IMG/VR virus record: IMGVR_UViG_3300032167_007646
Length of the DNA: 64,000 bases
Reading direction: 5' to 3' (one strand)
Source: a virus
Lineage: Duplodnaviria; Heunggongvirae; Uroviricota; Caudoviricetes
Shown: piece by piece, positions 1-64,000 of the stretch
How positions within the stretch are numbered: position 1 is the first letter of the stretch
Layout of the letters: each line of letters opens with the position of its first letter
Made by a program: the position numbers and the translations under genes
The notes under the pieces: generated by a model
What the model was told of the DNA's origin: nothing
Seen by the model: only the letters and a program-made list of their open reading frames with translations
Databases searched by the model: none

Positions 1-735
1 TTATTGGACTTTTTTGTAACAATTACTCATCATACCCTGAACTGCATTAGCCCAGCTTGTATAAGTTCCTGGACAATAAACCTTACCTATATTAGTAATG
101 CTTTTGCCATAGTATATTGATTTATTCATAAGTTTACCAAAGTATTGTATATTAGCGTCTGGACTTTCAAAAGCCATCCAACCACTACTACCTTTCATAC
201 CATAAAAGTTATTAGTGTTTGCTCTATATTTACCATACCCTGATTCATGGAATGCTACACTTATAGCAAAAACGCCATTAACACCATAAGTTTGTTCCAT
301 ATTAAAATAACTCTGCCCGCAACCTGCAAGCGCTGTTCCCTCTAATATCTTATTATACTGTTCAACAGTAAGTCCAGTCTTTACAAAAGGATTATATGTA
401 TCACCTACTAAAGCCCTTTGAGAAGCTAATTCCTCTTGTTTGCGCTTTTCTTCTTCTTGTCTAAGTCTTTCTTCCTCTAACCTTTTCTCTTGCTCTGCTA
501 TATACTCATTACTTGCATTTGATATAGCACTTTGAGCAGTAGTCTCTATATTATCTAATTCAGATAAAGAGAACACAACTCTTGCCTCAACATCTTCTAA
601 TGTCATAGAATCAGCATAAACTAACTGATTTATCATATCAGAAGAAACATTATAATCCTCTGTTGTTATAGATACATTAGCCAATAAACAAGGAATTAAA
701 AATGCTAATGAAGCAAAAACAATTTTTTTCTTCAT
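1..735 (-). CDS. Secreted cell-wall hydrolase, GH73 N-acetylglucosaminidase-like (FlgJ/Acm type); signal peptide starts at internal Met (MKKKIVFASLAFL...). The track ORF reaches 789 via a GTG.
   Basis: C-terminal 'AISVAFHESGYGKYRANTNNFYGMKG' resembles the GH73 ESGWG...NN.FGIK motif. N-terminal hydrophobic signal. Stop codon at 1-3. Confidence 0.55.
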   Translation of the reverse strand: MKKKIVFASLAFLIPCLLANVSITTEDYNVSSDMINQLVYADSMTLEDVEARVVFSLSELDNIETTAQSAISNASNEYIAEQEKRLEEERLRQEEEKRKQEELASQRALVGDTYNPFVKTGLTVEQYNKILEGTALAGCGQSYFNMEQTYGVNGVFAISVAFHESGYGKYRANTNNFYGMKGSSGWMAFESPDANIQYFGKLMNKSIYYGKSITNIGKVYCPGTYTSWANAVQGMMSNCYKKVQ

Positions 736-920
736 AGATATCAATACCCCTACTTTCAAATTAGTTTTCAGCGTTATTACACTTAACACGAATAAATCTA
801 ATTAGAAAGGAACATTATAAATATTATATCATAAAATTTATAAAAAATCAATACCCATATGCCAAATTTTTATAGACATATGGGTATTTTATAACTTTTT
901 ACTATTAAATCAATAAAAAT

Positions 921-1577
921 TTAATCTTTTTTTCTATTTTTTGACCTATATTCTTCTTTTAATTTATTTCCCTCTTTTTCCAAATCAAAGAAATCCAAGT
1001 TTTCATTTAAACATTTATAAGTTTCATAATTTGATATAATAAGACTATTCTTTAAATTCCTATCATACCACATTTTCTTTTCTTTTTTCAATTCCCTTAT
1101 TTCTGATTGTAATTCTTTTTGTTTTTTTACACTTTGAGCGTCTTTATATTTACACATTTTATAAAACATACTTCTTATCATACTTTCTTTAAGCATTATT
1201 TGAGTATCTTTATCCAAATTCTGTTTTTTACAATTTCTTTTACTTACAAGTTGTTCCCCTACAATAATTCCAACTATTTTAGGTATATACAAAGACCAAT
1301 CTTCTACTTTATCATATAATTCTTCTGATACAACAAGATAATTATAATTTCCATACCAAGATTTCTTCGCTTTTGACTTCAAATCTTCCATAGTTACTTT
1401 TATCTCATAACACTTAATTATACCTTTTGAATCCATAGTCATAAAATCTACAATTTCATTTCCTCTTCCACCATTATGAAAACCTATTGTTATTTCTTCA
1501 CAACCATAGATTCTTTTTTCTCTTGTCTGTTTTATAAGAGCATTTTCAAGTATTATTGTTTCTTTTCTTTTAGCCAT
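921..1577 (-). CDS. Hypothetical protein, possibly a PD-(D/E)xK-fold nuclease
   Basis: 218-aa ORF. 'EIVDFMT...CYEIKV' resembles a D...E.K nuclease core. Weak call. Confidence 0.3.
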   Translation of the reverse strand: MAKRKETIILENALIKQTREKRIYGCEEITIGFHNGGRGNEIVDFMTMDSKGIIKCYEIKVTMEDLKSKAKKSWYGNYNYLVVSEELYDKVEDWSLYIPKIVGIIVGEQLVSKRNCKKQNLDKDTQIMLKESMIRSMFYKMCKYKDAQSVKKQKELQSEIRELKKEKKMWYDRNLKNSLIISNYETYKCLNENLDFFDLEKEGNKLKEEYRSKNRKKD

Positions 1578-1578
1578 A

Positions 1579-2682
1579 TTACAAAATATTTGTATTCTCA
1601 GCTAACTGACGATTTTTAAATCTACCATCTTCAGTTACTTCACGAACTACTTTTATTTCTGGTGGTAATACTACTTTTTGAGTCTCACTTGCCAACTCTA
1701 CTTCTACAATCGCATTTTTATTCCAAAATGGATAAACATCTAATTCTATGTAACTATTTTCATAAACAAAACAATACCTGTCTTTTCTTACCTGTTTTAA
1801 ATTAGTATCTGCTTCCATCATATAATCAAGATATTCTTCTTTACTTATCTTTTTCTCTGATTCTACACGACTTAATTCAGTTACTTTTCTTTTTTCAGTA
1901 TAGAAATAAGAATAACTACCATTTGTTCCTCTTTGTCTTATTCTTCTTTCACAATCATCTAAACTTTCAAGGTATGTTTGAATAATATTCAATTTTGTAA
2001 CAGAATACAAACTACAAAGTTCTTCAATATTAGGCATTTCTACTAAATACTTTCTTTCTATCTCTGTAGGAATAGGCTCACCTAAAAGACTATAAATTTC
2101 ATTTATCAATCTATCTATTTTTTCTTCAAAATCTGTACTATTATCAATTATTCTTAAATGAGGATGCCCTGTCCAAGCCTTTATTACTTTTTTATCTACA
2201 TCTCTTGCTTGTGCAGGTGTTTCACTACGAGCAGCATTATTACCTAATGTATAAAACATTTCTACACCATCTGCTGCTGTTTTCAAATGAAAAATACCAT
2301 CATAATTATCTCTTATCTCTGTTTCAGATAATTCAAAATATTTTAACATTTCATTAAACTCTTTTTTTGTCATAAAGGCTTTTGAGTCCATTATACCTCT
2401 ATCCAAAAGAATAACAACATCTCTATCTTTAATTTCTTTTGCAGCTTCTAAATATATTTTTTCTTTACTTAACTGACTTTCAAATATAGCCTTTTGAAAA
2501 GCCATAACACCTAACTCCTCAGGTTTTATACCACCTGTCTTTAATTCTGTAGCAGTTTCAGGAATTACAAATACTTTATAACCTCTACCTGTTAGAGAAT
2601 CTTCAACACGAGATAAACCTGTACTCTTACCACCACAAGGTCCACCTGTTAAAACTATTTTATAAATAGCCACTTCTATCAA
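1579..2682 (-). CDS. P-loop NTPase (AAA_28/NadR-kinase-like) fused to a C-terminal CYTH (triphosphate tunnel metalloenzyme) domain
   Basis: Walker A 'LTGGPCGGKST'. C-terminal half opens with the CYTH signature 'EIERKYLV'. Confidence 0.6.
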   Translation of the reverse strand: MIEVAIYKIVLTGGPCGGKSTGLSRVEDSLTGRGYKVFVIPETATELKTGGIKPEELGVMAFQKAIFESQLSKEKIYLEAAKEIKDRDVVILLDRGIMDSKAFMTKKEFNEMLKYFELSETEIRDNYDGIFHLKTAADGVEMFYTLGNNAARSETPAQARDVDKKVIKAWTGHPHLRIIDNSTDFEEKIDRLINEIYSLLGEPIPTEIERKYLVEMPNIEELCSLYSVTKLNIIQTYLESLDDCERRIRQRGTNGSYSYFYTEKRKVTELSRVESEKKISKEEYLDYMMEADTNLKQVRKDRYCFVYENSYIELDVYPFWNKNAIVEVELASETQKVVLPPEIKVVREVTEDGRFKNRQLAENTNIL

Positions 2683-2882
2683 TCTCCTTTTTTATTTTTA
2701 TTTAATTTTGTTCTATATGATAATCCTGTTCCTGGTATTCCTACATTACCCATTATATCTCCATCTGGTTCAATAGAAACACTTGCACCTTTCTTACCTA
2801 TAGACAAACCTACACCACTTTTACTTAAATTCAAACTAACACCTTTAAACAATTTAATTTTCTTCTGAAATCTGAGTCCCAT
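2679..2882 (-). CDS. DUF4236-like small protein; start moved to MGLRFQKK
   Basis: 'MGLRFQKKIKLFKGVSLNLSKSGVGLSIGKKGASVS...GIPGTGLSYR' matches the DUF4236 pattern. Confidence 0.4.
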   Translation of the reverse strand: MGLRFQKKIKLFKGVSLNLSKSGVGLSIGKKGASVSIEPDGDIMGNVGIPGTGLSYRTKLNKNKKGD

Positions 2883-4080
2883 TATCATCATCCTCCACAA
2901 AAACAAACCCTACTTTTTCCTCATTACAATGCTCACTTATACTTGCAAATAATTTTTCAGTAAAATCCTTAAAATCTTTTGTATGTAAATCATAATAATA
3001 ATATCTGCCATCTGGCAATTTATGAAAACGCTTTAATGAATTACCTGTATGCATATTATAACTTTCTAAATATTCCTCTTCTGTTTCAAAGAAATCAATA
3101 TTTGCACAAGTAGATTCCTTTAATATCTTAAATGCTTCACTATGATTTGATTCAAATATATCATAAAGCATTTGAACTACTGCTAAAAAAATAGTCCTAC
3201 CATTTACGATTTCACTCTTACTTTTTGACATAAATTTACCATATTTTTGTAAATCCATCATAACAGAACCTATACAAATATACCTTAAATTACGTAAACT
3301 TGATTTATTATCTAAACAATAAAATCTATCAAATTTCATACCTTCTGGTATTGAAGACTTCATATAATAACCTATCTTATTTTTATAATGTAAGATATAT
3401 TCAAGAATTGCATCAAAGTTAACACTTCTTTTTCTTTTCTTCTTACTTGAAACAATAGGTGCTGGTGGGTTCATATAATGATGATAACAAACCTGTGCAT
3501 AAAAGTCATCTTTACCTACTACATCTCCAATATCAACTTCATCACCACTATAAATAGCATAACCATCTACTACCCTTAAGTTCATTGTTGCTTTATTATT
3601 ACAGTACTTACAAATTGTTTTTATTTCTTGAATACTATGAGCATAATATATAAGAGCCTTTGTTCCTGTAAATAATTCACCCTCTGTATATCTATTCTTT
3701 AATCCATAACAAAGAACAGATATACCTAATTTATCTACAACTTCTGCTAACTGTTTTACTTGTTCTTCTGTTAAAAATTGTGCTTCATCGATTAAAACAG
3801 CAGAAAAACCTTTTGAAAACTCTCTTTGTGTTTCTAAATTTTTTATTCTTACAAACTCAAATAAATTTTCTTCCTCATTAACCAAAAAACAATCTAATGG
3901 TTTTTCTATTGCTCTACTTACAATCTGTCCTTTACCATCTTCTCCATTCCAACGGGTATCAGAAGATGGCTTTAAACAAAGAATTCTTCTACCCTGTGAT
4001 TTATAATTATGTGCAACCATCAATAAATTTGCTGTCTTCGAAGAATTCATTGTACCATAATTAAAATATAATTTACCCAT
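2854..4080 (-). CDS. tdk: Thymidine kinase with an uncharacterised ~210-aa C-terminal extension
   Basis: N-terminal ~195 aa align to Tdk: P-loop 'GTMNSSKTANLL', 'VLIDEAQFL', 'VLCYGL', and Zn-lasso cysteines 'CKYCNNKATMNLR'. The remaining ~210 aa have no recognisable motif. Confidence 0.8.
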   Translation of the reverse strand: MGKLYFNYGTMNSSKTANLLMVAHNYKSQGRRILCLKPSSDTRWNGEDGKGQIVSRAIEKPLDCFLVNEEENLFEFVRIKNLETQREFSKGFSAVLIDEAQFLTEEQVKQLAEVVDKLGISVLCYGLKNRYTEGELFTGTKALIYYAHSIQEIKTICKYCNNKATMNLRVVDGYAIYSGDEVDIGDVVGKDDFYAQVCYHHYMNPPAPIVSSKKKRKRSVNFDAILEYILHYKNKIGYYMKSSIPEGMKFDRFYCLDNKSSLRNLRYICIGSVMMDLQKYGKFMSKSKSEIVNGRTIFLAVVQMLYDIFESNHSEAFKILKESTCANIDFFETEEEYLESYNMHTGNSLKRFHKLPDGRYYYYDLHTKDFKDFTEKLFASISEHCNEEKVGFVFVEDDDNGTQISEEN

Positions 4081-4171
4081 TTTATTTATTCTCCTATAAC
4101 AAAAAATTAGAGGGGTTTATTAAGGTATACCAATAATAAACCCTAATAAAACCCCTCCTATAAACTAAAAA

Positions 4172-5206
4172 TTATTTCTCAAGTTCTCTTGCTCTCTTAA
4201 CAAGATAATCATAAACAACCCTTTGAGTTGCAGGAGTAATTTTTGTAAATTCAATAGCAAGTTCTCTATATGTATCTGCACCAATTACACTTGATACTGC
4301 TGAATTATTGATTGCAACCTTAGAATAATAATGCTTTAATTCATATCTACCCATTTCATCTACTTTTACAGTAGGTGAACCCAAATCATCACAATTCATA
4401 CAAAGTGTATAACCATCATGATAATTAATTCTTGAACGAGTGATACCAATAATATCACCATTATCAATCAGTTTATCAATAGCACTTGCATTGATTACTG
4501 CATTACCATCACTATCAAGAGAAGCACAATTTAAAAGTTTTACTCCATTACGAAGATAGAAAATATCACGATAAGCCAAACGATAAACACTACCCTCATT
4601 CATAAGAATTTCAATAACATCAAAATCAGAACTTACACAACTAATCATATCACGAAGGAGAGAAACTTTTTTACCTTCTTTAACTGTCTCAACTTTTTCA
4701 GATACTTCTGATTTCTTTGTCTGTGTAGTATTATCTACAACCTTATGTTCTTTTGCATAAGCAGTTGCTTCCTTACCAAAAAGAAATCCACCATTTTTAA
4801 CTTCTGATTTATCTACACCAAATTCTTTCAAAATGGCTTCCAAATCCATACTTTTAAATGTGTCAGCGAATTTCTTTGCAATTTTATCACGAGCACTTAC
4901 GTGGTCAAACTCATATACACCATCAAAAGGTGTTCCACGAAGTCCTAAATAAGACTTTGCTTCTTCCTGCTTTTCACCATAACCTCTATATCTTCTAATA
5001 AGTTCAATACCATCTCTAATTTCTTCTTCAGACTTAAGACCAAATTCTTTCATAGCCTTTTCTTTTTGCTTATCTGTATAAAAGGCAGGGTCAGTGTAAT
5101 TCAAAGCAATCTCACCACGAACACCTGTTGCCTCAAAATAATACAGACCATTATCTGCAATATCATCTTTTTCTCGAATACCTAAATATGCCATTCCAAT
5201 CACCAT
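4172..5206 (-). CDS. Hypothetical protein
   Basis: 344-aa ORF, compact spacing. A consensus promoter sits upstream at 5271-5299. Confidence 0.4.
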   Translation of the reverse strand: MVIGMAYLGIREKDDIADNGLYYFEATGVRGEIALNYTDPAFYTDKQKEKAMKEFGLKSEEEIRDGIELIRRYRGYGEKQEEAKSYLGLRGTPFDGVYEFDHVSARDKIAKKFADTFKSMDLEAILKEFGVDKSEVKNGGFLFGKEATAYAKEHKVVDNTTQTKKSEVSEKVETVKEGKKVSLLRDMISCVSSDFDVIEILMNEGSVYRLAYRDIFYLRNGVKLLNCASLDSDGNAVINASAIDKLIDNGDIIGITRSRINYHDGYTLCMNCDDLGSPTVKVDEMGRYELKHYYSKVAINNSAVSSVIGADTYRELAIEFTKITPATQRVVYDYLVKRARELEK

Positions 5207-5270
5207 TCACCTTTCCATAAATAGTATTTTTGTATTCAATATTTTTACATCATTTCTATCTTGTCATTTA

Positions 5271-5299
5271 ATTATATCATAAAAATAATCTTTTGTCAA
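5271..5299 (-). promoter_or_regulatory. Promoter TTGACA-N17-TATAAT for 4172-5206
   Basis: Minus-strand TTGACA at 5294-5299 and TATAAT at 5271-5276. Confidence 0.6.
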
Positions 5300-5348
5300 C
5301 ACACATAATGAAAAATATTAAATATTTTTGTAACTTTTTCTTAATAAA

Positions 5349-6041
5349 TCAAACAATTTTTATAATTGAATCATATAGACAAGTATGTTTTTCATCTATA
5401 TTTAAGTCTTCATGATAATGTCCAAAATACCAATGTTTATATTTTATATCTTGTTCTATAAAATGAAAATATTGTGTTAGACTATCTTGTTCATACCAAC
5501 TTCTAATCCTCATTTGAATACCTGTACCACAACAATGACTTATTACAAAATCTATTTCATTATTATGCTTTTGAAGATTATCTAAACCATAATTCATTTC
5601 ATTTAATGTAGGCATTTCTTCAGACCACCAAGAAACATTTTCTATTCTATGTTCTTTATCATGACTTGAAGCCCCACCAAAACAATAAAACTTTTTATCT
5701 CCTATGGTATAAACTTCACCACGCTTTAAATGGTAAACACTATCACATACTTTACCAACTTTACTACCAAACATTTCTACTTTTGGTAGTTCATTAAGCA
5801 TTTTATGATTTTCATGATTCCCATCTACAAACAATGTTGTAAATGGTTTTTCTCTAAACCACTTTTGCCAATACAAATCCTCTTTATAACACTTACTATC
5901 CTTTTGATACCACACACAACCAAAATCACCACAAACAATAAGATAATCATTTTTTGTTAATTCTTTTTGTTGAGGAAAATTTTTTGTATTTAATTTATGA
6001 ATATCCACAGGACAATGAGTATCACCTGTCACATAAATCAT
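5349..6041 (-). CDS. Calcineurin-like metallophosphoesterase
   Basis: Motifs 'VTGDTH', 'CGDFG', 'GNHE' and 'GHYH' are present. Confidence 0.7.
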   Translation of the reverse strand: MIYVTGDTHCPVDIHKLNTKNFPQQKELTKNDYLIVCGDFGCVWYQKDSKCYKEDLYWQKWFREKPFTTLFVDGNHENHKMLNELPKVEMFGSKVGKVCDSVYHLKRGEVYTIGDKKFYCFGGASSHDKEHRIENVSWWSEEMPTLNEMNYGLDNLQKHNNEIDFVISHCCGTGIQMRIRSWYEQDSLTQYFHFIEQDIKYKHWYFGHYHEDLNIDEKHTCLYDSIIKIV

Positions 6042-6053
6042 TATATCACAACC

Positions 6054-6458
6054 TTAAACTTTTTCCCAATATCCATATAAACTATACTCACCACAATTCC
6101 AAGTATCATAATAAAAACCATCTACTACTGTTACTATATGATGAGCTAAACGCAAAACAAAAGTACCGTCTCTATGTGTATTTGCAAAAGATTTAACAGT
6201 AGGTCTTTTTGTACCTTTTTTATTACTAATACCTTGATACTTAAATTTCTTTACTTCTTCTAAATATTTTTCATAACAAGGTCTGCAATTAAAAGGTACT
6301 TGCATTTCCCTACTGATAGGCTGCATTTCATCAAATACTTCTAACCATTCCATATTCAATGCCTTACATAAACTACGAATTACACAATCACCATATTTAT
6401 CTTTAAGGTCTTTTTTATTAGGTTGAAAATAAACATAACCTGTAACTTTTTTACCCAT
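6054..6458 (-). CDS. Hypothetical protein
   Basis: 134-aa ORF with Cys/His content. Lies between well-supported genes. Confidence 0.35.
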   Translation of the reverse strand: MGKKVTGYVYFQPNKKDLKDKYGDCVIRSLCKALNMEWLEVFDEMQPISREMQVPFNCRPCYEKYLEEVKKFKYQGISNKKGTKRPTVKSFANTHRDGTFVLRLAHHIVTVVDGFYYDTWNCGEYSLYGYWEKV

Positions 6459-6469
6459 AATAACACTCC

Positions 6470-7621
6470 TTAAATGCTATTTTTAGTATAATCCAAAAAG
6501 TTTATATCAAATACAAAAGGTCTCAAAGGTATAAAATCTTCCTTAGTATCCACATTAAATGATAACTCAAATTTTGGAAAAACTGTACAAGGAACTTTAA
6601 TACAAAACATCTTTGAACTGTTCTTTTCAATAATATTAGTATCTGTTCCTACTTTTACAACTTCTTCATTTATATTAACACCATTAGTTGAAATATTATA
6701 AGATAATTCCTTAAAAATCTTTTCTAAATGAGAACACTTTAATATTCCACTAAACTCATTACCATTAAGAATACCTGTTAATTTACGACCATAATATTCT
6801 TTAAGTTCTTCATTATTAGTAAAATCTATATGCTCAAAGTCCACATAGTTAAAAGAACACTCTTTTTCAGGTTTTACAGATACTTCATTAATATAAATAT
6901 CACTATTCAAACCATTATTAACTGTAAAATAAAAATACAAGTTTCCTTCAGATACTACAGTTCTTTCTACTTTTAATGAAACACACAATTGTTCTCTTTC
7001 AATATTTCTTCCAAGTGACTTATAAAAATTCATAAATTCATTCTTAAATATCTCGCTATCTCTACCACCGTAAAGTTTTTCATTATTCAAATCAACTTTA
7101 TGAATACAAGATGCATAAACATTTAAGTATGCCTGCTTTGAAACATACTCAAAAGAACTATCATTTGGAACAACAGAATATACATTATTATTTTCCACTG
7201 TGTTTATAACATTTTCACAAAAACCTGTAAAAAATACTGTAGAGCCTAAAGATACAAAACCTACATATTTAGGTATATGCAACTTCATAAGAACGCAATA
7301 TTTCTTAATTTCTCCATTTTGAGATTTATAAAAATGCTTAAACCCTATTCCTGTTCCTTTTCTTTCCAACCCACAATAAACTGCCACCCAAGTTGTAAGA
7401 AAGTTTTCACCATTCATACAAATAGGCTCTGTCATAACAACACCATAACCACTTACTGTTTCTTTTTTAAATCCCCTATAGTCTTTTTTATGCATTAGCC
7501 TATTCAAAAGACCTTCAGGAGAAGAAAAAGATAAACTTCTTAAAATGTCATAACCATACATTATATCAGAGTCTACCATATCAAGTAAGCCAACTTTACA
7601 ATTACCATTAACGACTCCCAT
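6470..7621 (-). CDS. Hypothetical protein
   Basis: 383-aa ORF. RBS AAGGAGG and a consensus promoter (7661-7689) lie directly upstream. Confidence 0.45.
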   Translation of the reverse strand: MGVVNGNCKVGLLDMVDSDIMYGYDILRSLSFSSPEGLLNRLMHKKDYRGFKKETVSGYGVVMTEPICMNGENFLTTWVAVYCGLERKGTGIGFKHFYKSQNGEIKKYCVLMKLHIPKYVGFVSLGSTVFFTGFCENVINTVENNNVYSVVPNDSSFEYVSKQAYLNVYASCIHKVDLNNEKLYGGRDSEIFKNEFMNFYKSLGRNIEREQLCVSLKVERTVVSEGNLYFYFTVNNGLNSDIYINEVSVKPEKECSFNYVDFEHIDFTNNEELKEYYGRKLTGILNGNEFSGILKCSHLEKIFKELSYNISTNGVNINEEVVKVGTDTNIIEKNSSKMFCIKVPCTVFPKFELSFNVDTKEDFIPLRPFVFDINFLDYTKNSI

Positions 7622-7660
7622 CTTATCAGCCTCCTTATATTTTTTACTTGATTATCATAT

Positions 7661-7689
7661 ATTATAACATAATATCTAAATATTGTCAA
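7661..7689 (-). promoter_or_regulatory. Promoter TTGACA-N17-TATAAT (TGn-extended) for 6470-7621
   Basis: Minus-strand TTGACA at 7684-7689 and TATAAT at 7661-7666. RBS AAGGAGG follows. Confidence 0.6.
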
Positions 7690-7741
7690 CTATTTTTTAT
7701 AAAAAAATAAGACTAACAAAAAAAGTTAGCCTTATAATTCA

Positions 7742-8050
7742 TTATTTACTTAAAACTCTATCCTTATTTTTTACATTATTAGTATTTTTATATACAGAAC
7801 CACTTACTCTCTTCATTTCCCTCTTTTTTTTCATATATCTAACTAATATAATAGCACAATATATCTCTGAAATTGCAAGAGCAAAAATACCTAAAACGCA
7901 AATAAGAAAAACTGGGACAGTAAGAATTCTAGTATATTTCAAAATACAATACATAAATGCTATACCTAAAATACCTAAAATCATCATTATAGTTGCAAAC
8001 TTACCTACTGTCATAAACTTTTTAATTTTTTCAAAAATACTTTTCATCAT
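7742..8050 (-). CDS. Small membrane protein (2 TM helices)
   Basis: Hydrophobic 102-aa ORF on the gene-bearing strand. Confidence 0.35.
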   Translation of the reverse strand: MMKSIFEKIKKFMTVGKFATIMMILGILGIAFMYCILKYTRILTVPVFLICVLGIFALAISEIYCAIILVRYMKKKREMKRVSGSVYKNTNNVKNKDRVLSK

Positions 8051-8075
8051 TAACCACCAATCTTAAGTTATTGTA

Positions 8076-8489
8076 TTATTTTACACCCCAAAGTGTATTT
8101 ACTTTATCCATATTTGTCTTACAAGTTGAAACCATATTTTTCAAATCATCTAATATAGGTGAAACTTCAAACATAATTGCTTCAACAGTAGAATTATTTT
8201 CAATTAATTCTTCTACTTTCATTTGACGACCTGTTATTGCTTCACTAATCTCATTCTGATAATCTTTACTTTCATCTGCTATAAAAGGATTAAGAGTCAT
8301 TCTATAAGTTGAAAAAATAGTACCTAAACACTTCTTTCTCTTCTCAACCTTTTCATTCATATCTAAACAAACCTTATAATTTGTTTCTAACTTATTAAAA
8401 AGTAATTTACTCTGAACCTCTAATTCATGATTCTTACCTTTTTTACCCCCATAAACCTTTGTCATCTTTTGACCATTCTTCTTCACCAT
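8076..8489 (-). CDS. Hypothetical protein
   Basis: 137-aa ORF. Its start overlaps the 3' end of the methyltransferase gene. Confidence 0.3.
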   Translation of the reverse strand: MVKKNGQKMTKVYGGKKGKNHELEVQSKLLFNKLETNYKVCLDMNEKVEKRKKCLGTIFSTYRMTLNPFIADESKDYQNEISEAITGRQMKVEELIENNSTVEAIMFEVSPILDDLKNMVSTCKTNMDKVNTLWGVK

Positions 8490-9276
8490 TCAGCACTCCT
8501 ATCTCTTTTTCTATTCTTTCAACTATAATATTATAATACTTTTCATCCAATTCAAAACCTATGTAATTTCTACCTGTTCTCATACAAGCAATAGCCGTTG
8601 TGCCACTACCCATACAATTATCTAAAACTACTTCACCCTCATTGCTATATGTTTTTATTAAATATTCGCATAAAGCAATAGGTTTTTGAGTAGGATGTAA
8701 TTTATCTTTATCACGATTAAACTTTATTAAATTCTTTGGAAATCTCTCTCCTTTATTTTCTGTTAAATAACCATGACAATTTTCTCTACCACTTTTTCCA
8801 CCTGCACGAACAACTGCACTATTTTCTTTTTGCTTACCACTTCTTGTTGTATAAGGTTTACCCTCTGACATTTGTGGATTATATATAAGATTTTCACCAT
8901 TTTTTACAAATGAAGTAGCACCTGTACCAAAGACACAAATATCCTCAGTTATTTTTAAAGGACAATAATGACTATTCATAAAATTTGTACCATTATCTTT
9001 TTCCCATACCCAATTATACTTCCACATATCTATATTAGAATTAATTAACAGAGAAGTAAAAGGTTGTTGTGAAAATAATACAATAGCACGATTTGGTTTG
9101 ATAATACGCTTGTATTCTTGCCACAACAAGTCCATAGGTAACTTCTTATCCCAACTTGATGCACTTGTTCCATAAGGCAAATCACAAAGAATCATATCTA
9201 TACTATTATCAGGTATTCTCTTCATACCTATTAAACAATCTTCATTGAAAACCATATTCATCAAAATTATCACCAC
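8443..9276 (-). CDS. DNA methyltransferase, N4-cytosine/N6-adenine family, beta class (orphan; no restriction enzyme partner seen)
   Basis: Motif IV 'LCDLPYGT' precedes motif I 'LDNCMGSGTTAIAC'. The order IV then I indicates the beta class. Confidence 0.75.
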   Translation of the reverse strand: MVIILMNMVFNEDCLIGMKRIPDNSIDMILCDLPYGTSASSWDKKLPMDLLWQEYKRIIKPNRAIVLFSQQPFTSLLINSNIDMWKYNWVWEKDNGTNFMNSHYCPLKITEDICVFGTGATSFVKNGENLIYNPQMSEGKPYTTRSGKQKENSAVVRAGGKSGRENCHGYLTENKGERFPKNLIKFNRDKDKLHPTQKPIALCEYLIKTYSNEGEVVLDNCMGSGTTAIACMRTGRNYIGFELDEKYYNIIVERIEKEIGVLNGEEEWSKDDKGLWG

Positions 9277-9331
9277 CTATGTCTTTATAAAATAAACAGT
9301 AATCATTTATGTCCAAATACATAACAACTGT

Positions 9332-9559
9332 TTAATTAAAAACATAAATAGCATCAAAGTTTTCTTTATAAAAATCATTTTCTATATTTGCAGATTGACA
9401 AAAACTCAAATTTAAAAAACCTAAATCCTCATAAATTTCCAACAATTTATCTTGCAATTCACCAAAACTTGTATCTGAACAAACAACAAGAACTTCTTTA
9501 TTAACCAACAAATCGTCTACAATATTTTCTAATTGGTCTATATATTTTTCCCAATCCAT
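9332..9559 (-). CDS. Small acidic hypothetical protein
   Basis: 75-aa ORF. Confidence 0.3.
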   Translation of the reverse strand: MDWEKYIDQLENIVDDLLVNKEVLVVCSDTSFGELQDKLLEIYEDLGFLNLSFCQSANIENDFYKENFDAIYVFN

Positions 9560-9570
9560 AAAAACACTCC

Positions 9571-9951
9571 TTAATGTAACAACTGCAACCTCTTTACAAA
9601 AGGTTTAGCCTCATCTCTACTCATTATCCCTAAACTAACAGCAGTTAAGCTACCCTCTGGAATTTCTGTTAAACCATTATCACGAATATAAATAAATCCT
9701 TGATTCACTAATTTTTCTAAATCTTTCTGATGACCTTGAAGAATTATTTTCTTCTGTGCGTCATAATACCATAAATGATATTTTGTAGTATCTGGCTCAA
9801 TAGCATTAGGTTTACACCATCCATCATCTCTACCAAAACTAAGATAATATTCAGAACATATAGTGCAAACGTGTCCTACTTGTGCTGCTATTTTACCTGC
9901 TGACATACCTAAATCTTTATTAACAACTATATATTGTATAAGTTCTTCCAT
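9571..9951 (-). CDS. Peptidyl-tRNA hydrolase, PTH2 family-like
   Basis: 'IVVNKDLGMSAGKIAAQVGH' matches the Pth2 N-terminal signature (vvR.DL.MgkGKiAAQcsHA). Confidence 0.6.
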   Translation of the reverse strand: MEELIQYIVVNKDLGMSAGKIAAQVGHVCTICSEYYLSFGRDDGWCKPNAIEPDTTKYHLWYYDAQKKIILQGHQKDLEKLVNQGFIYIRDNGLTEIPEGSLTAVSLGIMSRDEAKPFVKRLQLLH

Positions 9952-9966
9952 TCAAATCACCAAACC

Positions 9967-10734
9967 TTAACCTAACAGAGACAAAATTAATGGACATACC
10001 CCTGTATATACTGTTAAAAATAAAATATGTAATAATACAGACCATTTTAAACTATATCTTAAATAAAAATAAGTATAAACTAAATTCATTATACAATAAT
10101 TTACAAAAGCTCTCAAAGCAACAAGTAACCTACTATCAAAAACTGTTGTAACACTTTGTAATTGAAATGCAAACAAAAACAATACAGTAAATACTGAACC
10201 TAATATTATATATCTTTTATCTACTTTTTCTTCTTTCTTTTCTCTTACAAATGCTTTATGAAATACAACAATCATACAAGTTGCCAAACCTAATCTAAAC
10301 CAAATTTCTTCTACTATACCACTATACAATACTGTTCCAATTAGTTCAAAAGGATTAAAAGTTATAGGTATAAAATTTGGTATTTTACCATTATACACGA
10401 AAACATCCAATAAATACAATATTATAGGTACTATTATACCAATAGATAAAAATAAAATTTTACCTAACTTATCTATTTTATTTTCTTTTATACCGCAATA
10501 TTTTTTTGCCTTACTACCTAAAAAATACCCTAAAAATGTAAATATAAAACAATATATACTACTTATCGCAATTATAGTTATAATTTGAACTCCACTTTCT
10601 GAAAGAAATTGTTTTAAACTCTCTACACTTAAGCCTATAAAATCACAAGTAGAGATTATTATAGAACTTAAAATACCAAACAAACCCCACAACAGAGATT
10701 TAAACCATAATTTTTCTCTTAACTTTGACAACAA
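9967..10734 (-). CDS. CPBP-family (CAAX/Abi-like) intramembrane metalloprotease
   Basis: Polytopic membrane protein carrying the 'EEIWFRLGL' (EExxxR) motif. Confidence 0.55.
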   Translation of the reverse strand: MLSKLREKLWFKSLLWGLFGILSSIIISTCDFIGLSVESLKQFLSESGVQIITIIAISSIYCFIFTFLGYFLGSKAKKYCGIKENKIDKLGKILFLSIGIIVPIILYLLDVFVYNGKIPNFIPITFNPFELIGTVLYSGIVEEIWFRLGLATCMIVVFHKAFVREKKEEKVDKRYIILGSVFTVLFLFAFQLQSVTTVFDSRLLVALRAFVNYCIMNLVYTYFYLRYSLKWSVLLHILFLTVYTGVCPLILSLLG

Positions 10735-11039
10735 AACAAATCACAACTTTCTTTATGAATTATAGGTTTCTTTTTTGAGTTTGTATACTCTATTATTTCT
10801 TCTAATAAAGAACCCTCATTACCAATTAAATAAAGAACATCACTCGAATCCACTGAGTTCATCAAATAATGCCTAACTATATCATTATTTAACTCATTAC
10901 CTATATAAAAAGGTGCTCTCACAGTATGACCTAATGTTCTTAAATATTGAACTGTTATTCTTACTTCTTCTATTTTTACTTCTTTTCCAAACCAAACTGT
11001 AATTTTTTTACTCTTATTAGTTTTATACATCTTTCTCAC
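10719..11039 (-). CDS. Hypothetical protein (possible SLOG/nucleoside deoxyribosyltransferase-like Rossmann fold)
   Basis: 'VLYLIGNEGSLLEEIIEYTNSKKKPII' is a weak resemblance only. Confidence 0.25.
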   Translation of the reverse strand: MRKMYKTNKSKKITVWFGKEVKIEEVRITVQYLRTLGHTVRAPFYIGNELNNDIVRHYLMNSVDSSDVLYLIGNEGSLLEEIIEYTNSKKKPIIHKESCDLFCCQS

Positions 11040-11120
11040 CTCACACGACTATAGTATTTAATAATTATCAGTTATAGTCATGCACAGATGCATTTTATCT
11101 ACTATTCTACTAATTTTAAA

Positions 11121-11375
11121 TCAAAACAAAGTATACCAGTAATCAAATTTGCGTCTGTACGCACAACCATTTAATTTAAAATCATTTGACTTCCTTAATT
11201 TTCTACTGGTTTGTTTTTTGGCAAACTTTCTACACCCTGACATATAAAAAGGACATAAATAAGTTTCACCATTCTCATTTTCTTTCTCAGATAAAAAATA
11301 TGAATTACATTTTTCTAACTTTTTCAACTTTCTTCTTGTCTTTAATTTTCTCTCATATCTATTCAAGAAAATCAC
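11121..11375 (-). CDS. Small basic Cys-containing protein
   Basis: 84-aa ORF. A consensus promoter (11555-11583) with a ~170-nt leader lies upstream. Confidence 0.3.
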   Translation of the reverse strand: MIFLNRYERKLKTRRKLKKLEKCNSYFLSEKENENGETYLCPFYMSGCRKFAKKQTSRKLRKSNDFKLNGCAYRRKFDYWYTLF

Positions 11376-11554
11376 CTACCTTTCAAGATGTTGAAATAAC
11401 ATACAATACATAAAACCAAATAATAACTTATCTTCCATAAACCAATAATTATTAAATCATAAACATCGTGCTTTAATCGTGAAAAATCTGAAAAACTATA
11501 CACTTACAAACCTATATATTCCCGATGGTTTTCAACCACCACTTTCTATAAATT

Positions 11555-11583
11555 ATTATAACAAAAATTTTTCAATCTGTCAA
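11555..11583 (-). promoter_or_regulatory. Promoter TTGACA-N17-TATAAT
   Basis: Minus-strand TTGACA at 11578-11583 and TATAAT at 11555-11560. Confidence 0.55.
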
Positions 11584-11648
11584 TATATACATCAATAATT
11601 TTTTAAAATAAAATAGGACTTTCAACAAAGTCCTATTACATATTACAA

Positions 11649-12875
11649 TCAACCATCATTTTGTATATCTTCTTTATTTGTTCTTAACCAATAACCTGCT
11701 ATTGTTGAAGATAACATAGTAGTTAAAATAATGACAGTAAAAAATTCAATATTTATTATATTATGTGCAAAAGCAGTTGTGGCCAAAACAATGCCAGGGC
11801 CACCACGAGCATTCATAGTTATACCTAAACCAAATATTGTTTTTTTCTTTAATTTAGTAAACCACATAGTACCAACCGTGCCTACAAACTCAAGACCAAA
11901 TGCTATTGTAAAGAAAATTATAAATCTAATTAAAGAGAAATTATTTACAACATCTAATTGAATACCTACCAAAGCAAAATAAATAGGAACAAATAAACAC
12001 ATGGAAAACTCTTTTATTTTTTCTATGTCTTTACTATCTTGTGATACGAGTGCTTTCATAATATAACCTGCTATAAATGAAGAATACATTAAATTAATAT
12101 TTATTAGAGATAAGAAATATACAACAATAAACAAAACAAGAAAACTCACAGATAACACATTACTTTTTAATTGAATATTTCTCTTTTTCAAAAATATCTC
12201 TAATAACTTTGCTATAAATAATAATCCAATAGTTAAAGCAGTAGTTATTAAAAATGTTTTTAATTTAAATTCTCCTGTTTCTACAAGACTTATAGATAAA
12301 TTTAACAAAATCCAAAGACATAAATCTTGTAAAGTGGAAACAGTTAAAACCATATTTGAAAATTTTGTATTCATCATACCAATATCAAAGAATATCTTAG
12401 ATATTACAGGTATAGATGTTATAGCCGCACATATTAAAAATACAAAAGCAAATGCTAATTCATTATTTGCACTACCTATAAAATAACTTTCAAACATATT
12501 TATAAAAGGAATACCTAATGTCATAGGTATAACAGTTGCACCAAAAAATAACAAACCATAATTCAAAGCATTACCTTTATTTATTGAAATATTTGTATTA
12601 AAACCAGAAGAAAACATTAAAAATACCAAACCTAACTGATAAAAAATATTTAATACTTTTTCTTCTTCTGCAAAAGCCTTAAAAACAGAATTAAAAAACT
12701 CTGGAAATAATAAACCTACAAAACTACCACCTATTATCATCCCACCTACTATTTCTCCAACAACCTTTGGCGCTTTTATTTTTTCAAACAACTTACCACC
12801 TATAAATGAAGAAATTAATAATAAAAACAATGCAAAAAATGTTATACTTATTTCACTTGTACTTAAAGTTACCAT
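11649..12875 (-). CDS. Cation:proton antiporter (CPA2/NapA-KefB-like)
   Basis: 408-aa polytopic membrane protein with the glycine-rich helices typical of Na+/H+ exchangers. Confidence 0.7.
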   Translation of the reverse strand: MVTLSTSEISITFFALFLLLISSFIGGKLFEKIKAPKVVGEIVGGMIIGGSFVGLLFPEFFNSVFKAFAEEEKVLNIFYQLGLVFLMFSSGFNTNISINKGNALNYGLLFFGATVIPMTLGIPFINMFESYFIGSANNELAFAFVFLICAAITSIPVISKIFFDIGMMNTKFSNMVLTVSTLQDLCLWILLNLSISLVETGEFKLKTFLITTALTIGLLFIAKLLEIFLKKRNIQLKSNVLSVSFLVLFIVVYFLSLININLMYSSFIAGYIMKALVSQDSKDIEKIKEFSMCLFVPIYFALVGIQLDVVNNFSLIRFIIFFTIAFGLEFVGTVGTMWFTKLKKKTIFGLGITMNARGGPGIVLATTAFAHNIINIEFFTVIILTTMLSSTIAGYWLRTNKEDIQNDG

Positions 12876-12891
12876 ATAAACATCTCTCCTA

Positions 12892-14115
12892 TTATTTGAT
12901 ACCTACATATCCTGACTCATTTATTATTTTTTGACCTTCTTCACTCAAAATCCAATCTAATAACTTTTGTACATTTTCATTTGGATTATCTTTATATGTT
13001 ACAGCATATATAGGAGTTAAAATGGGGTAACTACCATTTCGTACATTTTCTGCATTAGGTTTAACACCATCAATACTCAACATCTTTATTTCTGGATTTT
13101 TTATAATACCCTCTACATAATATCTAAATGAAAAACCCAATGAATTTGATTGACTATGATAACTTGAAACTTCTTCAATTATACCACCCATTAACATATT
13201 TATCCTTTCAATAGGTGGTTGCATTAAAGGTATATCACCCATAAATCTTTTTAACATACTTTGACTACCACTACCCTCATTTCTTTGATAAGCAGCTATC
13301 TCTATATCTTTACCACCAACTTGTTTCCAATTTGTTATTTCACCTGAATAAATATTCTGAATTTGCTCTGTTGTTAAATTACTTACTGGATTATCTATAT
13401 GAGTTATAAATACAAATGCCTCTGTACCTATTTGAGTAAACTCAAATTCTGTACCACAAGATTCAGCATAAGCAATTTGTTCTTTTGAAGGGTAAACACC
13501 TATAAAAATATCAGAACGCTTTTCTGCCAATGCCTTATAACCATCTGGTGTATTTCTATATTCAAATTCTGTATCCTCTGAGTCTCCTAAAACAAGTTCT
13601 GTTGACTCTGGATAAGTTGCATTTACAAAAGCAGAATATGTAGGAAATAATGCTGCTGCACCATCTATTCTTGGTAATTCTTCATCTTCATCAAAAATCA
13701 ATGTTTCACTTCTATATTTTACTATCTTTGAATTACTATTAAAAGGTAAATATTCATCTATATTTATATTAGGTGTCATATTTATTTCTGAAGCCTCAAA
13801 TGATTTTATATTATATATTTTTACACAAGGTATACTTACTGATATTACAGTATAAATTAAGCATAATATTAAAGATATAAGTCTCTTTTTACCCTTAAAC
13901 CATATTACAAAAATAAATAAAGGTAAAATTAAGGAACAACTCAACAAACTCAATAACATTACAAAATCTGAACTATACATATCAGGATAATCAAAAAAGA
14001 TTGTAAGACCTAAAACAACAAAAACAACAAAACCTAAACTACACAACAATAAAGATAATAAAATCTTACCAAAAATAATTAAACCTTTTTTTGTTGACTC
14101 ATTCATAAAAAACAC
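12892..14115 (-). CDS. Membrane-anchored PstS-like substrate-binding protein (PBP superfamily)
   Basis: N-terminal TM helices. C-terminal 'AAALFPTYSAF', 'QRNEGSGSQ' and 'GFSFRYY' match the phosphate-binding PstS-like fold. Confidence 0.5.
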   Translation of the reverse strand: MFFMNESTKKGLIIFGKILLSLLLCSLGFVVFVVLGLTIFFDYPDMYSSDFVMLLSLLSCSLILPLFIFVIWFKGKKRLISLILCLIYTVISVSIPCVKIYNIKSFEASEINMTPNINIDEYLPFNSNSKIVKYRSETLIFDEDEELPRIDGAAALFPTYSAFVNATYPESTELVLGDSEDTEFEYRNTPDGYKALAEKRSDIFIGVYPSKEQIAYAESCGTEFEFTQIGTEAFVFITHIDNPVSNLTTEQIQNIYSGEITNWKQVGGKDIEIAAYQRNEGSGSQSMLKRFMGDIPLMQPPIERINMLMGGIIEEVSSYHSQSNSLGFSFRYYVEGIIKNPEIKMLSIDGVKPNAENVRNGSYPILTPIYAVTYKDNPNENVQKLLDWILSEEGQKIINESGYVGIK

Positions 14116-14119
14116 ATCC

Positions 14120-14938
14120 TTAAATATGACAATCTACAATTGTCACTAAATAATTATTTTCTTTTGCCATTTCTACAAACTTTACATAATTATCATACCA
14201 ATCTTTTTCTTCTTCATCAGAAGCGTGACTGACTCCCCACCAACCCATTTCACCAGGTTCATGCCACTCACCATCTGGAGTTAATACAGCATAAGTAGAA
14301 AAAGCAGTAGATACTTCTATATATCTTTCTTTTGAGCCATATTTTTTCAAAAAAGATTCTTTTTTATAATATTTAGAAGTAAAATCTTCATCATCATTTT
14401 CAGGTTTTACACCCTCTACTACTAAATCCCAAACTCTACCATAATAATCACTATCTTCTTTTGAAGGACTAAAATCTATTTCATCAGCATAAGCACTATC
14501 TGTTGTTCCACCATCTTTTAATTTAAGTGAACCACTCCAACGACCACCCTCTACATACCAATCCCATTTTGATTTTGGATTATATGTAGAAAGAATACCA
14601 CCTGTTTCATCTATACTTTCAGGTTCATACCAACTAATTGCTTCTTTATAAATAACTTCATCATCATCTATATTTTCAAGTAATTTAGGAAAATCTTCTG
14701 AAATATATTTAATATGCCCTTCATTCTTATTTTTCAACTTATACTCCATAGGATTTTTAAGATACTCTGCATAAAGACCATCTCTATATCTTAATAAATC
14801 TGCTCTTTTATTCTCTATTAACTGTTGTTTTGAATATCTTTGATATTCTGGTACTTCAATAGATTCATCAAAAGGTGCTAATAATTCCTCAACACAAGTA
14901 TCTTCATCTGATAAAACCATCACACTATAATGACTCAT
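14120..14938 (-). CDS. Acidic hypothetical protein ('WDWYVEGGRW' motif)
   Basis: 272-aa ORF rich in D/E/W/Y. Confidence 0.4.
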   Translation of the reverse strand: MSHYSVMVLSDEDTCVEELLAPFDESIEVPEYQRYSKQQLIENKRADLLRYRDGLYAEYLKNPMEYKLKNKNEGHIKYISEDFPKLLENIDDDEVIYKEAISWYEPESIDETGGILSTYNPKSKWDWYVEGGRWSGSLKLKDGGTTDSAYADEIDFSPSKEDSDYYGRVWDLVVEGVKPENDDEDFTSKYYKKESFLKKYGSKERYIEVSTAFSTYAVLTPDGEWHEPGEMGWWGVSHASDEEEKDWYDNYVKFVEMAKENNYLVTIVDCHI

Positions 14939-14962
14939 AATATATTCCTCACTCTCTATATT

Positions 14963-15202
14963 TTAATTTCTATTCATAAATACTACTTGTTCTCTTATTA
15001 AAGTAGAACACTCATCAATATGCTCACATAAAGAACAATGACTAAAACATTCTTTAAATTTCATTGTTTTAATTAACTCATAACAACGAGAATTATCTTT
15101 AATAGGACCCCATAAGTTTTTACATTGACTATCTTTACAATCAAAACAATCCTTTATTGAATTTTTATCACAAACATTATTCATCAGCCAACACCCTCTC
15201 AC
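14963..15202 (-). CDS. Small Cys-rich protein (possible zinc-binding)
   Basis: 79-aa ORF with about 12 Cys. Confidence 0.3.
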   Translation of the reverse strand: MRGCWLMNNVCDKNSIKDCFDCKDSQCKNLWGPIKDNSRCYELIKTMKFKECFSHCSLCEHIDECSTLIREQVVFMNRN

Positions 15203-16922
15203 ATACTTTTTTTATTACAGGTACTACCACAGTATTACCCAATAAATCCATACCCTTATTATAATCTATATCTAATTTATAATCATCAGGATAACCGTCT
15301 AAACGTAATCCTTCTCTTAAAGTTAATTTACGAATACCTTTACCGTCTATAACACCTGTTTTATGAACATCAGTTGCTACAAGAGTTAAAGAAGGTTTAT
15401 TAGGGTCTAATATCTTTGTAAACTCATAACTTAATCTACCGCCATTTATATCATACAAAGTATTAGGATATGTGTCTAATTTTACTTCTTTAAGATAATT
15501 ACAACTTAACAAATACTCAATGTCTTTATCTAAATCTTCACCCTCATAAATCAATTTAAGTTCTTCTTTATCCAACCCTAAACCATCTTTCAAAGGCTGA
15601 CCTTTTTTCTTTGCTAAATCACTTCTTCTTCGTTCTGTAACTAACTTTTCCATTAACTTTTGCTGACTTTCTGTAGTAACACCTCTCAAACCTAAAGTCC
15701 AACTATGTATATTATTACTACTTCCCCTTTTATCTCTAATTGCTTTATCATATAAATAATCTACGGATAAATTATTTTTATCTAAATAATCAAACAACTT
15801 TATAGAAAAGTCACTATTTACACAAGGCTTACCAACCTCTTGAACATCTCCAAACTTACAATCTACCTTTTCAAAATCATCTAAACTAATATATCTATCT
15901 TTACAACCAACAATATAAATTCTTCTTCTTAATTGTGGTACACCAAAATCACTTGCTTGTAATACTTTCCAAGTAACTTTATACCCTAATTCTTCAAGTA
16001 CATATAATATTGTTTCTAATGTTTTTCCAATTGTTTTACCTAATTTTTTATCTTCTTTACTTAAATCATGAATAACAAGATTTTCCACATTTTCTAACAA
16101 GAAATATTTAGGACTTTTTTCTTTTAATATACGAGCCACTTCAAAGAAAAGAGTTCCACGAGTATCTTCAAAACCTGCCCTTTTACCTGCTGCACTAAAA
16201 GGCTGACAATTATGTACTATTATATCATTTGCTGTATAAGAATTATCTTCTTTTACACATAGATTATAAACTTTTGTTCTCCTACTTACTGTCTTAAATT
16301 TACCTCTAACTCTAACCCAAAAATATTTATTATCTTGACTATATACCTTATCTAAATATTTTTCAGTCTTTTGTATTAACTCAATAGGTATACCTACAAG
16401 CATACCCTTCTTCAACTCTCCAGCTTTTACCCATTCTGGTTCTTGCTTTTCTTTACTTTCCAAAACTTCTGGTAAAGGTGTAGTTATGGTATAAAATGGA
16501 TGATTTTCAGTAGTTCCTATCAAAATATTATTTTCCAAACTAATATTATAATAACTATCTACTGATTGTTCCATAATTTCTTCTACTTCTTTATATGTAT
16601 TTGTATGAGTTAATACTTTATCTCCTACCTTAACATCTCTTATTTTCTTATATCCTATTTCTGTAAATACAAGAGTTTCACCTATAAAACAAGGAAAACC
16701 TGCCAAAAGCATATCAAAATTAGGAATATCTTTTCCTTCTATTTTTGTAATATCTCCAACAATATTATCTTCACCAAAATTATCTTTATAAACTTTTAAC
16801 GCATGTGGTTTTATTTCAGAAGTAAGAACACACTCACCTTTTATACCCTTATCTTTTAATGCTTGTTCTAAACCAAGTCTTATTCCACCCATACCTGCAA
16901 ATAAATCTATATACTTAAACAC
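15177..16922 (-). CDS. DNA (cytosine-5)-methyltransferase interrupted by a 161-aa mini-intein at the catalytic Pro-Cys motif
   Basis: Motif I 'FAGMGGIRLG'. Motif IV is split: 'GFP' | intein | 'CQPFSAAGKR'. ENV motif 'LLENVENL'. Full C5-MTase C-terminal half. Confidence 0.85.
   Translation of the reverse strand: MFKYIDLFAGMGGIRLGLEQALKDKGIKGECVLTSEIKPHALKVYKDNFGEDNIVGDITKIEGKDIPNFDMLLAGFPCFIGETLVFTEIGYKKIRDVKVGDKVLTHTNTYKEVEEIMEQSVDSYYNISLENNILIGTTENHPFYTITTPLPEVLESKEKQEPEWVKAGELKKGMLVGIPIELIQKTEKYLDKVYSQDNKYFWVRVRGKFKTVSRRTKVYNLCVKEDNSYTANDIIVHNCQPFSAAGKRAGFEDTRGTLFFEVARILKEKSPKYFLLENVENLVIHDLSKEDKKLGKTIGKTLETILYVLEELGYKVTWKVLQASDFGVPQLRRRIYIVGCKDRYISLDDFEKVDCKFGDVQEVGKPCVNSDFSIKLFDYLDKNNLSVDYLYDKAIRDKRGSSNNIHSWTLGLRGVTTESQQKLMEKLVTERRRSDLAKKKGQPLKDGLGLDKEELKLIYEGEDLDKDIEYLLSCNYLKEVKLDTYPNTLYDINGGRLSYEFTKILDPNKPSLTLVATDVHKTGVIDGKGIRKLTLREGLRLDGYPDDYKLDIDYNKGMDLLGNTVVVPVIKKVCERVLADE
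16209..16691 (-). mobile_element. Mini-intein within the C5-MTase (residues 78-238); no obvious homing-endonuclease domain
   Basis: Block A 'CFIGETLVFTEIG...I'. Block B 'TENHPFYT'. Blocks F/G 'VYNLCVKEDNSYTANDIIVHN'. The next residue is Cys (+1). Confidence 0.8.
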
Positions 16923-16937
16923 CTTATCACCACCATA

Positions 16938-17462
16938 TTAAAAATGAATTGCTAATTCTGTTATATAATAATTCCAATCAAATGTAACTAATAATCCAAA
17001 CAATAAAAATATAGCTAAAAATTTAAAAAACAAAGCTGAATTTTCTTTTACAATAGGTTTTACATCAGTAAAACACCAAGTTATAATATATGATGCTACA
17101 AATGGAAAACCTATACCATAAATTATATATCTAATAATAACAAAGCTATCCAGTAAACCCTTTAATATATCACTAACTAACTCAAAACCAAAAGTTAATA
17201 TACACATAGATAACCCAAGTGCTATTATACTACAAAATAAATGGAAATATTTTTCTATAAAACCTACGGGTTCAAATGTTTCTGTTTCATTTTCTCCATC
17301 TGTTGTAAAGTAATTATAACAAATACCTATTACACATAATAAAGTTACAATTATAATAGGAGATAAATCAATATTCCACATCAAAAGTAATATTTCAGAA
17401 CTTAATACCATATACATAAAATATTGTAATTTTGTTAAAATTCTAAAAAGCTTTGCTAACAT
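16938..17462 (-). CDS. Membrane protein (about 5 TM helices)
   Basis: Hydrophobic 174-aa ORF. Confidence 0.4.
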   Translation of the reverse strand: MLAKLFRILTKLQYFMYMVLSSEILLLMWNIDLSPIIIVTLLCVIGICYNYFTTDGENETETFEPVGFIEKYFHLFCSIIALGLSMCILTFGFELVSDILKGLLDSFVIIRYIIYGIGFPFVASYIITWCFTDVKPIVKENSALFFKFLAIFLLFGLLVTFDWNYYITELAIHF

Positions 17463-17479
17463 AATTTACCCCCATAAAA

Positions 17480-18064
17480 TCATATTTTATTTATCCACAA
17501 ATAACCAAACATTTGAGTTCTCGCTGCCATAGGTACGCCACTTTTTAACAAATCAGAAAACTCATTTTTACTTACCCAGACTGACTCTATTTCTTCATCT
17601 ATACCTGCATTTGAACTATCTATTTCACCTTTAACAGTACAGAAAATACACACTGTTTTCTCATTTGTTAAACCTACTGCACTAAAACAAGGTGGTAAAA
17701 CATCTATAATTTCTACCAAATCTAACCCTGTTTCTTCTTTTATTTCACGACGGGCTGCTTCTTCAATACTTTCACCTTTTTCTATAAAACCTGCTACTGT
17801 ATTGTAAGTAAGAGTATTTACAGCTAATCTATATTCTTTATTCAATACAACTCTTTCTCTATCTTCACTTAAAGGTATTATTACTACTGAACGAGGATTT
17901 GAATCAGATAACAAATCCTTATTTTCCATAGATAAATCCTTTGTAGGACAAACCATTTCATATATTTTCTCTGAACCATCTTTATTATCATAAATTAAAT
18001 TATAAAATGACAAATAATTGCCCTCTGATTTTTTAATAATATCTCTTAAATGCAAGATAATCAC
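17480..18064 (-). CDS. NUDIX hydrolase (ADP-ribose pyrophosphatase-like)
   Basis: Nudix box 'GFIEKGESIEEAARREIKEETGL' fits GX5EX7REUXEEXGU. Confidence 0.75.
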   Translation of the reverse strand: MIILHLRDIIKKSEGNYLSFYNLIYDNKDGSEKIYEMVCPTKDLSMENKDLLSDSNPRSVVIIPLSEDRERVVLNKEYRLAVNTLTYNTVAGFIEKGESIEEAARREIKEETGLDLVEIIDVLPPCFSAVGLTNEKTVCIFCTVKGEIDSSNAGIDEEIESVWVSKNEFSDLLKSGVPMAARTQMFGYLWINKI

Positions 18065-18071
18065 CCCAAAA

Positions 18072-20912
18072 TTAAATTTTCTCTATTTTATTTGAATCTG
18101 TTTTTATACCTTTTATACCTACTTCATCAAACATTACAACATAAGCGTCATTAACTATCTGCATAACAGTCCCCTCACCAAATATCTTATGACGAATACG
18201 AGTACCTTGTGTAATTGTTGTCCTATCTGTTATAGTATCTAAAATAGAACTTGTAGACTCACCAAATCTACCTCTATCCATATTTACTTTTGACTCTAAC
18301 TGCCTAATTAACATTTCATCTATTTTACCCTCTGAATCAAACTTATCACGAGGTATATTATAAATAAAACGAGAAGGAAGTCTATATGAATTATCATAAT
18401 TAGAACCCTCTGCATCAACCATAAATAGAAGTTCTTTTGCTCTTGTCATCGCAACATAAGCAATTCTTCTTTCTTCTTCCATCATTGCTGCACAAGTTGT
18501 TCTACTACTTGGCATAATACCCTCATTCATATCTACAACAAACACTATTGGATACTCTAAACCTTTTGCAGCATGAATAGTCATTAACTTAACTTTATTT
18601 GGAGTTTCTTCTTCATCACTTGAAGTATATAAAGATAACATACTCAAATAATTACCTAACTCTACTTTTTCACGCTGATTATGTTCATAATGTTGTGCTG
18701 AACGTTTCAATTCTTGTAGATTTTCCCAACGCTCTACTTCACTATTTTTATACAATTCTTCAAGGTTTAATGCTGTATATACCCTACCCATTAACATAGA
18801 TATTGTTTCTACTTCTGCATATTGTTTCAAATCTTCAACCAACTCAACTAACCACTTTGCTTTTGTACTCTTAAATGTTTTATGGTCTATATTCATACTT
18901 AAAGTTTCATATAAACTAAATTTACCACTTGATAGTTCTTTTAATAATTCTATCTTCTTTGGACCTATACCTAACGATAAAGTCTTTATTGTTCTCATAA
19001 AAGATAAATTATCCCCAAAAGCAACTACACTTAACAAAGCTAAAACATCTTTAATTTCTTTTCTTGAATAGAAAGAAATACCACTTAATACTTCATAAGG
19101 AATTCCATTTTCTATTAGTTTTTCCTCAAGAGTACGAGAAGAAGTATTACTTCTATACAAGATAGCAATATCACTATATGGTTTCTTTAGTGATAATATT
19201 CTTCGTGCTACCCAATCTGCCTCATTATAAACATTTCTTGCATGATAATGTAAAACCCTTGCGCCATTACCTTTGTTTGCCACCAAATCTTTATCTACTC
19301 TATTAACATTATGTTTAATTAAAGCATTACTAACATCTAATATTTGTGGAGTTGAACGATAATTAGTTGTCAAATAAACAGAATGAACTTTATTCTCTCT
19401 ATTCTGTAATTTATTCATAATAGCCTCAAACTGAACTATACAATTTACATCACTACCTCTAAATGAATAAATACAATTATGAACTAAAACATTATTAACA
19501 AAAAAGTTTCTACTATTTGGTACATTTATATCATACACCTTACCACTGTAATTCTCCATTTTTATATCTATAATGTCAGATAACTTTACACCATAATCCA
19601 AATATACAGGTAAAGAATCACCTATCTTTAATTCATCAGCACGACATAATTCACTAGGTAATTCAGATATTAAACGGGCATTTATAACTAAATCTTTTTC
19701 TTCTCTATCAGCAATTATATGTGCATATTCACCTGCTTTATCAAAATCTGTAACACAAGTAACATTAGAACCATCATATATATTATGTCCATAAGTATAT
19801 GTTGCATTATCTCTACCTACATCTTTAGCAACATTTCCAAAATACTCTAAATATACTGAATTTTGTTTTATACTATTTCTACAAGCAAATAATTTATGTT
19901 CAGGTGTAAGTGTTAACTCATTACCATTCTCTAAAATTATTTTAACAACTTTGCCATTATAATCTCTCATAAATACTGCATCTATTTTAAATGAGTCTAC
20001 TTCACCATTACCTACACCACTTAAAACATCATCACCAATATTGAAACCATCTATATTTCTTTCAACACCATATTTTCCTCTAACTTTAGAACCTGCAACG
20101 ACACACTGACTATCATCACCAACAACAAACAAATTACCACATTTGTTAGAAAGAATACCTAATAATTCTACCTCTCTCAAAGAAACATCTTGAAACTCAT
20201 CTACTTGAATATAATCAAAAACATTTTCCCACATATCACGAACCTCTTTACGAGTTTTCAAGACATATAAGGCCATATTCAATAAATCTTCATAATCTAA
20301 ACAAGCATCACGCTTTTGTTCCCTTAAATAACCATAAATTATTTTTAACTCTCTATTTGGTGCAATCTGCATAAGATTATGTAATTCATAAGAACTTGAT
20401 TTCTCTAAAAGTTCCTCATAATTACTTAAATATGTTCTCTGACCATTCTTGCAACCTGCACCTATAATTTCAGTTAATGCTCTTTTATATGGAAAGTCAG
20501 TATTAGTCATACCTAATTCTGCATAAACTACTTTTAACATATCTACTTGGTCATCTACATCCATTATCTTAAAATTCTTTGAAATACCTAATACTTCTAT
20601 TTCACTATGTAAAAACCTATTACAAAAACCATGAAATGTCATAATATAAGGTGTTGCAATATCCCCACCTATCATATGATTTATTCTTGCTTTCATTTCA
20701 TTTGCGGCCTTATTTGTAAATGTTACAGATAATATTCTATTAGGACTTATATCCAATTCATCAACTAAATAAGCATAACGAGTAGTCAATGCTCTTGTTT
20801 TTCCTGAACCTGCACCTGCAATAACCCTAACATAACCCTCTGTTGTTGTTACTGCTTCTAACTGTTCTTTATTCAAACCCATTAGTATCTTATTCACTAT
20901 ACACAACTCCAA
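18072..20912 (-). CDS. UvrD/PcrA-family superfamily-1 DNA helicase interrupted by a 210-aa mini-intein
   Basis: Walker A 'AGAGSGKT', 'LSVTFTNKAANEM' and 'VDEFQD'. Motif III is split: 'VVGDDSQ' | intein | 'CIYSFRGSD'. Confidence 0.85.
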   Translation of the reverse strand: MELCIVNKILMGLNKEQLEAVTTTEGYVRVIAGAGSGKTRALTTRYAYLVDELDISPNRILSVTFTNKAANEMKARINHMIGGDIATPYIMTFHGFCNRFLHSEIEVLGISKNFKIMDVDDQVDMLKVVYAELGMTNTDFPYKRALTEIIGAGCKNGQRTYLSNYEELLEKSSSYELHNLMQIAPNRELKIIYGYLREQKRDACLDYEDLLNMALYVLKTRKEVRDMWENVFDYIQVDEFQDVSLREVELLGILSNKCGNLFVVGDDSQCVVAGSKVRGKYGVERNIDGFNIGDDVLSGVGNGEVDSFKIDAVFMRDYNGKVVKIILENGNELTLTPEHKLFACRNSIKQNSVYLEYFGNVAKDVGRDNATYTYGHNIYDGSNVTCVTDFDKAGEYAHIIADREEKDLVINARLISELPSELCRADELKIGDSLPVYLDYGVKLSDIIDIKMENYSGKVYDINVPNSRNFFVNNVLVHNCIYSFRGSDVNCIVQFEAIMNKLQNRENKVHSVYLTTNYRSTPQILDVSNALIKHNVNRVDKDLVANKGNGARVLHYHARNVYNEADWVARRILSLKKPYSDIAILYRSNTSSRTLEEKLIENGIPYEVLSGISFYSRKEIKDVLALLSVVAFGDNLSFMRTIKTLSLGIGPKKIELLKELSSGKFSLYETLSMNIDHKTFKSTKAKWLVELVEDLKQYAEVETISMLMGRVYTALNLEELYKNSEVERWENLQELKRSAQHYEHNQREKVELGNYLSMLSLYTSSDEEETPNKVKLMTIHAAKGLEYPIVFVVDMNEGIMPSSRTTCAAMMEEERRIAYVAMTRAKELLFMVDAEGSNYDNSYRLPSRFIYNIPRDKFDSEGKIDEMLIRQLESKVNMDRGRFGESTSSILDTITDRTTITQGTRIRHKIFGEGTVMQIVNDAYVVMFDEVGIKGIKTDSNKIEKI
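19476..20105 (-). mobile_element. Mini-intein within the UvrD/PcrA helicase (residues 270-479)
   Basis: Begins with Cys. Block B 'TLTPEHKLF'. Blocks F/G 'VYDINVPNSRNFFVNNVLVHN'. Followed by Cys (+1). Confidence 0.8.
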
Positions 20913-21050
20913 TCAACTGACTATTTAAATAACAACTATTATATTATTTATAATAGATGTTGAAGTTTATGTCCAAAAGATTCAGATTTATGTGTTTTCC
21001 AAAAATTTCAACAAATAAAGGCGCAGTTTTTACAAACCACGCCTTTTTAT

Positions 21051-21386
21051 TTATTCTATAATTACTTCATTAAGTATTTGTGCAAAGACAGGGTTTATTT
21101 TATATCTATCACCCATATAGATAGGTAATTCTTTATTAGAAGTTCTAACAAAAAAACTACCATTAACATACTCTATAACATAAGAATTTTCTATTAAAAA
21201 CTCTTGTATATATTCAGTAGAAAATACTAAACGAATATTATACTCTTCTTCATAATTTCTCAATCTATTTTTTAATGCATACATAATATCTTCCAAATTA
21301 TGAGAAGTTATAAATGAACTACGGGTAGTTAGTAAATAATAAACAAGAACTTCATCAAACTTTATTTTTAAAACCCTTTTTCTCAC
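21051..21386 (-). CDS. Hypothetical protein
   Basis: 111-aa ORF. Confidence 0.35.
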   Translation of the reverse strand: MRKRVLKIKFDEVLVYYLLTTRSSFITSHNLEDIMYALKNRLRNYEEEYNIRLVFSTEYIQEFLIENSYVIEYVNGSFFVRTSNKELPIYMGDRYKINPVFAQILNEVIIE

Positions 21387-21398
21387 ATAAATACCCTC

Positions 21399-21776
21399 TT
21401 ATTTCTCTACTTTTTCACTTTCTTTAATACAAAGACCATACTGACCATCTACTGCTGCTCTTGCTACTTCATCAGAAAGAGTAATCGCAAAATCAACTAT
21501 ATCAGCATTACTTACCATAGGATAACAATTTACTAAATGTTTTGTAAAAACCCCATACTTAAAATCATTAAAGAAATCCAAAGCTTTCTTAGTCTTACCA
21601 CTAAATTGCTTTCTCAAAGAAAAAAGTCTAACAATGTAAAAACTTAACTCATTTATTGAGTGTTTATCTTTTACAATTTCTTCAGCAGACTTTGAATCAA
21701 TAATTTTAGTCATATCCTCCTGAATTTTCATAACATTCATTAAAATCTGACCATCCATAGACATACTTTTAGCCAT
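21399..21776 (-). CDS. Hypothetical protein
   Basis: 125-aa ORF. Confidence 0.35.
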   Translation of the reverse strand: MAKSMSMDGQILMNVMKIQEDMTKIIDSKSAEEIVKDKHSINELSFYIVRLFSLRKQFSGKTKKALDFFNDFKYGVFTKHLVNCYPMVSNADIVDFAITLSDEVARAAVDGQYGLCIKESEKVEK

Positions 21777-22240
21777 TATTCTTCAACCTCCCCTGTATTA
21801 TCTTCTTCCTCATCCCAAGTCATTACAGAATTAGAAATCCTATCATCTGAGTCACCACTATGGTCATCAGACCACTTAATATTTTCTACAATATTAGTAT
21901 ATGCACTAATAGGATTTGCTTCCATACCATGTCTTTGTGCGTAAGAAATTAAATCTTCTTCATCTTTTTCTAAAAGGTCTAACCAAATAATTTGAAGCTT
22001 ATTACTATACAAATTTTTTGTAGCATTATAAATCAACTCTACAACTTCCATACTACCTATAAGACTCTCATCCATACCATCTTTCAACTTAAGAACAATG
22101 TCAATAGGACTTGATTTCTTATTCATATAAGCAGCATAAGAACCAGTAAGACCTACTTCAAATGAAGATAATTCAGGTTTCTCTGCTAATTCATTAATAA
22201 GGTCTAATGCCTCATCAAATGTCTGTAAAAATTTTAACAT
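21776..22240 (-). CDS. Acidic hypothetical protein
   Basis: 154-aa ORF, overlapping its neighbour by one nucleotide. Confidence 0.35.
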   Translation of the reverse strand: MLKFLQTFDEALDLINELAEKPELSSFEVGLTGSYAAYMNKKSSPIDIVLKLKDGMDESLIGSMEVVELIYNATKNLYSNKLQIIWLDLLEKDEEDLISYAQRHGMEANPISAYTNIVENIKWSDDHSGDSDDRISNSVMTWDEEEDNTGEVEE

Positions 22241-22367
22241 ATATCCTCTAACCGCCTTCCAAAATATATTTTTATTGAAGTATTTATACTATAACATATT
22301 TTTAACAATAAGTCAATAAGCATAAATAAAAAAGTTAGGTTATTTTTCAATAACCTAACTATAAATT

Positions 22368-24617
22368 TTAATATTTTGTAACTAAAATAACTCTAATTCT
22401 ACCACCTGAAGTAATTGACTTATCATAATATAAACCAACTATTTGATAATCTTCATTCTCTAATAAATCTTCCATTGTTATTAACATATAATCCCAATTA
22501 TAATTTCTATAATAAATCTTTACATCATCATCTAATAAATAATGATTCTTACCTACTGTTGCATAAGTATTATTTAATTCCTCAACCTTACCATTTATCT
22601 TTGTTAAATTTGTCATAGAACTAACACTATTATTACTAAAAATTATTTTAGCTGGTCCAGTAGAAACACCCAATACACTATTTTGTGTACTGTGAACTTT
22701 TTCACTTCCGTCTATATTGTAATTGTATGTTCCAAACATTCTTTCACTATCTTTATTAACCTTTGTTACTATACCATAACTATAATAATCGCCTGTTACA
22801 TTCTTCAAAACCAATTTAGTTATAGCATTTTTTTCATTCATCTCATAATATAAAATATTTGAAGAAGATAACCTAACTCCATCTAATCTTTGAGGCTCCA
22901 CAGTAACATAAAGTGCAGACTTATTATTATCAGTAGTACCTATATCTATAATATCTACATGCTTTGATACAACATAATTACCTATATACATACTTTCTGC
23001 ATTAAATGTTCCATTTATTTCTTTCTTATTATTCTCTCTAATTTTTGAAATACTAGCCAAATCATTCTTAAATGTTATCTCTACAATACTATTTATATAA
23101 TTTGAAAAATCTGTTCTTGCCTTATATTCTACTAATTCTCCATCTGTCATTACAACACTTATATAATATTCTGAAACTTTTTTATCATTATCAGTTTCAT
23201 AATTCTTTATACCTGCATTTATTAAATAACCTATATTTTCTGAACCTACACTATCTGCTGCTATAACGGCTGCAATCTTTTTATCTTTACCTAACAATGC
23301 TGTTATTGTATCACCATACTTAAATTTTCCTGTTGAAGATAAAGACTTAAATGCATCTGCACTTTCTATTTCATACTGCTTACCTGATATTTCTACTGAA
23401 ACGGGTACTTCTTGATTAGGTATTGCACTATTATAAACGCCTGTTATTTTAGTATTATATACCATTACAATACCTAAATCCTCTGAATAATAATAAATAT
23501 CATTTAACTCCAAATCTTCTAATTCTATTGAACTACCATTTCTTAAAATTAAATAATCTTTAAACTTCAAATTATCATTTGATTTATAAACATAAGGACC
23601 ACTTAAATTACCCTTTGTTACACTTATATAATCTATTTCACCACTATCTGTTTTATAAATAGAAATAATATCTCCCATTTGAATTGCTGTTTTTACACTT
23701 GAAAAAACACTTTGTTTATTATTATAATATGTTATAGTATTATCATCAATATCTACTTGTTCAAAATCACCTGATTTATATACAATCACACCATCACTCA
23801 AAGCAGAATACACAACTTGTTTATCTGCTTTACCATTATCATCTGAAACAAATAATATAATAGTTTCACCATTCTCAACATAAATTGTACCCTTTTCACC
23901 TATCAGATTACTTACTTCTATTTCATAATCAAAAACACCATTTGTTGTCATTATTTTATTCAATGGAACACTTACATCCTCTTTTGAAGTTGCTAATAAA
24001 ACCACATCTTCCATCTTTACAACATCAAAATTATTATATAATGTATAACTTCCATTTTTCACTTTTGTATCTAACGCATTTAACAACAAATCTGCAACCT
24101 GCCTACGAGTTAATTTTTCACCTAATTTTGCATCAATACCATCAGTCAAATCAATATTATTTGCTAATGAATATTGACCAAAAGGGTATGAACTACCACA
24201 ATCTGCATCAGTATAACCCAATATTTTTAATAAAATTGTTAAAGCCTCTTCATACAAAACTTCATTTTCTGGTCTAAATGTACTATCAGGATAACCATTT
24301 ATTATAGCATTATCCACTCCTGCTCTTATATACCCTACCGCCCAATGTTTATAAGGTACATCTGAAAAAGGAGAAGTTTTTTGATTTAATGCTATTGATT
24401 TTCTATAACTTGAAATCATAGTTGCTACTTTTGTAAATTCTGCTCTGGTTACAGTATCATTCCATCTCATTTCACCATTAGCATCTCCAACCATAATTTC
24501 TAATGTTTTTAAAACAGAATATTTTGAATAATCTTCTATTTCTGCACTTACTGTGAAAGAACAAAGACTAAAAATAAAACAAAATATTAAAATTAAACTT
24601 AAAACTTTTTTCATCAC
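22368..24617 (-). CDS. Secreted cell-surface protein with N-terminal SLH (S-layer homology) domains
   Basis: Signal peptide. SLH-like 'FSDVPYKHWAVGYIRAGVDNAIINGYPDSTFRPENEVLYEEALTILLKILGY' and related repeats. Confidence 0.65.
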   Translation of the reverse strand: MMKKVLSLILIFCFIFSLCSFTVSAEIEDYSKYSVLKTLEIMVGDANGEMRWNDTVTRAEFTKVATMISSYRKSIALNQKTSPFSDVPYKHWAVGYIRAGVDNAIINGYPDSTFRPENEVLYEEALTILLKILGYTDADCGSSYPFGQYSLANNIDLTDGIDAKLGEKLTRRQVADLLLNALDTKVKNGSYTLYNNFDVVKMEDVVLLATSKEDVSVPLNKIMTTNGVFDYEIEVSNLIGEKGTIYVENGETIILFVSDDNGKADKQVVYSALSDGVIVYKSGDFEQVDIDDNTITYYNNKQSVFSSVKTAIQMGDIISIYKTDSGEIDYISVTKGNLSGPYVYKSNDNLKFKDYLILRNGSSIELEDLELNDIYYYSEDLGIVMVYNTKITGVYNSAIPNQEVPVSVEISGKQYEIESADAFKSLSSTGKFKYGDTITALLGKDKKIAAVIAADSVGSENIGYLINAGIKNYETDNDKKVSEYYISVVMTDGELVEYKARTDFSNYINSIVEITFKNDLASISKIRENNKKEINGTFNAESMYIGNYVVSKHVDIIDIGTTDNNKSALYVTVEPQRLDGVRLSSSNILYYEMNEKNAITKLVLKNVTGDYYSYGIVTKVNKDSERMFGTYNYNIDGSEKVHSTQNSVLGVSTGPAKIIFSNNSVSSMTNLTKINGKVEELNNTYATVGKNHYLLDDDVKIYYRNYNWDYMLITMEDLLENEDYQIVGLYYDKSITSGGRIRVILVTKY

Positions 24618-24630
24618 TTATCCTCCTAAA

Positions 24631-25800
24631 TTAATCAAATCTTAAAGCGTCTATTGGATTTAATGCTGCTGCTTTTCTTGCAGGTAAAAAACCAAATAAT
24701 ACACCTATTGCAAAAGAGACACCAAAAGACAAGGCTATTGTATTAAATGTTGGTGCAACTGTTAAATCCATCAACTTTCCTATCAATAATGAAAAACCTA
24801 TACCTATTAAAATACCTAATATACCACCTATACTGCTTATCGTTCCTGCCTCTATTACAAATTGACTTAATACTACACTATCTTTTGCACCTAACGACTT
24901 TCTAATTCCTATTTCTCTTGTTCTTTCTGATACAGAAACTAACATTATATTCATTATTCCTATACCACCAACTAATAAAGAAATACCTGCTATTAATATC
25001 AAAAATAAATTCATCGAATCCATAATAGTATTAAATGATTCTAATATCTGTTGCATACTTATAACCATTACATAATCTGAATCACCTAATATATCCTCTG
25101 CAAAATTTTCCAACATAGACACACAAATATTTGCATATTCATCTTTTACTGTTGATAAAACATAACTACTTACATTAGTTGTTTTATTTATTTTACGAGC
25201 ATTTGTATAAGGAATATAAATTACATTATCTGCTCCACTAACAGTTGAATCCGCTTTTTCTTCTAAAACACCTATTATCTCATACCTAAATCCATTTATT
25301 TTCAAAGACTCTCCAATAGGATTTTTACCATCAAACAGTTCCTTTTGAATATATGTACCTACTACACAAACAGGTAAATTTTTATCTACATCTGCAAAAT
25401 TTAAAAACCTACCATTTGTTACTACTAATTTACCTATATCTATATATTCTTCACTAACACCTGTTACTTTTCCCATTATATTATCTACCTCTGTTTTTAC
25501 TACACCTGTTATAGAAATAGAGGGAGACATATACTCAAAATACTCTTTGTTCTTATCTCTAAATTCATACATCTGTTCTGGTGTTATCTTACGAGTACTA
25601 CCACGAGCAGTTACTTGAACTTGAATTGTATTTGTACCCATTTCTTCAAAAATTCCTGTTATTTGACCTGTTACACCACCTGTTACTGATACAAGAATAA
25701 TAACTGCTGCAATACCTATAATAATACCCAACATTGTGAGTAATGCTCTAACTTTATTACTCCAAATACTCTCAAGAGCCATTACAAAAGACCTCATCAC
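24631..25800 (-). CDS. ABC transporter permease, FtsX/MacB-like
   Basis: N-terminal TM, large extracytoplasmic domain, three C-terminal TM helices. Overlaps the ATPase gene by 4 nt. Confidence 0.75.
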   Translation of the reverse strand: MMRSFVMALESIWSNKVRALLTMLGIIIGIAAVIILVSVTGGVTGQITGIFEEMGTNTIQVQVTARGSTRKITPEQMYEFRDKNKEYFEYMSPSISITGVVKTEVDNIMGKVTGVSEEYIDIGKLVVTNGRFLNFADVDKNLPVCVVGTYIQKELFDGKNPIGESLKINGFRYEIIGVLEEKADSTVSGADNVIYIPYTNARKINKTTNVSSYVLSTVKDEYANICVSMLENFAEDILGDSDYVMVISMQQILESFNTIMDSMNLFLILIAGISLLVGGIGIMNIMLVSVSERTREIGIRKSLGAKDSVVLSQFVIEAGTISSIGGILGILIGIGFSLLIGKLMDLTVAPTFNTIALSFGVSFAIGVLFGFLPARKAAALNPIDALRFD

Positions 25801-26534
25801 TCACCACCCCCTGCTTTATCTTGTGTTGCTACCATTTTATCACCATCAACTGGTCCATCATAAACTATTTTACCATCTGTTATTCTCATAATTCTTTCTG
25901 TTTGAGCTGCAATACTATTATCATGAGTTATTAAAATAATAGTGTTACCCTCTCTATGTAACTGTTTTAAAAATTCCAATACATCTTTACCTGTCTTTGA
26001 ATCTAATGCACCTGTTGGTTCATCCGCAAGAATTACAGAAGGACTACCTGCTAAAGCCCTTGCAATAGAAACACGCTGTTGCTGACCACCTGATAACTGC
26101 GATGGTTTATTTTTAGCTTTATCACCTAACCCTACTTTTTCTAATGCCGCCATAGCCTTTTGTTTTTGTTCAGATTTAGATAACCCTGCATACAATAAAG
26201 GTAATGCTACATTATTCAAAACATTTAATTTAGGTAATAAATTATACTGCTGAAAAATAAAACCTAACATTTTATTTCTTACTTCTGCGAGTTCATTACG
26301 AGAATACTTTGATATATTTTTACCATTTAAATAATATTCACCACTTGTTGGTACATCTAAACAACCTATAATATTCATACAAGTAGATTTACCACTACCT
26401 GATTGACCTACTATTGCAACAAATTCACCCTCATATATCTTAAATGAAACACCATCCAAAGCATGAACAGTTTCATCACCCATTTTATATATCTTATATA
26501 TATCCTTAAATTCTACTAAAGGAGTTCTTTCCAT
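25797..26534 (-). CDS. ABC transporter ATP-binding protein (MacB/LolD-like)
   Basis: Walker A 'GQSGSGKST', ABC signature 'LSGGQQQRVSIARAL', Walker B 'ILADEPTGALD'. Confidence 0.85.
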   Translation of the reverse strand: MERTPLVEFKDIYKIYKMGDETVHALDGVSFKIYEGEFVAIVGQSGSGKSTCMNIIGCLDVPTSGEYYLNGKNISKYSRNELAEVRNKMLGFIFQQYNLLPKLNVLNNVALPLLYAGLSKSEQKQKAMAALEKVGLGDKAKNKPSQLSGGQQQRVSIARALAGSPSVILADEPTGALDSKTGKDVLEFLKQLHREGNTIILITHDNSIAAQTERIMRITDGKIVYDGPVDGDKMVATQDKAGGGE

Positions 26535-26548
26535 AAATTATTCCTCCT

Positions 26549-28168
26549 TTATCTTCCCATTCCTGCTGGTGGACCACTCATATTGCCTGTTGGTCTTTCA
26601 CCTGACTTCATTGAATCTTCCATTTGTTCCATCATTTCCATTATACCATTTGTTGCTTGTATTTCACGACCACGAACTATATCTCCTTCTGACAATCCTG
26701 AAACAATTTGAATATTTACGCCATCTGTTACTCCTGTTTCAACAGATACAGTTTTATAACCCTCTGGTGCTGTATCTTTTTCATCTTCTTTATTACCTTT
26801 AACAAAAACTGTATTTCCCCTATTTAAACACTCTGAAGGTATAACTAATACATTATCTGCTTTTTCTATTACTATATCTGCGTCTATATTCATACCTGGC
26901 ATTAATTTATCATCAAAGTCTTTTATTCTAACAGTCACAGGATATACAGTAACTCCATTTGAAGAAGTTCCTTTTACATTTATCTTTTCTACATAACCTT
27001 TATATTCTTTACCTACAACTGCGTCTGCTATAATTATAACTTCTTGTCCTACTTCTATTTTTGCAATATCCAATTCATCTACTTCCATATCAAATTTTAA
27101 GCTTGATAAATCATATATTACTGCCAAAGTATTAGCACCTTTTGTATTATCTAAGGAATCCCCAACTTTTTTCTGTTTATCTATAACAGTTCCTGTTATA
27201 GGCGCTTTTATAGTATAATCATCCAAAGATTCTAATGTTCTTTCTCTATTTAATTCTGTTTCTCTATAAGAAATTTCTGTTGTTCTCTTTTGGTCCATTA
27301 AAGTTTCATTTTCTAATTTCAAAACCACAGAATTTTTATCTATCCATTTATTATTTTCTATATTTAATTCTATTATCTCTCCTGCTGCTTTTGAAGTAAT
27401 AACTTCTTCAACAAAATATTCAAAACTACCACTACTATTACAAGCAATATCATTTATAATTGCAGTAGCTGTATCACCTTTTAATACTGAACCTGGATTT
27501 TTTATCTCTATTTCTACATCTTTTACTCTCATATAAGACGCTTTTGCATAAGACTGTGAATTTATAGAAACAACCTTGCCAATTATTTCATTATCTGAAT
27601 TATCTAAATAAACTAAAGCTTCTTGACCTACATAAAAACCATCAACATCTCTTTCATTAAAAGGTATTTTTATTAACATACGAGTATCATCATATATATT
27701 TGCTATAACCTGACCATTATTTATTGTATCACCTATTTCGACATTAACATTTGTGGTTATACCTGAATATTCTGTTTTCAATGTCAAGTCTTCTATGGAA
27801 TCATTAATATTTTCTAATGACATATTAGCCTTCTCCATATTTAATCCTGAAGATTCTATTGATTTTGCTACATCACTACTATCTATTTCAAACATTACTG
27901 CGTCTTCTTTTACTACATCACCCTCTTCAAAATATGTAGCAAGTATATCACCTGATACAGAAGTTGTTATAGTATATTGGTCATTTGGCTGTATTGTCGC
28001 CTTACCTGATATTGTACTATCTATTGTTCCTAAACTTACTGTATAATCATTTACAATTACATTTGAATTATTATCTTTATTACTTCCTAATAATTTTAAC
28101 CCTATTAATACTATTGCAATTACTATTATAATTATAAAAATTTTCTTAAACTTCTTTAATATTTTCAT
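26549..28168 (-). CDS. HlyD-family periplasmic adaptor / efflux membrane-fusion protein
   Basis: N-terminal TM anchor, a long coiled-coil/beta-barrel region, and a Gly/Pro/Met-rich C-terminus. Confidence 0.65.
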   Translation of the reverse strand: MKILKKFKKIFIIIIVIAIVLIGLKLLGSNKDNNSNVIVNDYTVSLGTIDSTISGKATIQPNDQYTITTSVSGDILATYFEEGDVVKEDAVMFEIDSSDVAKSIESSGLNMEKANMSLENINDSIEDLTLKTEYSGITTNVNVEIGDTINNGQVIANIYDDTRMLIKIPFNERDVDGFYVGQEALVYLDNSDNEIIGKVVSINSQSYAKASYMRVKDVEIEIKNPGSVLKGDTATAIINDIACNSSGSFEYFVEEVITSKAAGEIIELNIENNKWIDKNSVVLKLENETLMDQKRTTEISYRETELNRERTLESLDDYTIKAPITGTVIDKQKKVGDSLDNTKGANTLAVIYDLSSLKFDMEVDELDIAKIEVGQEVIIIADAVVGKEYKGYVEKINVKGTSSNGVTVYPVTVRIKDFDDKLMPGMNIDADIVIEKADNVLVIPSECLNRGNTVFVKGNKEDEKDTAPEGYKTVSVETGVTDGVNIQIVSGLSEGDIVRGREIQATNGIMEMMEQMEDSMKSGERPTGNMSGPPAGMGR

Positions 28169-28172
28169 TTAT

Positions 28173-28631
28173 CTATTTATCCCCCTTCAAAATTTCATTA
28201 GATAATCCATCACATATTTTTTCTAATAACATAAAGAATATAATTCTTTCTTCTTCTGTAAGAACCTCATACATACGCTTACCCTCTATTTCTGCTTTAC
28301 TATTAGACCACTTACAAACATTCTCACCTTTTTCTGTTATTCTAATTCTCTTAACCCTTTTGTCTTTTTCATCTACAAATGTTTCTACAAATCCCTTTTC
28401 TTCTAATTTATTTATTAGACTAACAGTAGTAGATTGAGCTATTTCTAAATGTTTTTCTATCTTTTTATACTCACAACTTCCACCAAAATGAAAATATAAT
28501 AACATTAAAACATGAGATTGCGCTAATGTTAAATTATTTTCAGTCAATAAACGATTTATATTTTTCTCTAATATTAAATGAAATCTTCTCATTAAAAGAA
28601 TACTTTTTTGTTCCTGCTTCAAAAAACTCAC
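28173..28631 (-). CDS. MarR-family transcriptional regulator
   Basis: Winged HTH 'LTLAQSHVLMLLY...' with 'KDKRVKRIRITEKG'. Confidence 0.7.
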   Translation of the reverse strand: MSFLKQEQKSILLMRRFHLILEKNINRLLTENNLTLAQSHVLMLLYFHFGGSCEYKKIEKHLEIAQSTTVSLINKLEEKGFVETFVDEKDKRVKRIRITEKGENVCKWSNSKAEIEGKRMYEVLTEEERIIFFMLLEKICDGLSNEILKGDK

Positions 28632-28804
28632 CTCTATTCAACAGTTTACTATTGATTTTTCTACACAAATAACTACTAAATATAAAATACTATAACTTTT
28701 ATACATACACATTAGCAATATATTTTTTATAGACTATACTGTTATCATATTTGTCCAAAATATTAATTTATGCATATTCAAACAAAAATTGTTTAAAATA
28801 AAAA

Positions 28805-28825
28805 ACAGGTGGTTAAACCACCTGT
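28805..28825 (-). terminator. Perfect-hairpin terminator
   Basis: ACAGGTGGTT-taa-AACCACCTGT followed by a T-run. Confidence 0.55.
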
Positions 28826-29080
28826 CTAATTTTCTTCAAAACAAGTACAAGACACTACATCAATAATACGCCATTTACCATACTTTATTCCTACACTCTC
28901 TAGTTTTCTTTTAAGTGAGGGTATTCCTCTTACAGCAGTAGAGGTACTTTGATAAGCATATCTTCTATCCCAAGCATTTATCTGGTTATTATTTTTTACC
29001 TGGATAAACATTTGTTTCTTACCATAATACTCTATTTTACCATCTTTATAAATTACTTTTAGAAAAACATAAGTATTCAT
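28826..29080 (-). CDS. Hypothetical protein
   Basis: 84-aa ORF. A perfect hairpin terminator lies downstream at 28805-28825. Confidence 0.3.
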   Translation of the reverse strand: MNTYVFLKVIYKDGKIEYYGKKQMFIQVKNNNQINAWDRRYAYQSTSTAVRGIPSLKRKLESVGIKYGKWRIIDVVSCTCFEEN

Positions 29081-29082
29081 AT

Positions 29083-29355
29083 TTACTTTACCTCTGGCTT
29101 AAATACTGGCTTATCTCCTACTTCTTCAAGTTCATAAATCATATCTTGAAGTTTATTAATTATTTCAGCATTTATAACTTTTTGAGTATCCTCATCAATG
29201 AGATTTGAACGATAACTTATTTGAGAAATAGCCTCTTCAATATGTGAAATAGCATTTTCAAGATTTTCTTTATATGCTTTATTTTCTGCATCTGTTCTTA
29301 CTACAGTCATAATTTTTTCAATTGTACTAATTCTTTTAATTGGCATAATTAACAC
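29083..29355 (-). CDS. Hypothetical protein
   Basis: 90-aa ORF. Confidence 0.3.
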   Translation of the reverse strand: MLIMPIKRISTIEKIMTVVRTDAENKAYKENLENAISHIEEAISQISYRSNLIDEDTQKVINAEIINKLQDMIYELEEVGDKPVFKPEVK

Positions 29356-29358
29356 TCC

Positions 29359-29715
29359 TTATTTAACACTACTATTTACAAGTTTAAGATTTTCAATATT
29401 AAAAAATTCCTTTGATGTTTCTACAAACATTACTTCTGCAAGAAGTCTTGTCATTCTTATAAAATCTTCATCACTACAAATAGACCAAATTTCTCTGTCA
29501 TATCTTTCTTCATTTTCACAAAGAAAATACTTTTTATCTTCCTTATTTACAAATTCTATTGTAAGTGTTTCCCAAACTTCTTCACCGTCATAGGCTCTTC
29601 TATTATAAATTAAGACTCCTTTATCATTAGGTTTTACATAAAGAATATCTACAATAGTTTGGTCATCCCTAACAACATGAATTTCTTCTTTTTCTACACA
29701 AAATCTTAAAAACAT
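29359..29715 (-). CDS. Hypothetical protein
   Basis: 118-aa ORF. Confidence 0.3.
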   Translation of the reverse strand: MFLRFCVEKEEIHVVRDDQTIVDILYVKPNDKGVLIYNRRAYDGEEVWETLTIEFVNKEDKKYFLCENEERYDREIWSICSDEDFIRMTRLLAEVMFVETSKEFFNIENLKLVNSSVK

Positions 29716-29737
29716 ATTATATACACCTCATTTATTA

Positions 29738-30328
29738 TTATTTCATTAAATTAAACTTTATTTCTTCCACAAAATTAGTAGAAACTGTTTTTACATTCTC
29801 AAAAGTATTATATGCAAAATTATTAAATGTATCTACATCAAACTGCATAGGTTCACTCGCTACTCCAACCTTAACAAACATATACACACTTAAAGCAACC
29901 ATAAGAATAAGAAACATTGTTTCACCAAATCCACGAGTTCTAATTGAAGCAATATGAAAATGTCTTTTTGTTAAAGGATAAAGCCACATAATACCCTTAT
30001 AATTAAAACTATCAAGAATTAAATGTGACATTGTACCAATAATAAAACCTAAACAAATATATGTAGGAAGCGCCATACTCATAAGAAAATAAAGTACTAT
30101 ATAAAGAATAGGAGTATGGAAAAACCCTCTATGTCCAAAAGCACGAGAAATACCTTTTGAAACAAATCCTGCTTTTCTTCCTAATTTACTATCTTCTATA
30201 TCAAGGTCAGGAATCAATGCAGAAATCGCACTTACAGCAGTTACTACTGCTAAACTTTCAACAGGCATTACTGTTGAAGTTAATGCTGCTGCACAAATAC
30301 CACCTACAAAATGTGTTTTATATGTCAT
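29738..30328 (-). CDS. Membrane-bound metal-dependent hydrolase, YdjM/DUF457-like
   Basis: Begins 'MTYKTHFVGGI' and has multiple His in TM helices. Confidence 0.45.
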   Translation of the reverse strand: MTYKTHFVGGICAAALTSTVMPVESLAVVTAVSAISALIPDLDIEDSKLGRKAGFVSKGISRAFGHRGFFHTPILYIVLYFLMSMALPTYICLGFIIGTMSHLILDSFNYKGIMWLYPLTKRHFHIASIRTRGFGETMFLILMVALSVYMFVKVGVASEPMQFDVDTFNNFAYNTFENVKTVSTNFVEEIKFNLMK

Positions 30329-30358
30329 TTAACTCACCCTCATTTCTTTGATATATTT

Positions 30359-30387
30359 ATTATAGCATACTTATTACTTTTTGTCAA
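30359..30387 (-). promoter_or_regulatory. Promoter TTGACA-N17-TATAAT for 29738-30328
   Basis: Minus-strand TTGACA at 30382-30387 and TATAAT at 30359-30364. Confidence 0.55.
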
Positions 30388-30417
30388 CACTTTTTTTATA
30401 AAATAAAAATGATTAGT

Positions 30418-30867
30418 TTAAATACTAACCATTTCTACTTCTTTTTTAGTCTTTTTATATTTTATTTTTCTATATAACCAATAAATAAACTCATATATAA
30501 TAATTACTATAAAAGATAATAGTAGCCAATAAAAACTAAACTCTAAACATATTTGACCACCTAAATTATACTCTAAATATGAATAATCCCAAACTCTCCA
30601 TTGTAACCATTTATTCACAATTATTCCTGATATAAACTCTATAGAAGTTATACCTAAACAAGCAATAAGTGTTCTTAATAAAATATTTTGTTTTCTTAAT
30701 AATATATTTACATCTATAACTAATAAAAGTGATAAACCACCTATTATAGTCATAACCCAATGACAATTTCCTGCACGATACATTAACTCTATACAAGGGT
30801 ATCCTATAGCACCTATAAAAAATATTAAAATTTGATACAAAATTCTTTTTAACATATATTTAGCCAA
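30418..30867 (-). CDS. Membrane protein
   Basis: 149-aa polytopic ORF. Confidence 0.4.
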   Translation of the reverse strand: MAKYMLKRILYQILIFFIGAIGYPCIELMYRAGNCHWVMTIIGGLSLLLVIDVNILLRKQNILLRTLIACLGITSIEFISGIIVNKWLQWRVWDYSYLEYNLGGQICLEFSFYWLLLSFIVIIIYEFIYWLYRKIKYKKTKKEVEMVSI

Positions 30868-31112
30868 CCTTTAAATGCTTTTATTTTAGTAAATATTATA
30901 ACATATATCAAATATTTTGTCAATAATTATACTATAATTTTTATTATAAATTAAACTATAATAAAAAATAAAAATAGTTAAAAAAATATAAAAATTTTTA
31001 AGTTTTTACTTAATTTTTTGTTGTCTTTACAAGATTTCTTTATTTTAAAAAGTAAAAGTGTTAAAAATACTGAAATTTCAAGCAAATTTAACACTTTTCA
31101 AAAAATTAAATT

Positions 31113-32681
31113 TTATTTTCTATTTTTAGATGTCTTTTTTGTATCAGATTCAGTATTTGATACTTCTTCTTCTACTTTATTTTCAATTGTAACACCTTTT
31201 AAACCCTCTGTTATTGCACCTGCAATATTAGAACCTATTTTTTCTTCTTTACTTTCATTAGCATCCATTAACATTTTTGTACCTAAAGCACCTGCTAATA
31301 CAGATTTAATATCTATACCTAAACCTGCTGTTAATCCCTCTGAAATTTGAGAAGTTGATTTAGTAATATCCTCAACTAATTTAGAAGTATTACCCTCACC
31401 ATACATAGTAATCTTATCAATATTAGCCAAAGGTTTAGCAACATGCTCAGCAATTTCAGGTAATATCTTAAAGTACATTTCAAGAACAGCAGCCTCTTTC
31501 ATCTTAGCCATAGCTTCTGCTTTCTTTTCAGTTGCTTCAGCTTCAGCAATACCTTTTGCTCTTACTGCTTCTGCTTCTGCAAGACCTCTTGCTCTAATAC
31601 CCTCTGCTTCCTGTTCTGCTTCATACTTACGAGCATCTGCATTTATCCTTAATGCTTCAGCCTCACGCTCTACTTCAAACTTTTTAGCCTCTGCATCTTT
31701 TTGACGCTTATACAATTCAACTTCAGCCATTTTTTCTTGTTTATACTTTTCAGCGTCAGCCTGCTTACGAATTGTAGCACTCAATTCTTGTTCTTTAACT
31801 TCTGCTTCCTTTTTCTTCAATTCAACAGCTTTTTCCTGTGCAGCAATATTCGCATTTGCTGTAGTTATTTCTATTGTTTTACGCTGTTCCTCTTTCTGAA
31901 TTTCATAAGCAGCATCAGCTTCAGCCTGCTTAACATCAGATTCTCTTTTTAGTTCAGCCTGTTTTATCTTCAACTGATTTTGCTTTTCTGCAATATCTGT
32001 ATCTGAATTAACCTGTGCTTCATTAGCCATTTTCTTTGCCTCTGCTTCCGCAATAGCAACATCTCTTTCTGCCATAGCCTTTGCAATTGAAGCATCTTTT
32101 TGAATTTGAGACATATTATCCTGACCTAATGCTACAATCAAACCCTTTTCATCATCAATTCTCTGAATATTACAAGAAATAATTTCAATACCTAAAGCAT
32201 TCATATCTTTCTGTGCTTTTTCTTGAACTTCATCACCAAACTTCTTTCTATCAGTACAAAGTTCTTTCAATTTAACAGTACCTATAATTTCTCTCATATT
32301 ACCTTGTAAAGAATCAGTTAAAGCACTAACTATTTCATCTTCTCTCATATTCAAGAAGTTTTTCATAGCCAATTTAATACCCTCATCATCTGTCTTTACC
32401 CTAATTTTAGCAACAGCATCTATATCTACACCTATAAAATCTAATGTAGGAATATAACCATTTGTCTTAATATCTACAGTTATTTGCTTAACAATAAGAT
32501 TATCCTTTCTTTCTAAAAAAGGAATCTTAATACCTGCTCTACCTATCAATATACGAGGTTCTTTTCTATAACCTGATATAATATAAGCTTTATCAGGTGG
32601 AGCTTTAACATAACCTGACATCAAAATGATTAAAAAGAATATAACCACTGCCACTACTGGAATTATAATTGATAAATCCAT
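31113..32681 (-). CDS. Flotillin-like SPFH/band-7 protein (FloT/YuaG-like)
   Basis: N-terminal TM, SPFH domain, and a long Ala/Glu-rich 'EA-repeat' coiled coil. Confidence 0.75.
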   Translation of the reverse strand: MDLSIIIPVVAVVIFFLIILMSGYVKAPPDKAYIISGYRKEPRILIGRAGIKIPFLERKDNLIVKQITVDIKTNGYIPTLDFIGVDIDAVAKIRVKTDDEGIKLAMKNFLNMREDEIVSALTDSLQGNMREIIGTVKLKELCTDRKKFGDEVQEKAQKDMNALGIEIISCNIQRIDDEKGLIVALGQDNMSQIQKDASIAKAMAERDVAIAEAEAKKMANEAQVNSDTDIAEKQNQLKIKQAELKRESDVKQAEADAAYEIQKEEQRKTIEITTANANIAAQEKAVELKKKEAEVKEQELSATIRKQADAEKYKQEKMAEVELYKRQKDAEAKKFEVEREAEALRINADARKYEAEQEAEGIRARGLAEAEAVRAKGIAEAEATEKKAEAMAKMKEAAVLEMYFKILPEIAEHVAKPLANIDKITMYGEGNTSKLVEDITKSTSQISEGLTAGLGIDIKSVLAGALGTKMLMDANESKEEKIGSNIAGAITEGLKGVTIENKVEEEVSNTESDTKKTSKNRK

Positions 32682-32803
32682 AATCTCATCTTTCCCTTCT
32701 ATAATTTTTATAAAGAAAAATATTCTTTATTATATTTTAATTATGTAAACTGTCTTAATAACTGTCCAAACAATACCATTTCTGTTAAATAATATAAAAT
32801 TAT

Positions 32804-32848
32804 ACAAAAAAAAGATGTGTTAAACATAAAGTTTAACACATCTTTTTT
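32804..32848. terminator. Bidirectional intrinsic terminator ending the operon
   Basis: A-run, then hairpin GATGTGTTAAAC-ataaa-GTTTAACACATC, then a T-run. Confidence 0.6.
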
Positions 32849-32850
32849 AT

Positions 32851-33232
32851 TTAATCACAATTACAATCGCAATCACAATCACAATCGCAATCACAAGACA
32901 TATCACAACTAAAATCCCCTGTATCACAAACACAATCATCTTGAATTGTAGAATTATTTATTTCATCTTTAACCATATTTTCTATTTCACTATGTAATAA
33001 AACAGATTTACCATATTTTCTACTACCTAAAATAGATACTTCTCTCTCATCAAATTTTTTTCTTTATATCCTCTGATAATCCATATTTTCTACTACCTAA
33101 AATACTTGACCTGTTTCTTCCCTGATAAGCAAAACTATTACGAGCAACTTCCATACCTTTTTTAAAGCCCTCATGATAACCCTCTTGATAACCATCATGC
33201 CAAGATTTTATTTCTTTATTCTTATCTTTCAT
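32851..33232 (-). pseudogene. Frameshifted gene: a 60-aa ORF (33050-33232) followed in the +1 frame by an ORF ending in a 41-aa Cys/Asp-repeat tail (MVKDE...CDCDCDCDCDCNCD). Removing one base from a T7/A7 run at 33055-33061 fuses them.
   Basis: Hand translation. ORF1 ends '...ILGSRKYGLSEDIKKKI*'. The downstream frame reads '...FDEREVSILGSRKYGKSVLLHSEIENMVKDEINNSTIQDDCVCDTGDFSCDMSCDCDCDCDCDCNCD*'. A 24-bp direct repeat (33017-33040 and 33087-33110) encodes ILGSRKYG twice. Confidence 0.4.
32855..32900 (-). repeat. Imperfect hexanucleotide repeat (plus strand ACAATC[A/G])n encoding (Cys-Asp)n
   Basis: Plus strand reads 'acaattacaatcgcaatcacaatcacaatcgcaatcacaag'. Seen directly in the sequence. 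Confidence 0.8.
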
Positions 33233-33242
33233 ATTATCACCC

Positions 33243-33410
33243 TTACAACTTTATTTTTTTATTTTTCAAAGAACCATCCCAAATACTCCTAATCTTACAT
33301 ATAAAAGAATTTCTATTTCTATCATCATCTATTGACACACAAACAGGAACATCTTTACCCTCTTGTGCTAATGCTATCTTTTCTTTTGCAGTTAAATACT
33401 TTTTCTTCAT
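33243..33410 (-). CDS. Small hypothetical protein; start moved to MKKKYLTAKEK
   Basis: Short ORF inside the operon. Cys-containing. Confidence 0.3.
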   Translation of the reverse strand: MKKKYLTAKEKIALAQEGKDVPVCVSIDDDRNRNSFICKIRSIWDGSLKNKKIKL

Positions 33411-33423
33411 ACCTACATCTCCT

Positions 33424-34821
33424 TTACCATACAATTATAGGCATTGATTTATCTATATTTTCATAAACAACTTTTGCTGCATTTAATGGCATATTTACAC
33501 AACCATGAGAACCATTCCACTTATAAATATTCCCACCAAATTGATACCTCCAAGTAGCATCATGCAAACCTATACCACCATCAAAAGGCATCCAATACTT
33601 AACGGGTGTTTCATAATCTACACCCCTTAATACAGCATTTCTTGTTTTATATGTAAGAGAAAAAATACCTTTACGAGTACCCATATTTCTACCAACATTT
33701 CCTGTAACAACAGGAGTATCAACTATACATTCACCATTTACATACATCCAAACCCTCTGATTATCTATACTTACTTCTACATAACTATTTGAGAAATCTT
33801 TTTCACCAAATACTGCACCCTTTTGACTGAATATACCATCAAATGTTCCTGAATTTTTATTTAATAAATTTTCTTTTATGCTCTCAATCATTTTATTTCT
33901 ATCTAATATCCAACCATAATCCCCATTTGAAACTGTAATTACATCACCTGTGGAAGTTGTAAAAGAACGAGAAGTACCTATTGTAGTATATTTTTTATTC
34001 AACTCACCTACAAAAGATTTTACACCATCATTATCTATGTTAAAAGGTTTATCACCATTTAATGATATACCATCTTCTATATAATTAGGTATTAACCAAG
34101 CATAAAATATAGGTAAAGTAATTTTTTCTTTATTATTACCAAAAATGTATTCTAATTCAACTTCTTTATAACTGTTATAAATACCTAAATTACTGTTCAA
34201 AACTGAATTTTCTTTAATTACCTCTGGTGCTTCATAACAATTCAACTCTACAAAATCTATCTCTTTTTCAAAAGATTTTAATGCTTGTTCAAAAATATCA
34301 GAACAACCATCTACAAAAACATTGCCATAAACTTCTGGTATTATTTCAAATTCATTCTTTTCTATATTATATGTAATATACGCATTTTTTGATTCTATAA
34401 TATTTTCTTCATTCTTTTTACTTATAGTATTTATAATACTATCTATACTATCCTTATCTATAATAATAACATTAGTTAAATCTAAAGATTGTGTAGATTT
34501 ACTAAATAAAAATTTAAATTTACTCAATTTTCTTAAATTTTCCAATAATACTTCTTGATTTATATTTTCTATAACTTCAGAATATGACTTTTCTTCTGTT
34601 GAATTATCTGACAACTTTATAACAAAATTATAATCATTTATTTCATTTGAAATAATTTCACTTGCTTGTTTATTTGTCTTAAAACTTATATCTATATCAC
34701 CTATATCTGTACTTACTACAGAAGTAAAAGGAAAAACAATATTAAACAATACAACAACACCTATTACTACGACAAGTAAAATACTACACGCAACTATAAT
34801 CCAGTTGCTTACCTTTTTCAT
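33424..34821 (-). CDS. Membrane-anchored L,D-transpeptidase (YkuD-domain) protein
   Basis: N-terminal TM. C-terminal catalytic region '...GIGLHDATWRYQFGG...GSHGCVNMP'. Confidence 0.7.
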   Translation of the reverse strand: MKKVSNWIIVACSILLVVVIGVVVLFNIVFPFTSVVSTDIGDIDISFKTNKQASEIISNEINDYNFVIKLSDNSTEEKSYSEVIENINQEVLLENLRKLSKFKFLFSKSTQSLDLTNVIIIDKDSIDSIINTISKKNEENIIESKNAYITYNIEKNEFEIIPEVYGNVFVDGCSDIFEQALKSFEKEIDFVELNCYEAPEVIKENSVLNSNLGIYNSYKEVELEYIFGNNKEKITLPIFYAWLIPNYIEDGISLNGDKPFNIDNDGVKSFVGELNKKYTTIGTSRSFTTSTGDVITVSNGDYGWILDRNKMIESIKENLLNKNSGTFDGIFSQKGAVFGEKDFSNSYVEVSIDNQRVWMYVNGECIVDTPVVTGNVGRNMGTRKGIFSLTYKTRNAVLRGVDYETPVKYWMPFDGGIGLHDATWRYQFGGNIYKWNGSHGCVNMPLNAAKVVYENIDKSMPIIVW

Positions 34822-34850
34822 TAACTATCTACCTACCTTTACTACAAATA

Positions 34851-35405
34851 TTATCCATCACGTCTATCCCAAGTCTTTTTAGTCTCTACTTCTGCTGAAA
34901 TAGGTTCTTGTTCTGCTTCTATCTTTTCATCAAGATGTTTTAATGATTTACCACAAATATCACAATAATTTGACTTAAATATAGATAATTTATACAAAGC
35001 ATCTGCTACATCATCAGCTTCAAATAACTCTTTACCACAAACACAAAATAAACTACCATCATTAAATACTAATCCATTTTTCTCAAGTAATTTATCAGAA
35101 TATTTACTATCAGAAAGTCTTAAAATCTTATCAATAGTTTCTCTTATTTTATCCTCACCAACAATATTCATGTTCTTTACATTATTTACAAGCATAGAAG
35201 CAAGAGTATTAAGAATAAACTCATTTTTAGCCTTTTCATCTTCCTTAAATTTTTCAGGTACTCTTATTTCACCACAATTAGGACAAATTCTTACAGCAAT
35301 TTGATTTACATCTATACCACCATAATCATTATCCCCATAACCACCGTCTGAATGATACCAAGTAGTATCATAATACACATTTTTATTACAAAATTTACAA
35401 GCCAT
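34851..35405 (-). CDS. Cys-rich zinc-ribbon protein
   Basis: CxxC pairs 'CKFCNK', 'CPNCGE', 'CVCGKE' and 'CDICGK'. Confidence 0.4.
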   Translation of the reverse strand: MACKFCNKNVYYDTTWYHSDGGYGDNDYGGIDVNQIAVRICPNCGEIRVPEKFKEDEKAKNEFILNTLASMLVNNVKNMNIVGEDKIRETIDKILRLSDSKYSDKLLEKNGLVFNDGSLFCVCGKELFEADDVADALYKLSIFKSNYCDICGKSLKHLDEKIEAEQEPISAEVETKKTWDRRDG

Positions 35406-35417
35406 AATTGTTCCCCC

Positions 35418-36206
35418 TTAACCCATATGATTACAAGCAAAATTTGATAAAGCATAAAGTTTTTCTACAACAAAATCAGGAATATAACCACTTTCACTAT
35501 GCACACAAATTTTACCTAAAACTTCTATATTTATATTATCAACAGTTAATTTACCACTTGTAATACCATCTCTCAAAGCCTTACACTCTTTACTATTCTT
35601 TTTATAGGAACAATAATCACAAGAAAAGTTATCTACTTCTTTATCATCACCCTCTAAAAGACAATCAGTACAACTAAAATACCATCCTATAAGACCTTTA
35701 CAATCCCAAGAATTGCAAACATATTCTTCTGAACAATCTGTTACCAAATCTATTACTTTTTCATCTGTAGAAAAATCTACCATATAAAAAGGTGCCATAC
35801 GAACAGGTCCTTCATTTGATTTCTTATGTTCTTCAAACTTTCTCTTCCAAAACTCTACATAATCTGCATAAGTTTCACATTCTAACCAATCAATATTATA
35901 ATCAAAATAATCCCAAGTTTCAAAACCAAAATCTTTCTTCAATTTCTTATTGATTTTATCATGCTCTTCATATAATTCTTTTGTATATTTTCCATCCTTA
36001 ATATACTTAAAAGAACTTGATTTTTCATCATAATAAACACCATAATCAGATGCTACTTTTAACAATTTTTCTTTATTCTCATAATATTCTCTATAATATT
36101 CTTTAATCATATTAAAAAGAATATCTTTTGTTTTATCATCATCTTTTTTACCAATTATGAAACTACTACTCGAACTATTTGTAACATAATCCATCCTAAT
36201 TTTCAT
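35418..36206 (-). CDS. DFVTNSSSSSF-tag family protein, paralog 4 (Cys-rich; C-terminus 'ACNHMG')
   Basis: N-terminus 'MKIRMDYVTNSSSSSFIIG'. Full-length paralog of 37348-38133. Confidence 0.5.
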   Translation of the reverse strand: MKIRMDYVTNSSSSSFIIGKKDDDKTKDILFNMIKEYYREYYENKEKLLKVASDYGVYYDEKSSSFKYIKDGKYTKELYEEHDKINKKLKKDFGFETWDYFDYNIDWLECETYADYVEFWKRKFEEHKKSNEGPVRMAPFYMVDFSTDEKVIDLVTDCSEEYVCNSWDCKGLIGWYFSCTDCLLEGDDKEVDNFSCDYCSYKKNSKECKALRDGITSGKLTVDNINIEVLGKICVHSESGYIPDFVVEKLYALSNFACNHMG

Positions 36207-36207
36207 A

Positions 36208-36654
36208 TCAATCTTCCTCCAATATTACAAAATATTCTTTATTCATTTCTGCTAAACCTTTTATCATCTCTGTCAAAGTATCATCTGAATAATCTATATA
36301 CTTAAATAAAATTTTATATCCATCATGAACATACTCAATTATCTTTTCATAATCTTCCTTACAATAAGGAGAATTGATAAATAAAGTTTCTAATGTATCT
36401 TGACTACTACCATATCTACCTAAAAAATACTTATTAAAAGATTCTTCATCTTTACAAAGAACACCCTCTGTTGTTTCATCATAAGAAGAACCTGCTGAAA
36501 ATAGAATTTTATCTACCATTTCATTGATATTTCTCAAAAAAGGATAACGCTTCAAGACATCTTCATCCAAATTTGGAAAATCTTTATATGCAATAACAAA
36601 ACTACTACTTGAACTATTTGTTACAAAATCTGTTCTTAACTTCATTATAACCAC
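36208..36654 (-). CDS. DFVTNSSSSSF-tag family protein, paralog 3 (short)
   Basis: N-terminus 'MKLRTDFVTNSSSSSFVIA'. Shares only the tag with the other paralogs. Confidence 0.5.
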   Translation of the reverse strand: MVIMKLRTDFVTNSSSSSFVIAYKDFPNLDEDVLKRYPFLRNINEMVDKILFSAGSSYDETTEGVLCKDEESFNKYFLGRYGSSQDTLETLFINSPYCKEDYEKIIEYVHDGYKILFKYIDYSDDTLTEMIKGLAEMNKEYFVILEED

Positions 36655-36655
36655 C

Positions 36656-37336
36656 TTACCTTTCTACTTCTTCAAAATACATATTCAACCATTCTAAAGG
36701 TATTTCTATCCATTGGAAAATATTTTGATGATATAATTCTAAATGAACTTCACCATCTAATGCACTATCAACATCTTCATTCAATTCATATAAACTATCC
36801 TTATTTACTGCAATTTGGTCATTGCTACAATCACAATTATCCAAATAAAATGACTTAATACATCTATATAATTTAGGTTCTTCTACTTCAACCATTTTAT
36901 TTGAAACATATTCTGTATTTTCTTTAATATCAAATATATGAGCCAAAGGTAATTTTGTCTTATAAAATGCACCCTCACCTATATATCTCATATCATCAGA
37001 TTGTTCAAAATGAAAAAGATTTTCACATTCTGCAAAGGCATATTTACCAATATAATGTAAATCACTACCACCTTTATTAAGATGTACTGACCATAAATTT
37101 TTAAATCCCCTAAAAGCATTATCACAAATAACTCTTACACTATCTGGTAACACTACTTCTCTTACAGTTTCTTCATGTAAAATACCTTTTTCATCTTTAA
37201 GCATATCACAAAGAACTTCTCTTGAAACAACTTCAATACCATCTGGAAAATATACTATATTTGTTCCAACCTCTGGACTTACTTCAAATTCGATATAACC
37301 ATATAATTGTTTCTTATAATCCACAAACGACACCAC
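36656..37336 (-). CDS. Leucine-rich-repeat protein (BspA-type LRR_5-like)
   Basis: Repeats 'IGKYAFAECENL' and 'IGEGAFYKTKL'. Confidence 0.5.
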   Translation of the reverse strand: MVSFVDYKKQLYGYIEFEVSPEVGTNIVYFPDGIEVVSREVLCDMLKDEKGILHEETVREVVLPDSVRVICDNAFRGFKNLWSVHLNKGGSDLHYIGKYAFAECENLFHFEQSDDMRYIGEGAFYKTKLPLAHIFDIKENTEYVSNKMVEVEEPKLYRCIKSFYLDNCDCSNDQIAVNKDSLYELNEDVDSALDGEVHLELYHQNIFQWIEIPLEWLNMYFEEVER

Positions 37337-37347
37337 CTAACATTTAT

Positions 37348-38133
37348 TTAACCCATATGATTGCAATAAACATTAGATTTTGCACCTAATTTTTCTACAA
37401 CATATTCAGGTATATAACCACAATAACTTATCACACCTATTTTACCTAATACCTTGCAAACAAGTGTCTCTTTTGTATATTTACCTTCTTTTTCATTTGA
37501 CTTAAACTTTTCACAAGCATCTTTATTATGATTAAAAGGACATTCCCCACATTCTCCAATATAATTTCCTTCTAAATCATAATCCTGCTCTTCTGATGGG
37601 AAAAGAACACAAGGTAAATACCAATCTATCAATTCTTGATAATCAAAGCTATCTTTGAATAACTTACCATCTGGCATTTCTCTATCTTTTTCAAAATCAA
37701 TTATATCAAAAGGTCTCATAGAAAAACCATGAGCATCCTTTGAATCTTTTCCACCAAAAAATTCTACAAAATCATCATAAGTTTCACATTTTAACCACTC
37801 AAAATTATGATAAAAATATAAATCACAAAGTTCTACACCAAAATCTTTTTTCAAACGAGCATTTATTTCTTTACGCTCTGCTCTAAGTTCATCAGTAAGT
37901 TTACCAAACTTAATATATGTAAAACACTCTCTTTCTACATCCCAACAAACACCATAATCTTTTGCAACAGGCATAAGTCTTTTCTTTATATCTAAAAACT
38001 CTTTATAAATATGTCTTACAAGTTCATATACAGTATTTTTATCAATACCATCACCATATTTACCTATAATAAAACTACTACTTGAGCTATTTGTAACAAA
38101 ATCTTTTCTAAATTTCATACCTACTACCACCAA
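37348..38133 (-). CDS. DFVTNSSSSSF-tag family protein, paralog 2 (Cys-rich; C-terminus 'YCNHMG')
   Basis: N-terminus 'MKFRKDFVTNSSSSSFIIG'. Aligns along its full length with 35418-36206. Confidence 0.5.
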   Translation of the reverse strand: MVVVGMKFRKDFVTNSSSSSFIIGKYGDGIDKNTVYELVRHIYKEFLDIKKRLMPVAKDYGVCWDVERECFTYIKFGKLTDELRAERKEINARLKKDFGVELCDLYFYHNFEWLKCETYDDFVEFFGGKDSKDAHGFSMRPFDIIDFEKDREMPDGKLFKDSFDYQELIDWYLPCVLFPSEEQDYDLEGNYIGECGECPFNHNKDACEKFKSNEKEGKYTKETLVCKVLGKIGVISYCGYIPEYVVEKLGAKSNVYCNHMG

Positions 38134-38829
38134 TCATTCTAATTCTAATGTTCTTGTATGTTTACATTTACCTGTTTTCTTACAATATGTAAAAGTTTCT
38201 GTGTCATTACTACTTCTACCACCTGCATACTCTTCAAAATCTTCCTCAGTAACTTCTTCCACAGAAATACCTTTTTCTGCTGCTATATTTTTATAAATCT
38301 TCTTTAATGTTTTCTTATCATAACAGTCAGGATACATTCTTGTATCACTATCTCCACCCCAACCATAATCATTATACTCTATCTCTACATCACCAATATC
38401 ATTAAATATTTCTTTACTTCTCAATAATATTTCTTTTGCAATCTGACTATTTTTAGGCAAAGGATTCTCTTCTTCAAAATCAATTTTAGGAATACAACCC
38501 TTTCTACTAATAATAGCATATTCTGTATCAAATAAAGATATAAAAGTATTTAAAGCCTCTCTTAAATTTTTAGGTGCTTCATAGATATAACCATCTTGTT
38601 CCGTATATGTAACAATATCGCCATCTACATTTAAATTATTTAAGGCATAAGTATAACCATTAAAATCCTCTTCTGATAAATCTACATCCTTATCATATAA
38701 TTTAGGACAAACTTCTAACTGAAATCTTTTTATAATCTCTGAAAGAGTTTTACTCTCAATTTGAACAGTAATAAAACTACTACTAGAACTGTTTGTAACA
38801 AAATCACTTCTAAATTTCACTTTATACAC
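38134..38829 (-). CDS. DFVTNSSSSSF-tag family protein, paralog 1
   Basis: N-terminus 'MYKVKFRSDFVTNSSSSSFITV'. The rest of the protein is unrelated to the other paralogs. Confidence 0.5.
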   Translation of the reverse strand: MYKVKFRSDFVTNSSSSSFITVQIESKTLSEIIKRFQLEVCPKLYDKDVDLSEEDFNGYTYALNNLNVDGDIVTYTEQDGYIYEAPKNLREALNTFISLFDTEYAIISRKGCIPKIDFEEENPLPKNSQIAKEILLRSKEIFNDIGDVEIEYNDYGWGGDSDTRMYPDCYDKKTLKKIYKNIAAEKGISVEEVTEEDFEEYAGGRSSNDTETFTYCKKTGKCKHTRTLELE

Positions 38830-38833
38830 TCCT

Positions 38834-39073
38834 TTAATTCATATCTTCACGAGCAATATTATATCCTATTTGAAGAAGTTTTGCTTTCTTTGTTGCCGCT
38901 AACTTGCTTGTAGCGTCAGCTATTTTATAAAAAGGAACTTGCATAGGATTCTTTTCATAAACCACAAAATTATCTATTCCCTCTTGTTTAACCATAAAAT
39001 TATTAAAATGAATAGTATCATCTATTTGTTTCATTTTAGGATTATAAATTTCTTCAAACTTCATATAACTCAC
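38834..39073 (-). CDS. Hypothetical protein
   Basis: 79-aa ORF in the operon. Confidence 0.3.
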   Translation of the reverse strand: MSYMKFEEIYNPKMKQIDDTIHFNNFMVKQEGIDNFVVYEKNPMQVPFYKIADATSKLAATKKAKLLQIGYNIAREDMN

Positions 39074-39082
39074 TCCAATAAA

Positions 39083-39427
39083 TTATTCTATTATCCCTAA
39101 AATTGCAAAATCATAAGTAGAAAACTTAATAGACTTACCATTACCAAAGAACACAAATATAGTTTTATTATTTGTAACCTCAAGGGATTTAGAATCAGCA
39201 AAAGCTTTATCTATTTCTTCCGCTTCTGAATAAAACTTTCTAATATCCCTTTCTTGTTCATTTTCATCATCAGTCTTAAATACAAAACCTAACTGAATAT
39301 AAGCAGAAAAAACAAAATCACCCATTAGTTCTTTCATATAATTAGTAATATCATAACGATATTCTGTAAAATCCTTAAAGTCTTTATTGCAAAACTTATT
39401 CTTATATTTTTCCAACAAAATCACCAA
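39083..39427 (-). CDS. Hypothetical protein
   Basis: 114-aa ORF in the operon. Confidence 0.3.
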   Translation of the reverse strand: MVILLEKYKNKFCNKDFKDFTEYRYDITNYMKELMGDFVFSAYIQLGFVFKTDDENEQERDIRKFYSEAEEIDKAFADSKSLEVTNNKTIFVFFGNGKSIKFSTYDFAILGIIE

Positions 39428-39431
39428 CCTA

Positions 39432-39701
39432 TTATTTTACTTTTTTTATTGCACACTTTTCAGTACTTACTACAAGTTTTTCTCCATCTTTTACAAACAA
39501 AGTAATTGCACCGTCATCAATATCATATGTACTTACCTCAAACTGCTTAACAGCACCATTTGGCTGTTCTACTGTTGCAATATAACTTGTATTTGCAATC
39601 TTAAACATCATAAGAACCATTAGAGTTGCTATAACTACTGCAATACCAACTGCTATAAAATCAATACCTTTTACAATTTCTACAAATCTTTTCTTCAACA
39701 T
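39432..39701 (-). CDS. Small membrane-anchored protein
   Basis: 89-aa ORF with one TM helix. Lies directly downstream of the SPASM gene. Confidence 0.35.
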   Translation of the reverse strand: MLKKRFVEIVKGIDFIAVGIAVVIATLMVLMMFKIANTSYIATVEQPNGAVKQFEVSTYDIDDGAITLFVKDGEKLVVSTEKCAIKKVK

Positions 39702-39706
39702 AACTA

Positions 39707-41026
39707 TTAACCTCCATAGAATTCTCTTTCTTTATTATCACAAAGAACAATATCATTTACCAAAGGACAACCACCCATACAAAGTTCTCTCTTTGGACAT
39801 CCCTTACAACTATATCTTAAACAATCTCTAAACTTATTAAATTCTGAACTTTCCCAAGCATCCTTTATAGTTACTTTATCAGAAAGTTTAACAGCATACT
39901 TTTGGTCCTGATTATCAAAAGAACAAGGCAAAGCAGTCATATCTGCTGCAATATACATAGAATATCTACTACCCTCACAGGTATCAACACTACAAGTATC
40001 AATATGCTTACTCCAACGAACAACTGCAGGAATAGAACAACTATCAAAACCAATCTTAAATGGTGTTCTATGATTATCTACCAATTCAAAGAACTCTTTC
40101 ACACGAGGGTCATCAAGTCTTAAAACGTCATCATAATCACCCAAACCAACTGGTTTATGAAGGAGAAACACAACAGCATTTATACCTTTTGGAAAACCAT
40201 TATATTTAACTCTCAAAATTGCCTCATCTATTGTTGAATTACTCAATACATAATGAATATTTGTCTTTACACCCGCGTCTAACAACATCTTAATTGCTTT
40301 CATTGTATAATTAGGCTTCTGAACCTCATTATACACTTTATAAAATTCATATTCTTGGGGTTCTTCACTATAATACATATGATGAACTTCATCCCAAGCA
40401 TAATCTAATTCATTTATTTTATAAGCAGGTTCATCCCACTTACATTCTTCATTCAGACCACCAAGAGTAAATAATACAGGAATATCATCTTCTGATTTAT
40501 AAACTTTCTTTTTATCCTCACTATGTACCCTTCTTAGTGCTAAATCTGGTATCATATCCAAACGAGAGTATTGCGAGACTGCCACAGCACCACAATACTT
40601 TTTACAAAGAGCAGCCTTTTCAGGTGTCATACCAAGACCACTTGTTGTAAAATTAGGTATAATACCATTATCACGAGTGTATTTTAAAACTTCTTCAAAA
40701 TTCTCATGCATATCTGGGTCACCACAACCACCTAATGCTATTTCAAACAATCTTTCTTTAGACCAATCTATAATTTTTTTATAATCTTCTAACTTCATAT
40801 TAGGTTTATCTGAATGTAATCCATCCTGATAACACTTAATACCTGCTTTCATACAAAGACCACTTTTTCCATGAGCACAATTTCCCATTAAACCAACATC
40901 TATGAGGTGAGGATACTCTGCCATAAATGGGTCTTCTTCTACATCAAAAGCCCTAATATATTCTCCTGTCTTATCATTAAACATTGTTGTAAAATTATAT
41001 TCACCATCTCTAATTACTCTAATCAC
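39707..41026 (-). CDS. SPASM-domain protein, probable radical-SAM enzyme with a non-canonical N-terminal Cys triad (C-x8-C-x6-C); GTG start
   Basis: C-terminal SPASM '...CSVDTCEGS...C...CLRYSCKGCPKRELCMGGCP'. Gly-rich 'ALGGCGDPDMH'. N-terminal 'GNCAHGKSGLCMKAGIKCY' replaces CxxxCxxC. RBS AGGTGG sits 7 nt before the GTG. Confidence 0.55.
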   Translation of the reverse strand: MIRVIRDGEYNFTTMFNDKTGEYIRAFDVEEDPFMAEYPHLIDVGLMGNCAHGKSGLCMKAGIKCYQDGLHSDKPNMKLEDYKKIIDWSKERLFEIALGGCGDPDMHENFEEVLKYTRDNGIIPNFTTSGLGMTPEKAALCKKYCGAVAVSQYSRLDMIPDLALRRVHSEDKKKVYKSEDDIPVLFTLGGLNEECKWDEPAYKINELDYAWDEVHHMYYSEEPQEYEFYKVYNEVQKPNYTMKAIKMLLDAGVKTNIHYVLSNSTIDEAILRVKYNGFPKGINAVVFLLHKPVGLGDYDDVLRLDDPRVKEFFELVDNHRTPFKIGFDSCSIPAVVRWSKHIDTCSVDTCEGSRYSMYIAADMTALPCSFDNQDQKYAVKLSDKVTIKDAWESSEFNKFRDCLRYSCKGCPKRELCMGGCPLVNDIVLCDNKEREFYGG

Positions 41027-41048
41027 TTAAACCACCTATCACCTTTCA

Positions 41049-41192
41049 TTATATTGACATAACTATTAACATTACTAATAAACCTATAACTACAACACCT
41101 ACTATAACCAAAAATATAAACATACAAATGTCATCTCCATCAAATCCAGAGAAAAAATCTTTAATTATATTTTTTAACTTTTCAAACCACAA
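41049..41192 (-). CDS. Small membrane peptide, paralog a (MWFEKLKNIIKDFF...; TTG start)
   Basis: Hand translation: amphipathic N-terminus followed by a C-terminal TM helix. RBS AGGAG. Missing from the track because it is shorter than 60 aa. Confidence 0.35.
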   Translation of the reverse strand: MWFEKLKNIIKDFFSGFDGDDICMFIFLVIVGVVVIGLLVMLIVMSI

Positions 41193-41203
41193 AGAACTCA
41201 CTC

Positions 41204-41380
41204 CTATATTACACCTGTAAAAATAGATATAAAAAAACTTACTACTACTACAATAAGAACTATAATTAAAACTATCATAAAATAGTCATCTATGTCTGCA
41301 AATGCAAAAAAATCACAAACTTCATCTAAAATATCACTTATAAACTCTTTAATTCTATTCTTTATCTTATCAAACCACAT
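41204..41380 (-). CDS. Small membrane peptide, paralog b (MWFDKIKNRIKEFISD...)
   Basis: Hand translation. RBS AGGTGG. Same architecture as paralog a. Confidence 0.4.
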   Translation of the reverse strand: MWFDKIKNRIKEFISDILDEVCDFFAFADIDDYFMIVLIIVLIVVVVSFFISIFTGVI

Positions 41381-41387
41381 AATCCAC

Positions 41388-41528
41388 CTACAACATTTCC
41401 AACAATATGTTTATTAGCAACATCGCAAAGAAAGTAAATAAAACTAAATAAAAACCAAAAGAAAATTCAGATATATTAAAATAATAAATAGACCTTTTCA
41501 ACTTCTTTAATTTTAAATCTAATTTCAT
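41388..41528 (-). CDS. Small membrane peptide, paralog c (MKLDLKLKKLKRS...)
   Basis: Hand translation. RBS GGCGGTGG. First gene after the promoter at 41559-41587. Confidence 0.3.
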   Translation of the reverse strand: MKLDLKLKKLKRSIYYFNISEFSFGFYLVLFTFFAMLLINILLEML

Positions 41529-41558
41529 AAAACCACCGCCATACTTTTAATCTATTCT

Positions 41559-41587
41559 ATTATAACCTAAAAACAACTAATTGTCAA
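41559..41587 (-). promoter_or_regulatory. Sigma-A-type promoter TTGACA-N17-TATAAT driving the ~8.7-kb operon
   Basis: Minus strand reads TTGACA at 41582-41587 and TATAAT at 41559-41564 with a 17-bp spacer. Confidence 0.6.
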
Positions 41588-41597
41588 TAAGCACAAA

Positions 41598-41632
41598 TAA
41601 AAAATAGATTAGTTTTTCAACTAATCTATCTT
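41598..41632 (-). terminator. Intrinsic terminator after the 41637-42161 gene
   Basis: Hairpin ATAGATTAGTT/AACTAATCTAT followed by a U-run on the minus strand. Confidence 0.5.
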
Positions 41633-41636
41633 TAAA

Positions 41637-42161
41637 TTACATTTTTTCTAACTGTGTTGCTTTTAATTCTAAATGTTTCATAAAATTTTCAGTTGTTTTT
41701 TTACCCTCTATATCTGAAAACTCTAAATTCATCATACATTCTCTATATTTATTTTCCATACCTTTTATAAGAGTCTTTCGTATATCAGATAACATTCTGT
41801 ATGTATTTTCATTAGTCATACCATCACCTATCATACAAAAACCAATTTCACTTGCTAATTGTAAAATTCTAAACCCGCTATCTGTCTTCTCTAATTTATA
41901 AGTATAACTACCCTCACGCACTAGACCTAAACAATAATTTATCAATTTTACAAAATTATTCAAATGTTCATCAGTTAAATTACCATTCTTTATTTCAACT
42001 GTATTTATTTGCCCTACTTTCATACGTTGTATTTTATTCTTTACAGCAGATTTACTATGATTTCTAAATTTTCTATGTATATCTTCTACTGTCAATCCTT
42101 CTTCCAAAAATTTCAATAATTTTAACTCTTCTGATTTAGTCCAAATTGCCATCATAAACAC
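41637..42161 (-). CDS. Hypothetical protein with an N-terminal Myb/SANT-like HTH
   Basis: 'WTKSEELKLLKFLEEGLTVEDIHRKF...' resembles the repeats of the 50119-52923 helicase. Confidence 0.35.
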   Translation of the reverse strand: MFMMAIWTKSEELKLLKFLEEGLTVEDIHRKFRNHSKSAVKNKIQRMKVGQINTVEIKNGNLTDEHLNNFVKLINYCLGLVREGSYTYKLEKTDSGFRILQLASEIGFCMIGDGMTNENTYRMLSDIRKTLIKGMENKYRECMMNLEFSDIEGKKTTENFMKHLELKATQLEKM

Positions 42162-42166
42162 CCCAC

Positions 42167-42430
42167 TTAAGACTCTCTAATAATACAATTCCTTACTATT
42201 CTATCTGCTAAATTTCCATACATAGAATATTTCCATTTCTTTTTATCATCCCAAGTTCTCCATTCACTTTCTGGAATACTATCAATTTTTTCAATAAATT
42301 TCTTTAATGTGTCTTTTTCTTTTTGAGTAATATGAAACCACATACTACCATTATGTGCTATCAAAGGTACATTATTTTCATCATCTAAATAATGTTTTAC
42401 TGAACTAGGTACTCTAATCATAAAAATCAC
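42167..42430 (-). CDS. Hypothetical protein
   Basis: 87-aa ORF. Confidence 0.3.
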   Translation of the reverse strand: MIFMIRVPSSVKHYLDDENNVPLIAHNGSMWFHITQKEKDTLKKFIEKIDSIPESEWRTWDDKKKWKYSMYGNLADRIVRNCIIRES

Positions 42431-42433
42431 TCC

Positions 42434-42985
42434 TTAATATCTACATAATTCTACTATTGTTTTTAATGCTTTTTTTCTACCCTCTGCAACTAAATTATTT
42501 CTCATAAATTCAGAAGTTTGATACTTATAATTCCTATAATACCAAGCAAACTGCAAAGGTATTACTTCTTCATCTCTAATTCTTCTTAATATTTCTAATG
42601 CTGTATCATAATCTACATAATCCTTTGTATAATTATAATGCCTTCCTGGTGCCTCTATCTTCTCAATAAAATATTTTTTATCTTTCTCTTTTACCAATAT
42701 TCTACCTATTTGTTCTACAGAATCTAAACCATTTGCTCTATTCAAATCTACTTCAAAACTATATAATGATTTTTTATTTGTTGGCATATTTGCTAAATAA
42801 TTATAAATATCATCTACTACTTTTAAATTAGAACATAATTGAATATCAGCATTATGTTTCTTTGCCATTTGTCTAATACCACTCCAAGTATGTCTATGTA
42901 AAAAATACTGAATATTTGCAGGAGTTTCTTTTATTTCTGCCAATTTACCTAACATTTGAATTTCTGAATCATACCAACTTGCCAT
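42434..42985 (-). CDS. Hypothetical protein
   Basis: 183-aa ORF. Confidence 0.35.
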   Translation of the reverse strand: MASWYDSEIQMLGKLAEIKETPANIQYFLHRHTWSGIRQMAKKHNADIQLCSNLKVVDDIYNYLANMPTNKKSLYSFEVDLNRANGLDSVEQIGRILVKEKDKKYFIEKIEAPGRHYNYTKDYVDYDTALEILRRIRDEEVIPLQFAWYYRNYKYQTSEFMRNNLVAEGRKKALKTIVELCRY

Positions 42986-42997
42986 ATTATCAACTCC

Positions 42998-43543
42998 TTA
43001 ATAATACATATATCTCATTCTCATTGTATTCTTCAATGTATCTCTACAATTTATTACAAATGTATCAAATTTAGTTACCCTACGTTCATCTATCAACCCT
43101 AAATCCTTAAATATATGAACACATCTTCTTGCAACCATATTAAATTCATTACATTTATCAGGGTCATTAGACCAATTTACATAACATTCTAATGCAGCAG
43201 ACTGTAATACTAAAATAGCATCATCTACAACAGAAGATGGTATTTGTGTTATATCACCATAACAACCTTTTGCATCTAATGTTTTTTCAGAAGTATAATA
43301 ATGAATAATATAAAATAATGTCTTTACTAAATAATTTACATTTAATCTATCTTTATAAGCAATATACTCCAACTCCATTAACTTATTTTCAGGCATATTT
43401 AACAATTCTTGAAAATGTTTTTGTTCATCACCCATTTTATGTTTTCGTGCAACTTCTTTTAATATATGATATCTTAAACTTGTTATTAATACAATAGTAT
43501 TATTATACATTTTAGCCTGCTTTTGTCTATCCATATTTATCAC
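42998..43543 (-). CDS. Hypothetical protein
   Basis: 181-aa ORF. Confidence 0.35.
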   Translation of the reverse strand: MINMDRQKQAKMYNNTIVLITSLRYHILKEVARKHKMGDEQKHFQELLNMPENKLMELEYIAYKDRLNVNYLVKTLFYIIHYYTSEKTLDAKGCYGDITQIPSSVVDDAILVLQSAALECYVNWSNDPDKCNEFNMVARRCVHIFKDLGLIDERRVTKFDTFVINCRDTLKNTMRMRYMYY

Positions 43544-43632
43544 TCCTTTAAAAATAAATAAACAACTTATTTAATACAAAATAATCATTTCTGACCATTT
43601 TCACTGTTCTTAAATAAGTTGTTTATGCATAA

Positions 43633-44070
43633 TTAAAATACCATACATAACAATGGAATATTTAAAATACAAGAAATTATTAATAATACACCAATACTAA
43701 CTCCACTTAAAGTATTTAATGGTGAACCCTCTCTAAGTATCTTAAAAATACCCTCACCACCTAACATAACAATAGGCCAAAACATAAACCCACCTTCATC
43801 TCCACCATAAATAATAAATAAAATAGGTATAGATTCTACTATACTTTCACTATCTATTCCACAAAGAAATAAAATCATTTCAAAAATAAATGCAGTTATA
43901 AACCAAATATATAAAATATCACAAAATATTGAATTAGTAAATGTTTCTTCATACTTACCATTATCATAAATACGTTTATGAGGTGCATTGTACCTTATAT
44001 CTAATTTATCTTTAAACCATAAAATTAAATCTTCTATCAACCATTTTAATTTTTGAAGAATATTACTCAT
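43633..44070 (-). CDS. Membrane protein
   Basis: 145-aa hydrophobic ORF. Confidence 0.35.
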   Translation of the reverse strand: MSNILQKLKWLIEDLILWFKDKLDIRYNAPHKRIYDNGKYEETFTNSIFCDILYIWFITAFIFEMILFLCGIDSESIVESIPILFIIYGGDEGGFMFWPIVMLGGEGIFKILREGSPLNTLSGVSIGVLLIISCILNIPLLCMVF

Positions 44071-44082
44071 AAAAACACTACC

Positions 44083-44433
44083 TTAATCATATTTTAGCCA
44101 CAAAGTTAATTCATAATCATGTGTATCATAACTATACTCATTACGAAAATTCTCTAATTCAATTCCTGTACCTTCTAATAACTTCTCCATATCTTCTTTT
44201 GTTACTTTACTATAAGACATAGGTCCTATCTTACATTTACCAAAAGATACATCAAGTCTATTAGGTACATAACCCACTAAAATCATTTTCTTAACAAGTT
44301 CTGCTAAAACTATACTACATCCAAACTCACAATCTGCAAGTCTAAATCTTCTCTCTATAAGAATTTCACTAATTCTTTTAACATCTGATAACATATTATT
44401 TACAACTCCCAATAACTTTCTCAAAATCAACAA
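44083..44433 (-). CDS. Hypothetical protein
   Basis: 116-aa ORF. Confidence 0.3.
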   Translation of the reverse strand: MLILRKLLGVVNNMLSDVKRISEILIERRFRLADCEFGCSIVLAELVKKMILVGYVPNRLDVSFGKCKIGPMSYSKVTKEDMEKLLEGTGIELENFRNEYSYDTHDYELTLWLKYD

Positions 44434-44740
44434 TATCCTCTGTATCTACCATAAAATATTTACTGATTTCATCATCATCATTAAGGTCTATTTCAAAATA
44501 TTCTTCATGGGAAAGATTATTAATATAAAACTTATCATTCATCATATTATAACGAATATGAATACTACGCCAAAATGTTTTATCGTGTTCAGTTACTAAC
44601 AAAAACAAAGTTCTATCTGTGGAAAGACCATTATTACCATCAAAACTCCAAGAATCTAAAGGATTCTCCATATCTGATTCGTCATTTAAGAGTTCAATTA
44701 CCTTTTCATCATTATATAATTTAAGAACTGCCATTACCAT
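44396..44740 (-). CDS. Acidic hypothetical protein
   Basis: 114-aa ORF. Confidence 0.3.
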   Translation of the reverse strand: MVMAVLKLYNDEKVIELLNDESDMENPLDSWSFDGNNGLSTDRTLFLLVTEHDKTFWRSIHIRYNMMNDKFYINNLSHEEYFEIDLNDDDEISKYFMVDTEDIVDFEKVIGSCK

Positions 44741-44970
44741 TCCTCCTTAGGATATAACATAATTTTCTTTACTAATTTACCATTTTCGTCTAACACAACC
44801 CTAACTTGGATATCTTCAATAGGAGTAAAGTCAGAACTACAACAACTATTTCCTAAACAAACTTCTGTTGTCAAATGGTCAATACCTACAAAAGACTTTA
44901 ACTTTTGCATAAGTTCCAAAGCATTCAAACCATCAAAATTATTTACATTACGAGACATTACAAAAAACAC
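44734..44970 (-). CDS. Hypothetical protein
   Basis: 78-aa ORF. Confidence 0.3.
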   Translation of the reverse strand: MFFVMSRNVNNFDGLNALELMQKLKSFVGIDHLTTEVCLGNSCCSSDFTPIEDIQVRVVLDENGKLVKKIMLYPKEEW

Positions 44971-45244
44971 CTCTCAACATTTCTTTTCCTATACTTAAAA
45001 CAGAATAAATACCACCAATACCTATTACCAAAGCGCCAATACCTACTGCTGAACCTACTATTCCACCAAATAAAAGTTCACCTATAGAGAACACTTCTGC
45101 TTTAATACCTTGAATTAGTCCACCTAAAACTGCAACACCTACATAAGTTGTGCCTAAGCACACACCTAATAGAACAAATGCTACAAGCGATATAATTATA
45201 GTTTTTAAGGTTTTACTCATTAACTTTTTTATTACTTTATTCAT
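44948..45244 (-). CDS. Small membrane protein with glycine-zipper helices
   Basis: 'GGLIQGIK...GGIVGSAVGIGALVIGIGGIYS'. Confidence 0.35.
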   Translation of the reverse strand: MNKVIKKLMSKTLKTIIISLVAFVLLGVCLGTTYVGVAVLGGLIQGIKAEVFSIGELLFGGIVGSAVGIGALVIGIGGIYSVLSIGKEMLRGVFCNVS

Positions 45245-45516
45245 TTCTTTTCAGCATCTCCAACTTTTTCAATTTCATAAGTAATCTTCATTTTAAGAAT
45301 TGCATCTTCACCAAATTCTTCAATATATCTACGAGGTACTTCAATACCATAATATCTAAAAAGATTTTTATAAAAGAAAGACTCATCAAATTCTTCAGGT
45401 TTTTCACCCATTAATCTTTCATATTCTTTCTCTGAAACATCCATACAAGCTGCTTCATAATCTCCTGACATTACACCTGTTACTTCAATTTCTACTTTTT
45501 TCTTATTTTCTGCCAT
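45241..45516 (-). CDS. Acidic hypothetical protein
   Basis: 91-aa ORF. Confidence 0.3.
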   Translation of the reverse strand: MAENKKKVEIEVTGVMSGDYEAACMDVSEKEYERLMGEKPEEFDESFFYKNLFRYYGIEVPRRYIEEFGEDAILKMKITYEIEKVGDAEKK

Positions 45517-45524
45517 AATTACAC

Positions 45525-45947
45525 CTACTTTTTAATATATAAAGACTCTGGTTTATAAAACAAATTCCAATCACTATATGCATTTCTATTTCTCTTTTCT
45601 GTAAATACTACATATGCCTGATTAATTTCAGCAATATAGTAATCTCGCATAATATCATCAATAGGTACTCCTACTTCCATAGGTGTCCAATAAAGTGTAA
45701 ATTCTTTTCTTTCTACATATGCTTTCAAAAGAGATTTACCTACAAAAAAAGCAATTAAAATTGGAATGGGCATGATAAATAAACCACCAATAGCCTCTTT
45801 TACTGTCATAGTAAAAAACATATAATCAGTAGCTACAAATAAAAGAACAGCACCTATTAACATTAGAACACCAAAAACTAAATAACATTTATTTGCAGAC
45901 CAAACTTTCTTTTCATTTATTGTTTTACCATTTAATACTTTTTCCAT
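45525..45947 (-). CDS. Membrane protein
   Basis: 140-aa ORF with two TM helices. Confidence 0.35.
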   Translation of the reverse strand: MEKVLNGKTINEKKVWSANKCYLVFGVLMLIGAVLLFVATDYMFFTMTVKEAIGGLFIMPIPILIAFFVGKSLLKAYVERKEFTLYWTPMEVGVPIDDIMRDYYIAEINQAYVVFTEKRNRNAYSDWNLFYKPESLYIKK

Positions 45948-45959
45948 ACTAACCCTCCA

Positions 45960-46622
45960 TTAAACCTCAGTATAAATAATCTGTCTTTTCTCTTCTGAAA
46001 TCTTTTTATTTAACTCATCTATCATTTCTTTATAAGCCTTAATTCTAACTTCATGGTCTCTATTGTTATCTTTCACTTCTTCAACATATTTATCCAATTC
46101 TTCACAAGAACAAAAACCACGAAGGACTAACTGCTTAACAAAATAATCAATATCTACCTGATTCAAATCACCAAGTCTTTTATTCTTAGTAGTATATCTA
46201 ATAAAAATATCTTTTACATCAGAATCACAACAACGCTTAATAAGGGGAATAGGTGCATAATTACCATAAAAATTACCTTTTTTATCTTTTATAGGTTTTC
46301 TATAATAAAGAGTAACTTCATCAGGCTCACCTAATTCAGCAGAGCCATGCAAGAAAAATTCATCTCCAGCCATACTGAAATAAATACACCAGGGTTTTAT
46401 TTTCTTAATCTTTACACAAGGATATAATTCTTTTGATTCTTTATCCACACCATAATAAAAAGCCTTATAACCTTTACCAAAATGGTCCTCTGAATTTATA
46501 ATACCCCAATAATCTAAAAATGGAATATTTACTTTAAAATCCCCATTTCTACCATCTCTATAAAGGTAGAAATACTTATCCCTAATTTCATTCATTGACA
46601 TTGATGCCATACCAACTACCAC
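45960..46622 (-). CDS. Hypothetical protein
   Basis: 220-aa ORF. Promoter at 46667-46694 has a 16-bp spacer. Confidence 0.4.
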   Translation of the reverse strand: MVVGMASMSMNEIRDKYFYLYRDGRNGDFKVNIPFLDYWGIINSEDHFGKGYKAFYYGVDKESKELYPCVKIKKIKPWCIYFSMAGDEFFLHGSAELGEPDEVTLYYRKPIKDKKGNFYGNYAPIPLIKRCCDSDVKDIFIRYTTKNKRLGDLNQVDIDYFVKQLVLRGFCSCEELDKYVEEVKDNNRDHEVRIKAYKEMIDELNKKISEEKRQIIYTEV

Positions 46623-46830
46623 CTTCCATTAACTATTTTTGCATCAAATATTTATTTTATACTATAATTATAACATAAAAGGGCAGTTTTGTCAACAATA
46701 AAATTGAAAAACTACCCTTTTATATAATAAAATTTTATTAATCCATTTAGAAATCAATCTTATATCAATTTCCATACGCTAAAAGAACATACATACAAAT
46801 CTTCACAACGACCTACATTTTTATTATATC

Positions 46831-47592
46831 TCAATAATAGTTCATTGGATTAACTCTTGTATCACTATTACTACCAGTCCATACCTCATAATGTAAATGA
46901 TTACCCGTTGAATTTCCTGTTGTTCCAACTCCACCAATTACATCACCCTGAGATACCTCTTGATTTACAGTCACATTTATATATCTTAAATGTGCATACA
47001 AAGTTTTTCCTCCGTCACTATGTTGCAATACAACACAATTACCATAACCACCATTCCAACCCGAAGAAATGACTGTAGCATTTTTTGCCGCTTTTACAGG
47101 AGTACCACTTGGAGCAGGAATATCTATTCCTGAATGATATTCTCTCCCGTGATAAGGGCAATTACGCCATCCATATGGAGAACTTAAATTATAATAACCA
47201 TCAACTGGCCATAAATATGTAGTTGAAGACTCTAAATTATCTATTTCACGAACACCTGCTAATTTATTATTTGCAACATATTCTTCTTCAAACTCTACTA
47301 TTTTAAGTGAACTTACACTCTCCATAGCATTCTCCACATTCTCAATACTATCTTCTGTTATACCCTTAGAATTCTCTAATTCACTTGGGATATCCTCAGT
47401 ATTTGACGCTATCTCATAACTTTCTAATACTTCCTGTTCTAATTCAAATAACGCTTCTATCTGAACGTCATCAATCTTATAATCAACTGACTTTTCACCA
47501 TATACTAATGTACCAAACAACAGAATCAAAACAAATACTGCTATTAGACACAAAAAAGTATTTTTCATTTTACTTGATATCAAACAAATCAA
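46831..47592 (-). CDS. Secreted M23 (LytM-type) peptidase
   Basis: Signal peptide. 'HSGIDI' and 'HLHYEVW' zinc-binding motifs. Confidence 0.7.
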   Translation of the reverse strand: MICLISSKMKNTFLCLIAVFVLILLFGTLVYGEKSVDYKIDDVQIEALFELEQEVLESYEIASNTEDIPSELENSKGITEDSIENVENAMESVSSLKIVEFEEEYVANNKLAGVREIDNLESSTTYLWPVDGYYNLSSPYGWRNCPYHGREYHSGIDIPAPSGTPVKAAKNATVISSGWNGGYGNCVVLQHSDGGKTLYAHLRYINVTVNQEVSQGDVIGGVGTTGNSTGNHLHYEVWTGSNSDTRVNPMNYY

Positions 47593-47776
47593 CCTTTCCT
47601 ATATCCACATTTGGCTGAAAAGATTTGTTTGTTAATTCTTTTAACTTTTGAACAACTGAGATAAATATATTATACCATAATTTTCCTTCAAAGTCAATAA
47701 GTAGAAGGCAAAAAAGTTACAAAATTATTTCAAAAGTCTTAAAAACAACCTTATTTCAATAATAAAAGTTATAAAA

Positions 47777-48553
47777 TTAAATTAAAGTAGCCATAGATAA
47801 TATCCAAGAAATTATACCATACAAACCACCAAATAATATATAAAAAAATGATAATAAAGATAATATAATCTTTATTTTTATCTTTTTTATTCCTTTTTTC
47901 TTTACTTTATATCTTATTATACAAATTATCATATAGATTAAATATCCTATAGAAAAAGAACTAAGAATAATATCTGCAATAACCATAATAGGTTTAACCA
48001 TTTTATAAACTTTATAAGATGAAGATGAACCCATCTTATTGTAATACCCCAATGAAGCCACTATCACAATAGAACCTAAATAACTATTATGTTTCATTAA
48101 ATCTGAGGTAAAAAAATTAAAGTCATCAAAAATTTCTTCATATAAATCTACATTTGAAAAAAATTCTATAAAACAATTAATATTATTTCTTTTTACACTT
48201 TCTTCCACAATACTTTCCTCAATATCCTTACAATAAATTATTATCTTTTCTTCATCAAATATTGCAGCAGTAAATTCTAATTCTTTTCTACCATTTCCTA
48301 TTCTTATTTCTTTCTCTGTTTCATATCCAAATTCTTTATTATATTCTATTAAAGCAGACTCTAAAATTTCAAATGTTTTTTCATTTTTATAGTAATATTC
48401 ATATACACAAACATCTACTGTTTCAATTATTTCAACATCATTTACAAGACCTACTTCTTCAACAGTAGAATGAGGAACTATTGCATTTACAGAAACACTA
48501 AATAACATTATAAATACAAATAATAAACTTATAAAACGTTTCATTATAATCAA
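47777..48553 (-). CDS. Membrane protein with N-terminal signal and C-terminal TM helices
   Basis: 258-aa ORF. Confidence 0.4.
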   Translation of the reverse strand: MIIMKRFISLLFVFIMLFSVSVNAIVPHSTVEEVGLVNDVEIIETVDVCVYEYYYKNEKTFEILESALIEYNKEFGYETEKEIRIGNGRKELEFTAAIFDEEKIIIYCKDIEESIVEESVKRNNINCFIEFFSNVDLYEEIFDDFNFFTSDLMKHNSYLGSIVIVASLGYYNKMGSSSSYKVYKMVKPIMVIADIILSSFSIGYLIYMIICIIRYKVKKKGIKKIKIKIILSLLSFFYILFGGLYGIISWILSMATLI

Positions 48554-48611
48554 CTCCCTTTATCAATTATAATATTTTTTGTCCATATTTTACAAATTAC
48601 TGCACAATAAA

Positions 48612-48636
48612 GTAGGGGTTCTGAAAGAACCCCTAC
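48612..48636 (-). terminator. GC-rich hairpin terminator
   Basis: GTAGGGGTTC-tgaaa-GAACCCCTAC, perfect 10-bp stem. Confidence 0.55.
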
Positions 48637-48643
48637 AAACTTA

Positions 48644-49960
48644 TTATAATTCTCTTACATAAAAAGTTTCTTCTTCCGTTTCTACAACTATCTCACCATT
48701 TTTTACATAAAAATCTATTGGCTTTTCATCTAAACCAAAGTTAAGATATTCTGCTCTACCATAAAAATCTACAAGATAAAGATTATAAACACTCTTATTT
48801 TTTAAGTACATATTCTTTGGAATATGACCTTTTATAAAACCTAATTGAGAACCATCATCTAATACAATTACACCTATTTCTTCATCAAAACAACCATCTA
48901 ATTCTGAAACTTTCTGTAATTTCTTCAATATCTGCATTGTACCACTATTTATAGCATTATACTCTTTACTACTATCTACACGACTTCCTTTTTCTTTCAT
49001 ACCTGACATTTCCATTAAATTTCTCAAATAGAATTTATGTAAGGCACCATATTGTTTCTTTAATAAACTCTCTACATATCTTAAACCACTTTTATTTACT
49101 AAATCTATAAATACCTCTGATAAATTTTCAATAGATTCTTCTTCCATATTACACTTTTCATTAAAGTTTTCCAATTCTTCCATCATATTATCCAATTCTT
49201 CTATTGAAAATTCTTTTTCAACTTTTTCTACTTTATTACCACACACATTACAGAAATTCCAATTCTCTTTAATAGGAGAACAACAATTTGTGCAATAAAC
49301 ATACTTTGCTTCGCTTTCTTCTTCTTTTAACTTTTCTTTTACTTTCTGAACTTTACTTCTTAGTATTTCTTTATCACAATTATTCAAATCCATAACTCCA
49401 CAAAAAGACGTATTTACAAAAGTCTTTTCTAATTCTTCTGCAAACTTTTCTTCAAACTCTCTCCAATCATAACCTAAATTTGTTACTATTTTATAATATT
49501 TAACTTTAAATAAATATTCTTTTTGTTCATAACTTAAATTAGAACTTTCTTTACTCTCCAAACATTCAGCTAAATACATTAAAAATTTAGTATCTACCCA
49601 ATTTACAATTGGTTCTGCAGCTAAAATATATCTTCCTTGTTTATTAGTTTCTTCCAAACAACCTAATTGTTTTAATACCTTAATATTAGCATTTATTGTA
49701 GCACGACTATACCCTAATTTTTCTGCTAATTCCTGTTGAGTTACATTTACGACACCTAAATCATTAGCCATATCCATTAATAAGAAAAACAATTTTTGAT
49801 ATTTTGGTAATCTAATACTAAAACGACAACCTTTGTCTTTTATAAAACCATCTTCATTATAAACCTGCATATCAAAAGTGTCTCCTAACTTATCTAGTTC
49901 CTCTTTATCTCTTTTTCTCAAATTTTCTAATATTTCTTCTTGTTTCATAATTAAAACCAC
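48644..49960 (-). CDS. Putative transcriptional regulator: wHTH plus C-terminal zinc ribbon
   Basis: 'LAEKLGYSRATINANIKVLKQLGCLEE' HTH and 'CTNCCSPI...CNVCGNK'. Paralog of 53045-53782. Confidence 0.5.
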   Translation of the reverse strand: MVLIMKQEEILENLRKRDKEELDKLGDTFDMQVYNEDGFIKDKGCRFSIRLPKYQKLFFLLMDMANDLGVVNVTQQELAEKLGYSRATINANIKVLKQLGCLEETNKQGRYILAAEPIVNWVDTKFLMYLAECLESKESSNLSYEQKEYLFKVKYYKIVTNLGYDWREFEEKFAEELEKTFVNTSFCGVMDLNNCDKEILRSKVQKVKEKLKEEESEAKYVYCTNCCSPIKENWNFCNVCGNKVEKVEKEFSIEELDNMMEELENFNEKCNMEEESIENLSEVFIDLVNKSGLRYVESLLKKQYGALHKFYLRNLMEMSGMKEKGSRVDSSKEYNAINSGTMQILKKLQKVSELDGCFDEEIGVIVLDDGSQLGFIKGHIPKNMYLKNKSVYNLYLVDFYGRAEYLNFGLDEKPIDFYVKNGEIVVETEEETFYVREL

Positions 49961-50118
49961 CTTTTCTAAATTATTTATATACTATTTTACTAAATAGTAT
50001 AAATTTATGTCCAAACTTTACAACTTTGTCAACATACTTTTACAACTTTGTCCAAAATGGTTTATAACTGTAGATTTAAAATAAAAAACACACATAATTA
50101 TTATGTGTGTTTAATTTA

Positions 50119-51732
50119 TTATTTATCTAAATTTACTCCTATACTGCTAGCCTTCGTAGTAACACTTCTCCAAGTTTTATTTGGTAATAAAGTTAAAATT
50201 TCTTTTCCTAAAAAACTATAATTCATTTTTAATATTTCCACTTCTTCTTCAGTCCATCTATTTAATCTACACTTTATACCCTCTCTTTTTGCTTTTTGAA
50301 CTATTTTATGAGAACTCCTATGCCCTAAACCATTTTTCTGACATAATTCCGAACCACCTAAAGGATAATACTCTTTTAATATATTCTCCTCTTCAGGAGT
50401 CCAAAAGTCTACAAAGTTTACTTTTAATCCTAATTTAGATACCTGACCCCTTATCGATTGTGGACTTCTATTGAATAAACCATTATCTTGACACAATTTA
50501 ACGCCACCCAATGGATAATATTTTTTTATTATTTCTTTTTCTTCATCAGACCACAAAGTAGGTTCTTTTCCTCTTTTTTGTGTTAATTTCAAATGCTGTG
50601 CATATCGTCGTATCGCACAAATTGTTTTATCTAAACCTTTTTCTTGACATAATTTTGCACCACCTATTTGATAATATTCTTTCATTATATCAATATCTTT
50701 TTCAGTCCAAATAGTATGTGTCATATTAGTTTTTACTCCTAAAATAGACGCACGACCCTCTATACTTTTTTTATCTCTATTCAAACCATTTTTTTGACAT
50801 AATTTATATCCACCTACTGGATAATATCTATTAATAATGTCATCTTCAGCATTAGTATAATATCTACCATATTTTAAGTTTAATTCACGTGCTTTTGTTC
50901 CTATTGATTCTTTACTCCTATTTATACCCTTTTCAATACACAATAGTCCACCGCCTAATGGGTAATATTTTCTTAAAATACTCAATTCTTCTTCTGTCCA
51001 TGAAATTATTTTTACAATTCCTAGCTTTTTTGCTCTTCTATGAATAGCGTGAGTTTCCCTATTACATAAACCATTTTTTATACACTCTTCTACACCACCT
51101 AATGGATAATATTTACAAATGATTTTATCTTCTTTTTCAGTCCAAGGTACCATTCTTTGATAAATTAAACCTAATTGATTTGCTGAAGCTACAATATTAC
51201 TTTTACTCTTATGAGAAAGTCCATTTTCCCTACATAATTTACTTCCACCTAATGGGTAATATTTTCTTAAAATACTTATTTCTTCTTCATTCCATCTATT
51301 TATACCTCTTAAATATGATATACCTAAAACTTTTGCTCTACTTGTAATATTTTGAGAACTCTTTTTTATACCATTTTTTTGACAAGCAGATGAACCACCT
51401 GTTGGATAATATTTACGAATTATTTCATCTTCTAAATCAGACCAATTACCTAAATATTTTATATTTAAAAAAGCAGCCCTAGCATGTATTGCCTGTTTTG
51501 TTCTATTTATTCCTTTTTCAAGACAAAGAACTACACCACCCAATGAATAATATTTACTAATTATTTCATCTTCAAAGCTTTCCCAAATATTAACTAATCT
51601 TTTAACTCCTAAAAGACTTGCTCTTGCATATATTGCTTCAATAGACCTATTAATACCTTTTTCTTTACAAACTGAAGCACCACCCGTAGGATAATATTTA
51701 AAAATAATATCATCTTCTATTTTTGTCCATTT
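50119..51732 (-). repeat. Eleven tandem coding repeats of ~135-150 bp (Myb/SANT-like modules)
   Basis: DNA-level recurrence, e.g. 'ccacctaatgggtaatattttcttaaaatact' near 50950 and 51240. Confidence 0.7.
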
Positions 51733-52923
51733 TTCACTATAAATAACATTATGAATATTGTCTAAAACTTCCATAATATCCTTGCAATAACTAGATACAA
51801 TTATTTTCTTTTCATCATGACTATTTTCAAATTTATTTAAGTTCAATTTTTTATTTATTTCTTCTATAATGCTTAAACTAAACTTTTCATAACCCTCTAT
51901 TCTTTTTAAGTTACCTATAAAATCAAAGATTATTGGAGCTTTACCACCTATTTGTAAAGCCCTACCTAATTGCTGCAAATATACTATTGGAGACATTGTT
52001 TTTCTAAGCATTATTACGCCATCAATATCTTTAATATGAACACCCTCATTTAACATATTTATAGAAAGCAAAATATTTATTCCATTCTTCGTTTCATTAA
52101 ACTCATTTAAAACCCTCATATTTCCAGAATAATTACTATATGAATGTAAAATAAAAATATTTACTTTACCATTAAACCAAGAATATACTTTATCTTTGAA
52201 CTCTTCTAATTCTTCTAATCTAGTGAAGAAAGCTATCCATTTTTGATTACAACCCAGATTTACTGTTTCTTTTTGAATAATTTTACCTATACTATAATTA
52301 TTTTCTAAATTTGATACTACACTTTTAATATCCGTAGAAAATTTCTTATTATGCTTTTCTATTTTATCAAATAAATCTTTTTCATACCCATAATACGAAA
52401 CAACATACTTAAAAGTAGGAAGCACACCTGATACTACGGCATCAACAATGTTAAGACCATTTACTACATTACCTTTAAAGAATTCCTCTGACATATCTCT
52501 TTCATTATCAAGGTATCTTACAGGTGTAGCAGAAAGACCAACTGTTTTACAACCTTTTGATTCTGCTCTATCACAAAGCATTTCTACCTTTCTACCCCAA
52601 GTTTCTGCACCTATTCTATGAAATTCATCCAAGATAATAAGAGAAACCTTTTCACCAAGTTCCTCTATCTGATTATTCAAAAGCATTGAAATACCTTTAT
52701 ATGTATAGAAAATAACATTTTCACTATTTACACCCAAGTTCATTCTATAATTTTCAAGAATTGCATTTGTAGGTGCAATAACCAAAACATTAACATAGTC
52801 CTCAATCAAAGAACTAGCAATAACACCTTTTCCTGTTCCTGTAGCCTGAACAATACAGACACGAGAAGATGTCTTTAATCTTTCAATAACCTCATCATAT
52901 ACTATTTTATTATGTTCTAACAT
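50119..52923 (-). CDS. DExH-box helicase (SF2, type-III-restriction-res-like) fused to 11 tandem ~45-aa Myb/SANT-like repeats
   Basis: Walker A 'ATGTGKG', 'ILDEFHRIG', 'QQLGRALQ'. Eleven repeats of 'W(T/S)xEE(D/E)xI(L/I)xKYYPxGGxxLCxxNG(L/I)NRSxxSIxxRAxxLG(L/I)K'. Confidence 0.7.
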   Translation of the reverse strand: MLEHNKIVYDEVIERLKTSSRVCIVQATGTGKGVIASSLIEDYVNVLVIAPTNAILENYRMNLGVNSENVIFYTYKGISMLLNNQIEELGEKVSLIILDEFHRIGAETWGRKVEMLCDRAESKGCKTVGLSATPVRYLDNERDMSEEFFKGNVVNGLNIVDAVVSGVLPTFKYVVSYYGYEKDLFDKIEKHNKKFSTDIKSVVSNLENNYSIGKIIQKETVNLGCNQKWIAFFTRLEELEEFKDKVYSWFNGKVNIFILHSYSNYSGNMRVLNEFNETKNGINILLSINMLNEGVHIKDIDGVIMLRKTMSPIVYLQQLGRALQIGGKAPIIFDFIGNLKRIEGYEKFSLSIIEEINKKLNLNKFENSHDEKKIIVSSYCKDIMEVLDNIHNVIYSEKWTKIEDDIIFKYYPTGGASVCKEKGINRSIEAIYARASLLGVKRLVNIWESFEDEIISKYYSLGGVVLCLEKGINRTKQAIHARAAFLNIKYLGNWSDLEDEIIRKYYPTGGSSACQKNGIKKSSQNITSRAKVLGISYLRGINRWNEEEISILRKYYPLGGSKLCRENGLSHKSKSNIVASANQLGLIYQRMVPWTEKEDKIICKYYPLGGVEECIKNGLCNRETHAIHRRAKKLGIVKIISWTEEELSILRKYYPLGGGLLCIEKGINRSKESIGTKARELNLKYGRYYTNAEDDIINRYYPVGGYKLCQKNGLNRDKKSIEGRASILGVKTNMTHTIWTEKDIDIMKEYYQIGGAKLCQEKGLDKTICAIRRYAQHLKLTQKRGKEPTLWSDEEKEIIKKYYPLGGVKLCQDNGLFNRSPQSIRGQVSKLGLKVNFVDFWTPEEENILKEYYPLGGSELCQKNGLGHRSSHKIVQKAKREGIKCRLNRWTEEEVEILKMNYSFLGKEILTLLPNKTWRSVTTKASSIGVNLDK

Positions 52924-52961
52924 ATTTTCACTTCCTATAATTTTATAGTTTCCTTTATATT

Positions 52962-52990
52962 ATAATACCACAAAATCAATCTTTTGTCAA
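52962..52990 (-). promoter_or_regulatory. Promoter TTGACA-N17-TATTAT with TGn extension, for the helicase gene
   Basis: Minus-strand TTGACA at 52985-52990 and extended -10 'TGGTATTAT'. Confidence 0.55.
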
Positions 52991-53044
52991 CCATTTTATA
53001 TAAATAATAAAAGGGTTAGAATAAACCTAACCCTTTTTAATATA

Positions 53045-53782
53045 TTATTCTTTATCCTCTGACCACCAATTTTCACCACAATTTTGACAATACACCCAAG
53101 AATATTTTACTTCTGCACCACAATGAACACAGAAATGCTTTTTATTCTTTAATTCCATACGCTTTTTATACAAATCACCATATTTTGTTTCAAAACTTAA
53201 CCATCTATAACCCATTGAACGAAGTATCCAATAAAATTTTATTTTGTAATTGTATTCATAATCTGTCATACCTGAATTTTCTGGTGTGAATTTTTTACCA
53301 TCATATTTTTCATCAAATATAATATTTTTTAAGTAATTTTCCATATACTTATATTCTGCACCACGCATAATACCTAATGCTGTCAATTTACAGGTTCCCC
53401 TTTTACTTTCTTTTTCTAAAAAACCTATATCTTTTAACTTTTTAATATAACTATTTATAGTCGCTCTGCTGCAACCTAATTTTTCACCTAATTCTTTTTG
53501 AGTTAAAGATACTGTTCCATCTAACTCTATTTTATCTAAAATAAGAAAAAGAAAACGCATATATTTTGGAAAACTTAAACTACAATGCTTTGACTTTATT
53601 ATATCATTATCTTTTAATCCTATTTCTTCTGATACTCTCTTTTCTGACGAATTATGAATACCTGTTAATAAAGAAGCAACTTCCTCTGAACTCATATTTT
53701 CAATACATACATTTGACATAAATTTAAACCTCCAATATTTTATTATACTATAATAGGTATAACTGTTTATAAATATGTCCAA
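53045..53782 (-). CDS. Putative transcriptional regulator: wHTH plus zinc ribbon (paralog of 48644-49960)
   Basis: 'LGEKLGCSRATINSYIKKLKDIGFLEKE' and 'CVHCGAEV...CQNCGEN'. Confidence 0.5.
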   Translation of the reverse strand: MDIFINSYTYYSIIKYWRFKFMSNVCIENMSSEEVASLLTGIHNSSEKRVSEEIGLKDNDIIKSKHCSLSFPKYMRFLFLILDKIELDGTVSLTQKELGEKLGCSRATINSYIKKLKDIGFLEKESKRGTCKLTALGIMRGAEYKYMENYLKNIIFDEKYDGKKFTPENSGMTDYEYNYKIKFYWILRSMGYRWLSFETKYGDLYKKRMELKNKKHFCVHCGAEVKYSWVYCQNCGENWWSEDKE

Positions 53783-53840
53783 ACTTATACATTTATGTCA
53801 AAGAAAATAAAAATTATTTGACATTTCTATATAACTGTAG
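53783..53840. promoter_or_regulatory. Candidate operator: inverted repeat ATGTCAAA-N14-TTTGACAT plus a direct ATGTCCAAAC half-site
   Basis: Read directly: '...aatatgtccaaacttatacatttatgtcaaagaaaataaaaattatttgacattt...'. Confidence 0.4.
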
Positions 53841-53872
53841 TAAAAAAAATATAGGGTTAATATGAATTAACC

Positions 53873-54463
53873 CTATTCTATATTAAATTTATCTATTTCT
53901 TCATCACTCATATCTAAATACCAATCTAAACACATAGAACATACTGTAAAACATTTACCCGTTATATTATCCATTACAGCCAATATTCTTTGTGGTTTAT
54001 ACTCAAATATCTCTTCATCTAATTCATTAGTACATTTATGACTTAAACCTTCTACAGATTTTGTTTCAAAAATCTCTATACAATATTCATCATTTGTAAT
54101 AGTACAATACCAATTCTCTTTTATTAATTTTAACAAGTGAAGATAATCTTTATTCCCCATTACAAAACCATAATGTTCCTCAATATACTTTAATACTGTT
54201 TCAAACATTTCTGTTCTACTCAATATATTTGAACTGTCTTTTCTGGCTATCATAACTTTACCATTTTCATCCTTAAACTTTAAGGACATTTTACGCATTT
54301 TTCTACCATCCACAGCAAATATATCTTCTAAATATTTACCTTTATACTCTATTTTAAGTTCTTGATGAACTTTTTTACCCCATTTACTTATTATACAAAC
54401 AAAATTATTATTACAATATTTATCAAATAATTTCAACGATTTTATATTATCATATGCTTCCAT
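53873..54463 (-). CDS. Hypothetical protein (Cys/His-containing)
   Basis: 196-aa ORF. Promoter TTGACT-N17-TATAAT at 54493-54521. Confidence 0.35.
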   Translation of the reverse strand: MEAYDNIKSLKLFDKYCNNNFVCIISKWGKKVHQELKIEYKGKYLEDIFAVDGRKMRKMSLKFKDENGKVMIARKDSSNILSRTEMFETVLKYIEEHYGFVMGNKDYLHLLKLIKENWYCTITNDEYCIEIFETKSVEGLSHKCTNELDEEIFEYKPQRILAVMDNITGKCFTVCSMCLDWYLDMSDEEIDKFNIE

Positions 54464-54539
54464 TATACCACCTCATATATTATCATGTTTATATTATACC
54501 AAATTACTTTAATTAAGTCAATAACTAAAAATGAAAAAG

Positions 54540-54602
54540 ATTGGACTATTTTAAAATAATAATCCAATCTTTTTCTGTGCATAACACGCCAAATTGCCAA
54601 CT
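54540..54602 (-). ncRNA. Candidate small RNA unit E: promoter 54610-54638, terminator hairpin AGATTGGA...TCCAATCT plus U-run
   Basis: Consensus promoter, then ~65 nt with no ORF, then an intrinsic terminator. Confidence 0.3.
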
Positions 54603-54654
54603 TGGATATATTATAACATACTTCTTTATAAAAGTCAATAGGTAATTAATTTTT

Positions 54655-54798
54655 TATTTAAAAGTAATAATCCATTGTATTTTCTAAATACAATGGACTA
54701 TCTGGCTTTTGCTTATTTTTAAATAATATAGATATTTTTGATTGCACTATAACAATCAAAGGAGTGATTTTATAAGTAAGAACAATATACCTTACCTA
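54655..54798 (-). ncRNA. Candidate small RNA unit D: promoter 54806-54834, terminator TCCATTGTATT-tagaaa-AATACAATGGA
   Basis: Promoter, ~140 nt with no ORF, terminator. Confidence 0.3.
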
Positions 54799-54879
54799 CA
54801 AATATATAATAACACAAAATAAATATATTGTCAACACCTATGCAAAAATATTTTTTAAAAGAAAATAACCCACTCAACT

Positions 54880-54996
54880 CCCCCAAAGTCAAGTAGGCTA
54901 CTTCCCTATATATAATTATAAAATATGGAGGGTTTCTGGTAAAAACCCTACCAAGAAGGAGACGCATAGGCAGGAAAACGAATAAAACCTACCCAG
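54880..54996 (-). ncRNA. Candidate small RNA unit C: promoter 55004-55032
   Basis: Promoter then ~115 nt with hairpins (GGGTTT...AAACCC). The terminator is less clean. Confidence 0.25.
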
Positions 54997-55039
54997 CAAT
55001 TATATTATAACATTTTTATGAATATTTGTCAATAAGGAG

Positions 55040-55149
55040 AGAGAAAAAATTTAAAAAGAAATAATCCTACAACCCATAAGGAAGCAGGATTATCTCAACA
55101 AAGGATATTTATTATGATTTATATAGTCTTTGAACTCACTCTCTGACTA
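55040..55149 (-). ncRNA. Candidate small RNA unit B: promoter 55157-55185, terminator AATCCTGC...GTAGGATT plus U-run
   Basis: Promoter, ~110 nt with no ORF, terminator. Confidence 0.3.
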
Positions 55150-55204
55150 TAAATATATTATAACAAAATATTTTTTATTTGTCAATAACCACATCAAAAT
55201 TTCT

Positions 55205-55370
55205 TTTTAAAAGAAAGGAGGGGAGTGCTATGTCCAAACACTCCCAATGGAAAAATTATGTTTCTTAAAAATCAAAAGAAACAAAGCAATAGCAAAGATG
55301 AAAGAGGTTAAAGTGGAAAAACGAAAAACCACTAAATTACAGCAAGGGGGATAGCTGTCTTTCACCTTAC
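55205..55370 (-). ncRNA. Candidate small RNA unit A: promoter 55378-55406, terminator GGGAGTG...CACTCCC plus U-rich tail
   Basis: Promoter, ~165 nt with no convincing ORF, terminator. Confidence 0.3.
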
Positions 55371-55424
55371 ATTTATTATTATAACACACATTTCAACTTT
55401 TGTCAACCATTTTTTTTATTTTAA

Positions 55425-55500
55425 TAAAAAGAATTTTGGTGAGTTTAAAAACTCACCAAAATTCTTGTAAATAAGGATGTTTCCCTATTTGTAGTTTCTA
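55425..55500 (-). ncRNA. Candidate small RNA unit G: promoter 55508-55536, terminator TTTTGGTGAGTTT...AACTCACCAAAA
   Basis: Promoter, ~75 nt, terminator. Confidence 0.3.
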
Positions 55501-55571
55501 TATTACTATTATACCATTATTATATTCATTTGTCAATAAACAAACTTAATTTTTATAAACTAAAATATAAA

Positions 55572-55598
55572 GGGTGGGTTCGTAAAACGAACCCACCC
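55572..55598 (-). terminator. GC-rich perfect-hairpin terminator (family member 1)
   Basis: GGGTGGGTTCG-taaaa-CGAACCCACCC, downstream of the BI-1-family gene. Confidence 0.6.
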
Positions 55599-55612
55599 TA
55601 AATTATGTAATA

Positions 55613-56281
55613 TTAGTCATCAGACTTACCAAAGATTTCAAGAAGTCTAATAAAGAGATTTATAATATCCAAATAAATATCAAGTGCAGAATCTACAGCA
55701 TTATCTACAGTCTTAGGATAACTCTGTGCTTTATACCAGTCATAACCAATATATAATGAGAAAATAACTACAAAAATCCAATTAAATATTGGTGCTGCAA
55801 TACCAAAGAGCATACAAATTAACTCTGCAATAATACCAAAAAGTAACGAGAAAAACAATGTTCTACCAAGTCCTGCAAAGAATTTAGGAAAAACAGTTGT
55901 AGAAATCATCATTACAGCAGTAATACCACCTGTTGCTAAGAATGCAGATTTAATATCCACACTTGAATATCCTTGCAAAGCAACACTCAACACTGCACCA
56001 ACAGGAACAACCACAAGATTATAACCTATAAAACTGATAATAGGATTACTTGACTTTACAGCCATAATAATACCAATGATACATGAAATAAAATACCCAA
56101 TAATTAAAGTCCAGGGATTCATAGCCATAAATACATCAGAATAAAAATGGACTATTAGAACATTTACAATGAAACCCCAAAGGAGAACAAGACCTATAAT
56201 ACCATTATAAACATTTCCATTTAAGGTGTCTTTTAGACCTGAACTCATACGAGCCATTTTTCTCTCTTTACCATTAAACAT
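55613..56281 (-). CDS. Bax-inhibitor-1/YccA (TMBIM) family membrane protein
   Basis: Seven TM helices. C-terminal 'DSALDIYLDIINLFIRLLEIF' is typical of the family. Confidence 0.6.
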   Translation of the reverse strand: MFNGKERKMARMSSGLKDTLNGNVYNGIIGLVLLWGFIVNVLIVHFYSDVFMAMNPWTLIIGYFISCIIGIIMAVKSSNPIISFIGYNLVVVPVGAVLSVALQGYSSVDIKSAFLATGGITAVMMISTTVFPKFFAGLGRTLFFSLLFGIIAELICMLFGIAAPIFNWIFVVIFSLYIGYDWYKAQSYPKTVDNAVDSALDIYLDIINLFIRLLEIFGKSDD

Positions 56282-56322
56282 TTAACATTACCACCTTTTT
56301 ATTTTTTCAAGATTTGATTATA

Positions 56323-56351
56323 TTATAACATAAATATTACTTTTTGTCAAC
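56323..56351 (-). promoter_or_regulatory. Promoter TTGACA-N17-TATAAT (TGn-extended) for the BI-1-family gene
   Basis: Minus-strand TTGACA at 56346-56351 and TATAAT at 56323-56328. Confidence 0.6.
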
Positions 56352-56420
56352 TATTTTTTGTAAATTTAATATTTTATTAAAATCTTATATTTACAAATAT
56401 TCTCTATAATTCTAAATTAA

Positions 56421-56447
56421 GGGTGCGTTTGTGAAACAAACGCACCC
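56421..56447 (-). terminator. GC-rich perfect-hairpin terminator (family member 2, with compensatory changes)
   Basis: GGGTGCGTTTG-tgaaa-CAAACGCACCC. Confidence 0.55.
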
Positions 56448-56469
56448 GCCTATTTGAGATATTAGATTT

Positions 56470-56702
56470 AAAATAATAAACCCACAGGTTAATATTTCAA
56501 ACCTGTGAGTCTATTATAAAAATGAGATAAAAAAATGAATAATAAAAAATATATTATAAAGAAAAAACAGAAAAAGAATAGTTTTCTCTTATTGTAGAAA
56601 GGAGTGGGGTTATCAAAGGAGATTAAAGATAACCCCAAAATGCAATATGAATTATAATTGTTAGTCGCATGGAAAAAATTACAAACCAACAAACCTTTTA
56701 AC
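56470..56702 (-). ncRNA. Candidate small RNA unit F (~230 nt): promoter 56710-56738, terminator CACAGGTT...AACCTGTG
   Basis: The only ORF in the unit (56489-56704) is low-complexity (FFF/LLL) and starts at the predicted transcription start. Confidence 0.25.
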
Positions 56703-56746
56703 AATTATTATTATAACACAATTTTTTACTTTTGTCAACTATTTTT

Positions 56747-57016
56747 TTAAATATTATTTAATAAATCTACAAAATTATTGTATTCACAAAGAGTTCTCTC
56801 TGTCCTACCATCATCACTCACATATTTAATCTTATCAGAATAAACACAAATTTCATCATAAGTACCAAATCTTAAACTACGAAGTACAAAAGTATCCTCT
56901 TTTTCATCCAAATAAATATCTATACGAGGATTAGATTGAAGTAATCTATTATACTCCATATCATACTTATACATACCACGAACCTTTGAAATTACATCTC
57001 TTATCAATTTTTCCAT
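56747..57016 (-). CDS. Hypothetical protein
   Basis: 89-aa soluble ORF. Last gene of the five-gene unit. Confidence 0.35.
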   Translation of the reverse strand: MEKLIRDVISKVRGMYKYDMEYNRLLQSNPRIDIYLDEKEDTFVLRSLRFGTYDEICVYSDKIKYVSDDGRTERTLCEYNNFVDLLNNI

Positions 57017-57033
57017 TTCTATAACACCCCTTA

Positions 57034-57252
57034 TTATTTAGTTTCTTTATTTACTTCTACTTCTTCAGCTTCCTCTGGAAAGGCTTTTGGCATTAAATAA
57101 ATCAATAATATTGCTATACTACCAACAAAACCCACAATGTAAATAAAAATACCTAACCAAAGATTATAATTTATTACAAACGCACTTGCAATAGTTAAAA
57201 GAAGTCCTACAAAAATCAATTTCAACATATTTATACCACCTTTATTAAACAT
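57034..57252 (-). CDS. Small membrane protein
   Basis: 72-aa ORF with two TM helices. Confidence 0.35.
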   Translation of the reverse strand: MFNKGGINMLKLIFVGLLLTIASAFVINYNLWLGIFIYIVGFVGSIAILLIYLMPKAFPEEAEEVEVNKETK

Positions 57253-57526
57253 TATTTAAGTCATCTGTAAAATTACTTATAAATACAAATAAACCCATTA
57301 TTGCAATAAGTGCTGCTACAACAAATAAAGGTATATGAACTGACATTACAAGCAACTGTAAAACTGTATGAATATAAGGGTTCTGAAAAGCTATATTGGT
57401 CCAATCCAAGCACCAATTATAAGAATTACTTAAAAGAGCACATCCTAATACTCCTATACTCATTAAAACACAACATATTACAAAACTTAAAATTAAATTT
57501 CCTATACTCTTAAATACTCTTTTCAT
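57245..57526 (-). CDS. Small membrane protein
   Basis: 93-aa hydrophobic ORF. Confidence 0.35.
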   Translation of the reverse strand: MKRVFKSIGNLILSFVICCVLMSIGVLGCALLSNSYNWCLDWTNIAFQNPYIHTVLQLLVMSVHIPLFVVAALIAIMGLFVFISNFTDDLNNV

Positions 57527-57821
57527 TTTTTACTCCTTTTTCTTCAAAACAACAACCTATAAAAACGACTATACCAACATATAATATATACGCAAAAATA
57601 CCACTTAAAATCATTGAGAGTATAACAGGTATTATCAATAAAATAATCTCTATAAAAATATTACCAAACTTTTCAACTAATTTAGTATATAACATACTTA
57701 AAAGTTCATATAAGCAATAAAAACCTGAAACTCCTATTGTACTAAACAATGTAAGTACAATTATACCAAATACTTTATCTTTTAAATTTCTTATCATATT
57801 AATACCCTCTACTCTCATCAT
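57510..57821 (-). CDS. Small membrane protein
   Basis: 103-aa hydrophobic ORF. Confidence 0.35.
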   Translation of the reverse strand: MMRVEGINMIRNLKDKVFGIIVLTLFSTIGVSGFYCLYELLSMLYTKLVEKFGNIFIEIILLIIPVILSMILSGIFAYILYVGIVVFIGCCFEEKGVKNEKSI

Positions 57822-58164
57822 TAATATGATTAAACGCTGTAAAACTACTTATAAAAATAATTATACCACTTAAACCAAATACTAAACACAAACCAAGTAT
57901 AAATAAGCCTATTGTTAAGGAAAAAATACCAAGTGTAACTGAAAAGATTAACCACCAATTACAACCTACAAGAAAAGTCCAAGTCCATTTTAATCCCATT
58001 ATTACACCATAGGCACAAATACCTGAAATACTTAATAAAAAACTACAAAGTAATAATGAACCCAATACAAACAATATTGCAGTAATTATTTTTAATTTTT
58101 TATAATCTTTATGAACGATATTAAGGTCATTACAATTTACATTTAATATACCCATTTGTTTCAA
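57799..58164 (-). CDS. Small membrane protein
   Basis: 121-aa hydrophobic ORF. Promoter at 58179-58207. Confidence 0.35.
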   Translation of the reverse strand: MKQMGILNVNCNDLNIVHKDYKKLKIITAILFVLGSLLLCSFLLSISGICAYGVIMGLKWTWTFLVGCNWWLIFSVTLGIFSLTIGLFILGLCLVFGLSGIIIFISSFTAFNHINDESRGY

Positions 58165-58178
58165 CTCCTTTTACAAGT

Positions 58179-58207
58179 ATTATAACATAAATAATACTTT
58201 TTGTCAA
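58179..58207 (-). promoter_or_regulatory. Promoter TTGACA-N17-TATAAT (TGn-extended)
   Basis: Minus-strand TTGACA at 58202-58207 and TATAAT at 58179-58184. Confidence 0.6.
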
Positions 58208-58291
58208 CATTTTTTATTAAAATTTCAATAAATTTCTTTAGTTTTACTTATTTTAACTATATTTACTTATACCTATTCATCAAACAATAAA

Positions 58292-58318
58292 GGTGGGGTT
58301 CGTGAAACGAACCCCACC
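58292..58318 (-). terminator. GC-rich perfect-hairpin terminator (family member 3)
   Basis: GGTGGGGTTCG-tgaaa-CGAACCCCACC. Confidence 0.55.
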
Positions 58319-58388
58319 ACCTAAAAATACCACTATATTATCAGCATACGCTGATTCCTGCTGGCACAATTTTTATACAATAAAACAA

Positions 58389-58763
58389 TTATCTTCTCTC
58401 TTTAACTATATACTCAACATACTCAAGAACTTCATTGGCTAAAACACGCCTATGAGGGCGTTCTGTACTTACAATACCAGAATATACAGGGTCTAAACCA
58501 TACCTCTTTGCCATTCTATTTAATATACCAATATTCTGAATAACTATATTATGACAATTAGTTCTCCTTGTATCATAATTTGTTAAAGTATATTGATAAT
58601 CCGCTATACTCATATCTTTATCCTTAAATCTTAAAAATGTTTCCATATGATAAATTATACTATGATACTCATGAAAACTCTTTACACACGATTGAATCAT
58701 TTCCAACTCCATACCATCACTACAAACATCAAATAATTTATTTATTACTTCTGCATTTATCAT
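58389..58763 (-). CDS. Hypothetical protein with a possible HEPN-like Rx4-6H motif; start moved to MINAEV
   Basis: 'TRRTNCHN'. RBS GGAAAGGGG before the internal Met. Weak call. Confidence 0.25.
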   Translation of the reverse strand: MINAEVINKLFDVCSDGMELEMIQSCVKSFHEYHSIIYHMETFLRFKDKDMSIADYQYTLTNYDTRRTNCHNIVIQNIGILNRMAKRYGLDPVYSGIVSTERPHRRVLANEVLEYVEYIVKERR

Positions 58764-58779
58764 TATAATAACCCCTTTC

Positions 58780-59499
58780 CTATCTATTACACAAAATTTC
58801 TTCTGCTCTACGAATAATGTCATCTGTTGGTAAAGGTGTTTTCTCTAAAACATAATCTATACCTAACTTTTTATATTTTTCTATACCCATATTGTGATAA
58901 GGTAATACTTCAACTCTATCAACATTACCCAAACTATCTATAAAATCACGCAAACGAAACATATCTAACTCATTATCTGTCAAATCTGGAACTAACACAT
59001 ATCTTATCCAAACTTTTTTACCCTTTCTATCCAAATAACGAGCAAATTTCAATACACTTTCATTTGATACCCCTGTTAATTTCTTATGGACTTCAAGGTT
59101 TATATGTTTTATATCTAATAAAAATAAATCCACAAATTTTACTAATTCATCAAACTTTTTAACATACTCCCAATTAAATAAATAGCCACTTGTATCTACT
59201 GCTACATTATAACCCTTTTCTTTTAACACACGACACAATTCTATCAAAAAGTCTAATTGAACCAAAGGCTCACCACCTGATATTGTTACACCACCATTTG
59301 TCATATAATAACTCTTATTCTTTTCTACTAATTTTACTATTTCTTCAATACTATAATCCTTACACCTATCTAAAAACCAACTCTCAGGATTATGACAATA
59401 TTGACACCTTAAAGGACAACCACCCATAAATAATACAAATCTTATTCCTGGTCCATCTACTGTACCAAAATTCTCATAAGAACTTATTTTTCCTATCAT
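58780..59499 (-). CDS. Glycyl-radical-enzyme activating protein (PflA/NrdG-like radical SAM)
   Basis: 'GTVDGPGIRFVLFMGGCPLRCQYCHNPESW' matches the PflA/NrdG cluster motif. Confidence 0.75.
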   Translation of the reverse strand: MIGKISSYENFGTVDGPGIRFVLFMGGCPLRCQYCHNPESWFLDRCKDYSIEEIVKLVEKNKSYYMTNGGVTISGGEPLVQLDFLIELCRVLKEKGYNVAVDTSGYLFNWEYVKKFDELVKFVDLFLLDIKHINLEVHKKLTGVSNESVLKFARYLDRKGKKVWIRYVLVPDLTDNELDMFRLRDFIDSLGNVDRVEVLPYHNMGIEKYKKLGIDYVLEKTPLPTDDIIRRAEEILCNR

Positions 59500-59510
59500 T
59501 TAATCACCCT

Positions 59511-59954
59511 CTACGCCAAAGCATCACTTAATATTTTATCTAATAACTCATTAAACTCTTTATATTCATCCAATTTTTCTTTTGCCAAATAATCATATTC
59601 AAAATAGCTACGAGTTGAATAATCATAAATATACCATATATCTTCACTTTCACCTATAACAATACTATCTGGCACTTCTTTATCAAAATTATTCAAACAA
59701 AAACCATATATCTCCTGATTTGGAACAAAATACGACACTGTATCATCAACACCATAAATTATATAACCATTAAACTCCAAACCATTTACCATACTTAAAA
59801 ATTTCACATAATCATAAGGCAAACTTGCACCAAAACCTTTTACTTTTATAGCTCTATTAAACCTTTTTAAGATTTTTTCTTCTACACCTTTATTTAATTT
59901 TTCATTATACAATGATAGTTCTTCTTTAATCTTATTTAATTTATCTAACCACAT
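59511..59954 (-). CDS. SMI1/KNR4 (SUKH-1)-like protein
   Basis: 'GASLPYDYVKFLSMVNGLEFNGYIIYG' fits the LPxxYxxFLxxxNG signature. Confidence 0.4.
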   Translation of the reverse strand: MWLDKLNKIKEELSLYNEKLNKGVEEKILKRFNRAIKVKGFGASLPYDYVKFLSMVNGLEFNGYIIYGVDDTVSYFVPNQEIYGFCLNNFDKEVPDSIVIGESEDIWYIYDYSTRSYFEYDYLAKEKLDEYKEFNELLDKILSDALA

Positions 59955-60139
59955 ATCACTAAACCAGCCTTAAATAAAAATAATTTATAATTACCCAAAT
60001 TAATACTTTTCACATGTCTTTATTTATGACCAAGAAAAGCTGTAATGTCAACTAAATAATTAACACATGCCTTTTATTAAACATATCACCTAAACAAAAA
60101 ACCTTTTACTGTTATTACAATAAAAGGCTTTAACTTTAA

Positions 60140-60502
60140 TTATTCTTTAATATACCAAACACAAACTACTTTGTCATTTTCATTATCAAAGAAAGACCAA
60201 TAATATTTATCCTCTACATACAAATAATGACCTAACACACATACTATGCACTTTTCAATATTTGTACTCATAAACTCTTTCAAAGTAATTCTGTCTGTTC
60301 TTTTATAATACACCTTTTTCTTTATAGGTAACTTTGAACGAATAAACTTATTCATTTCATCTAAATTCAAGTAACCATCTTCTTTATACCCACTTAATTC
60401 CTCAAACTCAAAACTTTTACCATATAAATTTTCATAAGCCACACCTACACTAACATAAGAACAAGGCATACAATTATAAATATCTCTTGGAAAATATCTC
60501 AT
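60140..60502 (-). CDS. Hypothetical protein
   Basis: 120-aa ORF. Confidence 0.3.
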   Translation of the reverse strand: MRYFPRDIYNCMPCSYVSVGVAYENLYGKSFEFEELSGYKEDGYLNLDEMNKFIRSKLPIKKKVYYKRTDRITLKEFMSTNIEKCIVCVLGHYLYVEDKYYWSFFDNENDKVVCVWYIKE

Positions 60503-60505
60503 AAC

Positions 60506-60742
60506 TTATCTCTCCAAATCATTGTATCTAAATACATCTAATTCACCATTATATTCAAATACTTCTTCACAATTATCAAAGAAACGAAGTTTACCTATTC
60601 TTTCATAATCTGATTTTACACAAACTGCTACTTTATCAGAAGTACCCATATTTACATAAGTCTTATCTATAAGCATATAAACATTACTATCTGTTGGAAC
60701 CTGAAATAAATCCCCAACATTTAACTCTAATACTTTTTTCAT
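60506..60742 (-). CDS. Hypothetical protein
   Basis: 78-aa ORF. Confidence 0.3.
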   Translation of the reverse strand: MKKVLELNVGDLFQVPTDSNVYMLIDKTYVNMGTSDKVAVCVKSDYERIGKLRFFDNCEEVFEYNGELDVFRYNDLER

Positions 60743-60759
60743 TTGTAATTTTCTCCTTA

Positions 60760-61254
60760 TTACTTATCTTCAAATTTTTCAAAAAAGTGCATTGAACCTT
60801 TTGCTAAATCTTCTGTATCAAATATATCATAAATACTCTTACCATCACAAATACTTATAAATAAATGACCATCATCATTTATATAAGTTTCCATATTTTT
60901 ATTTCTTGCACCTATATCATCTGATTCCGAATTATAATCTACATAAATTGTTTCACTTTCATCATTATCATAAGTAATATCAAAATATGTAATATCATTG
61001 TACTTTCTAATTCTATCAAAAATAAACTCTTTATCAAAATGTTCTACACCAAAAGGCTGATACTCTTTATTAGCATTTTTAGAAATACAAATTGCACAAC
61101 TATCAGTATATCTTGATGCTGCTAAACAATTTATAGCTTTTCTACTTATTCTCTCTTTAATATTCTCTAAAGAGAAAACATATAAATAACCTATTGGTAT
61201 TTCAATAACTTCACAATTCTCAAATACAAATTCAACTTTCTTAATTTTTTTCAT
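60760..61254 (-). CDS. Hypothetical protein
   Basis: 164-aa ORF. Upstream promoter is TTGATT-N17-TATAAT. Confidence 0.35.
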   Translation of the reverse strand: MKKIKKVEFVFENCEVIEIPIGYLYVFSLENIKERISRKAINCLAASRYTDSCAICISKNANKEYQPFGVEHFDKEFIFDRIRKYNDITYFDITYDNDESETIYVDYNSESDDIGARNKNMETYINDDGHLFISICDGKSIYDIFDTEDLAKGSMHFFEKFEDK

Positions 61255-61410
61255 AATAAAAAATCACCTCTTGATATTATATATTCTATTATAACACAGA
61301 ATATGACTAAAATCAATAGGTAAAATTAAAAAATATTTAATTTAAAATACAACATATTATAACTTTATAGTAAAAATAAATTTATATAAAAATTATCTAA
61401 AAATATTTAA

Positions 61411-61445
61411 AATAAAAAAGCATTTATCATTGATTTAACAATAAA
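61411..61445 (-). terminator. Intrinsic terminator
   Basis: Hairpin AAGCATTTAT...ATAAATGCTT followed by a U-run on the minus strand. Confidence 0.5.
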
Positions 61446-61538
61446 TGCTTAAAACAAAATACATTGTTAAATTATTCCTTGTAATTCCAACAAATAAATA
61501 ACTTTTTTAAAAAATTTATAAAAATTATTTAAATTAAA

Positions 61539-61709
61539 CATAAAATATAACTACCTACTATATTTATTACTGCTACTATTATACTTGTTACACAAGCAAC
61601 TACACCAATATTTTTAGAAGTTAAACTAATTCTAAATCCTCTTACAATAATATAAACACACAATACTACCTGTAATATAAATAATAATATTTTTAACATA
61701 ATACCACCT
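61539..61709 (-). CDS. Small hydrophobic peptide (56 aa; MLKILLFILQVVLCVYIIV...)
   Basis: Hand translation. RBS GGTGG 5 nt upstream of the ATG. Confidence 0.25.
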
Positions 61710-61717
61710 ACATCATA

Positions 61718-61804
61718 TCTACAATATCAGGTCCAAAACTTAAGCCAAACAATATTGCAATTATTACTCCAACAATAATACCTAAAATTTCCATATCCAC
61801 ATTA
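61718..61804 (-). CDS. Small hydrophobic peptide (28 aa; MEILGIIVGVIIAILFGLSFGPDIVDMM)
   Basis: Hand translation. RBS AGGTGG. Confidence 0.25.
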
Positions 61805-62080
61805 CCACCTTAATATAAAATAAAAAATAATTATATTTACTGTAAAAAGTATTATACCTATACTCCTTACAAAATTGACTTCCAATTTTGTATTATAACC
61901 TTTCACTAATCTTCTATTTCCTAATGCCATAACCCATCTTGCATATATTAATTCACTAACAAAAGATAGAATAAATACAATAATAGATTTTAACAAAGTA
62001 AATAATAAAAACTGTAACAATTTAACACACTTCTTTCTTAATATTAAATATATTATATCATAAAATATAACTTTTGTCAA
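61802..62080 (-). CDS. Small membrane protein
   Basis: 92-aa hydrophobic ORF. Confidence 0.3.
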   Translation of the reverse strand: MTKVIFYDIIYLILRKKCVKLLQFLLFTLLKSIIVFILSFVSELIYARWVMALGNRRLVKGYNTKLEVNFVRSIGIILFTVNIIIFYFILRW

Positions 62081-62125
62081 TCAAATATAATAAAAAAAAT
62101 AAAGTAGTGAATTAATTTCACTACT

Positions 62126-62425
62126 TTATTTGCTCTCTTTATTAACTACTTTTTTCTTTTTTATATGTCTTTCATATGCTTTCTTATAATCATGTTCACA
62201 TTTCAAATATGCTTTTCTACCACATACTGGACAAATCAACTTTCTTTTCTTTGGAGTATGAGGTGCTAAAACATATTCCTTAAAAGGTGGCCTAAAACAA
62301 ATACCACAACAATCACATTCCCACTCACTTGATAAATAATCTACTTTTACCAAAGCATAAGCCAATGCAGTAGATAAACTACCTACTATCAACCCTGTTA
62401 CAAAATCTTTTTTCATATTTATCAA
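62126..62425 (-). CDS. Membrane-anchored zinc-ribbon protein
   Basis: N-terminal TM, then 'CDCCGICF...CPVCGRK...CEH'. Confidence 0.35.
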   Translation of the reverse strand: MINMKKDFVTGLIVGSLSTALAYALVKVDYLSSEWECDCCGICFRPPFKEYVLAPHTPKKRKLICPVCGRKAYLKCEHDYKKAYERHIKKKKVVNKESK

Positions 62426-62439
62426 CTCCTTAAATAATA

Positions 62440-64000
62440 TTAATTTAATATAACATACCTATAACCACCAATACCATTCTGATTACGAGTTATGTTGAAA
62501 TTTTCATAATTTAAATCTCTATAAAATATATTATTACCAAATTGATTATATTCAAGAACCAAAGAGTCATATTCAAAAACATCTAATGAAGAAATTTTTT
62601 TCAATTCTTCATAATTTTCAGAAGAGAAAACAAACCTTATATGAGAAGAATTTACCTTTTTTTCTTTTATATAATCTATTAATTTTAATCCAAAATCTAA
62701 CTTTTCTTCTTTTGATATATCTTTATTAATTACAACAGTTAATATATATGGATTATACTTACTTTTAACTAATTTATCTATACCATTATCTATTTCTACT
62801 TTTCTATCATATTTATCTACTTTACCACTCAATATACTAAAAATATTTATAGGAATACAAGAAGAGTCATATATTAAAGGTTTGCAATAAACCTCGTATT
62901 CACAATCTATTATATCTGAAAACAAATTAGAATAATAAGTTTCTGCTTCTTTATTATATTTAGAAATAACATAAGTATCAGTTTCCAAGTCCTTTAATTG
63001 TATATGAGAATAAGAACTTAAATCAATATTGAAAAATAACTGTTCTAATTTTTCACCAATACTTAAATTACCATCTTTTGTTTCACCTGCATTACTTAAA
63101 TAAGTATAACCTACAATAGAATCTAATTTTTTTGAATAAAACCACAAATTATAATTTGTATGATATTTTACAGTTTCTTCTTCTATTGTTATTTCTTTTA
63201 TACCATCATAAGGAAAATATGCGTCTTCTATATCTACTATTTCAAAAGTATCATCAGAATATTTATTAGATAGATATAATAATCCTTTATCTATTTTTTC
63301 TCCTATCAATTTTTCATAGTCTAACGTTGGTTTTACCCATTCTTTTAAAAAAGTTACTTCATTATTTTCTTCTATTACTTTAGACAAATAATATGTTGTA
63401 CCAAATTTTGATTTATCCTCTATATTCGACATAAATAATGCATTAGATGGGAAAAAACTCACAGAAATAAAATAATTTTTTGAATCAAATGTTTTACTTA
63501 TTTCTTCTATAATAGACTCATTTTCTATATCATTATTTCCTTTTAAATCTGCATTTTTATTTATATTCATAATAATATTTATCATATCTAAATTTTTTAA
63601 ATACTCTTTAAAAGAAACATTTCCTATATCTTTATTTAAGTTAGAAAAAACTTCAACTGAAACTTCAGTATTAAACAATTCAGAAGCTAATTTTGTATAA
63701 TATTTCTTCAAATCAGGATAATACTTATAATCCAAATAATCATCCGTCAAAATATATGAATTATCAGGCATTATATATAAATAAACTCTGCACCTACCTG
63801 TTACATCAAATTGAAAACTTCTTATAGAGTTCAAATACTCTGATTCTAAATTTAATTCACATCTACCTATAAAATCAGACTCTTGTTCCTCATGATAACT
63901 GAAATAATACGCTTTAAATGAATCTTCTACAAACTTATTCTCAATATAATTTAACATCAACTCTGCATATTTGTCTCTATACTCCTTATCCTCATCTAAA
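62440..64000 (-). CDS. Hypothetical protein, 5'-partial (the reading frame stays open to the window edge)
   Basis: ORF of more than 506 aa. The upstream frame '...LDEDKEYRDKYAEL' continues to position 64000 without a stop. Confidence 0.4.
   Translation of the reverse strand, partial: LDEDKEYRDKYAELMLNYIENKFVEDSFKAYYFSYHEEQESDFIGRCELNLESEYLNSIRSFQFDVTGRCRVYLYIMPDNSYILTDDYLDYKYYPDLKKYYTKLASELFNTEVSVEVFSNLNKDIGNVSFKEYLKNLDMINIIMNINKNADLKGNNDIENESIIEEISKTFDSKNYFISVSFFPSNALFMSNIEDKSKFGTTYYLSKVIEENNEVTFLKEWVKPTLDYEKLIGEKIDKGLLYLSNKYSDDTFEIVDIEDAYFPYDGIKEITIEEETVKYHTNYNLWFYSKKLDSIVGYTYLSNAGETKDGNLSIGEKLEQLFFNIDLSSYSHIQLKDLETDTYVISKYNKEAETYYSNLFSDIIDCEYEVYCKPLIYDSSCIPINIFSILSGKVDKYDRKVEIDNGIDKLVKSKYNPYILTVVINKDISKEEKLDFGLKLIDYIKEKKVNSSHIRFVFSSENYEELKKISSLDVFEYDSLVLEYNQFGNNIFYRDLNYENFNITRNQNGIGGYRYVILN

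Follow-up and report, generated by a model that had tools for sequence, protein, structure and literature searches.

The window, a 64-kb stretch of DNA, has all of its called genes on the minus strand. One of them is a reading frame, unbroken over 941 codons, which encodes a UvrD/PcrA-like SF1 helicase with a 210-residue intein inserted in the middle of helicase motif III. The parts of the gene are listed below.

18072..20897, minus strand: helicase precursor, UvrD/PcrA-like SF1 helicase plus intein (ORF list; Pfam UvrD-helicase, UvrD_C and AAA_19)
20106..20897, minus strand: N-extein with motifs I-II and the first half of motif III, ending ...NLFVVGDDSQ
19476..20105, minus strand: putative class-1 mini-intein, 210 aa, CVVAGSKV...NNVLVHN
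20103..20105, minus strand: Cys1 codon, block A nucleophile (invariant in 18 family members)
19896..19907, minus strand: block B, T67-P-E-H70 (TxxH; T67 and H70 invariant)
19650..19877, minus strand: central domain, residues 77-152, family-specific, acidic, beta-beta-beta-alpha-beta
19476..19550, minus strand: blocks F and G, YSGKVYDINVPNSRNFFVNNVLVHN, with Asp192, His209 and Asn210
19473..19475, minus strand: Cys+1 codon, first C-extein residue and second nucleophile
18072..19475, minus strand: C-extein including the stop codon, with the second half of motif III (CIYSFRGSD) and the remaining helicase

The maximal ORF of the helicase gene extends over 18072..20912(-). The GTG at 20897 is the likely start, because a GGAG lies 9 nt 5' of it and most homologues are called as 941 aa (the others as 936 aa); the alternative is an ATG at 20882. 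From Cys1 to Asn210 the insert measures 630 nt, with the junctions NLFVVGDDSQ ^ CVVAGSKV...FFVNNVLVHN ^ CIYSFRGSDV (^ marks an intein border here and below). The initial annotation, made by reading the sequence, had placed a mini-intein at 19476-20105, and these borders proved to be exact to the base, on the minus strand. The intein (28% GC) does not stand out in composition from the exteins (30%) or from the window as a whole (27%).

The exteins together form a helicase of the UvrD/PcrA/Rep SF1A group with both characteristic domains and motifs I-VI. The precursor matched Pfam UvrD-helicase (PF00580, E 3.7e-59) and UvrD_C (PF13361, E 2.2e-66). The predicted spliced product aligned with PcrA (1pjr, E 1.4e-107) over residues 3-639, all helicase motifs included, and the alignment passed through the junction without a gap, 'vvgddsqciysfrgsdv' against 'AVGDADQSIYRWRGADI'. 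This alignment confirms the earlier proposals that the insert splits helicase motif III and that excision of the 210 aa restores the helicase sequence. The insertion point directly follows the motif III Gln, and the residue after it is Ser in PcrA of Geobacillus stearothermophilus (1pjr/3pjr) and Cys in the window helicase. The PcrA equivalog TIGR01073 was not reached (499.3 bits against a cut-off of 911.2, a score somewhat depressed because the intein-containing precursor was used), and the precursor also stayed below the cut-offs of the UvrD and Rep equivalog models. Because all three cut-offs were missed, UvrD/PcrA-like is, on sequence, the accurate name for the host; the assignment to a UvrD/PcrA-type helicase in the initial annotation is in agreement with the two Pfam domains.

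Inteins favour ATPase motifs in replication and repair proteins. In motif III of SF1A helicases such as PcrA and UvrD, the Gln couples the ATP gamma-phosphate to the contacts with ssDNA. Since the motif links gamma-phosphate sensing to ssDNA, the unspliced precursor is expected to lack activity, which would make splicing a requirement for the helicase to work.

The isolated 210 residues scored above the cut-offs of Pfam Intein_splicing (57.9 bits, cut-off 35.8), Pfam Hint (30.4, cut-off 29.7) and NCBIfam intein_Nterm (36.8, cut-off 24.5); in the precursor, TIGR01443 scored 15.6 bits, exactly its cut-off. An AlphaFold2 model of the intein, built on 18 family members, has a mean pLDDT of 94.4 and the HINT (Hedgehog/intein) fold. 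Identity among these 18 members is just 26-89%, and C1, T67, H70, D192, H209 and N210 are invariant in all of them, as are G188, V190, Y191, N194, N200 and V208. Cys is found at +1 in all intein-bearing alleles aligned, and Cys154 of the intein is conserved too. Blocks B and F/G had been described as canonical, and TPEH together with Asp192, His209 and Asn210 show them to be so. The segment thus has Cys1 and TxxH, the block F Asp and His-Asn, and Cys at +1. Because this is the full class-1 catalytic set, we infer that the protein splices, and we estimate a probability of about 0.93 that 19476-20105(-) is a canonical class-1 cis-splicing mini-intein in motif III of a UvrD/PcrA-like SF1 helicase. 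Overall, this is a real but ordinary intein of a kind already known.

According to established intein chemistry, splicing would start with an N-S acyl shift at Cys1, helped by Thr67 and His70 of block B. The thioester would then be attacked by Cys+1 in a trans-thioesterification. Cyclisation of Asn210, aided by His209 and the block F Asp192, would free the intein, and an S-N shift would leave ...VVGDDSQ ligated to CIYSFRGSD....

The motif III peptide bond is already known as an intein site from SPO1-like phages. The annotated inteins of Bacillus phage SPO1 gp34.33 and of the CampHawk UvrD-like helicase (FJ230960, KF669649; PMC3868849) interrupt the same host family at the same insertion point: LFLVGDDDQ ^ C...THN ^ SMYSFRG in SPO1 and LFVVGDDSQ ^ C...VHN ^ CIYSFRG in the window. 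Both inteins are class-1 with Cys1 and a terminal HN, and the HINT parts of the window family and of the SPO1-type inteins are related with an hhalign probability of 99.9% (E 6e-32). They differ in that the SPO1 intein has 275 aa and Ser+1 whereas the window intein has 210 aa and Cys+1; pairwise identity between them is detectable in the splicing blocks alone, and their host helicases are about 32% identical. The SPO1-type inteins carry a central module, VYLM..G.RVG..R.RQE.ADK.WVL..EA..E..YGIP, which is absent from the window family. This VYLM...YGIP module of the larger inteins has no Pfam or PDB sequence match. Several IMG/VR contigs, as well as MAGs of Chloroflexi, cyanobacteria and Holophagaceae, have unannotated inteins of 263-371 aa at the same site. 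The site pattern GDxxQ ^ intein ^ S/C-[IVM]-Y-x-[FW]-x-G is also that of the window intein. A viral scan with the intein alignment found only distant inteins, which matched at the splicing blocks. A survey of bacterial genomes (Novikova et al. 2016, PMC4760082) counted 16 UvrD inteins, spread over five phyla of which Firmicutes is one; like the window intein, these lie within the ATPase core of COG0210 UvrD-type helicases. The motif III site, mapped and shown to recur here, is not mentioned in the searchable text of the survey.

A search with the precursor recovered about 30 intein-bearing homologues at 59-100% identity, with inteins of 202-288 aa, and intein-free homologues of 731-733 aa at 63-77% identity. 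The whole precursor was needed as query to obtain the family, as a word-index search with the intein alone returned one fragment. Nine intein-free alleles of the same helicase clade (P0027, P0030-32 and P0035-39) lack exactly the intein columns. In P0030, P0032, P0035 and P0036 the empty site reads GDDSQ^CIYSFRG, and the other empty alleles have T, S, A or N at +1. The initial annotation had raised the question of whether related genomes carry an empty allele at this site, and two of them, L027 and L029, do so in the same gene order. In L027 (P0027), genes for MarR, MacAB-like efflux, an SLH protein and three small ORFs are followed by an intein-free helicase (GDPDQ^TIYSF; variant site DNA GACCCAGACCAA^ACAATATAT), NUDIX, a 175-aa ORF and a C5 methylase with an intein. 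In L029 (P0032), the core order is intein-free helicase (GDDSQ^CIYSF; site DNA GATGATAGTCAA^TGTATTTAT), NUDIX, a 182-aa ORF and a C5 methylase with an intein.

Filled and empty alleles are interspersed in a neighbour-joining tree of the exteins, and inteins and exteins diverge discordantly. In P0013, identity to the window is 97.8% over the exteins but only 47% over the intein; in P0015 it is 80.6% over the exteins and 83% over the intein. In a sliding-window comparison with L031 (P0013), nucleotide identity is about 90% outside the intein and 55-74% inside it, with the step falling exactly at the intein borders. A near-identical pair is formed by L193 (P0034, 216-aa intein) and L194 (P0039, empty), whose exteins share 98.1% nucleotide identity with 41 differences in 2199 nt. 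Eleven of these 41 differences, mostly synonymous, fall within -7..+33 nt of the junction, where about 0.75 would be expected by chance (P ~5e-10 by our own Poisson estimate). This cluster could be the footprint expected of homing co-conversion, or of selection for cleavage-resistant empty sites. A similar concentration, about 9 changes in 18 nt around the site, is seen between the window and L027.

Because of the empty syntenic sites, the intein/extein discordance and the near-identical pair, these comparisons indicate that the intein is a presence/absence polymorphism in this helicase clade, recently gained or lost at the DNA level. The evidence for recent mobility is clearest for a distant member, P0034, whose intein is 26% identical to that of the window, rather than for the window's own allele. 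Since the intein encodes no recognisable homing endonuclease, any mobility would proceed through recombination between co-resident genomes or with a nuclease supplied in trans.

The dN/dS values against L032 were 0.17 for the exteins, 0.15 for the intein, 0.17 for its HINT part and 0.12 for the central domain, and the value for the exteins against L031 was 0.025; all are rough, with pS near saturation (~0.45-0.5) in DNA of 27-30% GC. Judged from these ratios, the exteins are under strong purifying selection, and so is the intein.

The intein matched none of the homing endonuclease (HEN) families in Pfam and NCBIfam. Because phage inteins are reported to contain HENs out of frame or antisense (bioRxiv 10.1101/2025.01.02.630785), alternative-frame and antisense ORFs were checked as well, and the intein DNA contains none above 43 aa. 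A hidden homing endonuclease was rejected on these two results. PHROGs recognised none of the immediate neighbours (111, 125, 154, 174 and 79 aa). With no LAGLIDADG, HNH, GIY-YIG or other nuclease in any frame, the term mini-intein used in the initial annotation is fair in the sense that there is no homing-endonuclease domain. The intein is not minimal, however, as about 75 of its 210 residues form an extra domain at the point where an endonuclease is classically inserted. Mini-inteins of known structure (Npu DnaB 4o1r, Pho/Pab CDC21-1 6rpq/6rpp, Mja KlbA 2jmz and Pho RadA 4e2u) have 140-186 residues and a loop or short linker at that point, whereas the window intein has a folded, conserved 75-aa domain there.

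The architecture of the central domain is kept in all family members, and its F89, Y105, H107 and D122 are nearly invariant. It is predicted to fold confidently on its own (pLDDT 82), and it appears to be under purifying selection. Its pI is 4.2-5.1 in most members, and such acidity speaks against DNA binding or nuclease activity. When 1.84 billion representatives were searched with a profile of the central domain, only family members and spurious repeat proteins came up. Structure matches in BFVD never extended past the HINT portion (TMq <=0.60), and the domain has no Pfam or PDB relative.

The central domain may be a degenerate remnant of the larger VYLM...FRVG...YGIP-type domain that now serves as a structural spacer only. 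We regard such an origin as possible though rather unlikely. Endonuclease loss is the standard model of intein degeneration, hhalign clearly relates the HINT parts of both groups, and both central regions open with a '[NS]-[AS]-VYL' strand about 10 residues past block B. The profile-profile comparison of the central domains of the window family and the SPO1 type, however, gave an hhalign probability of 0.3%, so that descent by truncation of the SPO1-type domain is unsupported by this method. The confident isolated fold, the dN/dS of 0.12 in one comparison and the four nearly invariant residues also count against the remnant reading. Still less probable, in our judgement, is that the central domain is a new functional module, for example a splicing regulator, a recruiter of a trans nuclease or of the recombination machinery, or a tiny new nuclease.

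Two readings compete with a splicing intein as a whole. As an intein late in the homing cycle would be expected to lack an endonuclease, like this one, the insert could be a decayed, non-splicing intein in a helicase gene that is effectively a pseudogene. This is very improbable, as the frame is intact over 941 codons, the exteins and also the intein are under strong purifying selection, and the catalytic residues are invariant across the intein family. A non-splicing, family-specific HINT or BIL-like insertion retained in the mature helicase is even harder to credit. In its favour, about 75 of the 210 residues are non-HINT yet conserved in the family, and the fold matches include HINT domains that serve other purposes (BIL, Hedgehog, Vint). 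Against it, the insert disrupts the invariant motif III sequence DQ ^ S/T-IY-x-F/W-RG, none of the class-1 splicing residues varies, Cys+1 included, the 210 residues and nothing else are missing from close syntenic homologues, and the same peptide bond holds inteins of unrelated size in SPO1 and other genomes. BIL domains are found in the non-conserved parts of proteins that are variable and often secreted, and they usually lack a +1 nucleophile. The insert has Cys+1 and interrupts an invariant ATPase motif, in a helicase that is cytoplasmic, and a BIL domain was rejected. A class-1 splicing intein thus remains our reading of the segment.

The window contains a second intein, whose similarity to the helicase intein is confined to block F/G; a duplication relating the two was rejected for this reason. 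The initial annotation had taken two inteins in DNA-metabolism enzymes as characteristic of phage genomes, a conclusion that the gene content does not establish. When about 20 window ORFs were searched against PHROGs, the hits were confined to DNA-metabolism and unknown-function families, with no gene for structure or packaging among them. Of three proteins of unknown function, one (14120-14938) is a member of a family found widely in phages, and the other two matched nothing from phages. Most window products have no Pfam family, and the tRNA and Rfam scans of the window were empty. The recognisable genes for DNA metabolism or mobile elements include several DNA methylases, a thymidine kinase, a SNF2-like helicase, RepL/DnaD-like HTH proteins, NUDIX and radical SAM proteins. 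Cellular-type genes are also present (MacAB-like efflux, Na+/H+ exchanger, PBP-like, SLH proteins, flotillin and YkuD), and these transporters and SLH neighbours likewise leave the phage inference unproven. No close relative of the helicase was found in GTDB representatives, IMG/VR or INPHARED, where alignment-based matches were helicases of at most 43% identity. The metagenomic contigs that bear relatives reach 300-400 kb; a 301-kb JGI contig and ENA contigs of 395-399 kb carry P0001, P0017 and P0018. The replicon is possibly a huge phage, a megaplasmid-like element or an unusual low-GC bacterium.

For annotation, the 941-aa ORF represents a 731-aa UvrD/PcrA-like helicase plus a 210-aa intein. 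As a compact Cys1/Cys+1 mini-intein from a low-GC, anaerobe-type genome, it could interest protein engineers. With its filled, empty and swapped alleles, the clade is well suited to studies of how inteins survive and spread without an endonuclease. If the central domain is a functional module, it would help to explain the recent gain/loss footprints and the intein/extein discordance without an endonuclease. Either this small acidic domain or the VYLM/YGIP domain of the allelic inteins could be a new homing-related domain.

Two metagenomic helicase genes, L193 (6001-8847) and L194 (4942-7140), have exteins that share 98.1% nucleotide identity. L193 contains a 216-aa intein, whereas L194 has an empty site. 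The exteins differ at 41 positions, eleven of which fall within -7 to +33 nt of the junction, and the majority of these eleven are synonymous. This cluster is read as a co-conversion or immunity footprint.

The window encodes another intein in a C5 cytosine methyltransferase gene:

Window 16209-16691, minus strand: methyltransferase intein, 161 aa, CFIGETL...DIIVHN, within ORF 15177-16922.

It splits the catalytic PCQ motif between Pro and Cys (GFP / intein / CQPFS). Because of this location, the catalytic cysteine of the methyltransferase would also be the +1 splicing nucleophile. The methyltransferase intein is kept in the compared loci L027, L029, L031 and L032, some of which lack the helicase intein. 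Kinship between the methyltransferase and helicase inteins was considered and rejected, as their likeness is confined to the splicing blocks.

Two further genes of the window were analyzed:

Window 14120-14938, minus strand: 272-aa ORF, phrog_10079 (E 3e-32).
Window 50119-52923, minus strand: 934-aa SNF2/DEAD-type helicase.

The 272-aa ORF matches no Pfam family. Homologues that span its full length occur in 53 phage records, among them those of Arthrobacter, Gordonia, Erwinia, Myxococcus and Moorella phages. The C-terminal region of the SNF2/DEAD-type helicase matches the PHROG "D5-like transcriptional regulator", and its residues 764-926 show a weak match to a PHROG HNH endonuclease family.

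A single strand is transcribed throughout the window (1-64000), and most of its ORFs fall outside the Pfam families. The recognisable genes include those for several DNA methylases, thymidine kinase, PTH2, TerD, beta-CASP and radical-SAM proteins, intermixed with genes for cellular-type transporters and SLH proteins. Scans of the 64-kb window for tRNA genes and Rfam families gave no match. Relatives are located on contigs of 300-400 kb; no close relative was found in GTDB, IMG/VR or INPHARED.

The UvrD motif-III site is also occupied by larger inteins, one of which is found in a Bacillus phage:

L006 2296-3120: SPO1 gp34.33 intein.

These larger inteins (loci L006, L039, L041, L066, L135, L155, L157, L164, L170 and L174) have in common a strongly conserved central domain with the pattern VYLM..G.RVG...R.RQE.ADK.WVL.V..S..EA...E.....YGIP..F...CL..G....P. 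Neither Pfam nor the PDB sequences gave a match to this domain, which may represent an uncharacterised type of homing endonuclease. Within the helicase intein family, the inteins of the homologous helicases P0028 (288 aa) and P0029 (256 aa) each contain a further stretch of about 50-80 aa of low complexity, inserted in the C-terminal HINT lobe past the GDxLP strand, so that a second insertion point is evidently tolerated in this family.

Follow-up and report, generated by a model that had tools for sequence, protein, structure and literature searches.

The window, that is, the whole 64,000-nucleotide stretch of DNA analysed (IMG/VR record IMGVR_UViG_3300032167_007646, a virus of the Caudoviricetes), was found to carry on its minus strand a compact transcription unit with the following features.

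~41595..41633, minus strand: intrinsic terminator of the upstream gene, a hairpin then a T run, just upstream of the promoter
41559..41587, minus strand: sigma-70-type promoter TTGACA-17-TATAAT, matched at 12/12 positions, driving the unit
41049..41528, minus strand: three membrane peptides of small size, 46, 58 and 50 aa long, co-transcribed and not part of what is conserved
39707..41026, minus strand: core component 1, a 439-aa enzyme of atypical radical SAM/SPASM type (Pfam, TIGR04085, phrog_7293)
40832..40879, minus strand: cluster-binding loop of the enzyme, C50-x7-C58-x6-C65-YQ, in place of the canonical CX3CX2C
39740..39979, minus strand: SPASM domain of the enzyme, residues 350-429, C-x2-C-x5-C-x3-C...C, for auxiliary Fe-S clusters (PF13186 and TIGR04085)
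38834..39701, minus strand: three small ORFs between the enzyme and component 2a, the first of 89 aa and containing a TM segment, the others of 114 and 79 aa
38134..38820, minus strand: core component 2a, tagged protein of 228 aa with a GTG start, tag MKFRSDFVTNSSSSSF, found by the tag pattern
37348..38118, minus strand: core component 2b, tagged protein of 256 aa, tag MKFRKDFVTNSSSSSF, of the body family ending in CNHMG-stop
36656..37336, minus strand: BspA-type LRR protein, untagged, inside the tagged array (LRR_5, E = 5.8e-13)
36208..36645, minus strand: core component 2c, a 145-aa protein bearing tag MKLRTDFVTNSSSSSF, found by the tag pattern
35418..36206, minus strand: core component 2d, a 262-aa paralog of 2b bearing tag MKIRMDYVTNSSSSSF
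32851..35405, minus strand: distal cargo, comprising a CxxC-rich 184-aa protein, a YkuD protein, two ORFs of ~60 aa and a 41-aa ORF with Cys/Asp repeats
33424-34821, minus strand: the YkuD L,D-transpeptidase (YkuD, E = 1.2e-18, plus PG_binding_4)
32806..32848, minus strand: bidirectional intrinsic terminator at the end of the unit, an 18-bp stem between A and T runs

The unit is surrounded in the window by non-structural phage genes. The near-perfect promoter proposed in the first-pass annotation proved to be the sole perfect match (41587..41559) within positions 32400-42300, and the proposed bidirectional terminator is borne out by a 3' hairpin at 32806-32848 with a folding energy of -21.3 kcal/mol (z = -7.2), missed by the consensus scanner for the sole reason that its stem is AT-rich. 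The terminator at ~41595-41633 (-16 kcal/mol, z = -5.6, with an equally good fold in 0/200 shuffles) insulates the unit against read-through from upstream. Between promoter and terminator lie 17 plausible minus-strand genes, fewer than the roughly 20 first counted but as tightly packed as described; the gaps are 0-29 nt, with the exception of 73 nt ahead of the last small ORF, so that there is no space for intergenic terminators. A promoter-like site with an 11/12 match (35923..35895) and a weak terminator-like site (37733..37715) are both intragenic, and such internal sites occur at the chance frequency for AT-rich DNA (82 promoter-like sites found vs 69 expected, and 2 terminator-like sites vs 1.3).

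The 8.7-kb operon did not prove to be conserved as one system. The membrane peptides, the zinc-ribbon protein, the L,D-transpeptidase and the Cys/Asp peptide are absent at other loci, and the complete layout recurs in one close relative only (locus L209); these genes and the three small ORFs are local cargo. Two of the membrane peptides are clear paralogs, as had been stated for all three, and the third is alike in architecture only. The ORFs of 89, 114 and 79 aa matched no family, and L209 alone showed equivalents of the first two, with 89 and 110 aa. At the distal end, the L,D-transpeptidase was rightly named from its YkuD domain, the assignment of the 184-aa protein as a zinc ribbon has CxxC pairs in its favour and only sub-threshold domain matches, and the 41-aa ORF is unique to the window.

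The SPASM-domain enzyme was also correctly recognised at the outset, since the protein exceeds the cut-offs of both Pfam SPASM (PF13186; 25.1 bits, cut-off 21.5; residues 350-411) and TIGR04085 (29.5, cut-off 27; residues 350-424); it also matches phrog_7293 with E = 4.5e-25. Orthologs from unrelated contigs share 49-58% identity with it, weak sequence matches were to PqqE, MftC, a tungsten-cofactor maturase and BtrN, and no RRE/PqqD-like leader-binding domain was detected among the domain matches. The SPASM Cys motif is intact, with C350, C368, C407, C410, C416, C420 and C429 invariant in A2. The missing CX3CX2C is a detail that the first reading overlooked. Across 126 unique orthologs the cluster loop holds at least two Cys in all and at least three in at least 119, spaced as CX7CX6C in 94 and as CxCX3CX3C in ~22. 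As the phage-type enzymes lack CX3CX2C and the score against Pfam Radical_SAM (24.8 bits) is under the cut-off of 29.5, cleavage of SAM is not assured. Inteins usually insert at functionally critical sites, and those in loci L055 and L126 interrupt the enzyme gene exactly at its GGE-like ALGGxGD motif.

The four tagged genes of the operon are headed by MK(F/L/I)RxD(F/Y)VTNSSSSSF. Their true starts are at 38820 (GTG) and at 38118, 36645 and 36206 (ATG), and each of the four proteins therefore opens with the tag from residue 1 on. Searched with a degenerate DNA pattern of the tag, the window gave 4 matches and 100 shuffles gave 0, in agreement with the shared N-terminal tag as first described. 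Across loci the tag comprises 16 residues, M-K-(I/F/V)-(R/K)-x-D-(F/Y)-V-(T/S)-N-S-S-S-(S/T)-S-(F/Y); among 398 unique tagged proteins the conservation of K2, R4, D6, T9, N10, S11 and S12 is 98.7% or higher (393-398/398), and a start codon is found at tag position 1 in 392. Synonymous codons turn over inside the tag (AGY/TCN for Ser, AGA/CGN for Arg), and thus it is selected at the protein level. Tag variants follow enzyme clades, with SSDSS in one clade and K4/S9/SSSTS in the proteobacterial clade, a co-variation that could have shared descent alone as its cause.

The pairing of the enzyme with tagged genes was found at more than 100 loci of phages and also in immune-type operons of bacteria. 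Among 76 genome loci located via the enzyme alone, 75 contain a tagged ORF in the interval of -4/+5 kb, on the same strand in 73 of the 75. When viral loci were anchored on the tag, and those with 4.5 kb or more of DNA upstream were counted, the enzyme was present in 40 of 43 at a median gap of 0.6 kb; for three tag arrays (L001, L096 and L106) the 4.5-12 kb upstream contained no enzyme. Flanking genes vary between loci, and a census of 45 enzyme lineages returned the enzyme in 45, tagged genes in 44 and the next gene family in 9, with no protease, portal, transporter, RRE or exporter co-conserved with the pair in these lineages. The closest enzyme homologs among cultured phages are the phrog_7293 proteins of Slopekvirus (32% identity, with the SPASM motif and CX7CX2C), which, unlike the enzyme described here, have no tagged genes nearby; Slopekvirus comprises T4-like Klebsiella and Enterobacter phages, phiEap-3 gp161 being an example.

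Co-occurrence is thus near-obligate in both search directions and holds in unrelated genomic contexts. The conserved core is a two-component module of one atypical radical SAM/SPASM enzyme and a variable set of tagged proteins, and it is very probable that enzyme and tag are truly linked in function. It would be extremely improbable for the adjacency to reflect only shared phage ancestry, or for the N-terminal identity to stem from processes at the DNA level, for instance a translation-initiation element or gene conversion. The whole operon is shared by descent with close relatives, L209 among them, but the pairing, which spans Clostridia phages and Proteobacteria, persists with all flanking genes different; the shuffles exclude a chance match, and DNA-level conservation or recent gene conversion is ruled out by the extensive synonymous differences within the tag. 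These differences, the lineage census and the enzyme-anchored loci (75/76) together contradict the absence of a functional unit.

The bodies behind the tag make up at least 31 BLAST families without detectable mutual similarity. They belong to proteins of 100-850 aa, are mostly small and acidic (median pI 4.5) and occur in diversified arrays of 1-10 tagged genes per enzyme; some of the longer proteins have LRR_5, TIR_2 or BRCT domains, and zinc-ribbon-like bodies are also headed by the tag. Within the operon, the earlier description of four paralogs is too simple, as only 2b and 2d (there taken as 261 and 262 aa) align over their full length (44% identity), 2c matches the 2b family in profile-profile comparison over the first ~41 columns only, and 2a (there taken as 231 aa) aligns only weakly (24%). 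Component 2a matched no Pfam or NCBIfam family, the fold of 2b found no match in PDB or BFVD, the tagged family is not named in Pfam, NCBIfam, PHROGs or PADLOC, and the tag-enzyme system was not found described in the literature. The LRR protein had been seen as inserted among the paralogs; its domain is confirmed, but it is probably no accidental insert, because tag-LRR_5 fusions (33 members, including L027 and L195) are the largest group of long tagged proteins. LRR_5 genes also adjoin tagged genes in L001 and L209, and the untagged protein is a probable relative of the fusions.

AlphaFold models were obtained for 2b (mean pLDDT 81, ORF residues 1-16 under 50) and 2c (mean pLDDT 87, residues 1-11 under 50, first strand at residues 14-20). 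Both bodies are alpha/beta sandwiches whose first strand comes after the tag, and the first 11-16 residues are unstructured, so that the tag is predicted to be flexible in two unrelated bodies, although the alignments were shallow (20-27 sequences) and low pLDDT is here a weak sign of disorder. The architecture invites the question of whether the tag is the first motif of one divergent enzyme or ligand-binding superfamily, such as a phosphate- or metal-binding Asp/Thr/Asn/Ser loop, with the radical SAM/SPASM enzyme merely in the same pathway. The D, T, N and Ser run ahead of a beta-strand recall nucleotide- or metal-binding loops, both modelled bodies have the sandwich fold just described, and several tagged families have C-terminal His-containing motifs, e.g. 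CNHMG and SHH. Yet no second motif is common to the families, the profile alignment ending after ~41 columns, while LRR, TIR, BRCT and zinc-ribbon-like bodies are all headed by one tag; moreover, the tag segment is unpacked in both models, and an active-site loop is not usually tied so strictly to residue 1. We consider a shared active site improbable.

In Proteobacteria, the pair was found on chromosomes and plasmids, beside a STAND NTPase. The operon has four genes, for a SMEK-nuclease/Avs2-like STAND NTPase, a product of 121-125 aa, a tagged protein of 131-133 aa and the radical SAM/SPASM enzyme, and is carried by Agrobacterium and Rhodobacter plasmids, Proteus mirabilis and Methylomonas. 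The enzyme homologs (34-37% identity) pass the Pfam Radical_SAM cut-off and have the canonical CX3CX2C, as CDKGC(V/S)FC. No phage structural genes were found near these STAND operons, and the NTPase is absent altogether from the phage versions.

These operons bear on whether the tag sends proteins to the capsid interior for co-injection, to an export route or to a compartment, the enzyme having an indirect role. As at T4 internal-protein loci, the tagged genes encode tandem, polymorphic, fast-diverging small phage proteins alike only in a short N-terminal peptide, and the tag is strictly N-terminal and predicted to be exposed. The T4 capsid-targeting sequence is only moderately conserved, the prohead protease cuts it off, and no Fe-S enzyme accompanies it. 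The tag described here, unlike that sequence, also occurs in non-phage bacterial operons, beside a STAND NTPase and without phage structural genes; it lacks the hydrophobic or twin-arginine features of a signal, the lineage census showed no protease, portal or transporter conserved alongside it, and a targeting signal would leave the near-obligate link to the enzyme unaccounted for. Such a signal seems quite improbable. The tag-directed system first suggested stands as regards the coupling of enzyme and tag, which passed the neighbourhood check proposed with it in both search directions, and capsid packaging, one of its suggested forms, is unlikely because the pair is also found outside phages.

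The enzyme resembles SPASM peptide maturases (PqqE/PqqA, MftC/MftA and the sactipeptide, ranthipeptide and streptide synthases) in adjoining its presumed substrates, which are several, with a conserved recognition sequence and otherwise variable; prochlorosins are a known case of one enzyme with many precursors. The partners differ from the short peptides of those systems in being folded proteins of many families, the conserved element is a near-invariant, Cys-free tag of 16 residues that starts at residue 1, neither an RRE nor a protease or exporter is conserved, and the phage enzymes have CX7CX6C rather than CX3CX2C. Thioether formation, the commonest SPASM chemistry, is excluded by the lack of Cys in the tag. 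AtsB/anSME are radical SAM/SPASM enzymes without an RRE whose target is a Ser (or Cys) within a short motif close to the start of a full-length protein, and the Ser-rich tag likewise heads full-length proteins. Here, however, no tagged protein has a (C/S)xPxR motif or a sulfatase domain, the NCBIfam anSME models gave no match, and many unrelated substrates stand against the one enzyme family of those systems.

We infer that the enzyme binds the tag and modifies it chemically, and that the module has a role in conflict. The tag would be an exposed N-terminal overhang running directly into the first beta-strand of each body, and the enzyme would recognise it and then, by analogy with other SPASM enzymes, alter it by radical chemistry. 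The modified site would likely be the T-N-S5 stretch, or a link from it to the conserved aromatic or basic residues. A single enzyme would place the same post-translational feature on many unrelated proteins, and the recognition sequence may be frozen because that enzyme serves many partners. The full statement, with the tag both recognised and modified by the enzyme, is on balance probable.

The linkage data would equally serve a reading in which the tag is a fixed docking peptide linking binding modules (LRR, BRCT, small acidic binders) to an enzyme that modifies third-party targets brought by the bodies, much as F-box adaptors serve a single ubiquitin ligase. Interaction domains (LRR_5, BRCT) can be recognised in many of the bodies, the 1-10 diversified genes per enzyme suit a target-specific adaptor repertoire, and a layout of many partners around one hub accounts equally well for the frozen tag. 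Five invariant serines, however, exceed the usual needs of a docking motif, a TIR-carrying tagged protein is an effector and not an adaptor, and characterised SPASM enzymes (PqqE, MftC, anSME and sactisynthases) modify their own co-encoded peptide or protein; docking of this kind is rather unlikely.

In the window the module is expressed from a host-type promoter. SPASM radical SAM enzymes of the FxsB type are found with FxSxx-COOH peptides in NTPase-centred conflict systems, where the motif is C-terminal (FxSxx), the peptides are short and peptidase and vWA-MoxR components are coupled (Kaur et al. 2020, PMC7159879). The two are similar in that a SPASM enzyme and a polypeptide with a conserved terminal motif share an operon with a STAND-type or other conflict NTPase, here the SMEK/Avs2-like STAND operon. 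The present system differs in carrying its tag at the N-terminus of whole proteins and in having an Avs2-like NTPase with a SMEK nuclease, or, in phages, none at all. The role of the module is most likely in phage-host conflict, because its partners are fast-diverging small acidic or LRR/TIR/BRCT proteins and its bacterial form shares an operon with an Avs-like STAND nuclease. The finding indicates an undescribed system in which proteins are modified or recruited via an N-terminal tag.

The block of minus-strand genes had been described in the first-pass annotation as bracketed by one near-perfect promoter and one bidirectional terminator, and both signals were recovered. The promoter (41587 to 41559) is a full consensus match with 17-nt spacing, the sole 12/12 site in the region, and is preceded by the terminator of the upstream gene (-16 kcal/mol, z = -5.6). 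At the other end lies an 18-bp hairpin bordered by runs of A and T (-21.3 kcal/mol, z = -7.2). Promoter-like and terminator-like matches inside the block occurred only at chance frequency. The genes are closely packed, with gaps of 0–29 nt and one exception of 73 nt, and number 17 plausible ones rather than about 20. A single transcript is the simplest reading of this arrangement. The features of the unit relevant to the analysis are the following.

41559-41587, minus strand, promoter
39707-41026, minus strand, gene for the SPASM-domain enzyme (439 aa)
38820, 38118, 36645 and 36206, minus strand, four genes that begin with the shared N-terminal tag
32851-32976, minus strand, 41-aa Cys/Asp-repeat ORF ending in CDCDCDCDCDCNCD, lying on the hexanucleotide repeat (TGTGAT)n immediately ahead of the terminator
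32806-32848, terminator

The window has 28% G+C and a strong negative GC skew, with every sizeable ORF on the minus strand and no tRNA genes. Its gene products include thymidine and thymidylate kinases, DNA methyltransferases, UvrD and SNF2-type helicases, a RepL-like protein, and flotillin, HlyD and SLH proteins. Together this has the appearance of the non-structural region of a large phage-like element from a low-GC Firmicute. The genes for the flotillin/SPFH protein (31113-32681), the HlyD-type membrane-fusion protein (26549-28168) and the SLH-domain protein (22368-24617), all on the minus strand, are envelope-related cargo that is unusual in a phage. The UvrD-type helicase (18072-20912, minus strand) bears an intein, with Intein_splicing and Hint matches, and one DNA methyltransferase (15177-16922, minus strand) has an inserted segment matching unrelated phrogs (RNR, helicase) that may be a second intein. 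Neither megablast of the operon nor tblastn of one tagged protein gave a match in 50,697 phage records, and the window is without a close nucleotide relative among these deposited phage genomes.

The four tag-headed genes were as first described, each carrying MK(F/L/I)RxD(F/Y)VTNSSSSSF at residue 1, and the corresponding degenerate DNA pattern was matched 4 times in the window and not once in 100 shuffles. Among the domain calls, SPASM, LRR_5 and YkuD with PG_binding_4 held while the zinc ribbon was sub-threshold, and two of the three supposed paralogous membrane peptides are clear paralogs and the third is not.

The key result of the analysis is the linkage of the enzyme to the tag. In the first four long contigs with distant homologs (29–32% identity) of one tagged protein, a SPASM protein of 353-375 aa was encoded 0.3-3 kb upstream in each, orthologous to the window enzyme (49–58% identity), and the remaining flanking genes were all different. 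A tag-pattern scan of IMG/VR gave at least 120 stretches, many with 2-6 tandem tags; among the listed stretches whose first tag has 4.5 kb or more of upstream DNA, the enzyme was found on the same strand in 40 of 43, at a median distance of 0.6 kb and a maximum of 2.4 kb. The search was then reversed, and 80 genome loci were retrieved by the enzyme alone, mostly from MAGs of Lachnospiraceae, Oscillospiraceae and other Clostridia, with Lacrimispora amygdalina, [Clostridium] aminophilum and Dorea acetigenes among the named organisms. The expectation that the enzyme would accompany tagged genes elsewhere was borne out, as a tagged ORF lay within -4/+5 kb in 75 of the 76 loci with a full-length enzyme. 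The closest contig, L001 (21 kb), whose tagged genes are 68% identical, carries four tags together with an LRR_5 gene at 5940-8842. The enzyme was not found in the 5.9 kb upstream of these tags, which makes L001 one of the three exceptions to the linkage.

A neighbourhood census over 45 enzyme lineages (90% identity groups) found the enzyme in 45, tagged genes in 44 and the next gene family in only 9. As nothing else is widely shared, the enzyme and the tagged genes constitute the conserved system, and the census rules out the remaining operon genes as components. The whole operon was accordingly not taken as a conserved system: the membrane peptides, the three small ORFs and the zinc-ribbon, YkuD and Cys/Asp ORFs are local cargo, and their layout was found again only in a close relative, L209. 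The LRR protein is a partial exception, since LRR_5 genes recur adjoining or fused to tags. The putative product of the 41-aa ORF resembles Cys/Asp-rich ranthipeptide precursors in sequence; it was rejected as a conserved enzyme substrate, being unique to the window (no counterpart in about 210 fetched loci) and encoded on a hexanucleotide repeat. Nearby, a 24-nt direct repeat, tattttaggtagtagaaaatatgg (minus strand), occurs at about 33010-33033 and 33077-33100, covering the 3' end of a 60-aa ORF and the 73-nt gap that follows, and looks like a small local duplication.

Statistics of the tag were drawn from 398 distinct tagged proteins pooled from all loci. K2, R4, D6, T9, N10, S11 and S12 are kept in 393–398 of them and S13–S15 in 377–389, F or Y occupies positions 7 and 16, and the start codon is tag position 1 in 392. 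Rare variants are SSDSS, SSSAS, SSSSC and SSSTS, and tag variants parallel the enzyme clades. Between copies, Ser codons swap AGY/TCN and Arg codons AGA/CGN with the residues unchanged. This synonymous turnover rules out a DNA or RNA element behind the conservation and shows that the tag is selected as a peptide.

The window enzyme belongs to the SPASM family, scoring 25.1 bits against the Pfam PF13186 cut-off of 21.5 and 29.5 against 27 for TIGR04085. SPASM domains are defined by a C-terminal CX2CX5CX3C...C motif with upstream Cys residues, for auxiliary Fe-S clusters; the motif is intact, with C350, C368, C407, C410, C416, C420 and C429 invariant. In place of CX3CX2C, the motif by which radical SAM enzymes bind the SAM-cleaving [4Fe-4S] cluster, the window enzyme has C50-x7-C58-x6-C65. 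Among 126 unique orthologs the loop reads CX7CX6C in 94 and CxCX3CX3C in about 22; none is canonical, and at least 119 retain three or more Cys. The Pfam Radical_SAM profile gave 24.8 bits for the window protein (cut-off 29.5) and 52.4 bits for the Agrobacterium homolog. Proteobacterial homologs, encoded on megaplasmids of Agrobacterium, Rhizobium and Rhodobacter and in Proteus mirabilis, align over 93% of the length at 34–37% identity; they carry CDKGC(V/S)FC and exceed the threshold. As these homologs are canonical, it seemed that the phage enzymes descend from a genuine radical SAM enzyme, and their sequences mark them as derived members with an expanded loop. Profile search against the PDB gave only marginal BtrN and PqqE matches. 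An ALGGxGD motif, resembling the SAM-binding GGE motif, is invariant. In two phage loci, L055 (about 3782-6128) and L126 (782- and 789-aa ORFs), the enzyme gene is interrupted exactly before this motif by about 400–425 aa beginning with Cys and ending in His-Asn followed by Cys, the hallmarks of an intein; inteins favour such sites in functionally critical proteins. An insertion of about 85 aa (residues 155–240, approximately) is shared by the window enzyme and L209 and missing from all other orthologs. The closest homologs in cultured phages are those of the T4-like Slopekvirus (32% identity, CX7CX2C; 167 records, mostly annotated as hypothetical), for which no tagged neighbours were found; the distant homolog at L128 7824-9086 is gp161 of Enterobacter phage phiEap-3.

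Behind the tag the proteins diverge. BLAST sorts the 258 unique complete tagged proteins of viral contigs into at least 31 unlinked families, and profile-profile comparison of two window families ends after the first 41 or so columns. Median length is about 144–156 aa and the maximum 1062 aa; the bodies are acidic, with a median pI of 4.5 and 97% below 5.5. A profile of the 261-aa family, tag included, retrieved 3,476 clusters at 50% identity (E ≤ 1e-3), 133 of them at E ≤ 1e-30. AlphaFold models of two window paralogs had mean pLDDT of 81 and 87 and pTM of 0.80 and 0.79; in both, the N-terminus is of low confidence (first 16 and first 11 residues, pLDDT < 50) and the first β-strand comes directly after the Ser run. 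No meaningful fold match to either model was present in the PDB or BFVD, and no family in Pfam, NCBIfam, PHROGs or PADLOC matched the window's tagged proteins above threshold, the sole PHROGs matches being phrog_7397, marginal and to the tag itself, and phrog_33586, weak. That the tag is a shared active-site loop is disfavoured by the lack of a second motif common to the bodies. Macro, HAD, PIN, DEDD and alkaline-phosphatase-like readings of D-x-x-T-N-S were likewise rejected for want of a second motif or a profile match.

The longer among the tagged proteins have recognisable domains: BspA-type LRR (in a group of 33 members), TIR or BRCT. TIR domains are modules of immune effectors; one was found in a 743-aa tagged protein (locus L151, 1186-3417; TIR_2, E = 6.9e-10). 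Where clostridial loci were examined that lack the strict-consensus tag, a single long tagged protein stands beside the enzyme. The long protein has BRCT domains in loci L178, L197 and L204, adjoins UvrD, RNase T, HEPN and WYL genes in L197, and adjoins SbcCD-like genes in L131 and L204. The largest array among the loci, ten consecutive tagged genes downstream of the enzyme, was seen at 8321-12648 of L163, a contig binned as Gastranaerophilales.

The same pair occurs in proteobacteria, in a tight, conserved order of four genes encoding a SMEK-nuclease/Avs2-like STAND NTPase (883-888 aa), a protein of 121-125 aa, a tagged protein of 131-133 aa and the radical SAM/SPASM enzyme, at the following loci.

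L213, 2550-7002, four-gene operon
L214, 4992-9443, four-gene operon
L217, 7225-9441, four-gene operon

The operon was found on pAt of Agrobacterium Ach5, in many isolates of Proteus mirabilis, and in Methylomonas, in which the STAND gene is broken by IS66; integrases, IS elements or conjugation genes adjoin the operon. In Ach5 the tagged protein is WP_051489734.1 and its enzyme WP_038496256.1. The large protein matches SMEK_N (E = 3e-42) and, in its NTPase region, an Avs2-like PADLOC profile (E = 1.5e-21); PADLOC does not list the four-gene operon as a system. The tagged protein begins with MK(I/V/L)K(L/M/F)DFVSNSSSTSF, shows some 50% identity between Alpha-, Gamma- and Deltaproteobacteria and Bacteroidota, and is hypothetical in all annotations. 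No STAND gene was found in the window. In Avs systems the STAND NTPase bears its effector at the N-terminus and its sensor at the C-terminus, and their phage protection has been shown; the proteobacterial operon resembles them in sequence. A pure targeting signal would place the tag with peptides such as those of T4-type capsid-targeting proteins, which are cut by the prohead protease and whose proteins are found in virions; this reading is disfavoured, as the tag and enzyme also pair in non-phage operons.

Comparison with described maturation systems disclosed no exact counterpart. RiPP clusters have short leader/core precursors, usually with an RRE and a leader protease or exporter, whereas here the tagged proteins are long, both modelled bodies are predicted with high confidence to fold, profile search detected no RRE/PqqD domain, and no protease or transporter is co-conserved with the enzyme. 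Unlike the substrates of anaerobic sulfatase maturases, the tag logo holds no (C/S)xPxR motif and no tagged protein matches a sulfatase domain. The nearest concept is the FxsB/FxSxx peptide system of NTPase conflict operons (PMC7159879), which differs in motif position, substrate size and partner genes. No description was found by full-text literature search, with the tag string included as a query. The module is best regarded as a variant of the radical SAM/SPASM maturase-substrate theme, though it may well turn out to be more distinct.

In the simplest model the enzyme would recognise the exposed N-terminal tag and modify it, so that one radical enzyme would place a common post-translational feature on many unrelated proteins; the tag would then be frozen because many partners constrain recognition. 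Oxidation of Ser, by analogy with anSME, is one option for the chemistry, and a cross-link involving F/Y7, K2/R4 or T9/N10 another. In a serious competing model, interchangeable adaptors would dock onto the enzyme through the tag. Several features together suggest that the module serves phage-host conflict: a perfect host-type promoter, acidic bodies that diverge fast, fusions to LRR, TIR and BRCT, and the Avs-like operon. Tentatively, and with somewhat less than even confidence, we propose a new protein-tagging system of phage-bacterium conflict, in which the tag would assign dozens of unrelated, fast-evolving effectors and binders (small acidic, LRR, TIR and BRCT proteins) to one enzyme, which would either install a new radical-derived N-terminal modification that they need or use them as adaptors to modify host or phage targets; in bacteria an Avs-like STAND nuclease would have been joined to the pair, which large Clostridia phages would have expanded into arrays.

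If the enzyme does modify the tag, whole proteins of many folds with one short N-terminal address would form a new class of radical SAM/SPASM substrate, and the chemistry would probably be new too, since the tag has no Cys and five invariant Ser and the cluster motif, CX7CX6C, is non-canonical. A 16-residue tag with a dedicated enzyme could also serve protein engineering. Cultivable and tractable hosts of the system exist: Agrobacterium tumefaciens Ach5 (on pAt) and Proteus mirabilis have it, and Lacrimispora amygdalina, Dorea acetigenes and [Clostridium] aminophilum have the phage-type version in their genomes. If the proposal is true, a large set of anonymous phage proteins would be explained and tied to immune-type domains and an Avs-like operon, giving a handle on new mechanisms of defence or counter-defence.

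Follow-up and report, generated by a model that had tools for sequence, protein, structure and literature searches.

A frameshift in an A run ahead of a Cys-Asp tail, probably a clone-specific A6-to-A7 allele of a conserved and unannotated gene

When a 60-aa open reading frame stops directly after a run of seven As, and a second frame stays open on the far side of the stop, is the locus two genes, one gene with a controlled junction, or one gene that has been broken? This question was raised by a stretch of viral DNA of 64,000 nucleotides (IMG/VR record IMGVR_UViG_3300032167_007646), the whole of which is called the window below. The earlier note on this DNA had offered three explanations of the arrangement, namely a homopolymer sequencing error, slipped-strand phase variation and programmed frameshifting. 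The features at the junction are:

33050-33232, minus strand: truncated 5' ORF, a reading frame of 60 aa plus TGA; its product occurs on at least 23 contigs
33055-33061, minus strand: A7 homopolymer (T7 on the plus strand), site of a +1 A insertion; A6 in every intact close relative
32851-33054, minus strand: 3' portion of the gene, 67 out-of-frame codons plus TAA; dN/dS is below 1 in relatives

The 60-aa ORF was found on the minus strand as described, running from 33232 to 33050 and ending at TGA right after the A7 run at 33061-33055. It begins with an ATG at 33232, preceded by an AGGGTG ribosome-binding site, and its 3' end encodes ...SEDIKKKI (GAT ATA AAG AAA AAA ATT TGA TGA). This segment carries the most conserved part of the family, GYxEGYxEGFKKGMEVARNSFAY, followed by the first SILGSRKYG motif. 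The +1-shifted frame is open from just upstream of the A7 run to the TAA at 32853-32851, and encodes FDEREVSILGSRKYGKSVLLHSEIENMVKDEINNSTIQDDCVCDTGDFSCDMSCDCDCDCDCDCNCD. Within the out-of-frame part at 32851-33054 lie a second SILGSRKYG motif, a helical segment, a conserved DDCVCDTGDFSCD and the (Cys-Asp)n tail. Given the base composition of this strand, a stop-free run of 71 codons has a probability of about 5.6e-4 of arising by chance, and the downstream frame is therefore real coding sequence. Removal of one A does join the two frames, giving a 126-aa ORF made up of 59 residues and 67 new codons with the (Cys-Asp)n tail at its end; the 71 extra codons counted previously are the whole stop-to-stop stretch, a trivial discrepancy.

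The A7 run by itself is unexceptional for the window, which contains 43 A/T runs of at least 7 nt and 166 of 6 nt. Six of the A/T runs of at least 6 nt in the window (at 8439-8444, 15207-15213, 41231-41237, 44962-44967, 57526-57531 and 2688-2693) are likewise followed by the end of an ORF, with another frame open for at least 50 codons, and most of these ORF ends look like normal gene boundaries.

When the repaired protein was used as the query, nine homologues were found, and all nine are single ORFs. Both halves are spanned by eight of them (115-140 aa); the ninth, P0007 (99 aa), diverges and ends before the tail. Invariant alignment columns (42) are spread over both halves and include GFK-GMEVARNSFAY and both copies of S-ILG-RKYG; the DDCVCD motif of the tail, and a Cys-Asp pair further on in it, come close to invariance (at least 90%). 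At the junction, the proteins P0001 and P0002 read DIKKKFDERE and DIRKKFDERE, as predicted from the removal of one A, and their DNA is AAG/AGG AAA AAA TTT, that is, A6. In the DNA alignments the window has just a single A more than L001, L002, L019, L020 and L110. In the loci L004, L111 and L026 the homopolymer is absent from the site (ATG TCA AAG TTG or similar). The comparison with homologous loci, which had been proposed as a check, thus returned only single intact ORFs, so that the two halves are one gene. Between lineages, dN/dS was mostly 0.05-0.4, whether in the N-terminal part, in the middle or in the tail, and the full-length protein is therefore the selected form. Judged by these comparisons, the intact full-length form is conserved and under purifying selection in the relatives.

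The gene could still have undergone fission in this lineage, with the 60-aa N-terminal protein now accompanied by a separately translated 41-aa Cys/Asp peptide starting at the ATG at 32976. Gene callers do annotate the 41-aa ORF (P0015) on A7 contigs, and the N-terminal fragment retains the motifs that are most conserved. However, unlike the neighbouring genes, this ATG has no Shine-Dalgarno sequence upstream, and without a ribosome-binding site the 41-aa ORF is unlikely to be translated independently. Furthermore, a fission arrangement is seen in no relative, and it would lose the second SILGSRKYG motif together with 20 further conserved residues. We regard fission as very unlikely.

Homopolymers are classic sites of error, and strains nearly identical to the window have the intact form, as they would if the seventh A were a product of sequencing or assembly. 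However, A7 was present in all ten of the contigs fetched (L009-L018), which come from ten JGI and ENA samples. No more than one or two studies may lie behind these samples, or the same runs may have been assembled repeatedly, in which case they may represent one propagated strain. These contigs are 99.9-100% identical to the window over overlaps of 1.9-16.2 kb. In the protein collection, the exact 60-aa truncated product is found on at least 23 contigs, listed from Logan as well as from JGI and ENA, and the corrected A6 protein of the A7 haplotype is never called. Since A7 recurs in ten separately assembled samples and in at least two assembly sources, it is a property of the DNA of one clone. 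A homopolymer sequencing error is thus excluded in practice, and an artefact of sequencing or assembly is extremely unlikely. One of the ten contigs, L016, has a 1-base deletion at about 2540-2580 (about 33665 in the window) which splits the YkuD gene into pieces of 397 aa and 55 aa; the cause may be faulty assembly or a second polymorphic indel.

The A6 form was found in seven loci from other samples, whose flanks are 99.0-99.7% identical to the window. Its products include P0012 (126 aa), whose sole difference from the repaired window protein is N40S and which is found on 7 contigs of unrelated accessions, and P0013 (128 aa), an intact close relative with one extra tail unit. When 1.5 kb with the site at the centre were aligned, all eleven A7 sequences had a single haplotype in common, the exceptions being a terminal SNP and a 1-base gap in L016. 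Among the seven sequences with A6, by contrast, there are several haplotypes, each at least 2 SNPs away. One A7 haplotype against several A6 haplotypes implies that A7 is a single derived event, and from the alignment we take A6 to be the ancestral and widespread state. These results establish that the +1 A insertion is real, derived, confined to one clone and stable in every assembly of that clone.

The same data bear on slipped-strand phase variation, according to which the A tract would turn the Cys/Asp-tailed protein on and off reversibly, the window having been caught in the OFF state. A6 and A7 do both occur among strains that are at least 99% identical, the tract is located in the middle of the gene, and the gene has a second variable element in its length-variable microsatellite. 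However, only a single OFF allele on a single haplotype was seen. Exact look-ups in about 15 billion proteins found no A6 revertant of the window haplotype, no A5, A8 or A9 product, no OFF allele of another lineage, and no A7 product on the S40 or L001-type haplotypes. Two DNA-pattern scans of the metagenome_contigs collection, which evidently does not hold these contigs, returned no tract-length allele, although the fetched loci do match the pattern. Contingency tracts are typically longer than A6/A7; moreover, A6/T6 runs number 166 in the window, and several family members have no tract at the site. A contingency locus would be expected to have multiple tract alleles and recurrent switching, but only A6 (in all lineages) and A7 (in one haplotype) were found. 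With one derived allele in one clone, and neither revertants, other lengths nor recurrence, phase variation is without support and seems unlikely to explain the locus, although minor A6 subpopulations may exist within samples.

The A7 allele might instead yield useful full-length protein by functional recoding, either through polymerase slippage or through a +1 ribosomal shift, the latter by tRNA-Lys moving from AAA to AAA or in the manner of prfB at AUU UGA U. The geometry is suitable for this, as a +1 slip on A AAA AAA UUU gives exactly the wild-type KKKF and the 0-frame stop lies within one codon of the A run. The frame downstream of A7 is also undamaged, but a recent mutation explains the intact frame equally well. 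However, the split arrangement is not conserved: every relative is in frame, and L004, L111 and L026 have no A run at all. At 7 nt, the run falls short of the roughly 8-9 nt at which slippage becomes efficient, and where programmed transcriptional slippage would call for an A/T run of at least 8-9 nt with a conserved length class, the run is 6 nt or absent elsewhere. No Shine-Dalgarno-like element is present at the prfB spacing, the only candidate being a GAGGA about 15 nt upstream, and the predicted RNA fold of 131 nt around the site is unremarkable (-16.3 kcal/mol, z = -1.96). Neither the conserved two-frame arrangement nor the stimulatory element expected of a programmed ribosomal frameshift was thus found, and the programmed frameshifting put forward in the earlier note is contradicted by a split that occurs in no relative, by relatives without the A run, by a run of only 7 As and by the lack of a stimulator. 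Functional recoding in general is quite improbable.

None of the three explanations offered previously is therefore the best one, and a fourth, an ordinary strain-specific frameshift mutation, is preferred. The locus is probably a genuine, fixed, clone-specific A6-to-A7 frameshift allele of a conserved, unannotated gene of about 126 aa. The intact gene would encode an N-terminal helix with the GYxEGYxEGFKKGMEVA motif, two SILGSRKYG motifs and a Cys/Asp-rich C-terminal tail. Replication slippage in one clonal lineage would have stretched the A6 run that encodes Lys-Lys (AAG AAA AAA TTT) to A7. Translation in the A7 clone would then stop at the TGA after 60 residues, leaving the C-terminal 67 codons, including the tail, out of frame and with no ribosome-binding site of their own. 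This event is likely to be recent, because the downstream frame has suffered no further damage. We infer that the outcome is a function lost or truncated, not a regulated switch. Full-length protein would be made at most as a small fraction, through unprogrammed slippage of RNA polymerase (A7 to A6) or a +1 slip of tRNA-Lys. Some such expression may occur, since the downstream frame is intact and the geometry of the A run allows a +1 slip to the exact wild-type protein.

The repeated sequences around the junction, and the signal at the end of the gene, are as follows:

33081-33104, minus strand: first copy of a 24-nt exact repeat encoding ILGSRKYG; the motif is invariant in all homologues
33011-33034, minus strand: second copy of the 24-nt exact repeat, also encoding ILGSRKYG
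32853-32908, minus strand: imperfect TGTGAT-type hexanucleotide array encoding the Cys-Asp tail; period 6, 9.3 copies, 76% matches
32803-32853, minus strand: intrinsic terminator, a hairpin (inverted repeat) plus U-run directly after the TAA of the full-length frame; -21.7 kcal/mol, z = -6.0

Two structural claims made earlier, that a 24-bp direct repeat encoding ILGSRKYG flanks the stop and that the tail is encoded by an imperfect hexanucleotide microsatellite, both hold at these positions. The two copies of the repeat are spaced 70 nt apart in the window and 69 nt (23 codons) apart in A6 alleles. A recent duplication was considered as the source of the repeat and rejected, both copies of the motif being invariant throughout the family; the repeat is a duplicated peptide motif conserved across the whole family. 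The tail, DDCVCDTGDFSCDxSCDCDCDC..., varies in length among strains without loss of frame, the L019 allele having 6 nt more, and P0011 and P0014 differing by 4 aa (12 nt), which is typical behaviour for a microsatellite. From its composition, the tail may bind metal or make disulfide cross-links. The strong terminator sits after the full-length stop, not after the stop of the 60-aa ORF.

The protein belongs to a very small family. When 1.84 billion representative proteins were scanned in full with a HMMER profile, only 3 clusters were obtained, and the family search found no members in GTDB species genomes or in IMG/VR. The fused protein had no tblastn match in the INPHARED phages or the PLSDB plasmids, the 5.5 kb around the locus had no megablast match in the phage and plasmid collections, and no significant match to the protein was obtained in Pfam, NCBIfam, PHROGs, PADLOC or PDB sequences. 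The nearest candidate, Yae1_N (PF09811, with a GX3 motif), scored 18.1 bits at residues 14-29, in the stretch GYQEGYHEGFKKG, and was rejected against its gathering cut-off of 27.5. A metallothionein identity likewise found no support in Pfam or NCBIfam, where no family matched. An AlphaFold model built on an 8-sequence alignment had a mean pLDDT of 48 and was not good enough to search for similar folds. This low-confidence model points to a long helix at the N-terminus along with two shorter ones, and to disorder in the tail.

In the loci of the closer relatives the gene order is 262-aa gene, 184-aa gene, YkuD, 55-aa gene, Cys/Asp-tail gene, flotillin, CmpB and YdjM, where the 262-aa and 184-aa products are Cys-rich proteins and YkuD is an L,D-transpeptidase. 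The gene of interest here is the small one immediately upstream:

33243-33410, minus strand: upstream 55-aa gene (MKKKYLTAKEK...), which stays with the Cys/Asp-tail gene in a different context

That different context is the one of P0008, a homologue 58% identical. It lies in quite another neighbourhood, whose sole overlap with that in the window is the 55/56-aa protein; a further protein encoded on L026 (95 aa) has its match in a window gene some 11 kb away. The family of the 55-aa protein is equally narrow. Since the 55/56-aa gene is shared and the two families are equally narrow, the Cys/Asp-tail gene and the 55-aa gene look like a functional pair.

Several other genes near the locus encode small or Cys-rich proteins. 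Upstream of it, next to the 184-aa protein, which is zinc-ribbon-like, are two paralogous Cys-rich proteins of 262 and 261 aa (window 35418-36206 and 37348-38133; about 71% nucleotide identity over 385 nt) that have no family match. At 38834-41026 the window encodes a radical SAM (rSAM)/SPASM protein (439 aa, generic matches only), then ORFs of 89, 113 and 76 aa, and this region could be a peptide-modification cassette. On L026, in the neighbourhood of the distant relative, there are at 8733-8984 and 10454-11009 further small proteins with related low-complexity features, adjoined by a TIGR04133-like rSAM/SPASM gene; an 83-aa protein ends in ...GDGCDCGACDND, and proteins of 76 aa and 112 aa have GYxxGY motifs.

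The gene is carried by a mobile element that is large and low in GC, comes from gut or rumen metagenomes, and is probably a jumbo phage or megaplasmid. All window ORFs of at least 90 aa are on the minus strand, GC is 23-31%, the GC skew is close to -0.4 along the whole window, and no tRNA is present; the A7 clone is also represented by a contig of 301.6 kb. Genes of replication or mobile type in the window are a UvrD helicase with an intein (18072-20912), a C5 methylase with an intein (15177-16922), an N6 methylase, two RepL-like proteins, a thymidine kinase and a QueE/NrdG-like rSAM protein. Genes of cellular type comprise flotillin, YkuD, MacAB-YknX with MarR, a Na/H exchanger, a PstS-like protein and an SLH protein. 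In its best segment the flotillin (window 31113-32681) is 80-86% identical to flotillins of rumen and gut Lachnospiraceae MAGs (L030-L045), whose loci have a GC of 38-46% and carry neither the Cys/Asp-tail gene nor the 55-aa partner. This similarity suggests a host-derived flotillin on a low-GC element, and Lachnospiraceae as the host.

For annotation, the 60-aa and 41-aa ORFs should be treated as two pieces of one gene that was broken by a real mutation, and entered as a frameshifted allele. In the A7 clone they should not be listed as two genes, nor the junction as a recoding site, and the main value of the analysis is this cleaned-up annotation. The intact gene defines a very small family, marked by a (Cys-Asp)n tail of variable length and a conserved partner of 55 aa, so far found only on this unclassified low-GC element, and may interest those who study such elements.

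Among known systems, the intact protein can be compared with the precursors of ranthipeptides and SCIFF peptides, such as PapA. PapB-type enzymes make Cys-Xn-Asp thioethers with n = 0-6 (PMC9413430). Like those precursors, the protein has a conserved N-terminal region and a variable C-terminus rich in Cys and Asp, with Cys and Asp/Glu motifs in the C-terminal core, and in both genomic contexts an rSAM/SPASM gene is near, within 6.5 kb in the window and 0.7 kb in L026. However, it is 126-140 aa long, no NCBIfam or Pfam model of a ranthipeptide or SCIFF precursor matched it, and an adjacent, co-conserved maturase was not found: the rSAM gene of the window (39707-41026) is ten genes away and that of L026 (11109-12218) is of a different family. 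The two are not mutually orthologous (BLASTP E = 0.02), and both fall far below the cut-offs of known peptide maturases. The RiPP precursor reading was rejected on these grounds, the two nearby rSAM/SPASM genes being unrelated to each other and neither of them a recognised maturase, and any link to RiPPs or rSAM enzymes is speculative. It is highly improbable that the gene is a new Cys/Asp-core precursor or metal-binding factor, with a leader-like N-terminus and a hypervariable core, processed by an rSAM/SPASM enzyme and switched by the A tract on a rumen Lachnospiraceae element. The acidic tail also resembles metallothionein-like C-X-C repeats in its repeated Cys-X-Cys spacing, but it matches no family model, and metal binding is here a guess from composition.

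The junction itself has three parallels. As in the simple-sequence contingency loci of Neisseria, Haemophilus, Campylobacter and Mycoplasma, the length of a homopolymer within a coding region decides whether a full-length product is made; however, the tract here is 6-7 nt, has one derived allele and no recurrent switching, and is not conserved in the family. Transcriptional-slippage or 'savior' recoding of indels is known from the A9 run of Thermus dnaX, from IS elements and from poly-A genes of Buchnera and Blochmannia (PMC1088944, PMC5009743); selection against slippery A/T runs is evident at about 9 nt in many genomes, and productive slippage occurs at 8-9 nt (PMC1088944). Here too an A run lies where two overlapping frames meet and slippage by one A would restore the product, but the run is shorter than the 8-9 nt of the known cases and the overlap of the ORFs is not conserved. 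The third parallel is with strain-specific homopolymer-indel pseudogenes. The present gene differs from these in being an unannotated orphan on an unclassified low-GC element, but it is like them in that an A run within a conserved ORF has expanded by one base in one clone, the sister strains lack the expansion, and the frame beyond it is intact.

What the first reader, a model, noticed from the sequence alone, without database searches (positions are those of the whole stretch)
35418..38829. Four tandem paralogs sharing only an N-terminal 'DFVTNSSSSSF' tag under purifying selection
The four N-termini are 'MKIRMDYVTNSSSSSFIIG', 'MKLRTDFVTNSSSSSFVIA', 'MKFRKDFVTNSSSSSFIIG' and 'VKFRSDFVTNSSSSSFITV'. 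They are conserved at the peptide level while the codons differ synonymously: TCG/TCA/TCT, AGT/AGC and AAT/AAC. The C-terminal bodies diverge or are unrelated. Two paralogs share a full-length Cys-rich body that ends '...CNHMG'. The other two are unrelated to those and to each other. A short conserved tag on otherwise different cargo proteins is typical of a targeting or recognition signal. Examples are a phage capsid-targeting sequence, a secretion signal or an enzyme leader. A five-serine run next to a SPASM enzyme recalls Ser-modifying maturases.
Basis: seen in the sequence. Interest (0 to 1): 0.8.

Follow-up and report, generated by a model that had tools for sequence, protein, structure and literature searches.

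The report
Radical-SAM enzyme with N-terminally tagged proteins
The four genes belong to a very large, unannotated family of small acidic proteins whose invariant first 16 residues are almost always encoded next to one particular radical-SAM/SPASM enzyme, in gut bacteria, plasmids and large phages, so the tag is most likely that enzyme's recognition and modification site.

Summary
Four minus-strand genes start with MK-x-R-x-D-[FY]-VTNSSSSSF, encoded by different codons. Two share a body ending in CNHMG; the other two bodies are unrelated in sequence.

The tag defines a superfamily: up to 9,317 clusters at 50% identity, nearly always at residue 1, on at least 75 body families. None has a Pfam, NCBIfam or literature description.

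The decisive result is gene linkage. Loci found through the tag alone carry a close homologue of the window's rSAM/SPASM gene (39707-41026) in 62 of 77 viral and 73 of 80 bacterial cases. Loci found through the enzyme alone carry tagged ORFs in 76 of 79 cases. No other gene is shared. The pairing persists on alphaproteobacterial megaplasmids, with a variant tag and variant enzyme.

AlphaFold models of two bodies are confident except for residues 1-11. Residues about 13-20 form the first strand of a ferredoxin-like core.

Best reading (about 0.5): one enzyme modifies many tagged protein substrates. The chemistry is unknown. Capsid-targeting and secretion-signal readings are not supported. This is a new variant of the rSAM maturase-substrate theme, of high interest, and needs mass spectrometry.

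The parts
41559..41587 (-). Promoter-like site (TTGACA-17-TATAAT, 12 of 12 matches), the likely start of the transcription unit that holds the enzyme and the tag array
   Evidence: It is the only perfect consensus site in 33000-42500. The genes downstream are separated by 1-29 nt and no convincing terminator lies within the array. Function is inferred, not shown.
39707..41026 (-). Radical-SAM/SPASM enzyme (439 aa), the conserved partner of the tagged proteins
   Evidence: Pfam SPASM 25.1 bits (cutoff 21.5). TIGR04085 29.5 bits (cutoff 27). Pfam Radical_SAM E=2.7e-5, below its cutoff. phrog_7293 E=4.5e-25. Conserved features are a Cys triad, an ALGGxGDxxxHE motif and a C-terminal CX2CX5CX3C. 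The closest solved relative is SkfB, E=3e-6. Homologues lie next to tag genes in 219 of 241 loci.
38834..39701 (-). Three small untagged ORFs (89, 114 and 79 aa) between the enzyme gene and the array; they are probably not part of the conserved module
   Evidence: Only the 114-aa ORF has homologues, and only in the closest relatives L001/L002.
38134..38820 (-). Tagged protein E (228 aa; GTG start; tag at 38773-38820); body family with a GWGGDSD motif
   Evidence: Body family 24.
37348..38118 (-). Tagged protein D (256 aa; tag at 38071-38118); Cys-rich body ending in CNHMG
36656..37336 (-). Untagged BspA-type leucine-rich-repeat protein inserted in the array
   Evidence: Pfam LRR_5 E=5.8e-13. 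It has no tag. It is absent, together with D and E, from a close relative (L244).
36208..36645 (-). Tagged protein B (145 aa; tag at 36598-36645); member of the second most widespread phage body family by a narrow margin (101 loci vs 102) and the only window member whose body is related to the single-copy bacterial partner
   Evidence: Body family 1, found in 101 loci. With the tag removed, hhalign against the bacterial 124-aa family gives 89% probability, E=2e-6. AF2 model has pLDDT 87.6, with residues 1-11 below 50 and the first strand at 14-20.
35418..36206 (-). Tagged protein A (262 aa; tag at 36159-36206); paralogue of D, ending in CNHMG
   Evidence: 45% identity to D.

Best explanation
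The four genes are a phage-side expansion of a conserved two-part module. One part is an rSAM/SPASM enzyme (39707-41026). The other is a set of small acidic proteins that share nothing detectable in sequence except an invariant N-terminal peptide, M-K-x-R-x-D-[FY]-V-T-N-S-S-S-S-S-[FY].

The most likely mechanism is enzyme and substrates. Residues 1 to about 12 form a flexible N-terminal arm. Residues from about 13 anchor it as the first beta-strand of a small alpha/beta (ferredoxin-like) body. The rSAM/SPASM enzyme binds the arm and uses a 5'-deoxyadenosyl radical to modify a residue in it. One enzyme serves one substrate in bacteria and 2-10 different substrates in phages.

Two candidate chemistries follow from known SPASM enzymes. 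The first is oxidation of one of the invariant serines (S11-S13) to formylglycine, as AtsB/anSME does. The second is a cyclophane cross-link within [FY]7-V8-[TS]9, as enzymes of the FxsB/XyeB type make.

What is shown: the tag, its position at residue 1, its conservation at peptide level, the diversity of bodies, and the near-obligate linkage to the enzyme with co-variation. What is inferred: physical recognition, the act of modification, its chemistry, and the biological role. The role is probably in phage-host conflict, judging from ICE, defence-island and STAND-NTPase neighbourhoods and from the variable phage arrays.
For: (1) Linkage starting from the tag. Of the 77 IMG/VR loci found with the tag alone, 62 carry a strong homologue of the window enzyme (E 1e-57 to 1e-140) on the same strand. 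So do 73 of the 80 loci from bacterial genomes.

(2) Linkage starting from the enzyme. Of 79 IMG/VR loci found with the enzyme profile, 76 have 1-7 tagged ORFs within 8 kb. The other three are cut by contig ends. After dereplication, 112 of 113 enzyme clusters at 90% identity and 40 of 40 at 70% identity have a tag nearby.

(3) Nothing else is conserved. Clustering 9,731 ORF segments from 158 loci gives only these two families in more than 100 loci.

(4) The pair survives changes of context and phylum. It appears as phage arrays, as a single 124-aa gene abutting the enzyme gene in Lachnospiraceae, Synergistota and other bacteria, and on Agrobacterium, Rhizobium and Rhodobacter megaplasmids.

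(5) Co-variation. Enzymes with a canonical CX3CX2C motif go with tags carrying K4 and T/A14, and on the plasmids S9. This holds in phage loci L047, L051, L056 and L068 and on the alphaproteobacterial plasmids. The main clade has R4, T9 and S14.

(6) One enzyme gene faces many differing tagged genes. There are at least 75 body families, and only one pair of them is related once the tag is removed. This is the pattern of an enzyme with many substrates.

(7) Two independent AF2 models (pLDDT 85.7 and 87.6) are confident everywhere except residues 1-11, which are the most conserved residues.

(8) The enzyme has the rSAM Cys triad, a GGE-like motif and a full SPASM CX2CX5CX3C motif. Its nearest solved relatives, SkfB and PqqE, modify peptides.

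(9) There is precedent for a SPASM enzyme that oxidises Ser on whole proteins (AtsB/anSME) and for SPASM cyclophane synthases (PMC10114670).
Against: No modification has been observed; everything rests on gene linkage and structure prediction.

The enzyme has no recognisable RRE/PqqD-like peptide-binding domain (no Pfam hit). In the window type, the radical-SAM cluster loop is non-canonical (C-x7-C-x6-C), and the Pfam Radical_SAM score is below its cutoff. Activity is therefore assumed.

The second half of the tag is predicted to be a structural beta-strand, so part of its conservation could be structural.

Many body families also have strongly conserved extreme C-termini. By ferredoxin-like topology these should lie beside strand 1. 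That would also fit an intrinsic functional site built from both termini.

Distant enzyme homologues in Slopekvirus phages have no tagged neighbour.
Confidence: 0.5

Rival explanations
1. Docking tag. The tagged proteins are not substrates. They are interchangeable adaptor or regulatory subunits. The invariant N-terminal arm plugs into the rSAM/SPASM enzyme, and the variable acidic bodies recruit different targets to it, or switch it on and off.
For: This reading explains the same linkage data. It also explains the flexible arm, the many bodies per enzyme, and the turnover of array content between close relatives, which would fit changing target specificity.
Against: Families of 2-10 alternative subunits for one rSAM enzyme have no precedent I know of (from memory). 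The extreme invariance of small polar residues (T-N-S-S-S) is more typical of a reaction site than of a docking interface. In bacteria there is only one tagged protein per enzyme.
Confidence: 0.2
2. Intrinsic site. All tagged proteins are highly diverged homologues of one small ferredoxin-like domain. The tag, perhaps together with the conserved C-terminal tail, is their own ligand-binding, metal-binding or catalytic site. The rSAM/SPASM enzyme makes the small molecule or cofactor that they bind or process, rather than acting on the proteins.
For: Residues about 13-20 form strand 1 in both models. Both models give only ferredoxin-like (ACT/S6-type) matches. The C-terminal eight residues are more conserved than the rest of the body in 8 of 13 families. 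All bodies share an acidic character.
Confidence: 0.15
3. Self-processing motif. The T-N-S-S run undergoes autocatalytic cleavage or rearrangement, either Asn-mediated or Ser-Ser serinolysis as in pyruvoyl enzymes. This would generate a new reactive N-terminus, with the rSAM enzyme acting before or after.
For: The Asn-Ser and Ser-Ser pairs are invariant and lie in a flexible segment. Ser-Ser cleavage sites are known in pyruvoyl decarboxylases (from memory).
Against: This does not by itself explain the obligate rSAM partner. The bodies show no similarity to pyruvoyl or Ntn folds. The fixed distance from Met1 and the conserved K2, R4 and D6 suggest that the N-terminal arm itself matters.
Confidence: 0.07
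4. Targeting signal unrelated to the enzyme: a capsid-targeting sequence, a secretion or lipidation signal, or a degron.
For: The tag is short, sits at the N-terminus and is shared by different cargo. The window is phage-like.
Against: The pair also occurs as a two-gene cassette in bacterial chromosomes, an ICE-like region and plasmids, without virion genes. No protease, portal or transporter is conserved nearby. The tag has no hydrophobic h-region, lipobox or twin-arginine motif (read directly from the sequence). The linkage to the enzyme would be left unexplained.
Confidence: 0.03

Closest known systems
Anaerobic sulfatase-maturating enzymes (AtsB/anSME) and their sulfatase substrates
   Same: An rSAM/SPASM enzyme acts on whole proteins, not on a peptide that is later excised, at a short conserved Ser/Cys-containing motif. 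One enzyme can serve many paralogous substrates. No leader cleavage or export is involved (PMC10114670).
   Different: The sulfatase motif (C/S)-x-(P/A)-x-R is absent from the tag. The bodies are not sulfatases (no Pfam hit). The enzyme is not close to anSME: it is not among the PDB profile hits at E up to 0.1 and there is no anSME NCBIfam hit. Here the motif sits at the extreme N-terminus.
rSAM/SPASM (and twitch) RiPP maturases with co-encoded precursors (SkfB, AlbA, PqqE, StrB, and the cyclophane synthases XyeB/GrrB/FxsB)
   Same: The enzyme class is the same, and the closest solved relatives are SkfB and PqqE. Substrates are co-encoded, often in several copies, with a conserved N-terminal part and variable remainder. 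The F-x-S/T triplet in the tag resembles cyclophane motifs (PMC10114670).
   Different: Here the putative substrates are predicted folded proteins of 100-300 aa from at least 75 families, not peptides of 20-80 aa. The conserved part is only 16 residues and includes the most invariant residues, whereas in RiPPs the modified core is the variable part. No RRE domain, leader protease or exporter is conserved. There is no NCBIfam match to XyeB, GrrM or FxsB.
rSAM/SPASM 'peptide-processing' modules of STAND/AP-ATPase conflict systems (FxSxx-type peptides; Kaur et al. 2020, PMC7159879)
   Same: On alphaproteobacterial megaplasmids the tag protein and enzyme sit in one operon with a protein combining a SMEK nuclease and an Avs2-like STAND NTPase. 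That paper describes rSAM-SPASM genes paired with F-x-S-containing peptides beside STAND NTPases.
   Different: In those systems the motif is C-terminal (FxSxx-COOH) on short peptides, and peptidase components accompany it. Here the motif is N-terminal on folded proteins. The STAND association is seen only in three plasmids and in none of the Firmicutes or phage loci.
phrog_7397 (PHROGs v4, unknown function)
   Same: It is the only library family that recognises the tag. It hits 17 of 50 diverse tagged proteins, over profile positions 1-29.
   Different: It has no annotation, no link to the enzyme, and covers only one body family.

Membership tests
Radical SAM / SPASM enzyme (partner gene 39707-41026) | SPASM domain with a CX2CX5CX3C motif for auxiliary Fe-S clusters | tested here: met
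   Pfam SPASM 25.1 bits against a cutoff of 21.5. TIGR04085 29.5 bits against 27. C407-x2-C410-x5-C416-x3-C420, together with C330, C350, C368 and C429, is conserved in the family.
Radical SAM / SPASM enzyme (partner gene 39707-41026) | Radical-SAM core: a three-Cys motif (canonical CX3CX2C) and a GGE-type SAM motif | tested here: inconclusive
   Pfam Radical_SAM has E=2.7e-5, but 24.8 bits is below the 29.5 cutoff. Three Cys are present, with spacing C-x7-C-x6-C in the window type. The motif is a canonical CX3CX(F)C in the clade L047/L051/L056/L068 and on the plasmids. ALGGxGDxxxHE is conserved.
rSAM-dependent RiPP system | Co-encoded substrate(s) sharing a conserved recognition sequence | tested here: met
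   Reciprocal co-occurrence: 62/77, 73/80 and 76/79 loci. After dereplication, 112 of 113 enzyme clusters have a tag nearby.
rSAM-dependent RiPP system | Short precursor peptide with a variable core that is modified and released (leader protease and/or exporter in the cluster) | tested here: not met
   Tagged proteins are 100-300 aa with confident folded models. No protease or transporter family is conserved among 158 loci.
rSAM-dependent RiPP system | RRE (PqqD-like) leader-binding domain, in the enzyme or as a partner | tested here: not met
   No PqqD/RRE Pfam or NCBIfam hit was found in the enzyme. No third conserved gene exists. A divergent RRE cannot be excluded.
rSAM-dependent RiPP system | Enzyme-dependent covalent modification of the substrate | not testable with these tools
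   This needs co-expression and mass spectrometry.
anSME/AtsB-sulfatase maturation | Substrate motif (C/S)-x-(P/A)-x-R in a sulfatase domain | tested here: not met
   The tag D-[FY]-V-T-N-S-S-S-S-S-[FY] has no Pro/Ala-x-Arg after a Ser. The bodies contain no sulfatase Pfam domain.
Three-residue cyclophane (triceptide) systems | An aromatic-X-X motif in the substrate and an enzyme of the XyeB/GrrM/FxsB families | tested here: inconclusive
   [FY]7-V8-[TS]9 is present and conserved (F 305, Y 38 of 343). The enzyme gives no NCBIfam hit to those families.
Phage capsid-targeting sequence (T4 type) | Confined to phages; cleaved by a prohead protease; cargo found in virions | tested here: not met
   The tag-enzyme pair occurs in bacterial chromosomes, an ICE-like region and megaplasmids without virion genes. 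Cleavage and virion location are not testable here.
Sec/Tat/lipoprotein signal peptide | Positively charged n-region followed by an uninterrupted hydrophobic h-region and a cleavage site, lipobox or RR motif | tested here: not met
   After MK-x-R the sequence is D-F-V-T-N-S-S-S-S-S, which is polar. There is no run of seven or more hydrophobic residues, no lipobox Cys and no twin arginine. In the models, F-I-I-G/A is a buried strand.

The most novel reading that the evidence does not exclude
A previously undescribed post-translational system. A dedicated rSAM/SPASM enzyme installs a new modification on a universal N-terminal T-N-S-S-S peptide. That peptide is carried by thousands of otherwise unrelated small acidic proteins. 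The system is mobile between bacteria, plasmids and large phages, where the substrate set has expanded to 2-10 per genome. It would act as a shared 'arming' step for effectors in phage-host conflict, for example a reactive aldehyde or a stapled N-terminal warhead on anti-defence or defence proteins.
Probability: 0.4. Interest if true: 0.9.

Novelty: new variant of a known kind. Interest (0 to 1): 0.8.

Why it matters
If the enzyme really modifies the tag, this would be a protein-level counterpart of RiPP maturation. One radical enzyme would serve a hyperdiverse set of folded substrates through a 16-residue handle. The tag family may span thousands of protein clusters that today are all 'hypothetical'.

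It would add new rSAM/SPASM chemistry or a new substrate logic. It would give a functional entry point into a large block of dark matter in gut and rumen phages and Clostridia. It would also provide a portable tag-enzyme pair of possible biotechnological use, for site-specific N-terminal protein modification.

The defence-island and STAND-NTPase neighbourhoods, together with the fast-changing phage arrays, point to a role in phage-host conflict that can be tested directly.

Tried and rejected
**Library scans.** Pfam, NCBIfam, PADLOC and PHROGs scans of the four proteins and of 60 further tagged proteins gave nothing, apart from phrog_7397 (unknown function), which matches the tag itself.

**Structure and sequence databases.**
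- PDB sequence search with D gave nothing.
- Foldseek against BFVD gave nothing.
- The afdb50 library was unavailable.

**Deposited phage genomes (INPHARED).** There was no DNA match to the region, no protein match to B, and no close match to a typical phage-type enzyme. There are only about 32%-identical enzyme homologues in Slopekvirus phages. The phiEap-3 region has no tagged ORF. That clade therefore probably has another partner.

**Literature.** Full-text search for the motif strings and for SPASM/phage/serine-rich term combinations found no description.

**Ideas considered and rejected.**
- A nucleotide-level repeat or recombination artefact: the codons differ.
- A signal peptide, and a capsid-targeting sequence: see the membership table.
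- A third conserved gene: none was found. An HTH-like ORF appears in 24 bacterial loci only. The window neighbours YkuD, LRR and the small ORFs are not conserved.
- A general STAND/Avs association: it is seen only on three alphaproteobacterial plasmids.

**Uninformative result.** The Fretibacterium chromosomal context told nothing.


Full report
**1. The observation**

The window has about 28% G+C and strong negative GC skew. Every ORF of 150 aa or more lies on the minus strand.

Between 35418 and 38820 lie five tightly packed minus-strand genes:
- A, 35418-36206, 262 aa.
- B, 36208-36645, 145 aa.
- An untagged BspA-type LRR protein, 36656-37336 (Pfam LRR_5, E=5.8e-13).
- D, 37348-38118, 256 aa.
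- E, 38134-38820, 228 aa.

E starts at a GTG that follows an AAAGGAG ribosome-binding site.

The motif occurs only four times in the six-frame translation of the window, always at a gene start. Pairs of tags share 12-14 of 16 residues, and 3-5 of those use different codons.

A and D are full-length paralogues (45% identity) ending in CNHMG. Profile-profile comparison of the A/D, B and E families aligns with confidence only the first 23-30 residues.

**2. The tag defines a large, unannotated superfamily**

Each of the three body types has its own family of full-length metagenomic homologues. All keep T-N-S-S-S-S-S invariant. In 199 of 206 homologues the Thr is residue 9, so the tag starts at Met1.

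A 33-column profile of the four window N-termini was searched against 1.84 billion representative proteins. It found 9,317 proteins at E up to 1e-3. The best 150 are 32-300 aa long, and in almost all of them the match starts at residue 1. The lower-scoring part of that list was not inspected, so 9,317 is an upper bound.

No Pfam, NCBIfam or PADLOC model matches the window proteins or 60 further members. Only phrog_7397 (unknown function) recognises the tag. NCBI calls isolate-genome members 'hypothetical protein'. Full-text searches for the motif found no description.

Across 343 distinct tagged ORFs:
- T9, N10 and S11-S13 never vary.
- D6, F/Y7, V8 and F/Y16 almost never vary.
- S14 and S15 tolerate T, A or C.
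- Each Ser position uses both AGY and TCN codons.

**3. The partner**

The gene at 39707-41026 encodes an rSAM/SPASM protein. It passes the SPASM and TIGR04085 cutoffs. Pfam Radical_SAM has E=2.7e-5, below its cutoff.

Family alignment shows a conserved Cys triad, an ALGGxGDxxxHE motif and a C-terminal CX2CX5CX3C. The spacing of the triad is canonical (CX3CX2C) in a minority clade and expanded to C-x7-C-x6-C in the window type.

The nearest solved relatives are SkfB (E=3e-6), PqqE and BtrN.

**4. Linkage**

I fetched loci using the tag alone.
- In IMG/VR, 220 places were confirmed. In the 77 loci kept (contigs of 5-416 kb), tagged ORFs form same-strand tandem arrays of 1-7 genes. Of these loci, 62 carry a strong homologue of the window enzyme, usually just upstream. 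Several of the other 15 are cut by contig ends. In one case (L074), the enzyme and another array lie 25 kb away on the same contig (L038).
- In one-genome-per-species bacterial contigs, 226 places were confirmed. They are mostly Lachnospiraceae, Oscillospiraceae and other Clostridia from gut and rumen. Isolates are included: the Fretibacterium fastidiosum chromosome, Butyrivibrio sp. XPD2006, Lachnospiraceae NK4A144, Dorea and Fusicatenibacter. Of the 80 loci kept, 73 have the enzyme. The typical layout is a single tagged gene of about 124 aa directly abutting the enzyme gene.

I then searched in the reverse direction. Of 79 IMG/VR loci found with the enzyme profile alone, 76 have 1-7 tagged ORFs within 8 kb. 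The three exceptions are truncated.

After dereplication, 112 of 113 enzyme clusters at 90% identity, and 40 of 40 at 70%, have a tag nearby. Part of this set was selected through the tag, so this count is not independent of the tag-first searches.

All-against-all clustering of 9,731 ORF segments from 158 loci finds only these two families in more than 100 loci. The next genuine family is an HTH-like ORF in 24 bacterial loci. None of the window's other neighbours (YkuD, LRR, small ORFs) is conserved.

**5. Persistence over large distances, and co-variation**

Enzyme homologues of 33-35% identity, with canonical CX3CX2C, sit on Agrobacterium, Rhizobium and Rhodobacter megaplasmids. Each is directly preceded by a protein of 131-132 aa starting MKIK[LM]DFVSNSSSTSF, a variant tag with K4, S9 and T14.

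The same K4 and T/A14 variant accompanies the canonical-motif enzyme clade in phage loci L047, L051, L056 and L068. The main clade has R4, T9 and S14.

This matches the expectation for a directly interacting pair. Shared ancestry of enzyme and tag genes within each lineage would produce the same pattern.

**6. The bodies**

After removing the first 19 residues, the 758 tagged ORFs in the fetched loci (not dereplicated) fall into at least 75 families.
- B belongs to one of the two most widespread phage families (101 loci).
- A and D belong to the CNHMG family.
- E belongs to a rarer family.

Without the tag, only the B-like family and the bacterial 124-aa family are detectably related (hhalign 89%, E=2e-6). 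The other pairs among the 14 families compared show nothing convincing (next best 42% and 20% probability).

The bodies are unusually acidic. Median pI is 4.5, and 89% are below 5, against 21% of neighbouring same-strand ORFs. In 8 of 13 families the last eight residues are more conserved than the rest of the body (RFSHH, IDGDLSY, CNHMG, LESHH and others).

AF2 models of D (92 sequences, pLDDT 85.7, pTM 0.84) and B (22 sequences, pLDDT 87.6) are confident everywhere except residues 1-11. Residues 13-18 (D) and 14-20 (B) form the first beta-strand.

So the tag has two parts: a flexible, invariant arm (residues 1 to about 12), and the start of strand 1 of a small alpha/beta body that matches no described family.

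**7. Context**

The window carries thymidine kinase, thymidylate kinase, DNA methyltransferases, helicases and a DnaD-like protein. This looks like the replication and nucleotide-metabolism arm of a large phage-like element.

Its closest relatives are metagenomic contigs of up to 395 kb. No deposited phage genome carries the module.

A perfect sigma-70 consensus at 41587-41559 precedes two tiny ORFs, the enzyme gene and the array. Gene gaps are 1-29 nt and no convincing terminator intervenes, so a single operon is likely; this is an inference.

Array content differs between near-identical relatives: one lacks E, D and the LRR gene.

In Butyrivibrio the cassette lies between a PIN protein, a Schlafen-type helicase and a methylase/MamI restriction pair on one side, and a PIF1-like helicase and a TraG/VirD4 coupling protein on the other. 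This resembles an ICE or defence island.

On the alphaproteobacterial plasmids the pair forms an overlapping-ORF operon with an 883-aa protein. That protein combines a SMEK nuclease (PADLOC Aga_REase, 1e-51) with an Avs2-like STAND NTPase (8e-27). The STAND link is confined to those plasmids.

**8. Interpretation**

Four things are shown:
- the tag, and its conservation at peptide level;
- its fixed position at residue 1;
- a very diverse set of bodies;
- near-obligate, reciprocal, context-independent linkage to one rSAM/SPASM subfamily, with co-variation.

The mechanism is inferred. One enzyme gene facing many different tagged genes, with invariant small polar residues in a flexible arm, best fits enzyme and substrates. 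In this model the enzyme binds the arm and modifies it.

Known SPASM chemistry offers two concrete candidates (PMC10114670):
- Ser to formylglycine, as AtsB/anSME does on whole proteins.
- A cyclophane within [FY]7-V8-[TS]9, as the FxsB/XyeB type enzymes make.

The rivals are:
- the arm is a docking peptide that makes the bodies interchangeable adaptors;
- the arm, together with the conserved C-terminal tail, is an intrinsic site of a diverged ferredoxin-like domain that uses the enzyme's product;
- the arm undergoes self-processing;
- the arm is an unrelated targeting signal, which the bacterial and plasmid cassettes make unlikely.

**9. Comparison with known systems**

The module works like an rSAM maturase with tagged substrates.

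It is not a member of the anSME-sulfatase system: the motif and the sulfatase domain are both absent.

It is not a standard RiPP cluster. The substrates are folded proteins. The invariant part, rather than the variable part, is the likely reaction site. No RRE, protease or exporter is conserved.

It also differs from the FxSxx-COOH peptide modules of STAND conflict systems (PMC7159879), where the motif is C-terminal and sits on short peptides.

I file it as a new variant of a known kind. There is a substantial chance (about 0.4) that it is a genuinely new protein-modification system used in phage-host conflict.

**10. Verdict**

- Observation: confirmed.
- Interpretation: partly supported. The enzyme-recognition reading is supported; the capsid and secretion readings are not.
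- Mechanism: confidence about 0.5.
- Interest: 0.8.

Noticed in passing
L023 about 4998-7364 and L032 about 2448-4793 (IMG/VR loci): The rSAM/SPASM gene carries an in-frame insertion of about 420 aa. It looks like an intein or homing endonuclease and ends ...SHN|C. It lies immediately before the conserved ALGGxGD motif.
   Followed up: no
L001 1-7260 (395-kb metagenomic contig, closest relative of the window): A complete type I-E-like cas operon (Cas3 HD/helicase, Cse1, Cse2, Cas7, Cas5, Cas6e by Pfam) ends about 130 nt upstream of the rSAM/SPASM gene on a phage-like contig.
   Followed up: no
window 40318-40564 (enzyme residues about 155-237): The window enzyme has an insertion of about 80 residues between the rSAM core strands. 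It is shared only with its closest relative L001, and in part with L150. Most family members are about 360 aa.
   Followed up: partly
window 1-64000: All 45 ORFs of 150 aa or more are on the minus strand. GC skew is -0.24 to -0.54 across the whole window, at 23-31% G+C.
   Followed up: no
window 36656-37336: An untagged BspA-type leucine-rich-repeat gene sits inside the tag array. In a near-identical relative (L244) it is missing together with D and E.
   Followed up: partly
window 15177-16922: A 581-aa DNA methyltransferase also matches PHROGs annotated as anaerobic ribonucleotide reductase and helicase, over residues about 73-202. This suggests a shared mobile insertion (intein or HNH-like).
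   Followed up: no
tagged proteins in all fetched loci (for example window 35418-35441, CNHMG): The bodies are strongly acidic (median pI 4.5). In 8 of 13 families the extreme C-terminus is the best-conserved part of the body (RFSHH, LESHH, CNHMG, IDGDLSY, GAGRDG). By ferredoxin-like topology it should lie next to the tag strand.
   Followed up: partly
L246 1566-6002, L247 1559-6014, L248 1530-5981 (Agrobacterium, Rhodobacter and Rhizobium megaplasmids): An operon of overlapping ORFs: a SMEK-nuclease/Avs2-like STAND NTPase, a 121-aa protein, a variant-tag protein (MKIKMDFVSNSSSTSF...) and an rSAM/SPASM enzyme with canonical CX3CX2C.
   Followed up: partly
L138 2993-17111 (Butyrivibrio sp. XPD2006): The two-gene cassette is flanked by a PIN7 protein, a Schlafen-type helicase, an N6/N4 methylase plus MamI restriction enzyme, a PIF1-like helicase and a TraG/VirD4 coupling protein. 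This resembles an ICE or defence island.
   Followed up: partly
L095 8064-12825 ('Gastranaerophilales' MAG contig) and L142 2123-4886 ('Kaiserbacteria' MAG contig): These are the largest arrays seen, with 10 and 7 consecutive tagged genes after the enzyme gene. The contigs may be phage sequence binned into MAGs.
   Followed up: no
window 41049-41380 and 39432-39701: Small ORFs around the enzyme gene (58, 50 and 89 aa) have hydrophobic, membrane-like segments. They have no homologues in the other loci.
   Followed up: no
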